Below are positions 1 through 64,000 of a stretch of DNA of 64,000 nucleotides, in pieces; the first letter of the stretch is position 1, and each line of letters begins with the position of its first letter. The stretch is taken from the NCBI GenBank assembly GCA_043228905.1, contig JBHGNT010000001.1, forward strand, positions 28,582,001-28,646,000, in the 5' to 3' direction. The DNA is from Azolla caroliniana (lineage: Eukaryota > Plantae > Polypodiophyta). A model generated the notes under the pieces. The model did no database searches. It worked only from the letters and a program-made list of their open reading frames with translations, and was not told the DNA's origin. Position numbers and translations under genes: made by a program.

Positions 1-637
1 CAAGCTTGAAGAAGGTTTCTTAGGGAGCCTATGTATGGGGGAATCACATTTTATATGTACTCCCTAGTACTAAATTTCATTGACTTAAATTAAAAACCGT
101 CAAGATAGAGATGAACTCCTTTCCTTTCTTTCACACAATCATGAGACAATCAAAAGATTTGGTTGCGGTGGTCCTCTGCCTACTTAGCGTGCCTTTCCCA
201 AAATTGGTCCATTTACATATTTGGTTGAAAGGTCTTGGCACAAGCAATCTAGATACCTTCATGTGGTCTTATAGAAGGATGTGGTCATTTTGAAGGCTCT
301 AGAGCATTACACAACATTGGATAAAATTAATTTGAAGCCTAGAAGCATGATAATTTCATATCTTCCTAGTCCCAATTCTTTGGTTGTTCTTGTTACAAAC
401 TTGCTTCACATCACTTAGATATGTAGTGATGTTACAATCACTAGATGTGTAGTAGATGCCTATTTAATTTCTTTTTAGGAGTGTAAACTCTACTTTAGGA
501 TGTGTTGATGCAACCCAAACATGTTGATTATTTGTAATTTTTTTTTGTCAACTATTACATATCCTTTCAAATGAGTGATATTTATTCTATCGTATTAAGT
601 GTGAGACATATAAACCTATGTATATATCACCTATGTT

Positions 638-2294
638 GTGAGCATGAACAACAACTATGAAAGTTGGTTGCATGTGTCAATAGTGTCAAAATGGTATGTC
701 CGGGACGAGCAATGTATAATGCCTCTTGGGTTATATGTCAAGCAAATTACCCACATCGCCATTATATACACTATAATACAATTGTTGGAAAGGATCAGCC
801 TTGTGCAAAAAAGTTTTTACTGTGTCCGAGTCTTCGGGCACCGCTAGCTCTTTTCCTTTCGTCATTCGCTTTTCGTACTTGGCTCGTTCCAAATGGGTGA
901 TGAATGCACATTTTCTCGACAACTTATTGATGGGTCTATATGCCAAAAATGGGTTGCTTGCAGAAGCAAAGGCTATCTTTGACTCTATGCAATCACGAAA
1001 TTTGGTTTCGTGGAACACTCTCATCACTGGATATGCTGAAAATGGACTTGGCATGGAGTCAACCAGATGTTTTCTTCACATGCAGCTTGATAAAACTCTT
1101 CCAGATGCAACCACATTTGTTGCTAGCTTGAAGGCTTGCAGCAGCATCAAGGACTCCACCAGAGGACAGAGAAATGCATTCCCTTATTACTAAAAGAGGA
1201 CTTGACCTAGCCCTTCATGTGGGCAACAGTCTGGTAGAGATGTATGTTAAATGTGGTTCCTTAGTTGAGGCACGGTGTGTATTTAATCTTGTGCCAGCAC
1301 ATACCACGGTATCATGGAACACTATTATCACAGGCTTGTTTGACCATGGGCTCAGTGCAGAAGTGTTGAAATGCATGGAGGACATGGAACATGAGGACAT
1401 TTCATTGGATGCTACCACCTATGTTTGTTGCTTGCAGATATGTAGCAATGCTAAATTCAATGAAAGGGCCCATAAACTACATGTTGAGATTGTTATGACA
1501 GGTTTGGATGGCCATCCTTTCATCGGGAGTTCATTAGTGGATATGTATGCCTTGTTGAGGCGCAGAAGATATTTGATTTATTGCCTCTTAGAAATGTTGT
1601 TACATGGACAACCCTCATCTCAGGTTATGCTGAATATGGGCTCATCATTGAAGCTTTAGAATGCTTAGAAAATATGCTTTTTGATGGCATATTACCTAAT
1701 GCAATCACTTATGCATGTGCATTTAAAGCTTGCAGCAACATTTCAGCTTTGAGCAAAGGCTAGGAACTATATATTCAGACTACCAAAGAGGGGTTTCCAT
1801 ATGACATAAATGGCTCTCCAACATGCATAGATGAAGATGTGAGAGTACTTACAAATACAATCATTGCCATGTATGGAAAATGTGGGATCATGGCAGATGC
1901 TCATAAGGTGTTTGATGAAATGCATTAATGTCAGGCCATGCACAATGTGGAGCATGTGGAAGTGTTTCATCTCTTTCATGAGGTCACAAATCAAAGCATA
2001 GGTCCAGATTGTGTGATGTTCCTTAAGGTTCTTTCTGTTTGCAGTCATGGAGGTCTTGTTAGCATCACAGAGCGGTGCTTTAAAGCTATGAAAAAATATG
2101 ATCTCTCTCCAACACTAGAGCATTACAACTGTGTGATCAACCTATTCGCTTGTTCTGGGCAACTTGATGAAGCCATTGCAATGTTAGAGACAATGCCATT
2201 TAAACCAAAAAAAGAAAAGAAAAAGGGGGGAACACTTTATATAGATTTGTTGTGCAATGTTATATGCAAGCAATGGGTATATACATTGGAATAG
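638..2294 (+). pseudogene. PLS-class pentatricopeptide repeat (PPR) pseudogene
   Basis: PPR motifs (NLLMGLYAKNGLLAEAKAIFDSMQSRNLVSWNTLITGY; NSLVEMYVKCGSLVEARCVF; VVTWTTLISGYAEYG; HYNCVINLFACSGQLDEA) are split over ORFs 801-1193, 1174-1659, 1581-1763 and 1938-2294 in different frames. In-frame TAG at 1761-1763. No intact E/DYW end. Boundaries approximate. Confidence 0.85.
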
Positions 2295-3078
2295 CATAAG
2301 TACTAGACATCTTGCCATCCAACAAGGGCATTTGATGATTACTTGAAATCCAACCTATTTTGTAGGTTGTAGTTGATATGCCTTTTTTAAAAACTAATGG
2401 AAGAATATTTTGTTTAATTTTTTTTTTGAATGGAACAGAGCTGAATGAGAGGATAAGTAGCGTAAAGTGCCATGCATTTTGGTGTCATGTTAAGCATACA
2501 TGAGATCTAAAAAGTTAGTAACGGCATGAACAAAACGACATGAGGTCTACCATCACCATAGTGTGAAAAGGGGACCTAAAGTGCACGCAACATTTAAGCA
2601 GAGCATCGAATCTTTGTAGCCTTGTTTACATTCCCAACTACCTAGATATTCACAAAGTCTAGTGCATTTAAGATCCGAAAGTCGGATGAAGATCACGAGG
2701 CATCTCAATGTCATGACTCATAATTGTCCTAGGCACAACCAAAGAAACGTGCGACCAAGAGGAGTAAGTCCTTGGTTATGTGATGAGTGTTGTGTTCGTT
2801 GACAAGTAAGCATTGCATAAAATTTGATGCACGGCAAGCAAGTCACTTTCGGTGTGGGTTTGCCAATCAGGTGGGGACCATAAGGAAGAAAGAATGTATG
2901 TCCCATAAAACTTTACAAGTGTGAAAGGTGAAGGGAGAAATAGAGCCAAGTGTCATCATCGTATAAATAGAGGGTGGAATCCTCCTTATACTATGTCTCC
3001 ACAATCACACTTAGGAAGGAAAAGGTCCTTCTCCTATCTCTTTCTTAACGCTAAGCCCAAGTTTTTCTCCAAGCTTCC

Positions 3079-5018
3079 ATGGAACCTTATAACTATAGTT
3101 CTTCTTCTTCACTAATTCATAAGCCTAGGGTTGTCATAATAGGGGCAGGATTGTGTGGTATCAGTGCAGCCCATCATCTCTTCACAATGTCCCCACCCAA
3201 CTCTTTCCAGCTCACCATCCTCGAGGCAAGCACACGTGTGGGCGGTCGAATTCTCACATCCACATTCAAAGGCCAACATGTCGAAATGGGCGCCACGTGG
3301 ATCCATGGCATCGAAGGGAGCCCGATCCATGGAATAGCCACACGTGTGGGCTCCATGCAAGGACATGACACCATGCATACCCATGACAATGATGATCATG
3401 TTGGTGTTCATGAAGGTGAGAAGATGAATAACAACGGTATTTCCATGCCATGGGAATGCATGGATGGTTTACCTCATGATGACCCAGCGGTGGTTTCACA
3501 CGGGGGTGCCCAGGTGGCCCCTAGCCTTGTAAGGTCTGTTGGACACCTCTACCAAAACCTCTTGTCCGTCATCCAGCACACCCATGGTGGTGGCCTCCAA
3601 CAATTCCTCAACCTTGGACCTCATTCCTCCCTTATCTCACCACTCACCTTTATACAGCTCAAAGAGAAGCTCATCCTCCAGCTTAAAGATAAGGCTAGTG
3701 TGGGTGCTTACCTTGAACAAGGCCTTCAACTCTACTTGTCCTCCAAGAAAGAAGAGTCCAAGGTGGGTCGTACCAATCTTTCTCTACCAATGCTACTACC
3801 TAATTCTAACACTCTTACATATCTATCTAATTCTAGCTCAATGCTCCATTGCAGGATATAGCCCATTGCAACTCAACATCTTCCCCCTCTCCATATCCTT
3901 GGACCACTGAAAATGAGAACCTTGCTATAAGGGTGTTTCACATGCGCGAGCACATAGAGCGTAGCATAACTGGTGCTGATTCGCTCCACCACCTCTCCCT
4001 CGCGGCCAATGAGGAGTATTGGGAGTACCCGGGCGAGCACCTGACTATCCCCAACGGCTACTCAAGTGTTGTCGATAGCCTTGCGGCCGAGCTTCCCGGA
4101 GGAACCATACAATTTAATAAGAAAGTCAAGAGAATAGATTGGTTCAACCCTTATAATCCTAGCCATGTTGTCCTTGTCCATTGTGAAGATGGGTCATTGG
4201 TAGAGGCCGACCATGTGATCGTCACCGTCTCTCTTGGTGTACTTAAAGCTGAAGCTCTTACTACAATTGAAGATGATAATGTTGATCAACACAACAGTTT
4301 ATTTCAACCTCCTTTGCCCCAATGGAAACAAAGTGCCATCTCAAAGCTTGGGTTTGGGCTTGTGGACAAGTGTTTCCTTGCAATGAAGAAGCCTCCGAAT
4401 TCAATTTACCCGCATCGTCAATTCACCTTCGATGAACAGGAGGAGGGGAATTCTACGGAGGGTACCAATACATCAATCCCTATGTGGATGAGGAGGAATT
4501 TCTCCTTCTACCCAATCCACAAAACCTCCAATGTGTTGTGCATGTGGCTCATTGGCCGCGATGCACTAGAAGTCGAGTCTTTAAGTGACGAGGCGGTCAT
4601 CGATGGTGTGATAAAGACAATGAAATCATTTGGCTATAGAGAAGAGAAAGTTATATCAAGCAATAATGAGCATGATGCCTATACTAACAAGGAACCTCCT
4701 CAAGTGGAGGAGATATTAAGGGAGAAATGGGGGAGCAACCCCTTATTCCGAGGATCATATAGTTATGTCGCAATTGGGTCGACTGGCAATGACATCGATA
4801 CACTCTCGGAACCGTTGCCAAGGCTTAGTGGAGGTTCATGTGTAACAGTTGACATCGATTTGGGCATCACCTCTCACATTCCTCGTCCTTTGCAACTCCT
4901 CTTTGGAGGGGAGGCTACTCATAGACAATGCTACTCTACCACCCATGGAGCTTTCCTTAGTGGAGTGAGAGAGGCACAAAGGTTAATGAAGCATTATGGT
5001 CTTCTAAATGGTACTTAA
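3079..5018 (+). CDS. PAO5: Polyamine oxidase, PAO5 clade; join(3079..3762,3855..5018), 615 aa
   Basis: FAD-binding IIGAGLCG, RVGGRI, EMGATWIHG, ADHVIVTVSLGVLK, WGSNPLFRGSYSY and C-terminal FGGEATHRQCYSTTHGAFLSGVREAQRL closely resemble AtPAO5. A 92-nt phase-0 intron (AAG|GTGGGT at 3763 ... TTGCAG|GAT at 3854) joins ORFs 3079-3861 and 3849-5018 in frame. Confidence 0.9.
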
Positions 5019-5507
5019 AAATTCAAGGTGTTTCTATTATTGATGAAGGGAGTATTGTAGTTTGCACCCTTTTGAGATTGTGTACACGCGCATTTTTTAA
5101 TGGGTAGGGAGTAGCCTTTTACGGTATATAGGGAGTTGGACAAGGTTACATTATACATATAGTCATAAAGCATCCTATAAGCCTAGAGTAGGGTAAGCAA
5201 TGTCAAATGTTTGGCTTTCTCCTTCATCCATTTTACATCTAAAATGTGCCTACATTTGTTGTTTTATTGCATAGTGCATTTCGATATCAATTCACTCAAA
5301 TGAAGGCTTGAGTCACACTCATTGTAGTTGTGACAAGATGTGTCTTGGTGTGAGCAAATGTTGTTTCATTGTTCACATATAAATGTATTGTTGGCTTTAT
5401 TCATGCTCGCTTTGTTGTGCTCTCTATTTTTCGTCGGACATAGATCCACATTTGGATGTTGACATTAATGTGAGTCCTTGGGAATAGATTAGATGATCAT
5501 TTTGGAA

Positions 5508-6367
5508 CTAGAGCTTTTGACACAATTTGGAATGGCATCTTGCTAGGCTGATAGATATTCTCAACAACTTTATGTTTGTCATATGATAGAGAGTTGCTAT
5601 CAAAGATTTATAAGCCCTTTCCTTGGGCATAATTAATTTTGGTTAGGGACGACCATAAGTAGGCATTGTATATGAGGTCATCAAAATTTAAAAACTTTTT
5701 CAAGTGCATTATTATGCAATCTTGAGCTATCTAGATTTTCTTGCCAAGTAAGATTGCATTATAAATTTGTGTAGATGTATATGTGTGTGTACGTCATATG
5801 CATGCATTTACATATATTTGCATGTATGGTAACATGGTTTATCTCTACTTAGTTGTGTGACTACAGTTTACTTATATAATGTGACTACTCCAACTCATTA
5901 AAAGAATACGAATTAGTACCTTGTTCATTGCTAGAGCTTTTGACACACTTTGGAATGGCATCTTGCAGGCCAACAAATATGCTCAACAACTTTAGGTTCA
6001 TCTAAACAACTTTATGTTCGTCACATGATAGAGAGTTCCCATTAAAGATTTATAAGCCCTTTCCTAACGCACATTTAATTTTGTTTAGAGAGCTCAGAGG
6101 ACCATAAGTAGCCATTCTTTAGAAGGTCATAAAAATTTAAAAATTTATCAAGTGCATTATTTTGAAATGTTGAGCTAGATTTTCTTCCCAAATTAGATTG
6201 CATTATAATTTTTTGTGGATGTATATATGTGTGTATGTCATATGCATGCATTTACGTATATTTGTATGTATGGCAACATGGTTTATCTCTATTTAGTTGT
6301 GTGACCACTTATATAATGTGACTATTGCAATTCATTAAAAGAATACAAATTAGTACCTTGTTCATTG
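5508..6367. repeat. Diverged tandem duplication, about 430 bp x2 (5508-5930, 5931-6367)
   Basis: Both copies begin CTAGAGCTTTTGACAC and end TTAGTACCTTGTTCATTG, and are collinear with scattered substitutions and indels. Confidence 0.9.
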
Positions 6368-6724
6368 GTGCCTCTCTCTTGGGGTCAACACATCAAGGTT
6401 TTTACATATTTGGTGTCCGTGGCGATTTTGATCTCTCATACTCCTTGCAAATTCTATCCTCACAATGGGGTCAATTATAGCCCATAGAATATATACCAAT
6501 ATTCCAAAATCTATCTATCCATCTATCTATCTCGTCCTCTTTGTATGTGTAAATGTACATTGCACAATGCTTGTACTCGTATTGGCCCATTAGTGTTGTT
6601 TACATTTTCATGTCACTTTTCTACAGTTCATAAATTCTTTTCACCACCAAACGGATATAGATTTTCATGACCCCACATATCAAAAGATGTGAGGGACATG
6701 TATTTGATGAAAGTATATTCTTCT

Positions 6725-7549
6725 TGAAAGAGTTTCACTCCGATTCGAAATCAGAAATTGAACTTAGACGCAAACAGAAATAAGAAAGAACACACAATTT
6801 ACGTGGAAAACCCTGATTTAGGGAAAAACCACGGAACAGAGATTTCACTATGAGAAATGACAGAATACAATCACAGAACAATGAAACCTGATTTGGTATG
6901 AGCATATACTGAAACCACGATTTCAGTCAAGCTCTTCAAACTCTAGCACGCATGTGACTATTCCTTTCGAAGCTTCCGAAGCTTCTCTGTCTTTTTCTCT
7001 TTTGCTTCACACTTCTTTTCTTCTTACTTAGCTTCTGAGTACGTATACTCTTGCACAGCCACTACTGTGCAGAAAACCAGTCGTTCTCAGATTCACCACA
7101 CACACTCAACTCGTTTTTCTCTCAGATATATATATATATATATATATCTCACACCCTCACATACGTTATGTAGGTTTTCCCCCTTTTCTCACTATTTCAC
7201 TCTTAGTGAGTTATCCCACATACAGGCGCACTACCAGGCCTGTTAGCATATATATACTAAGTTATTTTCTTCTTTGTATGTAGAAGACATATGTATATGT
7301 ATATGTGTGTCAATTCGATTTAGTACGAATTTGACTCTCTCACCGAATTCGATCAGCTAACCCCCGATTCGGTTCTTCACAACTGACTATTCTTTTGCTT
7401 TCCGAATTTCGACCAAATTCGGTAAATCGGTTTTTCGGCCGATTTCAATAATTCGACTCTTTTCGGCTTTTCGGCCGATTTCGACCAGTCGACACTCAAG
7501 TCGACTTTTCGGCCGACTCCCCCGCAAGGAGGGACGCCTTTACACAACA
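6725..7549 (-). repeat. 3' LTR of copia element (825 bp)
   Basis: Direct repeat of 11953-12777, adjacent to the PPT at 7552-7566. Confidence 0.97.
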
Positions 7550-7982
7550 AACTCCCCCTTCACTCCTGTAGGGGGAGAACCAATCAAGCCAATCTTATTC
7601 CTGCATGCAACAAGTTTTTCCATAGGCAAAACTTGTATATGTATATGTATATGTGTGTCAATTCGATTTAGTACGAATTTGACTCTCTCACCGAATTCGA
7701 TCAGCTAACCCCCGATTCGGTTCTTCACAACTGACTATTCTTTTGCTTTCCGAATTTCGACCAAATTCGGTAAATCGGTTTTTCGGCCGATTTCAATAAT
7801 TCGACTCTTTTCGGCTTTTCGGCCGATTTCGACCAGTCGACACTCAAGTCGACTTTTCGGCCGACTCCCCCGCAAGGAGGGACGCCTTTACACAACAAAC
7901 TCCCCCTTCACTCCTGTAGGGGGAGAACCAATCAAGCCAATCTTATTCCTGCATGCAACAAGTTTTTCCATAGGCAAAACTT
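7289..7982. repeat. 348-bp-period tandem duplication covering the ORF end, PPT and U3-proximal LTR
   Basis: 7289-7634 is repeated at 7637-7982 (junction ...CAAAACTT GT ATATGTATATG...). This gives a second PPT and a 261-bp partial LTR (7637-7897). Confidence 0.95.
7552..7566 (-). other. Polypurine tract (second copy at 7900-7914)
   Basis: Minus-strand GGAGTGAAGGGGGAG, 2 nt before the LTR start TG. Confidence 0.9.
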
Positions 7983-10900
7983 TTGTGAGCATGTCTGAGC
8001 CATTTTCTTCAGTGGGGATCTTAGATAGAACAAACTCATTTTCTTCCACTCTTTCTCTTAACCAATGGTACCTTCTTTGAATGTGCTTTGTACGAGAGTG
8101 GTAGGTAGCATTTTTAGCTAGATGGATAGCACTTTGATTGTCACAATGAAGTAAGTACTTGTCTTGCTTCAATCCTAGTTCATTCAAGAACTCTCTCATC
8201 CAAATCAGTTCTTTTCCGGCTTCCACTGCAGCCATATACTCAGCCTCGGTGGTAGACAAAGCCACAACCTTTTGCAATCTTGATTGCCATGACACAGCTC
8301 CCCCTGAATACATCATCACATACCCTGATGTGGATCGGCTAGAATCTACATCACCCGACATGTCAGAATCTGTAAAACCTTCTAGTACAGGTTTCCCGGA
8401 GCCATATCTAAGACATACATTCGAAGTTCCCTTGAGGTATCTAAGAATCCATTTCACAGCTTCCCAATGCTCCCTTCCAGGATTTCCCATGTATCTACTA
8501 ACTGTCCTGACAGCGAATGCAATGTCCGGCCTTGTGCAAACCATAGCATACATAAGGCTACCAACCGCAGAGGCATACGACACTCTTCTCATCTCTGCCT
8601 TATCTTTCTCAGATTTCGGACATTGTCCTGAATTTAACTTACAGTCCATTGGCAATGGAGATCCGACTGATTTTGCATCGCGCATATTAAACCTTTGCAA
8701 AACTTTTGTCACGTATTTCTCTTGTGACAGCCATAGCAAGTTTTCAGTCCTGTCCCGGACTATATGCATTCCCAAAATCTGTTTTGCCGGTCCTAAGTCT
8801 TTCATGGCAAATGATTTGCTCAATGATTTCTTCAAGCTTGCAATCTTTTTGACATCCTGTCCAACAACCAACATATCATCCACATACAACAACAGAATAA
8901 GAAAGTCACCCTCATTATACCTTTTCACAAATACACAATGATCGGCTTGTGTTTTGTGGAATCCATGTTCCAACATGAAGGACTCAAATTTCTTATACCA
9001 TTGTCGTGGAGCTTGCTTTAAACCATACAAGCTTTTCTTCAACCTACACACGAGATTTTCTTTTCCTTTTACCTCAAAGCCCTCCGGTTGTTGCATATAG
9101 ATTTCCTCTTCTAGCTCACCATGCAAGAAGGCTGTTTTAACATCTAGTTGTTCGATTTCAAGATTCATACTAGCTGCCATACTCAAGACAGTCCGAATAG
9201 AGGTCATTTTTACAACTGGGGCAAAAATCTCATCGAAGTCAACACCCTTTTTCTGTTGGAAACCCTTTACGACGATACGGGCCTTATACCTGGGTGTACT
9301 ACCATCTTCACCAGTCTTTAATTTGTAGACCCATTTGTTTCTAAGTGCCTTCTTACCATCAGGCAACTCCATCAACTCATAAGTTAGGTTCTCATGCAAG
9401 GAATCCATTTCTTCTTGCATGGCATTATACCATTTCTCCTTGTGTGCATCAGTCATGGCCTCTTCATAGCATTCTGGTTCCCCTTCATCAGTCAAGAGAA
9501 CATATTGACTGGCTGGATATCTAGAAGAGACCTTCCTTTGTCTTCGTGGATATCTTCTCCCTTCAATAATTGGCTGATGGCCGTTTTCTTCCAGCAACTC
9601 ATCTTCCGACTCAGACTCGTGTGTATCAGTCAGATGTTGGGTGTCGACCGACTCAGATTGTTGTTGGGTATCGACCGACTCAAATTCAATTTCATTAGCC
9701 GATTGTTGTGTGTGAGTCGGATCGACTAGTATTGACTCCATAGCAGTGATCGATTTGGGAGACGACTCTGGTCTTTGTTGCTCCCAGTCCTCGATTGTCT
9801 TGTCTTCCATGAATATGACATCTCGACTTCTTATCACTTTCTTGTCACGGAGATCCCACATTCTGTACCCGAACTCGTCTTCCGAGTACCCCAAGAATAT
9901 ACAAGGTTTGGACTTGTTGTCCAGTTTTGACCTCTGATCTTTAGCAACATGTACATAGGCCAAACATCCAAACACCTTTAAGTGCTGATAAGACACATTT
10001 CTCCTTGTCCACACTCTTTGTGGTACATCCCCCTTCAAAGGCACTGATGGAGACCTGTTTATGAGATAAACAGCAGTCAACATTGCTTCAGCCCAATATG
10101 ATTTTGGCAATTTTGCATGTGCCAACATGCTTCTTACCCTTTCCATTATGGTCCGATTCATTCTTTCTGCTAGACCATTTAGCTCAGGTGTCTTCGGCAC
10201 CGTATACTCAAGTTTGATGCCTTGAGTCTTGCAATACATTTCAAATTGGCCTCTATATTCGCCACCGTTATCTGTCCGGACAGCCTTCAGCTTTTGTCCG
10301 GATTCTCTTTCTGCCCTGGCATGAAACTCTTTAAAGACCGACAACACTTGGTCTTTAGACACCAGCACATAAGCCCACACTTTCCTACTGAAGTCATCAA
10401 TAAATGTGACAAAGTATTGTCCTCCACGATGAGATGGGGCATCAACATAACATACATCGGTGTGCACCAGCTCTAAGGCATGCTCTCTCCTCATTGGAGA
10501 CCTAGAGTGAAACGCTGTTCTATTTTGCTTTCCAGCGAGGCAATCCACACACCTTTCCAAATGCACTCCTTTCACCTCTGGTAGGAAATCCTTTTCCGCA
10601 AGGATATGCATTCCCCTTTCACTCATATGTCCGAGCCTTTTATGCCACAACTCACCATCTGAGCCAGCCACTACATTTGCTTCCTCTCGACACAACTTCC
10701 CATGCATTACATACAGTGTGTTCTGTTTTTGGGCTCGAGCCACGATCAGGCTCCCTTTACAGAACTTCCATGAACCATTTTGGAAGCCACCGCTGTACCC
10801 TTCATCGTCTAGCCGTCCAGCCGATATCAAGTTCAACCTGACATCCGGAACATGACGTACATCCTTCAACATTAACCTGCAGCCTGTAGATGTTAGCAAG

Positions 10901-11925
10901 CACACAGTTCCTATGCCCACAATCTTGCATTCCCCGTCATTTCCCATCTTTACATGACCATAGTCACCCGCTGTGTAGGATGAGAAACATTCTCTTTTGG
11001 GAGTTAGGTGAAATGATGCACCGGAATCCACTACCCATGAGCTCTCAGCACTTGCAAGATTCACACTAGCTTGTTCACATATGAACAACATCTCTTCCTC
11101 ACTAGTTACGATGGCTGAGGTATTTTTATCATCGGAGATTTTTCTAGGTTCGGTCTCATCAGCCATGCCTTTGTCCTTCCTAAGATGTCGACAATTCTTT
11201 TGGAAGTGACCAGGCTTCCCACAATAAAAACATGTAGGTCTTCCTCTAGATTTCGACCTAAACCTATCCCCATTTTCTAGACTTCTATGTTCTCTTCTAC
11301 CTCTACTAAATTCTTGGGTCACATTAGCCTCCGATTGAGATAAAGTACTTTTATCCTTTCTTCTTGTCTCTTCATTTAGAATACTCGTTTCTACTACTTG
11401 TAAGGATAAGTTGTCTTCTTTACATGAAGTGCTGAGTGTTACTATTAGGTTTTCCCAACTATCGGGTAGAGTACATAATAAAAGTGTGGCCTGCATACAA
11501 TCATCTAGTGGGAACTTTGATGATGCTAACTGATTCACTAGTCCCATAAACACACTAATGTGCTCTACTATACTCTCCCCATCTACATACTTCAGTCTCA
11601 CTATCTTCCTCATCAAGAAGGTCTTATTTAAGGCATTTTTCCTTTCATAGAGGGCGGAAAGCTTATGCCATAGCTCGAAAGCATTTGTGTCACTCGCTAC
11701 ATGTTGTAGGACACTAATGTCTACACATTGTCTTATGGTCGCCACTGCCTTCCTATTTAGGATTCTCCACTCCGAATCTATTACCCCCTTTGGTATATCC
11801 TTGTTTTCTATGGGCTCATACAAGTCTTTTACTATTAGGAGATCTTCCATTTTGATCTTCCAATCTGAATAGTTCTGTGCGTTCAAGACAATCATCCCAG
11901 GAAAACCACTCACGCTCCCTTCCAT
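7888..11925 (-). CDS. Copia gag-pol polyprotein, 1345 aa (Tnt1-like)
   Basis: Zinc knuckle CFYCGKPGHFQKNC, protease WVVDSGAS, WHKRLGH, integrase (VHTDVC, RTDNGGEY, NGLAER), RT (QLDVKTAFLHG, LYVDDML), RNase H (FTDSD, STTEAEY, CDNQSAI). Copia domain order PR-INT-RT-RH. Confidence 0.98.
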   Translation of the reverse strand: MEGSVSGFPGMIVLNAQNYSDWKIKMEDLLIVKDLYEPIENKDIPKGVIDSEWRILNRKAVATIRQCVDISVLQHVASDTNAFELWHKLSALYERKNALNKTFLMRKIVRLKYVDGESIVEHISVFMGLVNQLASSKFPLDDCMQATLLLCTLPDSWENLIVTLSTSCKEDNLSLQVVETSILNEETRRKDKSTLSQSEANVTQEFSRGRREHRSLENGDRFRSKSRGRPTCFYCGKPGHFQKNCRHLRKDKGMADETEPRKISDDKNTSAIVTSEEEMLFICEQASVNLASAESSWVVDSGASFHLTPKRECFSSYTAGDYGHVKMGNDGECKIVGIGTVCLLTSTGCRLMLKDVRHVPDVRLNLISAGRLDDEGYSGGFQNGSWKFCKGSLIVARAQKQNTLYVMHGKLCREEANVVAGSDGELWHKRLGHMSERGMHILAEKDFLPEVKGVHLERCVDCLAGKQNRTAFHSRSPMRREHALELVHTDVCYVDAPSHRGGQYFVTFIDDFSRKVWAYVLVSKDQVLSVFKEFHARAERESGQKLKAVRTDNGGEYRGQFEMYCKTQGIKLEYTVPKTPELNGLAERMNRTIMERVRSMLAHAKLPKSYWAEAMLTAVYLINRSPSVPLKGDVPQRVWTRRNVSYQHLKVFGCLAYVHVAKDQRSKLDNKSKPCIFLGYSEDEFGYRMWDLRDKKVIRSRDVIFMEDKTIEDWEQQRPESSPKSITAMESILVDPTHTQQSANEIEFESVDTQQQSESVDTQHLTDTHESESEDELLEENGHQPIIEGRRYPRRQRKVSSRYPASQYVLLTDEGEPECYEEAMTDAHKEKWYNAMQEEMDSLHENLTYELMELPDGKKALRNKWVYKLKTGEDGSTPRYKARIVVKGFQQKKGVDFDEIFAPVVKMTSIRTVLSMAASMNLEIEQLDVKTAFLHGELEEEIYMQQPEGFEVKGKENLVCRLKKSLYGLKQAPRQWYKKFESFMLEHGFHKTQADHCVFVKRYNEGDFLILLLYVDDMLVVGQDVKKIASLKKSLSKSFAMKDLGPAKQILGMHIVRDRTENLLWLSQEKYVTKVLQRFNMRDAKSVGSPLPMDCKLNSGQCPKSEKDKAEMRRVSYASAVGSLMYAMVCTRPDIAFAVRTVSRYMGNPGREHWEAVKWILRYLKGTSNVCLRYGSGKPVLEGFTDSDMSGDVDSSRSTSGYVMMYSGGAVSWQSRLQKVVALSTTEAEYMAAVEAGKELIWMREFLNELGLKQDKYLLHCDNQSAIHLAKNATYHSRTKHIQRRYHWLRERVEENEFVLSKIPTEENGSDMLTKVLPMEKLVACRNKIGLIGSPPTGVKGEFVV

Positions 11926-11936
11926 CTAGAACCTTC

Positions 11937-11949
11937 GGCTCTGATACCA
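11937..11949 (-). other. Primer binding site, initiator tRNA-Met
   Basis: Minus-strand TGGTATCAGAGCC, 3 nt after the 5' LTR. Confidence 0.95.
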
Positions 11950-11952
11950 GTT

Positions 11953-12777
11953 TGAAAGAGTTTCACTCCGATTCGAAATCAGAAATTGAACTTAGACGCA
12001 AACAGAAATAAGAAAGAACACACAATTTACGTGGAAAACCCTGATTTAGGGAAAAACCACGGAACAGAGATTTCACTATGAGAAATGACAGAATACAATC
12101 ACAGAACAATGAAACCTGATTTGGTATGAGCATATACTGAAACCACGATTTCAGTCAAGCTCTTCAAACTCTAGCACGCATGTGACTATTCCTTTCGAAG
12201 CTTCCGAAGCTTCTCTGTCTTTTTCTCTTTTGCTTCACACTTCTTTTCTTCTTACTTAGCTTCTGAGTACGTATACTCTTGCACAGCCACTACTGTGCAG
12301 AAAACCAGTCGTTCTCAGATTCACCACACACACTCAACTCGTTTTTCTCTCAGATATATATATATATATATATATCTCACACCCTCACATACGTTATGTA
12401 GGTTTTCCCCCTTTTCTCACTATTTCACTCTTAGTGAGTTATCCCACATACAGGCGCACTACCAGGCCTGTTAGCATATATATACTAAGTTATTTTCTTC
12501 TTTGTATGTAGAAGACATATGTATATGTATATGTGTGTCAATTCGATTTAGTACGAATTTGACTCTCTCACCGAATTCGATCAGCTAACCCCCGATTCGG
12601 TTCTTCACAACTGACTATTCTTTTGCTTTCCGAATTTCGACCAAATTCGGTAAATCGGTTTTTCGGCCGATTTCAATAATTCGACTCTTTTCGGCTTTTC
12701 GGCCGATTTCGACCAGTTGACACTCAAGTCGACTTTTCGGCCGACTCCCCCGCAAGGAGGGACGCCTTTACACAACA
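11953..12777 (-). repeat. 5' LTR of copia element (825 bp)
   Basis: Matches 6725-7549. The only difference I noticed is T12718 vs C7490. Confidence 0.97.
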
Positions 12778-13695
12778 CTTCTGATAGTACAATCTTGAAA
12801 AGATTTCGTCAACATATTCATGCTTAGAATCATACAAGCTAACATTTATTGAGTCATACATCAGTTATTGCGGTAAAAAATATTTATTCCATGCCCTATG
12901 TTGAAACAATGAGCCAATTAGCCTGTCATACTATAGCTTAGTTTGTTCACATAAGAACTTAAAAATGAAACATGGAGGATGCCGTGAAACACCTAGCTTG
13001 TCTACATGAGCAATATACCAAAAGATTTGAAGGTGAAATAAAATAACATGTGATGAATTACTCATCTACCCCACGAGATTGCGAGACTTTACACTAGATA
13101 TTATCACTTGGGTCGTGTAGACTATCATTATAAAGACCGTATTCAACATTCAGTGTTATATAAACATCTTCAAACAAGAAAAAGGTTAATTAATAAGCTC
13201 CCGTCTGAATCCACATAGTAAGTTAATAACTCCATTCGAAAATACAAAGAAATTGATCCTTCTAAAGACATAATGCCACTATCAATGGTGGAGTGGATCA
13301 TATAGCATCCATACAAAAAGTGTTCCAACTTTTTTTACCCTCTTGTCCTACCAAATTCGGCGATTTCTTGACTTGAGGAAGCTCGAATTCTAATCCTCAG
13401 AAAACAAAATCATATCTTTCGAGCCACAAGAAAAGGCATAAATAAGAAGCTCGTATTCGAACAGTTCGAGTTTTCCAAGATCAAATAAGAAGTGAGTTGC
13501 ATTCTTTCGAATTTTGAGAAATGCATATCAGAACAAATCTCAAATTTGAATTCAAAGCTCTGATGCCAAACATCCATACGCTTCCAAGCATATAAAAAGG
13601 AAGCATGATCTGCTATATTTTGAAAAAGAGAGCATTTTTCGAATCTTCAAGATAAGCACATGGATCATCTGCTCATTATCGTGCCTCATAAATTT

Positions 13696-15222
13696 TCAGA
13701 CCGAATAATCTCTCTCCAATCTCGGTTGTGTCCGAGTATCTGGAGCGGCAGGCAACCGAGAGCTCTTAATCTTAGCAACCTTTAGAGATTCTCCTTTCTC
13801 AGCTCGATACTCCATTTTCTCGAGTTCTGCATTTGCCACACATTTTCGAATGGCCAATGCAAGAAAAATAAGCAAGATCAATGCAGCTGAAACACCGAAG
13901 ACCAACCCGAGGATGATTTTCCATGTATTGGAGGTGTTGCTTCTGATCGGTTCTGGAATGATAGATGCATTTATAGCTGGGTTCAAACCATTTATTGATG
14001 ATGTGGTATCAAGGGGGTCTGACACATTGTTTACTAATGCGAACATTGCTCCAACATGATCTGTTTGACATGTGCCTTGGCTAGATTCTTTACTGTAGTT
14101 GACAATGGTAGAATTCAAACTTGGATTTAGATGGAATGATGCACATTTTGCTGCATAATTGCCTCCAAATTGAATTGAGATAACTCCCCCTCCCATAGGA
14201 GTAATGCCAACTTCTCGAAATGAAATACTGTCATTGATATTATTCGTAGCATCGTATGCATACAAAGACAAAACATCCGAAACAAAAGTGACACCTTCGG
14301 GTAAGGTTTTTTCAAACAGACTAGTGTTGAGAAGATGGGAGTAGACCATAAGGACTCGTTCGTATGCGGGATCGAGATCACACCCATGTGGGATCGAGAA
14401 TTCGTTGATAGTTATACCATATCTTCGGAAGCTTCCGGATCGAACGCGGATGGCTTGGAAGGTTCCGGAAGGTGCAGAGGGAACAGAGAAATTATAAATC
14501 ACTCCTGTTTTTCGGCTTTTTCCATTGAATTGCTGGAATGCAGCTAACTGAATGCTCCTTTCGAGAGACACTATATTCTCCTCGAGTGTATACTCGGACC
14601 CAATTAGGTCATGGGGATTTGGGTTTTGTCCATCTTTGAGCAATGTGGAAGCATCCATTGAAGTGAATGAGTTGCTTGTCCAAATGAGGCCGATGATGAC
14701 AAAACTCAAGCCGGATTGCAAACCAGATTTTGGGTTATGTGATACCATAAACCATTGGCTCGGGTTACACAAACTCTTAAACCACTCAGTTGTGTAAGAG
14801 GCAAGCCAAAACCACACATTAAGGATGCAAGGAACGCTAAACCCCTCACAAAATTGACATATTACGAGAAACCACTCGTTAGGGTTAGATGCTTCCCTAC
14901 ACCAGTCACTAAGATCACTAAAAACCCTAAACCTAAAACCAAGGTTACAAAAAACCATGAACCCTTCCCTAAGGTTAGATGAAATTCTAAACCACACAGC
15001 ACTAATGCTACACAAAAACCTTGTGCAGTCAGTACTAGGTTTACACAAATCCACCCTAAACCACTCGATAATATAAACTAAGATCCTGAGCAGCTGACTA
15101 GGTTTAGATGAACCTCTACCTTTTCCAGTCTTAGATGTGTCACTAGATTTTCCAGCTTCAGAAGAAACCCTAAAACTATGACTAGGGTTAGTTAAAACCG
15201 TAAAACTGCCTGTAGGAATCAT
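13696..15222 (-). CDS. DUF1191-family membrane protein with N-terminal repeat extension (508 aa, intronless ORF)
   Basis: DUF1191-like motifs AIRVRSGSFRRYG, EFSIP, RVLMVY, LYAYDA; TM helix IILGLVFGVSAALILLIFLAL; C-terminal MEYRAEKGESL...SRLPAAPDTRTQPRLE. Start uncertain (ATG 15222 or internal ATG 14748). Confidence 0.85.
   Translation of the reverse strand: MIPTGSFTVLTNPSHSFRVSSEAGKSSDTSKTGKGRGSSKPSQLLRILVYIIEWFRVDLCKPSTDCTRFLCSISAVWFRISSNLREGFMVFCNLGFRFRVFSDLSDWCREASNPNEWFLVICQFCEGFSVPCILNVWFWLASYTTEWFKSLCNPSQWFMVSHNPKSGLQSGLSFVIIGLIWTSNSFTSMDASTLLKDGQNPNPHDLIGSEYTLEENIVSLERSIQLAAFQQFNGKSRKTGVIYNFSVPSAPSGTFQAIRVRSGSFRRYGITINEFSIPHGCDLDPAYERVLMVYSHLLNTSLFEKTLPEGVTFVSDVLSLYAYDATNNINDSISFREVGITPMGGGVISIQFGGNYAAKCASFHLNPSLNSTIVNYSKESSQGTCQTDHVGAMFALVNNVSDPLDTTSSINGLNPAINASIIPEPIRSNTSNTWKIILGLVFGVSAALILLIFLALAIRKCVANAELEKMEYRAEKGESLKVAKIKSSRLPAAPDTRTQPRLERDYSV
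14731..15000 (-). repeat. Degenerate 30-bp (10-codon) tandem repeat, 9 in-register units, with further degenerate units to about 15070
   Basis: On the + strand every 30-nt unit from 14731 has ACC at positions 21-23, and many have GGTT near the start. Protein units such as TEWFKSLCNP, SQWFMVSHNP, NEWFLVICQF, REGFMVFCNL. Confidence 0.85.
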
Positions 15223-16240
15223 GAGTGACTATGCATAAAACATTCAAATATCTGAAGAAAGCTTCTATACATGCATATTATGTATTGGGGGGGGGGGGGG
15301 GGGGGGGGGGTCTTCTCCTTCAACAGCTTTCTCTTTGTTTTCTTCAAAGCTTCACAGCATCACAAATTAATGGCAATGAATGAAGAAGAAGCAGAAGACA
15401 AGGTACATTCATACCTTTCCTTGTCATCATCAGTCAGAAAAGTACTATGGGAAGACAAACTTGGGGGAAAAAAAAAGCTAAAAGAAGGGAAGGAGCAGGG
15501 GCAGAGGACAGAGGACAGAGTAAAGGAGAGAGAGGGGGGGAAGTTCAAAACAAGCATAACAAGTTGACCTAGGTTTCTAGCTGACTAAACATTTCAAATC
15601 TTGGGCATAACTTATTATGTGGTGTCATTGCCAATTGGTCAAGAAGATAGGCGAACTCTTGTCGTGGACCCGGAAGGCACAACCGAGCTTTATTGCAACC
15701 ACAGTCCGCATTCATCACATTTCAAACCTTGGTTATGTTGGGTCAGAAGACATGTGGACACTTGTCGTGTCCCCCCCCCCCCCCCCCGAGAGCACAACCG
15801 AGCTTCATTGCAACCACGGTCTCTTCTTTATAGTGTTCCATCCAACAACCTGTGTCCTCACCCTACACATGAGCACGATATATTCTATTGTGCCACCTTT
15901 GTGGACATAGGATTTGCATACTTGTTGTGTCCAGAGACAAGGGCTTGATCATAATTGGAATTGCGAGTGTTCCTTAGGACTAGGTGAACAACCCCAAGTG
16001 GACACAATGTGTCTATAACCTATTTAGGATCTTGAGTATTATTATCTTGGACCATTTGAACAACCCTTTTGAATAGAAAATTCCTTACACACAATGCAAT
16101 ACCGCACGAAGAATCAAAAAAGCCCAAGTGAGCAATGGGGTAGTAATAATTGGGATCCTAAGTCTTCTATTGGGGAAATTTCTTCTTCACGCTTTGACCA
16201 ACAAATTATCCATAGAGTAGCTAGAACTTGGCAAGTGAGA

Positions 16241-16435
16241 AAGCTTAACCACAAGGAAATAGGATCTTGAGTGTTCTATTTAGGGAACTTCAACTTGACC
16301 AAGTGACCACGTTGCAAACATTGTTGTCCATACCAATGATGTGGAAGCTTAACCACTAGGATATATGATATGGAGTATTCTATTTAGGGAACTCCATCTC
16401 GACCAAGTGAGCATGTGCAAACATTGTTGTCCATA
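16241..16435. repeat. Diverged tandem duplication, about 105 bp x2
   Basis: AAGCTTAACCAC...TTCTATTTAGGGAACT...GACCAAGTGA...GCAAACATTGTTGTCCATA occurs twice. Confidence 0.8.
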
Positions 16436-18417
16436 ATGATGTTGCTCATTTGAGGGCTTCAACCTAGAGCCCAAAGGTTTGAAACACAACCTTGTAGATC
16501 ACCATGTCGAGGTCTTTACATCATATCGTACCCCAAAAATTCACCCCCCCCCCCCCCCCCTCTTTCAAATACCAAGAAAAAAGGAAAGCTTGGAAATTAA
16601 TGTATTGTGTAATACCAACATCCACATAGATGTGTACTATCAACCCATTCCAAATTGTCACTCACCACCAAAGAAAATATGTTCCAACGCGTTCATAAAC
16701 ATGGAGATTATGGTATCTCATCTACATCATGAATGACAATGGATATTTGCGCCAATCTCAAAGGTAAAATGCATGAAACACAAAATTGTTGTGTCAATAC
16801 ATGCATATAACCTAAATGTGTGGTATCAATAGGTCAAAGATTGACCCATGAGCACATTGAATGGTCTATAGCATATGGTCTCATGTGATAGATAGTGCTC
16901 AATATCCTTATGTAAGCTCTCTTATGTGATATCTTTGGTTCCCACGTCCACTATTAATACTGCTGGTTATGAATGGTCATTATCTTTAACGTTTTGACAT
17001 CATTGTCAAGGTATGGGACATGACCATCCTTCATGCAACTTGCTTCTACAAATTTCATTGACAATAGTAGTACATATATGGGGGATAGGGCATAGTCAAA
17101 ACTATGGGTATGCATCTAGATAGCCAAGAAATTAAATAAAACAATCATAAATTTGTAAAAGATGAAGGTATAAAAAGTCTATAAATAAATGAATGCAAAA
17201 TGCCCTATTCCAAATAAAGAAACAAGATTTATAGCTACTAGATCAAACCACTTTTATCTTAGAGTTGCAAATGGTTTATTCCATGAATAGACTGGCCGGT
17301 GGTGGTTGCTTTAAGAGGGTTCAAAGTTCAAACCCATTAGGACTATTAAATACGATTAGTCATTTGATCAAATGGATAAAGATGTATTTTGAAACAAATT
17401 AAGAAATAGGATTCGATACTTTATGTGAAAAATGATGCCTTCACTCTATACTCATTCAAATATTTGACATAAACTTCTTAATAAAACGAAGCATAGCTTG
17501 CATTGAATGATTTTTTCAAGAATCAACAGTAAATTAGGAGAAATTACTGATTCGACATGTATGGAAACACAAATGGATCAATGTTTCTCAAGTTGCATTC
17601 AATTCTTTAGCATCAAAACTTACCAATGTTTGTCTGAATACAAAACACATGTTTTCTTTTACTTTGGGAATCCACACCCTACGTTAGGTAGTATAATTTA
17701 TTGATTCAGACAACTTTTTACACATTTGATGTACTAGAAGCCATAGGCACCTCCAGTCTACTTGCCCTATCTTAGAATTTATCTCTTCTGGTCACGCAAT
17801 CATGTGTTGGATAGTTAATTTGGACTCCAAGTTGTACATCTCCACCCTCGTTGGGTGGTTAGTTCCATATCAACATTATCTTGCTCTAACATCAATTAGT
17901 TGTCCTTCTCATGTGATGTTCCCTAAAAAAGAAAAAACTTGACTTGTAAATTTCTTTTTTCATGCTTATCTCTAATCTTATATTGTAAATTTTTTGACTT
18001 CATTAAATCATTCCTTTGATTGATTGATTAAGCACTTTAATCTTATCCTTAACCCACCCTTTTAATCCAACATGCTCCAATCTCCACACTTAAAGTAGTA
18101 CTAATGACGTTGTAATCCCAATGCTTATCTAGGGGTGCAACACATTAACATCACACAAAGCACCTAAATTCAACATAAGATGTTTTAACCCATTCTTTAC
18201 TCAGAAGTTCATAGTTCATAAAATTTGTGTTCGTGTAGCATAACATTCGTTTTCATACGTTGGAAAACGAATGCGAATGTTATTCAAACATTCTTGTGTT
18301 TTTTATTTTTGTTTTTTCCCCAATTTTTAATGTTTTTATTTTGCTTTTTTCCATTTTTTAGGCTTATTTACCTCATAATAAATACTTAATCCAAAAGTAT
18401 GGTATTTTTATAGGCTT

Positions 18418-18540
18418 ATTTATCATTCTTTGAGGGTGTTTTTCTTACGCGAATGCACATATGGTACTTATGGTTCATATTTATCATTCATTGAGGGATG
18501 TTTTTCTTACGCGAATGCACGTATGGTTCGTATGGTTCAT
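18418..18540. repeat. Tandem duplication, about 61 bp x2
   Basis: ATTTATCATTC...TTTTTCTTACGCGAATGCAC...ATGGTTCAT occurs twice. Confidence 0.85.
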
Positions 18541-19027
18541 ATTATGCTCAGAACAAATGAATAATATGTAAGGAGATACCATTTGGTCTTATGGGGCTGC
18601 ATCAACCTCAATAAAGACATCAATACACCTTATTGACATAAAGACAATAATTTTTTATTGAAAGGGCTATTTGCGTAAAAGGAAACATTTATTCATGAAA
18701 AAATTGAGGTGTAAGGAGTTGTATATAAAAGCCTTGAATGTATGCAATGTAGATTAAGATATAGCAATAAGGTAACCTTAGAAATGACTTGTCCAATGTA
18801 TGGAATAAGGCCTCACTTTAGGGGAAAGGGTCAACAACGACATATATATCTCACCGTAGTGCTTGCATCTTCTACAAGTTCACTATAATAACATAAAGTT
18901 GTAAAGTTCAAATTGTAACAATACCGTTAGGCTCATTCATGTTCTATTCGTTACTCAATAATACATAATGTTTTATATCACCATTTTGTCTATATCTTGT
19001 GACCAAAACTATATTATGCACATGAAT

Positions 19028-19666
19028 CACACACGATCATGGGAGAGTTGTGTGGGGGTCCTTACAGGGTTTGAAACTAACTAAGGAAGGTTGGGCGGAA
19101 CAATTAAATCCACATGGTCATGGTTTTATATTGCAGGGCGGCAGTGTATTCAAAAGTGTTGGAGTAGAACCTGGTACAAACTCTGGTTTTTTTGAGGAGA
19201 TATGGATGTTGGTGGCATGCTTCTCGGTCTGGCACATTTGGACCAGACGATGTATGTTTGTTTTTCAGCAACGAAAACTCCCAAGCGGTGAGGTGTTGCT
19301 AAACATTTGGTTCGAGCTGGTATCTTGGCTGCGCGGACAGTACAACTCAATTGAAGGGAACTCGGATGCAGCAGACAGGGCTCGCTCAAAGTTTTTGCTG
19401 AAATGGGGTCGCTCTCCTATGATGGTTAATTCAGCGTCTGGTCCTAAATGGAATTACCAAGCACCAAGATGGTTGTTTCCGCCATTGGCTTCGTTGTGAA
19501 TATGTGGTCACAATGGTGGTCACTATGTAAAAAGAGGCAGTGGGTTACTCTTGTTGTAAATAGTTAGGTGAGGATTATGTTGTTTTGATTATGGCTGTTC
19601 TTCGATGTAATTCTTTTGCTAACTAATGGGAAGTAGTGTTTTTTTTGGAAAAAAAATAAAAAAAAT
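19028..19666 (+). mobile_element. 5'-truncated LINE (non-LTR) 3' end
   Basis: ORF 19050-19499 contains WMLVACFSVWHIWTRRCMFVFQ, the W..W..RN/C..VF motif of plant L1-type ORF2 C-termini. A-rich tail at 19649-19665. Candidate TSD ATGAAT at 19022-19027 and 19667-19672. Confidence 0.75.
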
Positions 19667-19783
19667 ATGAATAAACATATGCATCGATGCATTTGTGGAT
19701 AAGCTTTCCTTTATGACATTGTAAGAACTTCGTTTTTGTGTTGATAATTACTTTGAGATGTAGCAAATATACACTAGCTTAAT

Positions 19784-20109
19784 CCTAGTAGTTAAAAAAT
19801 GCATATTCTACGTTTAGAGTATGTTTTAGAATACTCTAAAGTATTCTACATGTATTCTACGTTTTAGAACTGCCGTTTTTAAAATTTTGATGTATGCTGC
19901 GTATTTAACAAGAATTTATCATTTCAAAAATATATTTATTTTTGAAAAAAAAAACTTTAAATTTTAAGAAGTATTTAACGTATTTTACAAGTGTTCTACA
20001 CGTATTCTAAGTATTTAACGTATATTATCTATAAAATATGTATTCTAAGTATTTAAAAAAAATGTTAGAATACTTAGAATACGTATTCTACACATATTTT
20101 ACAACAATG
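19784..20109. mobile_element. Non-autonomous hAT-like MITE (326 bp)
   Basis: Flanked by the direct repeat AGCTTAAT (19776-19783, 20110-20117). Imperfect TIRs CCTAGTAGTTAAAA / reverse complement CATTGTTGTAAAAT. Interior filled with GTATTCTA and GTATTTAA motifs. Confidence 0.65.
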
Positions 20110-21013
20110 AGCTTAATCACTTCAACCGAGGCATTAATTAAGTCTAATAAGTTGTATAGTTTTCAGCTAAAATTTATGCAAGAAGCTGCTGTTGTTAAAA
20201 AATATGTATATTAACTTGTAGGGAAAGGGTTGTAACTTGCGCCTTATTCATTGCTAGTCACATTTCGTTTGTTTTGAAATTAATTTGATATGTTTGTTCT
20301 TTTAAGCTTGATCATAAGATTCCTAAGTGGTATTTTCTTACAAGCACCCATATTCCTTTGTATGTCGCATGTTTCTTTAATATACTTACTTCCCAAAGCA
20401 TTAAAAATAGTGGGATTGTTGCTTCACTCTCTTTCTTTCCAATGCAATGGTTTCTTATACTTTTTATTGATTTCTCCCTCGTATCTCTTACTAATCCCTA
20501 GGAGTTGCATGTTGGAACACTATAATCAGGTGTCAAAAGCAACAAAACACTTGACTTCCAAAAGGATAAAGGCCACGGGGACATCCCTACGTTGATTCTT
20601 AAAAAATAGCAACACAAAAGTGCTAATGTAACTAATCATGTTAGGGCCATCATACCTTTATCCAGAAAAGGCATAAGCTTGTGTGTGTACAATCCTCTAT
20701 GGAAGACCTAATACTCCAATTGAAAAACAAACTTGCATTTGGTATTGTAGAGCCTTTTATCATGCACATGATTTGGTACTCAAAACTACACATATGGATG
20801 TTGAACATGGCTTCTTCTAGCCCCTACCAATTTGATCTTCACGTTTCTATGTTCTCAAAGTCCCACAAGGGACCCAATGGGTCGGGCAGGGCCCCATGGC
20901 CATTAGCCGGACTACAAGCAGATGGGCATGGCGTGTCTCCCCCACAAACCCTGGATTAGGGTCAGGGCTTCCCTGCCACTTTCTTTTCTTTGTGTGTGCC
21001 TCGATGTTGATAT

Positions 21014-21018
<5 letters not shown>

Positions 21019-21078
<60 letters not shown>
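21019..21078. repeat. (TC)30 microsatellite
   Basis: Direct reading. Confidence 0.95.
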
Positions 21079-21081
<3 letters not shown>

Positions 21082-22216
21082 TATTACGTTGGGTTCCATG
21101 TTACATGTTCTTTAATGTATCCCACATCATGTTGATAATTCATAAGTTTTGTGTTGAAATCTTGGTTTTATCTCTTTAGGTCACCTTTGCCAACCTTAAA
21201 GATACCAAAAGCACTTAGATTCCCACGTAAGCCGAGACTAACAAGCAACTTGTCTAATCATTGAGACTAGAAAGGAAAATTTGTAATTTCCAAAGACGAG
21301 CTTGTGAAAATGCCCCCAAGGATAAATTAGAATGCAAGCTTATTCCAATTTATGGCACGATACAGTAATATGCTCTGCAGATCTAAAGCCTCTGCATGAC
21401 GAAAATATGCAAGAGTCATGAACAACACATTTGGTAGATACAAGAATCATATAAAAAAGAATTATGCCTTTCAAGTAAATGTTTAAGTAAATTGCATCAT
21501 TGGAAATACTACACAAATAATCATGAAATATAACCAAAACTAAAGTAATAAGAGAAGAATAAAAGAGAAAATGGTGTACTTCCATAATCAATAAAAATAA
21601 GCATACATGGATACCACCTTTAGCACTACTACTATAAGATTGTTGTGTCTCATTTCAAAAGTAGAGAGCATCATGTGTTGGATGCTTGGATGCATGTCTA
21701 ATTAATTGGCTACATACAACATTTGCTTCATTGATAATGTAGAATTTTATTGTCCAAATTCCCATGTTTGCATGGTGCTGGTTTTCTCTCCTCCATTTAA
21801 CATCGAATGATGTGGGGTACGTTTTATGCATGCCCAACTAGTTCTGCAGTGTGGTTACTCCTCCAATAGCTTTTTCATCGCACTACTACTAGTGCGGCCG
21901 TCATCTTTTCTCGTACAAAATCTGTTATACTCAAAGTGACAACCAAATCAACAGCAAACATTTGTTTAGATTACTATACTGTAAATAAATACAAGTAACA
22001 AAACCTTTACTCTTAAAGCATAATAATGCTTTTCATTTCCTTCATTGATATATATTATACATAATGCTTTTCTTGTTATATGTAAATAGAACAAAATTGG
22101 ACGGCCCTGATCGTCCTGGAATTCCGAAAAGAGCTCAGGGCCGTCCAAGCCATTGATTCACTCGCTGTTCACATCTTATGAACCTCGAATAGTGAGTGAC
22201 CAGGGAACCCTGTGCA

Positions 22217-22243
22217 TTAGGGTTAGGGTTAGGGTTAGGGTTT
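22217..22243 (+). promoter_or_regulatory. (TTAGGG)4 ending in a telo-box (TTAGGGTTT), just upstream of the TTM3 ATG
   Basis: TTAGGG at 22217, 22223, 22229 and 22235; ATG at 22248. Regulatory role is inferred. Confidence 0.7.
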
Positions 22244-22247
22244 GGCC

Positions 22248-22862
22248 ATGGAGGTCGAGGTCAAGCTTCGTCTTCCCTCCGCAGAAGCTCATCAGAGAGT
22301 CGCTGACCTCCTCTCCCCCTACCACAAGGTCCACCATCTCCAACACAACTTCTTCTTCGACGGCAGCCGTGGCGAGCTTCGAGATCAGATGGTGGTCTTT
22401 CGCCTTCGCTTCTACGGCGCGGACGACTCTCGCTGCGTCGCTTCCTTGAAAGGCAAAGCTACCATCGTCGATGGCATCAGCACGGCCCCCGAAGAGGAAG
22501 AAGAAGTCAGCGACGTTGCCATGGCGAGAGCTTGTGTTGCAGATCCAAGTAAGCTTTCTTCGTCTGCGTTTCTTGGTTGTAAACTGATACGAAACACGTT
22601 TAACCGTTTCCACGTCCAAGAGTTCGTCTGTCTCGGCGGTTTCCGAAATGTTAGAAACATTTACGAGTGGGAAGGCCTGAAGATTGAACTCGATGAAACG
22701 CAGTTCGACTTTGGTACTCAATATGAGATCGAATGTGAGACTTCTAATCCTGAAAAAGCTCGATCTGTTCTCGAAGCTTTCCTGAGTCACAACAACATCC
22801 CGTTCACTTACTCATCTGCCTCCAAATTTGCTGTCTTCAGATCTGGTTCTCTTCCACCGTGA
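22248..22862 (+). CDS. TTM3: Triphosphate tunnel metalloenzyme 3 (CYTH domain), 204 aa, intronless
   Basis: Starts MEVEVKLRL (ExExK CYTH motif); contains LGGFRNVRNIYEW and ELDETQFDFG.YEIECE; ends SKFAVFRSGSLP as in AtTTM3. Strong GCCATGG start context. Confidence 0.95.
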   Translation: MEVEVKLRLPSAEAHQRVADLLSPYHKVHHLQHNFFFDGSRGELRDQMVVFRLRFYGADDSRCVASLKGKATIVDGISTAPEEEEEVSDVAMARACVADPSKLSSSAFLGCKLIRNTFNRFHVQEFVCLGGFRNVRNIYEWEGLKIELDETQFDFGTQYEIECETSNPEKARSVLEAFLSHNNIPFTYSSASKFAVFRSGSLPP

Positions 22863-23928
22863 ATCCAAGATCTAAAGCATTTCCTCACTGCAATTTCTGC
22901 CAAAATTTTGGAACTTTTAAAGAAATATATATATTTATTAGGGTTCCTCATTGAAAGATTTTTGCCTTATTTGTGCCTGTATTGTTATTGTTTCCATGAC
23001 CTTCATCTAAAGCAAGGGAGCTAAATGTATTCTCCACTGAAAGAGTCATGTATTTAATCCAGAATCGTCTCTACTTTTATGTATCTAGATCATACTACAT
23101 TTGCACAAATTGGTTCTTGGCTGAAGTGGTTCACATATTTGCACTCAAGTTTTCCGTATGTCTGTATCTGTTTTATCTAGGTTCTCCTGTATCAATGCAA
23201 GTTGGTTATTGCCTTAGTGAGTTAGCATGAAGGGCATGTCAGCTGCCGATAATACATCCTTTCATTTTGGTGCATTTCAGAGTTGTTGAACCTGAATTTT
23301 TATTATAGCCATAGAGTAAATGTTTGGAATCCAAAATGTTCTCTTTTGCTTTCTGGCTGTTGGCTTTGTGAAGTACTCCATAGCATCAAAAGTCATAAAA
23401 TTGAGAGATTCATTCCACTTCCTTGCCATCTCTTATATGTTGAGAATGTATTATCCTTACCCGTGTTAAATTTAATTTGGATTTTCATATATCTCTGGAT
23501 ATCCTTTACTTATTTAGCTTTCTTTTGAAAATCTTGAGTAATCTCTGAAGTAAGTTGTAGATCTCCGTGTTTACCCTGTTTTGGTGTGTCATTTATCTTT
23601 TAGTGTTCTTAATCTATTGTCGTATTCTTATGAAATGTTTTAAATGCTATCTGAAAGGAACCCGCTTGTTTTTATCTAATCCTAACGAGTACTACCATGA
23701 CTTAAGTGGTTTTGCATATTGTTGTTGTGCTGGTGTTTAGTACAATTTTTAAAAACCACAGAACCTTTTGTGAAGAACAAGAACCGAATTTATGCCCAAA
23801 GACCTTAATTGTGTACATCCTTTTAAGATACGGGCTAGAAGTTAGAACTATGATATGGCCATAAACTAAACCAAAGAATTAAATATATTGCAGTGAAAAC
23901 TCAATTAAATAATATGAGTATTGTCAAT

Positions 23929-24275
23929 GAATATGGTTTAGGATGTACTTGTTCTTGAAAATTACATATCTTCATCTGACTTAACTACAAGTTCGTCTCT
24001 ATGGAGTAACACATTTTTTATTATTCGAATTTGTATAATATGAGGGGTGCTCATAGAATATGGTTTAGGATGTACTTGTTCTTGAAAATTACATATCTTC
24101 ATCTGACTTAACTACAAATTCGTCTCTATGGAGTAACACACATTTGTTATTATTCGAATTTGTATAATATGAGGGGTGCTCATAGAATATGGTTTAGGAT
24201 GTACTTGTTCTTGAAAATTACATATCTTCATCTGACTTAACTACAAGTTCGTCTCTATGGAGTAACACACATTTG
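23929..24275. repeat. Tandem repeat, 127-129 bp x about 2.7
   Basis: Units start GAATATGGTTTAGGATG at 23929, 24056 and 24185 and are near-identical. Confidence 0.95.
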
Positions 24276-25544
24276 CACACTATTTTCCTTGCGCAAATCA
24301 GGTATGACATTAATACAAGGGATTGGATTTTTTATTTTAATTTTAAAGAAAGCTTTTCGTAAATTAAGAACCTATTGTGCCATACTCTTCTGAGCCTTTA
24401 ACGTAAGAGGTATGTGTGGGTAAAGAAGAGATCTGTGTGAAATTATGGTTTGACAATGGTTTGTAATGCTGATTATCAAGGGTAAAACCATATCTTATAT
24501 TTTGAATCCTTTACTGAAAAATTTCATAGAGGTAACCTACTCAATAAATGCACCATTATATTAAATAGAACTACAGGCTGAAATATTCCATTCAGAATCT
24601 GATATTGAAATAGAATATCAGACACTGACAGACAGCGTACTAGAAATAGAAGAACAAATCACTCTTAAATGCCAGTCTCTGCCCTCTTTTCAAGATTTCT
24701 AGAAATTTGCGGTTGTACTAACTTTCGAGCACTGATGAGGACATTTCTTATATTAATCTATCCAAAAAACTGCCCAACTAAAACAACTTTTTTGTAACAA
24801 TTGTTGATTCCATGGCTCGTGTTCGTCACTCATTCAAACTCGATCAAATCAGGATCCTAGAACAAAAAGCTTGGTAACGATTACGTCATAGATGATTAGA
24901 TGCTGGCGCCCATAAATGAGAATGTAGGTGGGTTGCAGCACCCGACTATTTGTATGCAAATAATTCCTCACTCAGCCTTATCCAATAATACAGACATTGG
25001 ACAGGCATAAACCGCAAACCAACACTTATTAGGGGGACAATCCAGAGGTATCTGGAGACAAATCAATGTTAAATAAGAAATCCTATCTCCCTAACTACGC
25101 TACACTTGGCTTAGATGACTTCAAACATGTTATTTACCATGGCAGTCTTGTCATTATAAAAAACAAGCCAATCACAACAAATAATAAAACACATTGCCAG
25201 TTAGAACTGCAATGAAGAACTTTACACATTTGGAAAGAAAGGAAGAGGTAATGGTTGGATGAGACAAGCTTCTCATTATACAGGTGCACCACAGCATAAA
25301 GAAAAGTCTGGCGGGCTTTCAATGAGATACATGAAAACCAATAGACAGAACACTACAACACTATCATGGGATCCCAACACGATGCTATGTAATAGAATGA
25401 GATGCATGATCGGTCCAACTTGATTTCTCAAAGCACAAGTTTACAGTACTTTTAAAGGTGATACAGTAGCCTATTAAGGTGTCTACCATATCATTGTTTG
25501 ACTTCTGATATGTTTCATGCCGAATGTTGTGGATTAAATACCAT

Positions 25545-25660
25545 GAAACATTCACATTTTATTACACACCAACACATCTAGAGTGATGAAGATTGAAATA
25601 TTCACATTTTATTACATACCAACACATCTAGAGTGATGAAGATTGAAATATTCACATTTT
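25545..25660. repeat. 50-bp tandem duplication
   Basis: ATTACAYACCAACACATCTAGAGTGATGAAGATTGAAATATTCACATTTT occurs twice; single copy in the paralogous region near 47540. Confidence 0.85.
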
Positions 25661-25903
25661 GTATCTTATATCATCGATCCAAGAACATACTTCTGTTTCT
25701 AGTTTTCCAATTCTGCCAAAAATCCAAGTAATCTTACACAGAACACATTGCGCTCTCAACTGATGATTGAATATTCAATTTCTCAATTTTTGATCCAGTT
25801 CACACCATTTGAATAGGCAAAACTAATATCTAGCTACTAATAGAACATAAAATATAAGGAGCATTGGACTTGGTCCAGAGAAAAAGAAACGTGTAGAACC
25901 ATA

Positions 25904-28900
25904 TCACCGGTTGATGGGAGTATGCATGCGGTTTTCTATATGCCGGATCGCATCAACTGACATAATAAGGGTGTCATGTTGAAGAATGCTGTATACATTA
26001 AGCCCCTGCATAAAAAAATTCAATATTGTACGCTCATGTCAACTTTGGTGAGATTCCCTCACTCATATATGAATTATCTCATTTTATATAACAATGGCCT
26101 TATGCCCAAGCGGAATAATTTTAATCATAAAAAAGACACTCTAGAAATTGAAATATGAGATGTAGATAATATGACTTGTGACTTAGATGATCCAACTATT
26201 TCCAACATATAAATAAGACCAACCATGCAAGGTTTACACTATACATACCATTTTACACCGTTCCACAGCATAACTGTTGTGATTCCCATGCATCAAACAC
26301 ATGAGGCCATGTTGAACAACATTTGGGAATTATGGCAATTGCAAAAACAAAGATTTTTTTGTGGAGTTAAACCTACTGCTTTTTAAGCATGCAAATTTTC
26401 ACTCATAGCAGACCTATGTAATCAACCCAGATAAATGTTTCTTGTTTATATACCTTAGCTGGCAGCACATCAGCCTCATAGAGGTTGCTTGTTGATCTGC
26501 ATAAAAGTGTATTTACTTTGTCTGCTCCATCAACGATTAATACTCTTTTGCTTTGATCGAGTCCTTCAATGTACTTTGCCATTTCTTTAGTCTTATGTGA
26601 TGCTGGTGTAACATCATCAAGTACCAAAAGCTGCATATGAATAACAATGTTATACAAGATATAAGATATGTGGCTGATATCAAAACGTCTGCAGTAAAAT
26701 TAGAATGCCTGACCTTGCCTTCAGCAACTCTTGCTGAAAGTGCAATCTTTAATCCAAGCCTTCGGACTTTCTTTGGTAAATTATATGAATAGTCTCGAGG
26801 TTTAGGTCCGTGCATTGTAGCACCATGCCTAAACTGCCAGTATAGGAAAAACAAACAAAAATGAGCATTCATACAAAATGTGCTCATTTACATGTGAAAG
26901 TAGAGTTCACCTGTGGACCACGCAAACTTCCATGTCTAGCATTACCGGTACCTTTCTGTTTGTATGGCTTCTTACCTGTGCCACTGACTTCACTTATTGT
27001 CTTTGTTGAATGGGTACCCTGCAAGGTATCTACTTGTTATTATGATGCCTAAAACATCGCCAGGAGTATCCACTAACTAGTACTCAAAAGTTTGCAGATG
27101 TACAAACAAACTCAAAGACTTATTGACTGAAAGTTAAGCAGATTTCTTTATTAACCATATGTGGCAAAAAATATTGCTTTCAACGAACAGATTAAGAGCT
27201 ATGGGATATTTACTCAGCAAACCTAATTTTTTTGGAAGGATGAACGGAATGGTAATCATGATTATGTTTTTGCTATGTTCAATTCTAATATGTAATAAGA
27301 AAATGAAAATGCTTATGTTGCATGGTGTTGCAAAGAATGTAATGCATCAATCCTTAGAATCAACAAAAAAACCCATAATCCTACTGCTAACAAAAAAAGT
27401 GAAACAGTTTCCTAAAAGGCTAATTAAACAATGACAATATATATTGTAGTGCAATATTAATTTCTGATTCATTAGTCAAAGCTTTGCCTCATAACCTGAC
27501 GGCGCTTTGCTAGCTGCCAAACCACCACTCGATGAACAATATCTTTTCGAATTGGGACATCAAACACATCACCCGCCAGAACTGTTGTACCTTTCTCCTC
27601 ATTATTGAAATTAGTTACTTTGATCTCAATGTCATTGTAACAGCCTGAGCATAAGGTAAATCCATAACTTTAGAAGGTACAAGTGCCAAAACATTTCCTT
27701 TCCACCCTAGTTAGAAGCCATGTCTATTACATCTATGGACAATTTATACAACTTTCGTGGAAATTCTCTACCTTGTTTTTCTCCTTGAGCATGAGTCGCT
27801 CGTAGAAATGTAACACCTCTGTTTTGCATTGAAATCCATGGCTGTATTCATAGAAACATCAAAACTTAGAAGCTCAATCGTATCAAATCTTTTCTATATA
27901 CCATATGATTTTGTTAATGTCAAAGCAATAAAAATGAATTGGCAACTAAACAAGCTATAAACAATTCCACCCTTTCTCCCTCTTTATGGGCGTACATAAA
28001 TTTTTATGTACCCATTTGAGGAACATGGAGTCAAAATGAGTCTTGTGCTTGTTTTCCGTATTATGTTGTTGATCAGGCACACCAATGAGGTTGAGATGTT
28101 AAATTATATTTCTCCATCAGAGTAGCGGCACAACAGAGACATATAAAGCAAAACAGAGAATAAAACAGAGAAATATAAAGCAAACCAACCTCATTATTTA
28201 GCGGCACAACTCCATACTCCACGATACTTATAAAAACTAGAAAGCCAGTGGAGTTTCTGCCATTTAAAGCTTTACAAATACATATTCCAAGCAAGAAAAA
28301 TACCTTAAGGTTACCCCCCGAAGGCTGCACCGGCAATCAGATGCTTAACTCAGAAGAACCAGAAATATAAATAGTTCTCATCCTGTTGGGACATCTTAGA
28401 ATGGGCCCCATGAAGGCATTTTTGGGTATGATATACCATCCCTACCCAAGGATTGATCATTGTTGAACAAGTATGGAAATGATTCCTGAAAATTGCTCTC
28501 AGATTTCTGTAGCATCCAACAGACGACGATCTTTCCAACCAGAAATTGACAAAAAGTATGATTCCTCAATTTCTTCTCTTGATTATCAAGGATATGATCC
28601 GGTCCTAAGTCAACTACTAAAGGACTATACAATTCCACAGTTACCATCCACTATTATTATCTTCATCTAGTAGACACTTTTTAATTTACTAACATGAAAC
28701 ACAGAATGGAGCGACTTCTTGGTGGTAAATCATGATTATAAGAAACCTCTCTTATCATCTTTATGATCATACACATAGCACAATCTCTCAGAGGTAGATT
28801 GGGCAGCTTAATAACAGAAGCAATATACTGAGTGCACACACTTCTTTAAAGGATCTAGAGGCACACTTCTTGTTAGCATGGAAATTCCTAAGTAAGTTCT

Positions 28901-30396
28901 CAACTCTAACACATTACTTGGCGCCAGACAACTCAGAATTATGGAGACCTTTGAAGGATCCATTCTCACCCCCTCAGTGGATATTATGTGGTCTAAGTAT
29001 TCATCAACCTCTTGGCACAAGAAGGTTTTCTTATGATTGAAGTCCAATCTGCAGTGCTTTAAAACTCCAAAAACTATCAACAAATGATTTACGTGTTCAT
29101 TTAGGATTTTGCTAAAGATTAATATAACCATACACATAATTATACATTTAGTGTTTTACAATTGTATGCATGTTGTCCTAAATTATATTCAATGAAAAGA
29201 TCTGATAAGAGCTTACAGCTGTGTTCACACACAACCACGGGGCATGCTTTCATATAGTGGCCCCATGCATAAGAGTTACGATGGATGACCACCCTTCCCC
29301 TTGCCCACACAACATTACAGTCGTCTAATCACACCAACTCCTAGGGACATCTTAAAATGGCCCTCATGACCGTTTTGGTAATGACGTCAAATGTTTACTC
29401 TTCACTCATTTAAAAGGGAATAGTATCAGATCTGTTAAAGCTTTCGAATGCCTAGGCATTGATGTCCCTATCAACCATAACTGGGTTGACCAAGCTAATA
29501 GATCTTCGAATCCAAATGCAATGTCAATAATCTTCACATGTGTCAAATGCAAGAGGAGGAAGTATAACCCCATATCTATGGTAGGAGAATGCGATGGGAG
29601 AGGAGTAGCTTGAGCTAACGTCATCTACAGACACCTCCCTAATAATGAGCTCACGATGTGAGGATCTCACGCAACAATAACCATTCATGAACATCCAACA
29701 ATGCTTTCTACCATCAATTACCTACTGTACCAACCTCACACAACTTATCCGAGGTGGACAAAGGCCTGCAGCTTAGGAACATGTCTCGTCTCTATTTAGA
29801 GACAGAAGGGATCTTAATAAAGTACAAGCAATCATACGTGGCTGCTCTGGAGACTTCTTGAATCAAGTTTGTTGGATCTCCCAGATAATGTTTTTGGGTT
29901 TCTCAGGGCATTGAAATGTCAACATCATCTCTATTCCTCGAAGCAGGGTCACAAAATGTATTTTTTTTACACCACATACATCGAGGATATTAAAAATTTC
30001 CACCATTTCCAGAAATGTCTTTATTTTTGGGTAAATTCACACTTTGAGACATTAACAATCAACACATAAGGAGAGTATGTGTGTGTGTGTCTCTCTCCCT
30101 CCCTCTTTAAGATTTGAGACGGTGTCTGTTGTTAAATAATAGATCATAGAGTTTGTAAAGTTGGCACAATTAAGTTACATTGGAAAATAGCTTTAAACTT
30201 CATTTCATTTCTAATCCTTTCTTCTCCCTAGCTCGCTAAATTTCATTTCAAATCTTTCTCTTACCGGAGGAGAAAGCGACTTGTAACGATCGAAAACCTT
30301 CGGAAGAGCAGCATTTCGAGTAGCAGCAGCAGTAGTAGTAACCGCAGTAGATGAACATGGAACCTTGGCCAGGATTTTGAATAATCCTGCCCTCAT
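25904..30396 (-). CDS. RPL4: Mitochondrial ribosomal protein uL4m, copy A; exons 30396-30265, 27841-27772, 27644-27496, 27018-26911, 26833-26714, 26630-26454, 26005-25904 (285 aa)
   Basis: [29 protein letters not shown]|[36 protein letters not shown]|[12 protein letters not shown]...[17 protein letters not shown]|...|[13 protein letters not shown]...RMHTPINR* matches plant mitochondrial L4. All introns are GT-AG and phase-compatible. Exons 1-2 are less certain. Confidence 0.9.
28808..29137 (-). mobile_element. Ty3/gypsy RT fragment in RPL4 intron 1
   Basis: [14 protein letters not shown]...[19 protein letters not shown]...[13 protein letters not shown] is a degenerate gypsy RT C-terminal/connection region. 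Confidence 0.75.
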
Positions 30397-30779
30397 CTCT
30401 CTCTGACTCTGACCCTGTGAAGGAGGACGAGAAGAAGAAGAAGAAGAAGAAGAAGAAGCAGAGGAGGATGAATAGACCTACAAACGTAGTTAAGACAAAC
30501 AGAGAGGGTTTTATTTCTCAAGGAAAACCTCCAAGTTCTCTTAAATTACATATGTAAGCCTCGCTCAAAAAACCACAACAAAACCCCACATGAAGTGGAC
30601 TTTGTGGAGAATGCAGCACCAGCTTACACACTCAATCAAGCCTTTTGCTTATTTCCCCACATACCCCTATAGGGTAACATGGCCCTCTCCAATATAACCC
30701 TCCACTTCGTTTTCTAGTATTTCTCCAAATGCCTCTGTGCATTCACTTCCCTCCTCAACATGCCCTCTCCAACCAGAAG

Positions 30780-32200
30780 GGAAGACAATCTCATTAGTCA
30801 TTCTAAATTCATTCACTCAACCGACATGAGATGAAAAAATTGTGGTTGTTGTGAGCCCAAGTGTCCACCACCGCAACTTGAAATTATATGCACAAACGAA
30901 CGGATTCTTTCTACAACACAATCTCATTCTTATTGTAAATTCATCCAATAAACCAACATAGGCATTTGTGGCATGAACATGGAACTCTAACCATTCAACT
31001 ACAACCAAACATGAAAATATGCCAATCTCGGGCATACTTTTTGGAATATCTAAGCACGGGTGCAATATATCAAAAACGTATTCGTTACTTGTATGCTCAC
31101 AAAGCAAAGTTCATTTCGAGGAACTATTCCCTAGATCATCTGAGTCTTGTTCACTAAATCAAACAACAAGGTTCTTTCTAGAACAAAAGATAGTCACATT
31201 CATCATTTTAAATTCATTCAATCAAACAACATTATTGAAAATGTACTCGCGACTTGTATGCTCACAAAAAAATGCTTCATTTTGAGGGATGATCCTTGGA
31301 TTAACACAGTTTTGCTCATTAAATTAAAGAACAAGGTCCTTTCAAGACCAAAAGACAGTCTCATCAATCACCTTAAATTCATTCAATCAACCAATATGAG
31401 ATGAAGAGAGGTCGTTGTTTGGATAGTCTCAATCGTCGTTTTAAATTCATTCAATCAATCAACATTATTGGAAAAGGATTTGCTACTTGTATGCTCACAA
31501 AACAAGCTTCATTTCGAGAGACGATTCCATGGATAAACATAGTTTTGTTCATTAAATCAAACAGCAAGGTCCTTTCAAGAACAAAAGACAATCTCATCAA
31601 TCATTTTAAATTCGATCAACCAATATGACACAACCACAATGTCGAATTCTACCCATAGATGAGAATTCCACACATTATTCTTTCCAAGATAATTTCGTTA
31701 ATCCTTTTAAATTCATTGAATTAACCAACATGAGATCACGATGTGTGGTGTTTGGGATTTGAGCCTAGGTTTCCACGACCACAACGTGGAATTCCAACCT
31801 TACATGACAGTTCATTACATTAATCGTTGTCAACTCATTAAACAGACCAACGTGAGACAAAGAGATGTGGTGGTTGGCATTAAAGCATAAGTCTTCATGG
31901 CCACAACATATAATTCTAACCCCTAAACTACAACCACATATGACGCTCTAGGAATCAACAAAAGACAACCTCATGACCCATAGAAAACTTAATTGATCCA
32001 ACCAACCAAAGACGTGTTTGCTAGGATTCAAGCACAAGTTTCCCTAACCGTAACGTGTAATTCTAACCATTAAGAGTACAACCATACATGAAAACATCTT
32101 TAATTTTTATAAAGTCAACTCTTTGATCCTTAAATGAAAGAACAAGATTTCCAAAGGACAATCTCATTAACAATCATAAATTCATTTAATACACAAGCAT
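30780..32200. repeat. Degenerate multi-unit repeat array (shorter paralog at about 42380-43080)
   Basis: Recurrent motifs TAAATTCATTCAATCAACCAAC, CATGAGATGAAG, CTTGTATGCTCACAAA, AACAAGGTCCTTTCAAGA.CAAAAGACA and GTGGTTGTTAGGATTCAAGC. Confidence 0.7.
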
Positions 32201-33282
32201 TAGACTAAGTGGTGTTGTTCCTCAGATTCTACAAAGGGCTCAACCTGGACATTTCTCCAAGATTATGGCTAAGGGTCTAAGTAGCACCATGGTGGCAGAT
32301 AAAATAAATCATATCTCATTTGCATTCAGTTCCAAGATTCCATACTTCAAAGAGGCCATAAAGCTTCTCTTCTCAAATCAACAATTAAAGAATTTTTGAC
32401 ACCTTGCACCTCTATCCACATCGATTGGTCCCAAAAGTATGCTTATTCAGTCTTTTCAAACATCATTAGGGTATCATGGTTTTAAATCCCATTTCCTTTG
32501 AATTTTTTTTGTTGCAAGATGCATATTACAGGTCTCCATGTTGAGCATACTCTCAAGTAATTTCAAAAACATAAGTACTGTCCTGTGTATAAATAGGAGT
32601 AAATTATATCAATAAAAATAGCTAGGCCCCATCAAAGTATCTTTGGGATTCTTTACTTGGCATTACTTCTTATTCCTTTCTGTGGTTTTAGATTATCCCC
32701 AAGAGAATAAATTCGTATATCACTCCATCTCTATGATGCAAATGTCCATGTTGGAATAAAAACTAGCCTGCTATTCTCTGTCATGAAAATATCCATCTTG
32801 AAGCACAAAATTAATGAGTAAACAGAAATATATTTTGTCCAGATATAATCCAGTAATAAAAAAGACGCAACTACATTGACAGCAATGGATTGTAGCAATT
32901 AAAATCTAGAGCTCAAGTAGGATAGATAAGAAAATAGCTGACACTCCATGTCTAGAATGCATTGCTCAAATCCGTTTGGTAAAATGGTTCATATTTATTA
33001 AATCCAAGAGATGAAATGAATGCCAATTAACTTGGTAAGCTTTGCTACAAAGCTTTTGGCCACCTTTTCGAAACAACTATATCCACCAGCAACAGTCAAT
33101 TAAGATTAGAATACTATTCTTCCTAGTTACTAGAATAAATGATATTCAGAACAATCCAGTGCATGGAATGTGCTTGATCTTGGAAAAACCTGACACAGAT
33201 AAGAGTGGCATACTTTTAATCTAAATGTGTGTACGTACAGTTGTGGGCTCTATAAAATCACAAAGTTGTGACAAACTCTATT

Positions 33283-36200
33283 TCATAGCACATATGAGCT
33301 TATTTTCTTGTACTCAGGATCTGGTTTTCCTTCAGCATCAAGTATCAGATGGCGCTCAGCAACTGCACGCCAGTACTTCTCCTCGTATTCTTTTGGAGTC
33401 TTGATCTGCACACAAAAATCATAAAAAAGTTTAATCGTGTACACCTTGGCAGACTAGCACGGCGTTTAAAAAACAGAAATCTTCAATGTTACCATAGAAA
33501 GAAAGAAAGAAAGATATATTAACGTCTTTTAAGAGGCCAAAATGGCCTATAAGACCAAATAAGAGATTACATCCACAATTTATATAGAGAAACAAGATCG
33601 TTTATACAACCACAATTTGTGCATAGTGATGTGTATAAATTTCCACTCGAAAGAAAACAGAATCGCCCCTTTACACATCCATGGAGGAAAAGGAAATAAG
33701 CACAGAAGTCTTTCGTTTCAAAATTATGGGATATCCTTGCTAAAGAAAAGTAATTCAGTTGGCAGGGGTCACTCTTTATATGGATCGATTGTTCACACTG
33801 TTACTGGGGTAAAATCTCTTTCCCTTTCCAACATGGAATGTATAACATTAAAATGGTCATCTTCCAAAGGGGCATGCATTATTTCCAACATGGAATGTAT
33901 AACATTAAAATGGTCATCTTCCAAAGGGGCATGCATTATAGCATGTACGTTCTTGAAGGAACTGGCCACTCATAGGGTACCAATCTGTAACTGGTCCCAA
34001 GAAAGTAACCGCTGGTGACATTTTGCTACCGCCTTCCGTCAAGATTATTGATGATTCACAATACATAGTTACTATCATCCAACCAATATCTCTAAACATT
34101 GAATCGAAGATTGAGAATGAGGAGAAACTGTAAAAATGTGACGTTTTCTTACAGCTAAAAAAGCTCGTGAAAAAGTGATGCAATTTCCTTTGTTGTGTGG
34201 AAGGAATATGAAGTAAGATTGATAAGTGAAAAGAAAATAGAATTGCTACCATGTCTAAAAGAGTCAAGGCCACCTCAGGATTTACCTTAGTATGCTACTT
34301 ACAGATGTTAGAAATAAAAAGAGAAATAAAACACAACCGTTACCAGATCACCTAACTCTTTTCTTCAGAGGCCAACAGACCAAAAGAGACAGGGTATTCT
34401 TCATCTAGATTGGTAGTAAATTGCAGCTTGACCTGACTCCCATGGATCTTCCATTTCTGATCTAGGAACCAGAAGCTAAGGGCACCCCTTATATAGACCC
34501 AATTTATGTGAAGCTCAGGTAATTCAGAACATTTGATGTGAAGTTTAGAGGCCCTACCAAAGCTCAGAAAATGAAATATAAAAGACATTACTTAGAATAT
34601 GTTTCCTAAGTTACCTATAGCAATTGATAAATGTTAGCGCGAACCAATGAAGTAATCAATTCTGTTGCTGATTCATAAAACAAAACTCAGGCTCCGGTGG
34701 AGAAGCATGTGATATGAACATACACATGCACAACCATTCCTTTTGTTTTTATAAACATACCTAGGGTTGGAATATATGGTTGCTTTGCAAACCATTATTA
34801 AAGAGGGGAAACCATCAGTTATCTTATAGTTTATTTGGTTGAAAAACATCCACATTCGCAGAACCATTTCTTTTGTTTTTATAACATGCATAGGAATATG
34901 GTTGCTTTGCACTCGACAGATTCATCAACTCCATTACTTGAGAGGGAAAACCATCCGTTGTCTTATAGTTAAATTGGTTGAAATGTACCACTCATAACGG
35001 CAATAAAAATGTAGGTCTGAGCCCTACTAAACCTATTTACTTGCTATACATAACTCACTAGTAAAACTCAAGTGCACACAGTGATGTATGAATAATATAA
35101 GTGAGGATGCAAGTTTTTCCTTTTCAATGAACTCCGAAAGAACATACCATACGTTCACCTACATGCATAATCAATACCTAAGCAATATGCCCGTAATCAT
35201 TAAAGCTAGCTATTGAGACGCAATAAGATTGCAGAAAACCCAAAACATTTAGCTGTCTGCTCTGGTTTCTAAGAAGGCTTAGAAGGATGCTGAAAAATGC
35301 CACAAATAGCACTGTCGATGGACCATCATCAGTATACAGCTCTGTGGCTGTGAAGTTTTAGAGTGACCACGTGAACTTTTACATCTTATGTATAGCATCA
35401 CCAAGATTCAGGTCATGAATAGTTTAAGTCAAATCCTTACCTTACTTAAAGCCAAAAACATCGCTTTTACGGTATTATGAGGGTTAGAAGATCCAACAAG
35501 CTGCAATAATATAAAACCATCAGAAATGTAGAATCTTTCAGATACATGCACTGGTTAATGTGGGCAACAATATTGTTTTTAACTTACTTTTGACTTCACA
35601 CTTGTTATCCCGGCCAGAATCAGAATCCCTCTAACTATACCAGCTGCTCTGAACTTTCCTAATGTCCATTCTGGCCACAGTCGAACCTGTACAACAGAAT
35701 TTGCCTCACATCTCAAAGTTTTTGAATGTTTCGTAACAATTCATCCACTATTTACCTTAGTCTTTTCATACTTTGCTTCCACATAATGATATATTGTTTT
35801 GTCTTTGAACCTCTCGAAGTAGTATAAGTTGTTTAGTGCCTTGACGCTAGCCTGAAGAAATGTTAATATTAAAACAGAGCTGTGACTAATACCATAAATT
35901 TTATGCAGAAACATATTACCTCTCTGATTGCACGAGTTGCCTTTGGACCTTTTCCTTTGGCCCATCCAGCAAGTCCATCACCATTGCCACAGATCACTAG
36001 AGCAGTGTAGTTTGTTTCCCCTCCACCCTAAACTCACTTTATTTATGTTTACTAGTATTTGATGATATTGTATGTAATACGTGTATCAGGGCATATCTAC
36101 CTTTGTCACTTTGAAGGTTCGGTTCACATCTACCACCATAGTTCTGAATTTCTGTATAAATCGTATAGACACACTTCAGTTACTTCAAGAAATTATGTGA

Positions 36201-39200
36201 CGCATATGATTTGCAGAAATTTTTGCTGCAGCCCTGTATCTAAACAACTAACCCTTAGAAAAATCTCCCTTTGCCTAATTCTTAAATAGGCAAGCCTCTC
36301 AGCTGCATTTTCTGGCTTGTCCGCATCTTCCTCCTCAAAGTCCATCTTTTTGTAGCTGCCTCCATCACGACCAATACTTCCACTAAATTCATCTTTAGTC
36401 TCAATTCCAGCACCTTCCTTACCTTCTACACCTTTCCGTTCTCCAGGTTGGCCATATTCTCTGTCAAAATCATGAAGCGTCCGTGCCCTTGTCCTCCCTC
36501 CTCCACGATAATGGCGCACTCCATAGTCTAGAAAGCAATATCAAATCAGAGGATAGAATTGTGATCCTAAGTAATAAAATTCAAGTAGCACTAAATCACA
36601 CAATATTGGATACTGAAAGTTTGAAATTTCCTTCAAGTGATGTAATAAGAAGATATTCTTCAATTCTTTTTCTGTTGTTTAATATCGTATCGTTATCTTA
36701 TATATAACTCCTTCAATAAGGTGGAATGCCCAGAATTATACATGGTTGATTTGCGTAACCAGACTAAAAGCTTTAGCAGTCTCAAAAATAAGCTTACAAT
36801 ATACTTCTAGAAAGCCAAGAATTGAAAATTTGAATGCCTCACATGCAATTTCAAAAAAGAAAAACGTAGGCATGTCAGACACTGGATTATATTCCTGGCT
36901 ACCTACTTATCCAAGTAGATAGAAAACAATGCTGTCATTCTAATGTATTATTGGAAGCATTAGGGATGGTATCCCAAATTACCAACAATACATTTGATTT
37001 ATGTATTAATAATACATATCCAAAGCCCACTTCCAATTCTCTGTTGATACTGACTTCAGCTCAGAGTATTATGGAAGCCCAGAGTTGAACACTGAGATGG
37101 AAATCAAGAAACTCTAAGAATGGGCTATCTTATCTTTGAGTTTCAAATTCAACAATGCCTGTAATGTCATGCACAGAAAAGCTGCCTGGAGTCATAATAC
37201 CTTGACAACAAAGAATACATCAGGTGAATTCATACTCTCAACAATCTACCTTAAGAGCAGAAAAGAACCATGTTGGCATATGCTAGGGATGAATAGGAAA
37301 GGAGAAAACTGTGACATTTGTCTAAGCTCATGAATGGGTCATAACATGCTTTGTAGACATGGGAACAAGGGCTTACATAGAGTCTTCTGAATTCATAACG
37401 AGTAATAGATTCCAATGGGTGGTAGAATACCAATCAAAGTGCTAACTTGAAACTTGCTAATGAAGCTTCGAAATGGTGGTAGAATACCAAGCAAGTGCTA
37501 ATCTAGCTAAAACTTCACCATCACAACTAATAGGAGAGGATATAAGACAATAGAAACCACATGTGAAGCTTCCAGGTCGACTCATGCTGGTCTTGCAATT
37601 TTCAAGAGGCAGGAAGCAAATTAAGTCATTGTTAAATAATGCCATAAAAGAAAAACCAACAATACGAACTCATAGCACCACCTATGCTCCGTGCTCAAAA
37701 ACGTTACTCAAAATATTTGAAAGCACACATACATTGGAATGCGGTCAAATGATGATCCTTATCAACTATAACTGCAGAAAGACCAGAGGTTCTTGACTGC
37801 AACAAAAGACAGCATCAATAAGTTCATGTTAATAAAGAAAGTAAATCCACATTATTTATGAAAGTAAATCCTCATTATCTTCAGATAATTAACATAGCCC
37901 ATCTAATGAAAACATCTTTGGAACTATACAAAATGTACTTTATCCATCGCAAAGAAGACAAGGTCACTCATGCTAGTATTTGCATTGCAAGCATACTTAC
38001 TTTTGGAGAAATTCCGAAATATTAGAATACTTCTTTAATTCCCCAAATGCCCTTCAGTTTTCATTGATTTCCAAAATGCCCCCATCCAATCCAACAGAGA
38101 CAAGAAACGGGTTCATTATTGTTGTGCTCATAAACTCTCATAATTCTCAAATATCAGAGTTTGTCTTTACTACCCCAAATGCCCTTCAGTTTTTATTGAT
38201 TTCAAAATGTTCCTGTTCAACCCAATAGAGACGGGCACGGGGTCACCCTCTGTCTATTTAAAGCATTTGCCTATCTTTAACATGCACCTTACCTGTACAG
38301 ATAATTCACTATTGCATGCATGAAAGTTTTCCATTCTTTCCCCTTCATCCCCTTTGGACTGTGTCGAAAGCCTTCTAAAATGTACAAACCAGCAGTACAC
38401 TGGTTGTTCTTTACGCTATTTCTCCTCCATTATTGCCCGCAGAAAACAAGATGATCAATATTAGCATGTGTTTGGAGAACAAAGCTGCTTGTCCACCAAC
38501 AGTCTTCTTGTATTTTCAGCCCATTAACAGAATTAATGTTCATAATATTGCAGTAGGAGTTACCCATAACAAGATCGTCTAGTAATCATGCAAGATTATT
38601 GTGGGCTGATTTCTACTCCCTTTTGAATAGTTTCTTGATCCAATTATCTTGCTAGCAGAAGAAAAATTGTGTGCTGCCTGCTTTAATAATGCATCTATTC
38701 CTTCTTTGGCCACTGGGACCAATCCATTTTAGTATTGAACAGTTATAGATGAAGTGTATATGCATCCAGCCCTGCCAGTTTTAAGTTTTTTCAAGTTTTT
38801 CATATTGCCGTAAACTCAAAAGCTTCCCTTGCATTCCAAAAAACATGTTGGTTCACCGTGCATAATTGGCCACATATATCAATAAGTAAATCAGGGAAAA
38901 ATTGTCGATAAAGAGAATGTGTTGGTCATCCTATACATGCATGCAAGGATTGAACATATGCAGGTAGAAATCACTGCCTTTTGCCAGACCCGTATGATGA
39001 CATGCATGCATAGAAAGAAATCATGGTCAGTTGGCCAATGCAACCAACTTTGATATTCTATGGCACTAGTTTTCTGTATTATGTTGTTGATCAGGCAAAT
39101 CAATAAGGTTAAGCTGTTAAATTATATTTCTCCATCGGTCTATGAATGGAATGAATGGATGGTTATGTGTGAGCAGGTCATTATATGCCAGGTTCTTATA

Positions 39201-40923
39201 ACTATTTTCCTAAAGAAGTGCATTAAAGGGGTTTTGGATCCATGACGAGTATATTGAAAACATAATCACTTATGATACACAATAGATTTGTTTGCTTTGA
39301 CATGAATTCAACTTATAGCCTATATTTAATATTTAGTCAGATATATAATTAAGCACACAATAGTTCATACTTCATGTTTGGACACTGGTATCATGCTTCA
39401 TGCTTCATTTTAATATCAGTATGTTGTTATTTGTTGTGATATATTCTCATATCTAATCTAATTTTGTAAATTCCAGTTTTTCAACACTAATAAGTCTAGA
39501 TTGTTTAAATGCAAGATTTACATTATCTTTATGATGTATAATATATATAATACTAAAATTTAAACTTCTTTTAGGGATTTATGTTTGTCGTTTTATAAGG
39601 GAATCAAAATAGTACGTCCCCTATTTATTCACCAGTTTCAAAGTATAATATTACGGCTAGAAGACTGTCCCATTTTCCTTGACTCTAGTAGGGTGGAAAT
39701 CTTGAGTAAATATCCCTAATACAGGGTAATGCAATAAATTTCTCCACTTTATAACATCTATTGCAGTAAATTTTCTATTCTTTTGCTTCACACAATATCA
39801 TCTTACCAAGAGGTACAAGCTCTCAACCTATATTTAATCATACCTTTGCCACATTTGTTTAAAAATAACAATATGATTCAAAATGAAAATACTGACAGTC
39901 CAATTTCAAATGAGATTTTAGCTATAGGAAGTTCAAAAAGCTCACCGTTGCAAGGAAATCATTTTTATTCCTACTCAAACAACTGATCTGAGATCTTTCT
40001 TGCCTTGCAGAAAGCAGCAATCCCTATTTTGTCACCAAATGAGAACAAAAAAGAAATGAGAATAAATTTTAAAAATGTGTGCATACAACAAAATGCATAA
40101 AGAACTGCACTCTATTTAATTTCATTTACCTCTGTTGTACTGTTGGATACAATACATACTTGTTGGGTATAATATATACAATATATACTTTCTGTGAATA
40201 TAATACTCTAGCAATCAACATGGCTAAGAGCTTAACCATGGTGGTAAGAACTGTCAAAATCTAAAATTCAGCAGTCAGTACTGCATTATGAAGATTCGGC
40301 AATTGAAATGGTTCAGAGTTTCCAATACAATATATACTTTCTGTGAATATAATGCTCTAGAGATCAACGTGGCTAAGACCTAAACCATGGTGGTAAGCAC
40401 TGTCAAAATCTAAAATCAGCAGTTAGTACTGCATTATGGGGATGAGTGGTCATTGAAGTGTTTCACAGTTTCCAATAACAAGGAGTTTAAATACTCAGTC
40501 AACACACTTAGAGCTGCTACTCAACTTGGAAAATTGACACAGACACAGTCCGATCTGGAACTGAGGTTTGGGGAGGAAATATTTCAACAAGATTATTGAG
40601 TGAAACAGAGAAATATAAAGCAAACATACATCATTATTTAGCGGCACAACTCCATACTCCACAACACTTATAAAAACTAGAAAGCAATGGGGTTTCTTCC
40701 ATTTAAAGTTTTACAAAATACATATTTGAAGCAAGAAAAATGCCTTGAGGGAAACCTCGCTAAATGTAATATCAAATCTTTTTTTTACCTGAGGAGAAAG
40801 CGATTGGTTGCGGTCGAAAACCTTCGAAAGAGCAGCATTTTGGGTAGCAGTAGTAGTATTCGTAGTAACAGCAGTAGAGGAAGATGGAATCTTGGCCAGG
40901 ATTTTGAGTAATCCTGCCCTCAT
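33283..40923 (-). CDS. RPS5: Mitochondrial ribosomal protein uS5m; exons 40923-40789, 37796-37733, 36527-36253, 36151-36101, 36027-35920, 35851-35756, 35686-35588, 35500-35441, 33405-33283 (336 aa)
   Basis: [17 protein letters not shown]|[27 protein letters not shown]...|[15 protein letters not shown]...|VRLWP...[12 protein letters not shown]|[18 protein letters not shown]|[10 protein letters not shown] is the S5 domain of plant mitochondrial type. All introns are GT-AG with consistent phases. The first two exons are inferred from splice sites and phase only. Confidence 0.85.
33826..33940. repeat. 57-bp tandem duplication in the last RPS5 intron
   Basis: TTCCAACATGGAATGTATAACATTAAAATGGTCATCTTCCAAAGGGGCATGCATTAT occurs twice. 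Confidence 0.9.
38290..38830 (-). mobile_element. Degenerate LINE (RTE-like) reverse transcriptase fragment
   Basis: Broken minus-strand frames give [33 protein letters not shown] and KAFDTV, matching the non-LTR RT motif GQAGFR...IDH...CFVDFRKAFDTV. Confidence 0.6.
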
Positions 40924-41135
40924 CTCTCTCTTTCGCTACTCTCTCGGACTCAGACCCTGTGAAGAAGAAGAGGAAGAAGAAGAGGAAGAAGAAACAGAGG
41001 ATGAATACACACCTACACACGTAAGTAATTAAGAGAGAAACCTCCAAACTCTCTTAAATTACATATGTAGCCCCCTCCAAAAACACAACAAAACCCCACA
41101 TGCACCGGCTTACACACTCAATCGAGCCTTTTGCT

Positions 41136-41195
<60 letters not shown>

Positions 41196-42217
41196 GCGTC
41201 CGGAGATACTAGCTCTTGGTATAACACTGTCGTAAGTTGGTTACTTGCAAATGGCATAGACATTAATAACCTACCTCCCCTTAAGCAATCATGGGACTGA
41301 TCAAACTTTAATCTCTCATGAGGACCATAATAAAGTAGTACGCCAAGAAATATGGCAATTTTACACTCGATATAAATGGACCACCCCACAAGAACCACGG
41401 AACACTTCATGCACTTCTCTAAGTTAGGTTTTATTACACGACCAAAATATCTAGATACATTCTTATCAAATGCATTAAGGGTGGCCATTGGACAACTTAG
41501 GATATCATCTCACCAACTTGAGATTGAGAATGGTCGTGCTAATAGAGTTCCTAGAGAGGAAAGGCTATCTAGGTTATGTCGCATAGAGATAGAGAATGAG
41601 TATCACTTTACATGCAAGTGTCCAACTTATGCCGAGATAAGGCAAAATACTAAGACATACTAGGACCATCTCCAAACTATTAGATACCCCAGATATAAAG
41701 AGACTAGGTAAGTATATTGTATCACTAAAACAACATAGGGAGAATAAACTACAAAGTGTTAACCATAACCATTATAATATTCACCAACATGTAACTAATA
41801 TAAATTTTCAGGAACAAGGGGAGACGATGAATGTGGACACACCTACACCACTCGGCCTCTCTCTTGATGAAGTAGAAATGCAAAGAACAACCAAACACCC
41901 TCGAATGTCGGGCTTCAAAGCAACTTGGCGTGGAGTACAAACAATTAAGAAGATAAGGGAACGTGAGCTACGCCGCCTAGAAGCTATGGTTGGGGTACCT
42001 TTTACATTGGGGCCACGGGCCACATCCCACGTTGAAACCCTTTGACCTCCCGCTTCTTTTCGAGAGACTTGGATGGAAATGAAACTAGGCTTAGTATAAA
42101 GTCATGTTTTTTACTATAACTCTTTAGCTTAAGTTCTATTTTATTATTTTTTACTTTCGATGTTTTTGTTGTAAACCAATTGTCTCATGAGCCAAATTTG
42201 GTCTTAGAAGACGTTAA

Positions 42218-42219
<2 letters not shown>
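41196..42219 (+). mobile_element. 5'-truncated LINE 3' end between (TC)n/(TA)n and (CT)n tracts
   Basis: ORF 41376-41663 has LRISSHQLEIENGR...PREERLSRLC...ENEYHFTCKCPTYAEIR, a C-terminal Cys/His domain of non-LTR ORF2. Absent from the paralogous promoter at about 30650. Confidence 0.75.
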
Positions 42220-42258
<39 letters not shown>

Positions 42259-44254
42259 TCGTCATTGCCCCATGATGATGTCATCTCCCCAATATAACCC
42301 TCTACTTAGTTTTCCAGTATTTCTCCAAATGCCACTATGCATTCGGTTCCCTCCTCAACATGCCCTCTCCAAACAAAAGGGAATACAATCTCATTCAACA
42401 TTGTAAATTCATTCAATTAGCCAACATGGGTTGAACATGTGTGGTTGTTAGGATTCAAGCCCAAGTCTCCACGACCACAATCTCAATCTTATTGGGAATT
42501 CATTCAACAACCCAACATGAGATGAAGATGTGTGGTTGTTAGGATTCAAGCATAGGTCTCCATGGCCACTGGCCAAAACATCGAAGTCTAACCATTAAAC
42601 TACAACCAAACATGAAAATATGCCTATCTCAAACGTACTTTTTGGAATATCTAACCACGAATACAAATTTAGAAGCAATATTCGTTGCTTGTGTGCTCGC
42701 AAAGCAGAGTTCATTTCGAGTTTTGTTCAGTAAATCAAACAACACGGTTCTTTCTAGAAAAAAGGACAATCACATTCATCATTTTTAATTCATTCAATCG
42801 ACCAACATTATTAAAAATGTATTCACTACTTGTATGCTTGCAAACCATGCTTCATTTTCATGGATGATTCCATGGATTAGCATTGTTCCGTTCATTATAA
42901 TCAAACAACAAGGTCCTTTCAAGAACAAAAGACAATCACATCAATCACCTTAAATTCATTGAATCAACCAATATGAGATGAAGATATGTGATTGTTGGGA
43001 TAGTCTCATTCATTGTTTTTAATTTATTCACTCGACCAACATTATTGAAAAAGGATTCGCTACTTGTATACTCATTTAAGACACGAGCATTAGACTACGA
43101 GGTGTGGTTTCTGCGATTCTACCAATGGCTCAACCTGGAAATTTCTCCAAGGTTTTGGCTAATGGTCCAAGTACCACCACGTGGATTTGCAATCCTAGAT
43201 ATATCGAGTCATTACTCAATCACAATGGCAGATAAAATAAATAAATATCTCATTTGCATTCAGTTCCAAGATTCCATTCTTCAAAGAGGCCATAAAACTT
43301 CTCTTCTCAAATCAACAATTAAAGAATTTTTGACAGCTTGCTCCTCTATCCACATCAATTGGTCCAAAAATGAGGCTTATTCAGTCTTTCCAAACATCAT
43401 TAGGCTACCATGGTTTTGAATCCCATTCCCTTTGAATTTTTTTAGTTGCAAGATGCACATTACAGGTCTCCATGTTGAGCATACTCTCAAGTAATTTCAA
43501 AAAAATAGGTAATGTCCTGTGTACAAATAGAAATAAATTATATCAATAAAAATAGCTAGGCCCCATCAAAGTATCTTTGGGATTCTTTACTTGGCATTAC
43601 GTCTTATTCCTTTCTGTGGTTTTATATTATCCCAAAAAAATAAATTTGTATATCATAGTCTCCATCTCTATGATGCAAATGTCCATGTTGGAATAAAAAC
43701 TAGCTTGCTATTCTCTGTCATGAAATATCCATCTTGAAGCACAAAATTAATGAGTAAACAGAAATATGTTTTGTCCACATATAATCCAATAATAAAAAAG
43801 ACGCAACTACATTGACAGCAATGGATTGTAGCAATTAAAATCTAGAGCTCAAGTGGGATACATGAGAAAATAGCTGACGCTCAATGTCTAGAATGCATTG
43901 CTCAAATCCATTTTGTAAAATGGTTCATATTTATTAAATCCAAGCGATGAAATGAATGCCAATTAACTTGGTAAGCTTTGCGACAACGCAAAGTCATCAC
44001 CTAACCTATGCCACATTAAGCTTTTGGTCACCTTTTCGAAACAACTACATATATCCACCAGCAACAGTCAATTAAGATTAGAATACTTTTCTTCCTAGTT
44101 ACTAGAATAAATGATATTCAGAACAATCCAGTGCATGGAATGTGATTGATCTTGGAAAAACCTGACACAGATAAGAGTGGCATACTTTTTATCTAAATGT
44201 GTGTACGTATAGTTGTGGGCTCTATAAAATCGCAAAGTTATGACAAACTCTATT

Positions 44255-44372
44255 TCATAGCACATATGAGCTTATTTTCTTGTACTCAGGATTTGGTTTT
44301 CCTTTAGCATCAAGTATTAGATGGCGCTCAACAACTGCACGCCAGTACTTCGTATTCTTTTGGAGTCTTGAT
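44255..44372 (-). pseudogene. RPS5: Orphan duplicate of the RPS5 last exon with a 5-nt frameshifting deletion
   Basis: Copy of 33283-33405 but 118 nt instead of 123. Upstream RPS5 homology stops at about 45021, within the intron. Confidence 0.9.
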
Positions 44373-45229
44373 CTGCACACAAAAATCATAAAAAAGTTTA
44401 ATCGTGTACTTTAAAACCTTGGGAGACTAGCACAACTTTTTAAAAACAGAAATCTTCAATGTTACCATAGAGAAACAAGATCATTTATACAACCACAATT
44501 TGTGCATAGTGATGTGTATAAATTTCCACTCGAAAGAGAACAGAGTAGCCCCTTAACACATCCGTGGCGGAAAAAGAAAATAAGCGCACAAATGTTTTTC
44601 GTTTCAAAATTATGGAATATCATTGCTAAAGAAAAGTATTTCAGTTGGCAGGGATCACTCTTTATTTGGATCGATTGTTCACATAAAGGGAGGAGAAATT
44701 ATAAAAAAGTGATTTTTTCTTACAACTAAAAATGCTCGTGAAAAAGTGATGCAATTTGCTTTGTTGTGTGGAAGGAATATGAAGTAAGCGTGATAAGTGA
44801 AAAGAAAATAGAATTGCTACCATGTCTAAAAGAGTCAAGGCTACCTCTGGATTCACCTTAGTATGATACTTACATATGTTACAAATAAAGAGAGAAATTA
44901 AACACAAAACATTAGAATATTATCTTAGTAAAAATGGACACAAATACCAGATCACCTAACTCTTTTTCTCAGAGGCCAACAGACCAAAAGAAACTGGGTA
45001 TTCTTCACCTAAATTGGTAGTCAATACAAATTGGCATAAATTAATTCTTGTTTGAAAGACTTTGTTAATTTAGTTTCGTGTCTACTTCTATGCATCTAGA
45101 TCATATTGCATTTGCACAATTTGGTTCGTGGTTCACATAATTTAACTCAATTTTCTTTATCTCCATCTCTGTTTTATCTAAGTTCTCTTGTATTAATGCA
45201 AATTGGTTATTGCATACATGAGTTGGCAT

Positions 45230-45482
45230 TGGTCAGCCCAATAAATCTTTGGATTCTATGGAAACAACGGTGTAGACGGGTCTTCTCCAACCAAACCGTG
45301 CAACCAATAGTGTTAATGCAAGAGATATGGAGTGACGTGGTAGCCACTCTAAAGAGCCAATATGATGACCTCCACATAAGATGGACCTATTGTGTCCCTA
45401 CAGGGATTTGTATATACTAATCTCATATGTAAAATTTTATAACTAATGGAAGGAGTTTTTTTGGGGGGAATTATTATTATTA
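45230..45482 (+). mobile_element. Short LINE 3' fragment
   Basis: NLWILWKQRCRRVFSNQ...QEIWSDVVATLKSQY resembles the 19050-19499 peptide. (TTA)n tail; flanked by TTGGCAT (45223-45229, 45483-45489); absent from the paralogous site near 23230. Confidence 0.65.
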
Positions 45483-47856
45483 TTGGCATATCAATTGCTG
45501 ATAACACATCCTTTCATTTTTATGCATTCAGGAGTTGTTGCAGTTGAACTTTCAATACAGTCATAGAGTAAATGTTTGGAATCCAAAATCCTCTCTTTCG
45601 CTTTTTGGCTGTTGGCTTTGTGAAGTACTCCATAGCATCAAAAGTCATAAATTTGAGAGATCCCTTCCACTTCCTTGCCATCTCGTATATTTTAAAAAAT
45701 CGACAGTGTTAGAAAAGTAAATATCCTTACCCATGTTAAATTTTATTTGGATTTTCATACATTTTTGGAAATCCGTTACTTATTTAGCTTTCTTTTGGAA
45801 ATCTCCAGTAATATCTAAAGCAAGTTGAAGGTCTCCTTGTTTACCTTGATGAGAGTGAGCACTACCATCATTTTTGTTTTCTTATGAAATGGTTTGAATG
45901 CTATATCTAAAATGCACCCACTTGTTATATCTAATCTTAGTGAGTACTACCATGATTTTTGTGGTTCTTTTTGCATATTGTTGTTATGATTTTAGTGATT
46001 CTTAGTGACTACTACCATCAGGGCTTGTAATATGCTTATCATACAATAAACCACATCTTATATTTTGAAGCCTTGATTTACTATTTCATAGCTATGGGAA
46101 CATTTATATATCATCAAGTAACCTACTCAATAAATGCACCATTATATTGAATAGAGCTAGTTGCAAGCTTAAATATTCCTTCCAACATCTGATATTGAAA
46201 TAGAGAATATCACGCAGTGACAAACAACGTAAGTACTAGAAATAAAAGAGCATCAATCTTAAATTCCAATGAATACGATCTTTACGTTCTCAAGATTTCT
46301 AGAAAATTGAGGTTGTACTAACTTTCTTGCATTGATGAGGACATTTTTTATTGATCTACCTCAAAAACCGCCCAACTAAAACAACTTTTTTACAACAATT
46401 GTTGCTTCCGTGGCTCATGTTGGCCACCTCATTTTAAGACACAATCAAAATTGGTAACAATTACATTGTAGATGATTAGCCACAATTTGTAAACAAGTCC
46501 TCAATCAATCTTATCCAATAATATAGCTAGCTGGCAAACAACATGCATAAACTGCAAACTAGAACTTATGAGGTAGACAATCAAGAGGTATCTGGACACA
46601 ATTCAACTTCCCCCACCATGCTAGCCTTGGCTCAAATGACTTCAAAAATGTTATTTACCATGACAATCACATCATTATAAAAAGCAAGTCAATCAAAGAT
46701 ATTCACAATTAATGAGGCAACAAAAAAATCTAAATACATTGCAAATTGGAACTGCAATGAGGCACTTTAGACGCATTTGGAAAGAAAGGAAGAGATCAGG
46801 GTTGGATGAGACATGCTTCTCATTATACAGGTGCACCACAGCATAAAGAAAAGTTTTCCTCAAGTGGACTGATTTAAATGAGATACATGCAAACCACTAA
46901 ACACAGAACTTTACAACACTAAGATGGGATCCCAACATCCAATAATACATGTAGTAGAATGAGATGCAAGGGTTTGATACATAATTGATCCAACGTGATT
47001 TCTCAAAGCACAAGTCTAATTTGTAACATTATGTGATTCCTGTCTTATGGAATTCCATGTCTCTATAGATGAGACTTACATCTATGCATAATATTAGTAG
47101 ATTCTGATACAATGGCTAGGTTACATTATTTCTGTCCTGTGGGATCAAGATGTGTGAACGCATCATCAATGAGGAAAACAAATATCAGATACAATGTACA
47201 TTCTTCTTTAGCATAATATTGGTTTTTGGCATAACCGTGATGTCATAGATTGTAGGCAAGGTTTCACCAGTAAAGACTAGGATGTTGATCTGAAGACTGC
47301 TATGTCCAACAAAGCTTTTACCCAGGGGCCAGGGGTAGCCTGGTGTGTAAGCACAGCAATGAGATGCAAACTCATTTGTGTCTCTCATTAAATGTGCAAA
47401 GTTATATTCTTATGCACTCTCAAGGTAGACTCTCATTAAATGTGCGAAGTTATATTCTTATGTCTACCATATCATTGTTTGACTTCTGGATACATTTCAT
47501 GCTGAGAGTTATTGGGTAAAATAACATGAAATATTCGCATTTTGTTACATACCATCACAGCTAGTGTGATGAAGATCAAAATTTATTTGTATCTTATATC
47601 ACCGATTCAAGACCATACTTCTGTTTCTAGTTTTCCACTTCTGCCAAAAATCCAAGTAAACCTAACACAGAACACATTGCGCTCTCAAGTGATGATCAAT
47701 GTGAGCTTGCTTTCACAGAGGACCAAATGTTTACATTCTCAATTTTTGATCCAGTCCACACCATTTGAATAGGCAAAATTAATATCTAGCTACTAATATA
47801 GCAAAACATATGAGCGTTGGACTTGGTCCAGAGAAAAAGAAACCTGTAGAACCATA

Positions 47857-50500
47857 TCACCGGTTGATTGGAGTATGCATGTGGATTTCTATATGCCAGA
47901 TCGCATCAACAGACATAATAAGGGTGTCATGTTGAAGAATGCTGTATACATTAAGCCCCTGCATAAAAAATTTCAATAGTGTATGCTGATGTCAACTTTC
48001 GTGAGACTCCCTGCCTCGCTTATATATGAATTCTCTCATATCATATAACCATAAAAAAGACACTCTAGAAATGGAAATATGAGATGTAGATAATGTGACT
48101 TGTGATTTAGATGATCCAGCTAATCCCAGCATATAAATAAGACCAGCCATGTAAGTTTTACACGATACATACCATTTTACCCCCTCCCACTTCATAACTG
48201 TTGTGATTCCCATGGATCAGACACATGAGGCCATGTTGAACAACATTTTGGCATCATGGCAATTGCAGAAATAAAGAATTTTTGTGGAGTTATACCTACT
48301 GCTTTTTAAGCATGCAAATTTTCTTACTCATAGCAGACATTCCATTGTAACCAACCCAGCTAAATGTTTCTTGTTTATATACCTTAGCTGGCAGCACATC
48401 AGCTTCATAGAGGTTGCTTGTTGATCTGCATAAAAGTGTGTTTACTTTGTCTGCTCCATCAACGATTAATACTCTTTTACTTTGGTCGAGTCCTTCAATG
48501 TACTTTGCCATTTCTTTAGTCTCATGTGATGCAGGTGTAACATCGTCAAGTACCAAAAGCTGCATATGAATAACAATGTTATACAAGATATAAGATATGT
48601 GACTGATATCAAAACATCCGCAGTAAAATTAGAATGCCTGACCTTGCCTTCAGCAACACTTGCTGAAAGTGCAATTTTTAATCCAAGCCTTCAGACTTTC
48701 TTTGGTAAATTATACGAATAGTCTCGAGGTTTAGGGCCATGCATTGTAGCACCATGCCTAAACTGCAGTTATAGGAAGAACAAACAACAACGAGCATCCA
48801 TACATAATGTGCTCATTTATATGTGAAAGTAGAGTTCACCTGTGGACCACGCAAACTTCCATGTCTGGCATTACCAGTACCTTTCTGTTTGTATGGCTTC
48901 TTACCTGTGCCACTGACTTCACTTATTGTCTTTGTTGAATGGGTACCCTGCAAGGTATCTACTTGTTATTATGATGCCTAAAACATCTCAGGAAGAAAAA
49001 CGGCCATTCTTTGCAAGAAAGAAAAAGAATCTCCAGGTGTATCCACTAGCTAGTACTTAAAACGTTTGCAGATGTACAAACAAACTGAAAGACTTATTTA
49101 AACATTGTAAATTATATATGCATACAAGTCTAAACTGAAAGTTAGGCAGGATTCTAAACTGAAACTGAATATGTGGCAAACTATTGCTTCCAACAAACAG
49201 ATTAAGAGCTATAGGATACTTACACAACAAACCTAATTATTTGAGAGGATGAACGGAATGGTAATCATGATTATGTTTTTCTATGTACCATATATTTAAT
49301 AGTTAAGGTACTATGTAACAAGAAAATGTAAATGACAATGTTGCTTCGTGCTTCAAAGAATATAATGCATCAATCCTTAAAAACCATTATCCTACTGCTA
49401 ACCAAAAAAGAGAAACAGTTTCCTTAAAGGCTAATTAAACAATGACAATATGTATTGTAGAGCATAACCTGACGGCGCTTTGCTAGCTGCCAAACCACTA
49501 CTCGATGAACAATATCTTTTCAAATCGGGACATCGAACACATCACCAGCCAGAACTGTTGTATCTTTCTCCTCATTATTGAAATTATTTACTTTGATCTC
49601 AATGTCATTGTAACAGCCTGAGCATAAGGTAATCCATAACTTTAGAAGGTACATGTGCCAAAACATTTCCTTTCCACCCTAGTTAGAAGCCATGTCTATT
49701 ACATCTATGGACAATTTACACTAATTTCATGGAAATTCTCCACCTTGTTTTTCTCCTTGGGCATGAGTCGCTCTTAGAGACAAGCATTAAAGGTATCTCA
49801 TTTTAAAGCTATAAATTTTGGGGCCATGACATGAGTAATATCGAAAACATAATCACTTACGATACACAAGAAATTTGCTTACTTCAACATTAATTAAGAA
49901 ACCACCAATGCTTTAAGAATAAATAAACTGGCATAAGAGAGGCTGCTCTGGAAACGTCTTGAATCACATTTGTTGGATCTCCCAGATAATGTTCCACGGC
50001 TTCTCGGGGCATTAAAATGTCAACAACATTTCTATTCCTCTAAGCATGGTCACAAAATGTAATTTTTTCGTTCACATTCATTGAGGTTGTTAGATTTTTC
50101 TCCATTGCCAGATATGTACTATCAAAGTGCAAGATGTTAGATTTTTCACCATTTCCAGAAATGTACTATCAAAGTGCAAGAAGACTATGTCACTCTCTCT
50201 CTCCCTCTTTAAGATTTCAGATGGTGTATCTGTTGTTAAATAATAGATCATAGAGTTTGTAAAGTTGGCACAATTAAGTTACATTGGAAAATAGATTTAA
50301 ATTTCATTTCATTTCTAATCCTTTCTTCTCCCTTGCTCATTAAATTTCATTTCAAATCTTTCTTTTACCTGAGGAGAAAGCGGTTCGTTGCAATCGAAAA
50401 CCTTCGAAAGAATAGCATTTTGAGTAGCACTACCAGTAGTACTAACAGCGGTAGATGAAGATGGAACCTTCACCAGGATTTTGAGTAATCATGCCCTCAT
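47857..50500 (-). pseudogene. RPL4: RPL4 (uL4m) copy B, pseudogene
   Basis: ATG AGG GCA TGA gives a stop at codon 4 (GGA in copy A). CGA->TGA at 49522-49520 and 48693-48691. The 5' part and acceptor of exon 2 are lost near 49777. Confidence 0.92.
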
Positions 50501-52469
50501 CTCTCTCTTTCTCTACTCTCTCTACTCTACCCTGTGAAGAAGAAGAAGAAGAAGAAGAAGAAGAGGAAACACAGGAGGATAAATAGACCTAGACAGTTAA
50601 TTAAGAGAGACGATTTTATTTCTCGAGGGAAACCTCCAAACTCTCTTAAATCGCATATGTAGGGCCCCACAAAAAACACACATGAAGACTTCTTCAACAG
50701 AATGAAGGCATTATGACAACTTCCAAGTGGTAAATCTCATATAAAAGTCTTCCAAAGAAACCAATATCTAATGGATAGCCAATGACAATGGAATTCTTAT
50801 GTAATGGAGCCAATATCTACCAATAGCTTTGTTCTTTATACCTGATTCATTAAAAATGCAATGAGAAGCAGAGCACACACCTGAGAAACAACTGTTTTGA
50901 AATGTTTCTATTTGATGTAAATTCGAGGTTCAACATTCTGCCTGTAATTATGAGAGGGAAAACCTCCCTAAGACCACACAATGGACTCTGCATTGATATG
51001 ATCTTGTTTTGGGGCTCTCCGACAGCAAATCCACTTTGTATACTGAAAGAATTACAAGCCCCACTTGAGATGTTTTTCATTTAAGAAATTATGTTCACGA
51101 CGTTATTGATCCTTTTCTTGGCACCCCAAAGTAGGCTATGTATTCGCCATTTCCATTTTATTTTATAGTATGCCTCAAATATCCCACTTGATTCTTTTTT
51201 AAGCCTCTACTTGTTTGTTAAGTTGCTAACAATCAAACAATACTTTAGGTTGCATGGACTATGCTAATTGGGTGTGGCATTGCATCCTGTTTAGGCTCCT
51301 AATTGTAGGTTTCTACTTGTTCGTAGATTCAATAAGTGTGTTATCTATGTGACTAATGACATGGATATGTTCTTGTTTTTCCTCCTCCCTTTTCCCTTTT
51401 TCCTAAACATTCAATTCATGACTATTGCAAGGTGGAGTTGAACCAATAGCCCACGATGTTGTTCATCTTCATTATTGTGAGTCATAAGCCTCGTGGCTCT
51501 CGATGTTGCCACCTTCCAATAAAGGGAAACCTTTTGACATTGCAGTCAAGATAGATAATTGCTTATGTAATAAAAGGTATGGACATTATGGATCGTGAAT
51601 GTATAATTAAAAGATGTGATTATCTTTTTGGAGATGCTTTTATGGATCAAGTAAACAATCAACATGGTGCATAGGTCTTGCATTTTCAATCCATTGATAA
51701 AACATCTTGATGGTCACCAATGGAGTAATTGAGTCGTGACCTCGATGGGAAATGGCATTACCATGATTAAGCTCTATATACAATGCTTACTAACATCGTG
51801 ATTAGAGCAGGTGGGATATATGTATCCATTGTTTGAGATCCTAATTACATATAGAGGCATTCAGTGGTATGTGTCCATAGTCACTAAAAATTATATTCAA
51901 AATTGAAGTGGACAATCAATCCATGAACATTAAATGATAAAAATCCACATGTCCCGAAGTTCAGAAACATTGAGAGTAATCCTGGATTGCTTTGCAAATG
52001 CATGTAACATGATGCGGAGGAATGACATCAAACAGATGTGACCCTTATGTAAGGGGGCATTTTTGAACGCTTGTGAAACGACTATTCATAAAACTTTATA
52101 ACATAAATAACATGAAGATCTAGCCCATGTATGCATAGAACGTGAATTATTCAAAGGAAATAAATCCCATCACGAGGATTGATTCATTTGTGATCCTCGA
52201 ATGCAACATTGTACTATGACCCATGTCGATGATGGATCCATTTTCGGGAACATGTGAAGGAAGACACTTTAGAAATTGACCAACAACACACTCAGACCAA
52301 CCTCGTGGTCATTGGTGTATTCAGGAACACGGTATCTAAAGGCATCAACCTTCTTAGGCAGGGGATATGCTCGATGGGCGAAAGAAGGAGAAGCCAAAAT
52401 GTGAAAGAAGGAGATGGTGGCGGTGGGACGGGACAAGAGGAGACAATGATGGCCATGAGGTGGCGGCCA

Positions 52470-52645
52470 TACAACACATACATACACATACATATAATTT
52501 TATAAATACACATACATATACATTCATACATGGGTCCATACATATACATCATACATGCAAGCCATTCATCCGTCCACATCCATCCATCATACATGGGTCC
52601 ATCCAATTTATACGTGTATAATTTATAAATATACTGTATACATAC

Positions 52646-52684
<39 letters not shown>

Positions 52685-52700
52685 CATACGTACATATTCC
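52470..52700. repeat. (CATA)n/(TA)n low-complexity tract
   Basis: Direct reading. A similar TA-rich tract lies at about 58910-59050. Confidence 0.8.
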
Positions 52701-53087
52701 AACAGACACACAGACGCCTGTCGGCGATGGCGAACCAGTGAGCCAGCTTTTTATTTTTCTTCCTTCTGCAGGACGACAACAATCGAGACGAAACAGAAGA
52801 GAAGAGAAGAGAAGAGACGAGAGAGACCATCTCCTTCCTGGTCCCTTCTCCCTGTCAATCCAATCAAGATTCCCCTTTCTTCATCCGCCCCGCTGCCATG
52901 GCATGGCATGGCATGGCACGGCACGGCACGACGCATAGAATTTGCGTGAATCGATCCATCAGAATACAAGACGCAACCTCCTGATCCTGATCCTGTTCCT
53001 GATCCTTCCCGTTCAATCAATCTTCTTTCTTCATCTGCTCTGTTTCAAGGCTACACACAAATCTCTTTCCTTTGGTTTACCATTTCC

Positions 53088-56000
53088 ATGCAGGCGTCCT
53101 GCTGCGACGTGGATGAAGCAGAACTGTCGGGGATTGGAATTATGCAGCAGGTGTTGAAGTGTTCATGTCCTCGTGGCGATCAATCGCCCACCAATTTGGT
53201 CCAACACGGCAACACCATGGCACCATCCTTCCACAACAACAACAACAACACCAACAACTCTCCTCCTTCCCCAATTCAGGAAGCAGTAGACTGTAGCGTG
53301 GCGGGCATCCTTTACAAATGGGTGAATATCGGGAAAGGCTGGCGCCCTCGCTGGTTTGTTCTCAAGCATGGTGTCCTCTCATATTATAAAGTCCACGGAC
53401 CTGATAAGATTACTGTAAGCGACGAGAAGCATACAGCCTCACTGATTATAGGAGAAGAATCCCAGAAACTTATAAAGAGACAAAGGAACATTCCTCGAGC
53501 TCGCAAGGCATTTGGAGAATTGCATTTGCAGGTCGGGTCTCACTCTTCCATTGCAAGCATGCACTTGAATTTTTTTTCATACAATCACATGTACTCAGGT
53601 TTCTATCTCAAATTTTCCATTGTGGCAAAAAGAAAAGCAGTGAACCGGACCAAGCCTGATTGATTTTGATTACGCTTTCAGGATCGATGAAATTTAAATT
53701 CATGAGCTTTACAGAGTCTCATTGACATTTATTTCCTCTGGATGGTTCAGGTCTCTTCTGTACGAGAGAGCAGGTCTGATGACAAGAGGTTCTACATTTT
53801 CACTGGAATCAAAACCCTACATCTGCGAGCAGAGAGTACAGAAGATAGAGCTGCATGGATGGAGGCCTTACATGCTGCGAAAGATTATTTCCAGAGCAGC
53901 CTTCCTAACAAATTTGACATACCATTTCCTTTCCGAATTGATGTGTCTACAACAAGGTTGAGGAACCGGTTACTACAGGAAGGCTTGTCAGAGAATGTGA
54001 TCATGGAATGCGAAACAATAATGAAAATGGAGTTGGCATGTCTTGTGGGACATCTCAGGCTGCTTGAAAAGAATACGATCAATCTTATTGAGAGGATGAA
54101 GCAGTTGGAGGTATGACATAACCAGTAACTATCAATTACTTCGTGATTGAAATTAACAAGGAGTACAAGCATTCAGAATTGCTTTCATGTGGGTGTCAGT
54201 GAATACAGCATAATGCCGGTCATAAATTACATCAATCAAAATGTTGTTTTCCAATCTCTTCTCTCAGCTTTGCCTCTTTGCTGAAGGCATAGGCTTTACT
54301 TAATATCTGCTATCTATGTAACTTTATACATTATCAGAATATTATGTTGATCGAGCTTAGTGTTTAGCCAATGTAATGTGTGTATTCACTTTAAGCACAT
54401 ACACCTTCTCCAACCAACAGATGAGCAGGCAATCTGTAGATCTTATTTTTTACAGACTGCTTTAAGCTGGTTCTAGTGGCTTGCCTAATTTTTGTTTGCT
54501 ATTTGTAGCAGTCAATAATTAACTTCGAGTATATTTATATAGAGTGAAAAGTTGGAGCTGGAGACTACAGTTGTAGAGGAGAGCCAAAGCAGAGCTAATG
54601 CATTAGATGAAGAAGGTGAAACTCATTGTATAATTATTTTCTGGACCTTAGTACAATTTAACGTTGTTAGTGGATGAATTAATGTCTTTGTATCAACTCT
54701 GTTCACTATGATGATAGAATATTTGCAAATTTCATCCTCTTAAGCTAAATTTGGTTGACTTACTGGTTTGCTGGGAGGATTTCAACCAAATACTTTTAGT
54801 TGTCCTATCCTATTTTATTCAGATGTCAAAACTCTCTGGAGCATTTTAGGCTCTTCAAGAACTGATTTTTTCTTTCAGCCTTCTGCTTTAATAGTATTGA
54901 TGACTCAAATATTCCAAACGAAATTGAATTGCATTCTGGACATATGTATGGTTTCACATCCATGCCAAGTCATATTGAAATATTTATCATGTTGAGTACA
55001 CACCATGAAACTTTTATAGAACGGGATATGAAGTCATTTCTTTCACTGTGAGATAATGATGCTTACAAATGCATGTTACTATTAATATTACCTGTTCAAG
55101 CTATTTCGTCAATCAGAGCTTTTGTTAATTGCTATTAAATTTGTTCATACCAACATAATCCAGTCCTGCAAATTGTATAATATATTTAATCTGCAAAGCA
55201 TAGTACGATGAATCATAACCATTGCTAATGCAATAAAATCTTATGATTCAGGGGGAAGTGGAGCAGATACTGATGATGAAAGAGATATTAATGCTGAACT
55301 AGAAATAGATTCAGATGAAGAAGACAATATCTTTTTTGATACAAGTGAATTTCTCGTTTCTGAACCCTTGTCTACTCCAGCTAATGATCATGACAAGGAT
55401 TCTGTGAGCTCATATGAAGCACATGCAAAATCAAGCCCTAATATGGATGGGTCCACAGATATGTCTATAGAGAAGGTTGGCTTTGAGTATCCTCATGTAC
55501 CAAGGCGGACGAGGCTTCCAGAGCCAAAACAAGAGCAGAAGAGTGTAAGCTTATGGTCTATAATCAAAGATGCAGTTGGTAAGGATCTTATGAAGATATG
55601 CCTACCTGTATCTTTCAACGAGCCAATTTCTTCTCTGCAAAAATGCTTTGAAGACCTAGAGTACTCCTATCTGCTTGACCGTGCTTATGCATGGGGAACA
55701 CGGGTATGCTCTAATCTGATTTCTGCTTCAGCTTGGCTCTCTTATTCCATCTTTAGTTTGTCTTGGCCAGAAACTCAGAATAAAGAGTTGTATTCCAAAT
55801 AAAGAGTTGTATTATAAATATCATGCAAATGATTTAGAAACATTCATTAACAAAGTTCAACTTTTGCCACGACTATTGAATTGAAGGTAGGTAAAAAGTG
55901 GTTTCATATGAGTGTATAGTTTTTGATGCTGATGGATTTTTTGTTAAAATGGCTATCTTAAGCCTGGCTGAGACTTTTACACGTTTATCATAGTTTTGTC

Positions 56001-57884
56001 TTTGATTTTGCATTCTAATAGTTTAAAGTTTTCCTTTCAGGGGAACTATCTTATGCAGATTTTAAATGTTGCAGCATTTGCCGTATCAGGATATTCTTCC
56101 ACAAAATCCCGCACTTGTAAACCATTTAATCCTTTGTTGGGGGAAACTTATGAAGCAGATTATCCAGATAAAGGTCTTCGTTTCATTTCTGAAAAGGTCA
56201 AAACTGAAATTTTCAAATTTCCAGATGCTGTATCAATAACTTTCTTTAACATGAGAGTATTTGGTTTAATAGTTCTATTTAATCACAGTAATTCCCCGTG
56301 GAATGCCACTAATCTGTAATGGTGCTTTAGCTAAAGATATCAAAAGTATAACTGCTAAAATTTTAAATGGTAAACGAAAAATGAAGGACTTAAATAAAAT
56401 CATTGCACTGCATTCTGAAGTTGAAGATAAAGGAGAATTGTTTACATGGTTTGGAATTCCAGATCTGATGACTCCGAAGGCAGATGATACACAACACGTG
56501 ATTGATTAGAAATGCTTTGGATAGATTAGGGATCATAGAATAATGTGCATCTACCTAGGGCAGCAACCTAATTTCAGCATTAGTAACAATGCTTGTGTTG
56601 CAGGTTAGCCACCATCCGATGGTACTTGCGTGCCATTGTGAAGGCAGAGGTTGGGTCTTTTTTGGAGACAGTAATTTGAAGAGCAAGTTTTGGGGTCAAT
56701 CAATACAATTAGACCCTGTAGGTGTTCTTAGGCTGCATTTTGCAAATGGACAAAGATTCCAGTGGAGTAAGGTCTTGTAATGGACACACGTGCATACTGG
56801 AGCTATTAATAGAAATTTTTTATTCTTTCGGTCAAGCCAATGGTTGTTTGCAGGTGACTACGTGCATATACAATCTCATTCTTGGAAAGCTCTATTGTGA
56901 TCATTTTGGTACAATGAAAATTCAGGGGAATGGGGATCTTGTTTGTAAGCTCAAATTCAAGGAGCAAAGTATAATGGACCGCAATCCACATCAGGTGCTC
57001 TTCTTTGGCACATGAATTTTTCATTGTGGTTTTCTATCTTAGCTGAATCATTCTTCACCTTTCAGGTTCAAGGATATGTGTATGATAGAAAAGAAAACAA
57101 AGTAGCAACCTTATTTGGGAAATGGGATGAAGCTATGTATTTCATCATGGGGGATATTGCAACAAGATCAAAAACTTTTGATCCTATGACGGAGGCCATT
57201 TTGCTATGGCGACGGAATGATCCACCGGAATTTCCAACTCGTTACAATTTGACAAGTTTTGCAATAACATTGAATGAAATAATGCCGGGATTAAAGGTAT
57301 TTGCACAAAAAGAGATCCTGGTTCTCTCTTAATGTGGCCCAAATCCATTTGTGGTAACCTATGGCAGGGGCCTGTAAGCCATTGGTCAAGGGTTCAACTC
57401 CAGCACCATCCCCCACCATCAATTGTCACAAAACCAGAGCTATTGCACGTGTCATGTGTTTTACTTGATGCCTACCCTTTATTAAATACGCTGAAGACCG
57501 GCCTGTTTCTTGATCAGGAAAAGCTGCCTCCAACTGATTCGCGACTGCGGCCTGATCAAAGGCATTTAGAAGATGGTGAATATCAGCTGGCAAACATGGA
57601 GAAATTGAGGCTTGAGCATAAACAAAGACGGGTACATATATAATTCAGCTTGAGGAGGATCATTGGGGGGGGGGGGGGGGTGTACTAGTTGTGCTGAAAG
57701 GTTTTCTTTTATGAATCGATTGATGCAGGCACGGAAAGTGCAAGAGAGCGGATGGAAACCGTGCTGGTTCCGCAGGAATGACGACACAAATACATTCGAG
57801 TACATGGGAGGATATTGGGAAGCAAGGGAAGAGAGAGCATGGGCGGGATGCCCCGACATTTTCGGAGCCGATATTGAAACCTGA
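53088..57884 (+). CDS. Oxysterol-binding protein-related protein, ORP1/ORP2 type (PH + FFAT-like + ORD); exons 53088-53531, 53751-54110, 54543-54615, 55252-55703, 56041-56196, 56604-56771, 56854-56994, 57066-57296, 57518-57631, 57729-57884 (764 aa)
   Basis: PH domain [21 protein letters not shown]; acidic [13 protein letters not shown]; ORD signatures [23 protein letters not shown]|[27 protein letters not shown] introns in phase. Start codon uncertain (53088, 53142 or 53217). Confidence 0.93.
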
Positions 57885-59159
57885 CATTAGTCCCTAACAT
57901 GAAATGCCCATGGTTTTTGCATGCAGCCAATGGAGACATCGACTTCTTTTGTGGGGATTTTGTGGATGTAGTTTGTAACTTGTCAGTCGTTTATGTTTCC
58001 AAGGACATTTGGCTAAAAGCTCTTGCACATCCGATAAAACATGTTGCAAGCTTGTAACAATAATCTCTGCTAAATTTTGGTGTATAAACATTACTCCATG
58101 TGAATGCTAAACGCACGACCAAATATGTGCTTTCCTTGCATATTGTGTAGTATCTACATACTTCCATTGTGGATTTCAAAGATTCATTTGTAAGAATCTA
58201 ATCGACAAGTGTGTGATCCTCCAAATGAGATGATGCATATATCAAACCTCCAAGGGCCTTGTCAAAGCAGTCGAACACTTGGTTTGCATACCAATGTAGT
58301 CTTACTACATAGCAATAATTACAAATTCATGTCGAGAGTTCCATTTAATTTAGTGGGAATTTAAAAGCATTCACTTTGGCACATCGCCATCATCGATCGT
58401 GCTAGTTTTATAAAAAAATTAAGACAAAATCAAGTGCCAAGGTTTAGTTGAGACATAGAATCTAACCATATAGGAGATCAATGTGGCAATAATGTATTGT
58501 AGGACAATGGGGCCCAAGCAACTCGTCATTTGATCAAAACAACTTTGTTTGCCAAAATGGACACTATTAAGAGATGATGTGTAGTATTGAACTTCGGTTT
58601 TCCTACAGCAACCAACTACGAGATTAATGTGGTAGTAGACCATTGATTGTCGTAGGAAATTGGGGCCTAATCAACTCCTCGTCTCATCAAAACTTGTTTG
58701 CCATGCATGTAAGCTATCAAGAGACAACGTGTGTATGGAATAATGAAAGGGCATTGTTAATTTACGTGAATTTTCAGACTTGCAATACCAAATTCTAGGT
58801 TTTTTTTTTGCCATTAAAATGTTGGACACATGATTGTATAGTAAGGTATTGGACTTAATGCGCTACACCTGATTCTAACTTCAAGGGGAAGGCAGGCATG
58901 GAATGGACCATATATGTATGTACAATGTACATATACTGTATACATAGTACATATATATATACGTATATATGTTACACAGTTACAGAGTGTATATATACAT
59001 AGTACATACATATAATGATATATGTATATAAATACAGTATGTATATACACTTCTCTCCTGCAGTCTGCTATATTATAGCTTAAATATAAGCTTCGGTGGA
59101 CAGGACATGGAGGCGCACAGCATTCTCCCCAATTGCGCATAGCTAGCTGAATCCCCCAA

Positions 59160-62100
59160 ATGGGCGCTGGCATCAGCTGGTTCACGCTCGCTTACGCTGC
59201 AGTGCTGCTCGTCTCCTGCCTCATCTTCTTCTGCGGCGACTGGCCCATCTTCCAAGGCACCGCCATTCATTCTGCCCACCTCTGCTGTACTGGTGGCAGC
59301 TTTGAGCTTGTGGAGTAAGTAACTCTCAGAAATCCCTCCGTCTCTTTCCCCCTTTCTAAGTAAAGATGGATGGACGGATCCGATGAATATGACCATCATG
59401 ACGATGCGCTTGGTGCTTCAGGAAGATCGTGGGGATCTTCTGTGGAGATCCAGGACGACATGCTGTTGCCTCTATCGAACACTATTGCTGTGAACGCCCC
59501 AATCCAATTCTACAGGTTTCTCTTCTTTCGATCCTCTTGTTTAGATGTTATAATTTATCTCAGCATAAAATTACAAACTGCCTATTCTAGAGTGTTCATT
59601 GTCATTGTTAGCAGTGAAATCTTATTAGAGTTCTTGCACACTCCATTTGATAGAAATGTGCATCATCTGTGCTGTTAGAGATGCACATCTCTTTTCATTA
59701 AAAAGAAATGCAATACACATGCTCACATTGCCTCACGAAGACAACAATAAGTTCCTGATGACACTTCAGATCACGGCGAATTTGAATAAAAGGTTTCATG
59801 AAAGAGTGGATGGAAAGGAAAGATATCAACTTTCTCATTATATCTGCTAGTTATACAGTTATCAGAAAGTATTGATAGATTCTATAATCAATTGCATGAC
59901 ATTTTCATTCTGAGTCTCAAGTGGTATCAAAGACCATGAAGAGAATTAGTTGCATGAAAGGTAGAATGCTGATGAAAACTGCTTCTTGAATTAGTGATGT
60001 CAACCGTTGCCTTAGTTATGCTGAAGACAAAGCCAGAAGTAAATCCTGAGAACCAGTCAAGTTGTTTGTAAATCAGGCTCTGTATGGAAGACGATCATAT
60101 TTTAAAAGATGTTCATGAAGTTGGAGAGGATGAAATGTTTTCACTCTTTGATTAATAAGGAAATTGGGATTCTAGCATTGGTCTTTTCTTGCAAGAATGG
60201 GATGTTGCTATTTTCATGTTTGCTGTCTAATTAGAGCTTACATATGGATGGTTCTATCTACCTGTTTGCTCTCTAAGTACAGTTTATATGATGATAGAGA
60301 TTGAGGTGGTACTTTTTGTGATACTGTATGCATAACTCTTTATGATGTGTACATTTGAGTTTTTTTTTGAGGCAATTCTTGTATGTCAATCTTCTGGAAG
60401 TACACCATACTTCCATTTGTAGAGGCTTAAAAAATTTGCAGCTAATAAAGTGAGTAGTTTTGATTGGCTGGGTGTAACAGTGCATAATTATTTGATACCA
60501 TTTGAATACTATTCTTCAATTAGATTTTGTTATCACTCAATACATGAAAGTCTCTCTTTGAATATGAGACCATTGCAATATAGAATAGCAACAATAAATA
60601 TTATAATTGACTTGAGTAGAGAGTTTTGCCCAAAGATACAGAGACTAAAGGATTTTTTCTTCATGATTGCATATACCATACTTCTGTGCCTATGAGCGTG
60701 CAAACAAAAGAAAAATGCAGCACTTCATACTTGAATGGGTGTTTAGGTGCTGGTTCATAGAATAGCTCCAATGTACACATATCTGCAAGTTCTCAGGTTA
60801 CTGAATGCAACCATCATAGATTTGTTTTCTACAACAGTTAACAATCCTACTTTTGGCGTCCAGTTATTTTACTTCACAATTTTGTTTGGGACATATTATG
60901 CTGTTGTCACCACCTCATTTGTATACATTCCTGGGTATTATGTCTCAGGTATACACAGGTAAGTGTCTTGAATTATATCTCTTTAACCAGGACAAATGTG
61001 GTAAAACCTTCTGAGGGCCATTATTGCTTGCAGGTACCTAGGAACTTTTGGTGTGATTATGGCGGCCATATGGCTATTAATCACAAGCTTTAGTGATCCA
61101 GGCACAATAACTGCTGCTAATGTATCAGATTATGTCTCCATGTATCCATACGATGGAATTTTACATGAAGAAAAAACATGTCCAACTTGCAATTTGGTGA
61201 GGTACAGACTTCATTCCCTGCAAACTTGAGAATACTCCTAATATATGCTTAACCTAGGATTTCATGGTTTTAGGCCAGCAAGGTCAAAGCATTGCGGCAT
61301 TTGCGGTCATTGTGTTGCTCGCTTTGATCACCATTGTGGATGGACGGTTTGCTTATTTCCACATAGATTAGAGATTCTCTGAAGTAGAAAACTTTATGTT
61401 AAGTGATTGATAAGCTGTTTTGAATGACAGAATACTTGTATAGGGGAGAACAACCTCCGATTTTTCATCATCTTTCTTTTCTGGTATGAAATGTTACTCA
61501 ATATAATATATCCAAGTGATGACGTCTGTAATATCTTGAAAAGAGATGATTTTACCATATTTATGAATATGTGTTCTGTCACTTTGTTGGATCCTATATT
61601 CGTGCATTTGATTCTGTTCCAATGTTGCATGCAAGCAATGTCATCCTGTTTGGTTTGGAGATTTAGTTGTTCTTGAAATCAAACAGGCAAAACCAACGGG
61701 TTAGTGCAATTAATAACCTCGAAAGCAAGGTATATGCCCTGTCCTATGCTTTTTGGAAGTGCTGTAGAAAATTTTTGATGTCGAGGGATTGAGATACAAG
61801 GTGAGGTTCTGCACCTCTTCCTTATGGGAAATTCTAGACATTCTATACTGCTAATCAATAGATTCTGGCAAAGATGCGCATTTAGTAATCTGATAGACTT
61901 TGGTTGAGTTTGGGGATAGCTCCTGCTAATCAAAGGATACCTGAATCAGATGATAACCAGTGCCGAATCTCCATCAAAACAGGAGAATGTAAATGCATTT
62001 GAGTCTCCTGGATGCATGGTTGAAGGAGTTGATTGCCCATGCCCATGTGAATGGGGGCAAGTCATACTTTGTCTGTGGTGGCAGCTCTCTTATGCTCTAT

Positions 62101-63313
62101 TATATATGACCGATACATCCTGTGGAGTAGATTGAGGTTCAATTAATTTGTGTAGCAATGCTCCAAAGAGTGATTGCCGATCAACTGGAAGCTGTTCTGT
62201 GAAAGTTCATTTTTGTATAATAGGTTATACTTCATTCAAGCCATCGCTAGGACAAGTTGCGGTCGATTTATTTGATGTATTTTAAAATATTGTCCACTGA
62301 TTAAATTGTGCTTTATTTAATTCTGTTACCTTATTGGAAGTTACTGTTGTTGGCTTTCTACAAGCTAACGATGTCATGTATGGTGGACAGGCATTGTTGT
62401 CTCACGATTTATGGATCGTTTGTTATTGGAGGAATATTAGCAGGAGAAGTGAAAAAACGAAACCTTGTTCAGCTTTTGACCAGTGAGTTTTTGGAAAATG
62501 ATTTTTTAATGATTCATCAATCCAAGGACTATAATTCTGTTACTTAAACTGTATAAATATGAGAGATCCCCTGTTTCTGTCCTGTGGTAATTATTTTCCA
62601 ATGGTTGGGTTCATGTGAACAGCCTATTATGGAGTTGATCCCTCATTTTGGAAGCTTTTTCCTTATATTATTCAGGTAGAATTTTTGAAGAGTAAATGTG
62701 CGAATAGGTTTTCTAACCTCTAGTTTGATTGTTTAAGTAGTCAAGCTATTTAATTTGACAGTGGCTGGCGGCCTTCTACAGTGAACAGCTGCTAATTTTA
62801 CTGTTCTTGCTCGTGATATCCTTGCTCTTGATTGGTTTTCTAAGCTATCATTTGTATTTGATCATCACCAATACAACAACAAATGAGGTAACATACCTGT
62901 GTGTGTATGTGTGGAGTAAAAATATCCCATAAAAATATTGTGTATGTCTACATTAACACTATTTAGCCTGACAAAGTATGTGTTTCATTAATTTACAGAC
63001 CTTTAAATGGGAGAATTACAAGAGGCATATGAACAATTCTGCTGTACAAAATCCTGTTGTCATGGATATGCAGAAGGTGAAGGCTAATAATACAGGCATA
63101 GCTGATGCTCCTAAAAGGTTCAAGTATACTTGCAACCTGATATCACTATTTACAAGAAAAAGTGATACCATGACCCTGTGCACTGAACCACTTAAACGAA
63201 CAAATGTGTATAACAAGGGCTTTATGGGTAATTTAGCTGAGGTCTTCTTTCCGCGGGCATGCAAATTGTGGTGCAAGGGATTTACATATTTTAATAAAGA
63301 TAAGAAATCATAG
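59160..63313 (+). CDS. PAT17: DHHC protein S-acyltransferase, PAT17-like; exons 59160-59314, 59422-59515, 60864-60958, 61034-61201, 61274-61346, 61431-61483, 62391-62482, 62623-62675, 62762-62887, 62999-63313 (407 aa)
   Basis: [63 protein letters not shown]|TFKW, NVYNKG. Exon lengths sum to 1224 nt with consistent phases. Confidence 0.9.
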
Positions 63314-64000
63314 ATAGCTTTTGGTTCTTAATTTTTGCTGTTTGGGATTGAAAATGTACCATTGAAATTTGCTTCAACTTAAACATGACTTCAATTGAAG
63401 TTCAACTTACACTCTTCACAACTTACACATGGAAATTTGCTTTGGAAAATGTAAGCTCTGAATACAATGACATTGTTGTCTCATTTTTTATTCAGGGTTG
63501 CTGTCTTATATATATATATATATGCTTGAAATTTCTTATCACGCACTTCATGAGCAATAAATCCATGAAATAACATTCCCTATGGCATCTTTCCCGATAG
63601 AATCTGGGCCTACAGAGTATATCCATGGAAGAGTCATTACCACATTAATCTCAATAGTACCTCAATTGTGTTAGCTTGATATGACAGATACTTGCTAGTA
63701 CTGGTGATATCCCCAAGAGTTGAGGGGAAAAAATGCAATTTAATCAATATGATGCAGCTCAAATAGTCCTAGTAATCTATGAAGGTTCCAACCAATAAAA
63801 GGATTAAGGTAGCAGATATTATCACAATATCAGGCAGTATAGATGTTATTATTGGAGGTGGATTATTGAAATGGTGGTTGCTCTAGGCTTCTTCCATATC
63901 TTCAGAATCTATATTTCAGGGGTTGTAGAAGAGATTCATCCAACGTGTATGTGAATTAGGTTGAATTATTGAGGAAATTTGAATGTTAATCTATCTCTAG

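What the first reader, a model, noticed from the sequence alone, without database searches (positions are those of the whole stretch)
28045..40923. Two unrelated mitoribosomal genes (RPL4 and RPS5) start with paralogous copies of one promoter + presequence exon + intron-1 module
Seen: three copies of the same first exon on the minus strand. 30396-30265 ([44 protein letters not shown]) precedes the RPL4 body. 40923-40789 ([45 protein letters not shown]) precedes the RPS5 body. 50500-50369 precedes the RPL4 pseudogene. All share the (CTT)n-rich leader and a phase-0 GT donor. RPS5 intron 1 is homologous to RPL4 intron 1 down to a sharp breakpoint at about 39065 (= about 28045, some 200 bp from the RPL4 exon-2 acceptor). 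Joining this exon gives a stop-free 336-aa RPS5. Established: the peptide is Arg/Lys/Ser/Thr/Ala-rich and nearly acid-free like mitochondrial presequences, and presequence recruitment by duplication or shared exons is known (e.g. sdh2-rps14 in grasses). Inference: RPS5 is a chimeric gene that replaced its own promoter and presequence with those of its neighbour RPL4, putting a large- and a small-subunit protein under paralogous regulatory/import modules.
Basis: partly seen in the sequence, partly recalled or inferred. Interest (0 to 1): 0.8.

Follow-up and report, generated by a model that had tools for sequence, protein, structure and literature searches.

The report
Fern uS5m gene borrowed neighbour's start
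In this fern, a local duplication gave the gene for mitochondrial ribosomal protein S5 a copy of the promoter and first exon of its neighbour, the L4 gene, and RNA shows the hybrid gene is transcribed and spliced in frame. This is a well-documented example of a known way of acquiring an import signal.

Summary
Three minus-strand copies of one promoter plus first-exon module (ATGs at 30396, 40923 and 50500) are about 83% identical to each other.

The main interpretation is supported. Spliced contigs from three public runs join the 40923 exon to the RPS5 (uS5m) body. The RNA-supported gene has 10 exons and a stop-free 362-residue frame, not 336. Its last exon lies at 33405-33283.

The direction of transfer is probably RPL4 to RPS5:
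- Other ferns' uS5m match only from GVR.YRGGG (exon 4) onward, and their N-termini are unlike this exon.
- The region between the genes, which holds RPS5's last exon, is itself duplicated (30685-34421 and 42285-45025). Two head-to-tail junctions (28048/39066 and 23054/34421) have the form that overlapping tandem duplications leave.

Open points:
- Mitochondrial import by the peptide is inferred from composition only.
- RPL4's own exon 1-2 splice was not tested.
- The ancestral RPS5 5' end is not in the window.
- One contig hints at a second uS5m transcript.
- A fourth copy of the module exists in a relative.

This is a new member of a known kind: presequence capture by duplication, producing a chimeric gene.

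The parts
40924..41139 (-). Promoter-proximal region and 5' leader of the chimeric RPS5 (copy B). It holds a near-invariant block (41068-41038) and a (CTT)n tract ending in CTTCACAGGGT (40964-40954).
   Evidence: Homologous to 30397-30653 (A) and 50501-50682 (C). The transcription start was not mapped; read laying skipped the repeat at 40957-41000.
40789..40923 (-). RPS5 exon 1 (E1B): 45 codons from the ATG, RPL4-derived putative presequence.
   Evidence: RNA contigs cover 40788-40919, and the joint 40788|40022 (GT..AG) is seen in X1, X3 and X4.
39946..40023 (-). RPS5 exon 2: 78 bases, 26 codons, phase 0-0.
   Evidence: Joints 40022|40788 and 37796|39946. Stop-free in frame. The neighbouring 40204-40054 matches the intron of module L010.
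39066..39136 (-). Last block of RPL4-intron-1 homology in RPS5. Duplication junction J1 lies at 39066/39065, inside RPS5 intron 2.
   Evidence: 90% identical to 28048-28118; there is no similarity beyond it.
37733..37796 (-). RPS5 exon 3: 64 bases, ends in phase 1. First exon on the RPS5 side of the junction.
   Evidence: Joints 37796|39946 and 36527|37733. 62 of 64 bases are identical in the relative's contig L002. No significant similarity to other ferns' N-termini.
36253..36527 (-). RPS5 exon 4. Homology to other ferns' uS5m begins here ([10 protein letters not shown]...).
   Evidence: tblastn hits of five fern uS5m start at 36534-36522.
35441..36151 (-). RPS5 exons 5-9 (36151-36101, 36027-35920, 35851-35756, 35686-35588, 35500-35441), encoding the S5 N- and C-terminal domains.
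   Evidence: All joints are GT..AG in X1, X3 and X4. Pfam PF00333 and PF03719 match. Best PDB matches are uS5m of 6xyw and 9evs.
33283..33405 (-). RPS5 exon 10: 40 codons plus the stop. It lies inside the duplicated segment X.
   Evidence: The 30 loose letters beyond 35441 in X1, X3 and X4 match 33376-33405 exactly. The C-terminus aligns with uS5m 9evs_D and with the fern uS5m proteins.
30685..34421 (-). Segment X: the 3' part of RPS5 intron 9, exon 10, the 3' flank and the region upstream of the RPL4 promoter.
   Evidence: Collinear with X' at 42285-45025, 77-91% identical.
30397..30653 (-). RPL4 promoter-proximal region and leader (copy A).
30265..30396 (-). RPL4 exon 1 (E1A): 44 codons.
   Evidence: Its sequence appears as a loose end of an X1 contig, so it is transcribed. 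The splice to exon 2 was not tested.
25904..27841 (-). RPL4 (uL4m) exons 2-7: 27841-27772, 27644-27496, 27018-26911, 26833-26714, 26630-26454 and 26005-25904. With exon 1 this gives 285 residues.
   Evidence: Canonical splice sites and a continuous frame. Pfam PF00573 is matched in order across the exons. Best PDB match is uL4m 6xyw_Ad at E 4e-19.
28048..28310 (-). RPL4 intron-1 blocks shared with RPS5 (28310-28163 and 28118-28048). J1 counterpart at 28048.
45065..50682 (-). Copy C: promoter, exon 1 (50500-50369, TGA at codon 4) and an RPL4 pseudogene body (5' half of exon 2 missing, TGA in exon 3).
42285..45025 (-). Segment X', the copy of X, with a decayed copy of RPS5 exon 10 (about 44410-44255). 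Junction J2 lies between 45025 and 45065.
   Evidence: 45-53% identity to fern uS5m C-termini, against 63-83% for the real exon 10.
41140..42284 (.). A 1.1-kb insertion between X' and the copy B promoter, flanked by (GA)n runs.
   Evidence: The ORF at 41376-41663 had no Pfam hit.

Best explanation
RPS5 (uS5m) and RPL4 (uL4m) lay head to tail on the minus strand, with RPS5 upstream. Overlapping local duplications placed a copy of RPL4's promoter, exon 1 and the first part of intron 1 in front of the RPS5 body. One breakpoint was in RPL4 intron 1 (28048) and the other in the 5' part of RPS5 (39066). A tandem duplication across two same-strand neighbours makes exactly this kind of hybrid: the 5' end of the downstream gene joined to the 3' part of the upstream gene.

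The hybrid is now transcribed from the copied promoter. The copied exon-1 donor splices to a 78-base exon recruited from the copied intron, then to the RPS5 exons. This gives a 362-residue uS5m whose first 71 residues come from RPL4-type DNA.

Shown: the copies, the junctions, the spliced in-frame transcript, and the foreignness of the N-terminus to fern uS5m.

Inferred: RPL4 as the donor, the order of the duplications, that the 45-residue peptide directs mitochondrial import, and that the two genes share regulation.
For: - Three module copies, about 83% identical to each other.
- Nine GT..AG joints in contigs of three runs from three studies. These include one 408-base contig with 0-2 mismatches that spans exon 1 to exon 4.
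- The frame is stop-free from ATG 40923 to the stop at 33283.
- No contig lies between 37837 and 39826 in the RNA runs (the one at 39946-40022 is exon 2), so no alternative first exon is seen.
- Seven fern uS5m sequences align only from exon 4 onward. Their N-termini show no similarity to exons 1-3 (z < 1.3 against shuffles), and the window holds no relic of them.
- X and X' are collinear with the A and B promoters, and X holds the real last exon of RPS5. The two genes were therefore neighbours before the duplication.
- Junctions J1 (28048|39066) and J2 (23054|34421, seen as 45065|45025) are both head-to-tail.
- Chimeras of this form arising from tandem duplications are documented (PMC5460883).
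- Family assignment comes from Pfam and PDB matches.
- dN/dS for exon 1, A against B, is 0.64, against 0.8-1.15 for comparisons with the pseudogene copy.
- Exons are 97.4-98.0% and introns 93.5% identical to a relative's contigs.
Against: - The simple two-duplication model predicts an ancestral RPS5 5' part and more copies upstream of copy C. The window instead shows an unrelated ORP-like gene there, so further deletions must be assumed.
- The three copies are equidistant, so the order of events cannot be read from divergence.
- RPL4 as the original owner rests on parsimony. No uL4m orthologue N-terminus was compared.
- A fourth module type exists (L010), so a third gene could be the source.
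- Targeting is untested, and the helical hydrophobic moment of residues 2-12 is no better than shuffles.
- Contigs cannot show transcript starts or rare isoforms.
Confidence: 0.75

Rival explanations
1. The module is native to RPS5, and RPL4 (with its pseudogene) captured it.
For: The breakpoint 28048/39066 is symmetrical in itself, and the three copies are equidistant.
Against: - Fern uS5m N-termini from at least five other sources are unlike the exon.
- A duplication across same-strand neighbours joins the 5' end of the downstream gene (RPL4) to the body of the upstream gene (RPS5), not the reverse.
- X-promoter collinearity in both copies fits one event only if RPL4 is the donor.
- Two RPL4-type bodies carry the module, against one RPS5 body.
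Confidence: 0.06
2. The promoter plus presequence exon is a multi-copy cassette from a third gene or a mobile unit, and both RPL4 and RPS5 received it.
For: A fourth intact module (L010, about 82% identical to A, B and C, with open frame and donor kept) sits on a 781-base contig of unknown downstream gene. X4 has an exon-1-like contig with 12 mismatches in 131 bases.
Against: L010's intron carries pieces that match the introns of both A and B. It therefore looks like one more copy of the same RPL4-type unit, for instance a whole-genome duplicate. No terminal repeats or transposase lie around the module.
Confidence: 0.1
3. The hybrid is an expressed but redundant duplicate, and a second uS5m gene with a different 5' part supplies the ribosome.
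For: X1 contig 3 (344 bases, depth 5) matches exon 4 with 10 mismatches in 119 bases, then runs on for 225 bases unlike the window.
Against: The hybrid's contigs are deeper (20-29) and its frame is intact over 10 exons. Its exons are more conserved than its introns against the relative. Only 30 letters of the other transcript could be seen, and they line up loosely (about 16 of 25) with the spliced exon 3-4 sequence. It may therefore be a diverged copy of the same architecture.
Confidence: 0.15
4. Assembly or transcript artefact: exon 1 and the RPS5 body are not really linked.
For: ENA contig L009 is an exact mosaic of window copies A and B, so chimeric contigs do occur in related data. No independent DNA contig spans 39066.
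Against: Three runs from three studies give the same four 5' joints with canonical splice sites and copy-B-specific bases. A relative's contig also links a B-type exon 1 to RPS5 exons 3-6.
Confidence: 0.02

Closest known systems
Presequence acquisition by duplication of an existing mitochondrial targeting signal: rice rps11-1 from atp2, Arabidopsis sdh3 from hsp70, carrot rps10 from hsp22 (Kadowaki et al. 1996 and others, as summarised in PMC2631504; sdh3/chaperonin in conifers, PMC8317393)
   Same: The N-terminal exon of one nuclear gene for a mitochondrial protein is copied on to another such gene, here a ribosomal protein gene.
   Different: The known cases concern genes freshly moved from the mitochondrial genome that had no presequence. 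Land-plant mitochondrial genomes do not encode uS5m, as far as I know, so it is an old nuclear gene that should already have had one. Other ferns' uS5m carry N-terminal extensions. This is therefore a swap rather than a first acquisition. The donor is the adjacent gene, the promoter came along, and the duplication junctions are still visible.
sdh2-rps14 in grasses: one presequence exon shared by alternative splicing (PMC1543663; PMC2631504)
   Same: Two unrelated mitochondrial proteins start with the same targeting exon.
   Different: In the grasses, one physical exon and one transcript serve both proteins. Here each gene has its own diverged copy (84% identical) and its own promoter copy. No shared transcript was seen.
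[quoted passage not shown]
   Same: The 5' end and promoter of one gene are joined to the 3' part of its neighbour, with a head-to-tail junction inside introns.
   Different: This case is old (about 17% divergence), probably kept by selection, in a fern, and it changes a targeting peptide. At least two overlapping duplications plus deletions are needed to explain it.

Membership tests
uS5m (mitochondrial ribosomal protein S5) | S5 N-terminal (dsRBD-like) and C-terminal domains | tested here: met
   Exon 6 matches PF00333 (33.5 bits, cut-off 27.1). Exon 9 matches PF03719 (23.7 bits, cut-off 21.5).
uS5m (mitochondrial ribosomal protein S5) | Closer to mitochondrial than to plastid or cytosolic S5 | tested here: met
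   Best PDB matches are 6xyw_Bd (At1g64880, Arabidopsis mitoribosome) and 9evs_D uS5m. The C-terminal exon aligns with the uS5m-specific tail. The scores are modest because single short exons were searched.
uS5m (mitochondrial ribosomal protein S5) | Imported into mitochondria and present in the small subunit | not testable with these tools
   No localisation predictor or proteome data were available.
uL4m (mitochondrial ribosomal protein L4) | L4/L1 family domain, closest to mitochondrial L4 | tested here: met
   PF00573 is matched in order by five exons. 6xyw_Ad uL4m matches at E 4e-19 and 9gyt/9evs uL4m at 2e-18, against E of 3e-4 or weaker for the other L4 chains listed.
Presequence capture by duplication of an existing targeting exon | Paralogous N-terminal exons on two unrelated genes for mitochondrial proteins | tested here: met
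   E1A and E1B are 84% identical in DNA, in the same phase with the same donor.
Presequence capture by duplication of an existing targeting exon | The captured exon is expressed as the N-terminus of the recipient | tested here: met
   Spliced contigs and a continuous frame.
Presequence capture by duplication of an existing targeting exon | The peptide is a functional mitochondrial targeting signal | tested here: inconclusive
   The composition fits: 5-7 Arg+Lys, 1 acidic residue and 9-13 Ser+Thr in 44-45 residues. The helical moment is not above shuffles. No import assay was done.
Presequence capture by duplication of an existing targeting exon | Donor and recipient can be told apart | tested here: inconclusive
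   The recipient side is shown: the exon is foreign to fern uS5m. The donor side rests on junction logic only, because no uL4m orthologue was compared.
Chimeric gene from tandem duplication | Head-to-tail junction joining the 5' part of the downstream gene to the 3' part of the upstream gene, with the parental flank duplicated | tested here: met
   J1 at 28048|39066, with X/X' and promoter collinearity.
Chimeric gene from tandem duplication | Both parental genes still present beside the chimera | tested here: not met
   RPL4 is present. No ancestral RPS5 5' part or second body is in the window. Extra deletions or another locus must be assumed.

The most novel reading that the evidence does not exclude
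The promoter plus presequence exon is a portable cassette that has spread to several mitoribosomal genes in this fern lineage. At least four copies exist: A, B and C in the window and D on L010. If so, small- and large-subunit proteins are wired to one regulatory and import module as a way to keep their supply in step.
Probability: 0.12. Interest if true: 0.75.

Novelty: new member of a known kind. Interest (0 to 1): 0.5.

Why it matters
Most known cases of borrowed presequences concern genes newly arrived from the mitochondrial genome. Here an old nuclear gene exchanged its N-terminus and promoter for those of its neighbour. The donor, the junctions, a dead by-product (the pseudogene) and the working transcript all sit in one 30-kb stretch.

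That makes this a readable example of three things:
- How targeting peptides turn over.
- How intron sequence becomes coding (the 78-base exon).
- How two subunits of one machine can come under related promoters.

It also offers matched natural constructs: the same presequence family on two cargo proteins, plus a relative's shorter version of the exon. These could be used in import and co-expression tests in ferns.

Tried and rejected
- Word search with RPS5 exon 4 and with the exon-1 ORF found only short ORFs called on low-coverage ENA contigs. No annotated full-length protein of this species turned up.
- L009 looked like a relative's RPL4 5' end. It is an exact mosaic of window copies A and B joined to unrelated DNA, so I set it aside as a probable chimera.
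- I first read the window's intron end upstream of 36527 as a decayed ancestral exon, from the look-alike [10 protein letters not shown] withdrew this. It is a polypyrimidine-tract resemblance, and the loose letters of the second uS5m contig fit the spliced exon 3-4 sequence better.
- My by-eye alignment of exon 3 with RSNNFAV...AFPE of other ferns is not significant (z < 1).
- tblastn with fern uS5m N-termini found no relic exon in the window.
- The hydrophobic-moment test for an amphipathic helix was not significant.
- Adiantum genomic DNA could not be fetched because the file was too large, so I did not compare intron positions in other ferns.
- Pfam found nothing in exons 1-3, in the ORF of the 41140-42284 insertion, or in the ORF of the RPL4 intron.
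Full report
**1. What is in the sequence**

The ATGs are at 30396, 40923 and 50500, and the frames run 44, 45 and 44 codons. Each frame ends at a GT donor in phase 0, and each is preceded by a (CTT)n tract ending in CTTCACAGGGT.

A three-way alignment of promoter plus exon gives 83.6%, 82.8% and 83.0% identity. The numbers of unique changes are almost equal at 27, 23 and 26, so the three copies are equidistant. A 31-base block (41068-41038 in copy B, 30555-30525 in A, 50660-50630 in C) is nearly invariant.

Copy C has TGA at codon 4. Its RPL4 body lacks the 5' half of exon 2 and has TGA in exon 3, so it is a pseudogene.

**2. The larger pattern**

Self-comparison of the window shows that more than the exon is repeated. 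On the minus strand the order is:
- promoter/E1C and the RPL4 pseudogene (50682-45065)
- X' (45025-42285)
- a 1.1-kb insertion flanked by (GA)n
- promoter/E1B (41139-40789)
- RPL4-type intron sequence down to 39066
- the RPS5 body
- X (34421-30685)
- promoter/E1A (30653-30265)
- RPL4 (down to 23054)

X and X' are collinear and 77-91% identical. The cluster lies between a CYTH-domain gene (22242-22862, plus strand) and an oxysterol-binding-protein-like gene (from 53088, plus strand).

**3. RNA evidence**

A search for sequencing runs found four holders with small word shares, as expected for exons only. I laid them on 35250-41200. Runs X1, X3 and X4 come from three studies and three organism labels. 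All three give spliced contigs, and every joint is GT..AG on the minus strand.

The RNA-supported model is:
- Exon 1 ends at 40789.
- Then an exon at 40023-39946.
- Then 37796-37733, 36527-36253, 36151-36101, 36027-35920, 35851-35756, 35686-35588 and 35500-35441.
- The contigs continue beyond 35441 with 30 letters that match 33376-33405 exactly, which places the last exon at 33405-33283.

One X1 contig of 408 bases, with 0-2 mismatches, runs from exon 4 through exons 3 and 2 into exon 1. Copy B's exon 1 is therefore part of RPS5 transcripts.

A 78-base exon lies between. Contigs drop rare isoforms, so an exon-skipping form cannot be excluded.

No contig lies between 37837 and 39826 in the three RNA runs; the only one between exons 1 and 3, at 39946-40022, is exon 2. 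There is thus no sign of another first exon.

I translated each exon in its phase without joining them for any search. The frame is open from ATG 40923 to the stop at 33283 and has 362 residues.

**4. What the two genes are**

Exon by exon, the RPS5 pieces match Pfam Ribosomal_S5 and Ribosomal_S5_C. The RPL4 pieces match Ribosomal_L4 in order along the profile.

Among solved structures the best matches are plant mitoribosome chains. For S5 these are uS5m At1g64880 (6xyw) and 9evs_D. For L4 they are uL4m 6xyw_Ad (E 4e-19) and 9gyt/9evs.

My RPL4 model has seven exons, canonical splice sites and 285 residues. Its exon 1-2 joint was not tested, because the single read-laying run went to RPS5. An X1 contig carrying E1A sequence shows only that exon 1 of RPL4 is transcribed.

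**5. Which gene owned the exon**

The HMMER search of the representative library with exon 4 returned one full-length uS5m, P0005 (307 residues, from a transcriptome). Using it as the query for the word search gave fern uS5m sequences from several sources, among them Ceratopteris richardii and Adiantum nelumboides. That the best named hits are ferns fits the scan's earlier notes that this genome is a fern.

All of these proteins share the motif GVR(Y/F/H)YRGGG and everything after it with the window's exon 4 onward. Upstream they carry N-termini such as MATLAR...RHALTR, MAMGRSKAYRY... or MTGRSQGY....

Local alignment of exons 1, 2 and 3 against these N-termini scores no better than shuffled peptides. 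tblastn of the five fern proteins against the whole window finds no relic of such an exon. The exon is therefore foreign to uS5m.

That RPL4 is the donor follows from structure. X holds the real last exon of RPS5 and runs without a break into the RPL4 promoter, so the two genes were same-strand neighbours before any duplication. X' runs in the same way into the copy B promoter. A tandem duplication from a point in the 5' part of RPS5 to a point in RPL4 intron 1 would create three things in one step: X', promoter/E1B, and the junction 28048|39066.

A second head-to-tail junction joins the RPL4 3' flank to X. It corresponds to 23054|34421 and is seen at 45065|45025. It accounts for the pseudogene.

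Such chimeras are a known product of tandem duplications that ignore gene boundaries (PMC5460883).

The donor side therefore remains an inference.

**6. What does not fit**

Either order of the two duplications predicts an ancestral RPS5 5' part, and further copies, upstream of copy C. The window has none, so later deletions or a more complex path are needed. Because the three copies are equidistant, the order of events cannot be dated.

**7. Relatives**

ENA contigs at about 93% identity give a glimpse of a relative.
- L002 (the same record as L019) carries a B-type exon 1. It has 39 codons, an open frame, an intact donor, and the same deletion junction as copy B. Then follow a 470-base intron and RPS5 exons 3 to 6.
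- L002 lacks 40722-39520, which includes the 78-base exon, and 39231-37866, which includes the junction.
- L020, from another sample of the same study, carries X-like sequence, the promoter, the same exon 1 (429 bases identical to L002), a 640-base intron, and RPL4 exons 2-5.
- After a tandem repeat, L002 and L020 differ by about 15%, so they represent two loci.

This suggests that the relative also has the exon in front of both genes. In the relative, exon 1 would splice directly to the 37796-type exon, which keeps the frame. These are 2x-coverage contigs, however. Another contig of the same study, L009, is an exact mosaic of window copies A and B, so I treat the linkage in the relative as suggestive only.

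L020 and the fourth module L010 do show that sequences found only in copy B's intron within the window (39465-39142 and 40204-40054) are of the RPL4-intron-1 type. The 78-base exon was therefore recruited from the copied intron.

Against the relative, RPS5 exons are 97.4-98.0% identical and introns 93.5%.

**8. The peptide**

Exon 1 has 5-7 basic residues, one acidic residue and 9-13 Ser/Thr, which is the usual make-up of plant mitochondrial presequences. dN/dS between A and B is 0.64 (6 synonymous and 11 non-synonymous changes, a small sample). Comparisons with the pseudogene copy give 0.8-1.15.

A helical hydrophobic-moment test on residues 2-12 was not better than shuffles. Function as an import signal is plausible but untested.

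**9. A possible second uS5m transcript**

X1 contig 3 matches exon 4 with 10 mismatches in 119 bases and then continues for 225 bases unlike the window. Only 30 of those letters are shown. They line up loosely with the spliced exon 3-4 sequence. Whether that copy starts with an MRAGL-type exon or an older one is unknown. It bears on whether the hybrid replaced the older gene or only supplements it.

**10. Comparison with known cases**

Copying of existing targeting signals on to mitochondrial ribosomal protein genes is established. Examples are rps11/atp2, rps10/hsp22 and sdh3/hsp70 (PMC2631504; PMC8317393). Sharing of one presequence exon by alternative splicing is also established, in sdh2-rps14 (PMC1543663).

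The present case differs in three ways:
- The recipient is an old nuclear gene that exchanged an existing N-terminus.
- The donor is the adjacent gene and its promoter came along.
- The junctions and by-products are still visible.

A literature search for such a swap between mitoribosomal genes found nothing closer. I class this as a new member of a known kind.

**11. Verdict**

- Its functional claims (import, co-regulation, replacement) remain inferences.
- Interest is moderate.

Noticed in passing
window 6724-7549 and 11952-12777: Two 826-base direct repeats, 99.9% identical and 5.2 kb apart, plus a 346-base tandem copy at 7289-7982. This looks like the LTR pair of a young LTR retrotransposon.
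   Followed up: no
window 22242-22862 (+): An intron-less 206-residue ORF with a CYTH domain (PF01928, E 1.5e-17), convergent with the 3' end of RPL4.
   Followed up: partly
window 53088-58000 (+): A multi-exon gene with PH-domain-like and oxysterol-binding-protein-like peptides (for example [16 protein letters not shown]), divergent from the pseudogene copy's promoter. Judged by eye only.
   Followed up: no
L009 (ENA ERZ1034427, 964 bases): This contig is an exact mosaic of window copies A, B and A, with switches at shared runs as short as 13 bases, joined to unrelated GC-rich DNA. It is either a library or assembly chimera, or a gene-conversion allele.
   Followed up: partly
L010 (ENA ERZ27227291, 781 bases): A fourth promoter plus exon-1 module with an open 45-codon frame and intact donor, about 82% identical to A, B and C. 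The gene behind it is unknown.
   Followed up: partly
window 28163-28310 / 40603-40750 and 28048-28118 / 39066-39136: The two intron blocks shared by RPL4 and RPS5 are 90% identical, while promoter plus exon are 84%. This may reflect later gene conversion between the two introns.
   Followed up: no
window 30397-30420 (RPL4 leader): An X1 contig with the RPL4 leader ends about 22 bases upstream of the ATG, directly followed by Illumina adapter. The transcript may start there, which would put the (CTT)n tract in the core promoter rather than in the leader.
   Followed up: no
window 28811-29137 (-), inside RPL4 intron 1: A 109-residue ORF that looks by eye like a reverse-transcriptase or RNase H fragment of a retroelement. 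Pfam gave no hit.
   Followed up: partly
window 31068-31628 and 42764-42976: Short tandem repeats of about 160-230 bases inside X and X', 77-84% identical.
   Followed up: no
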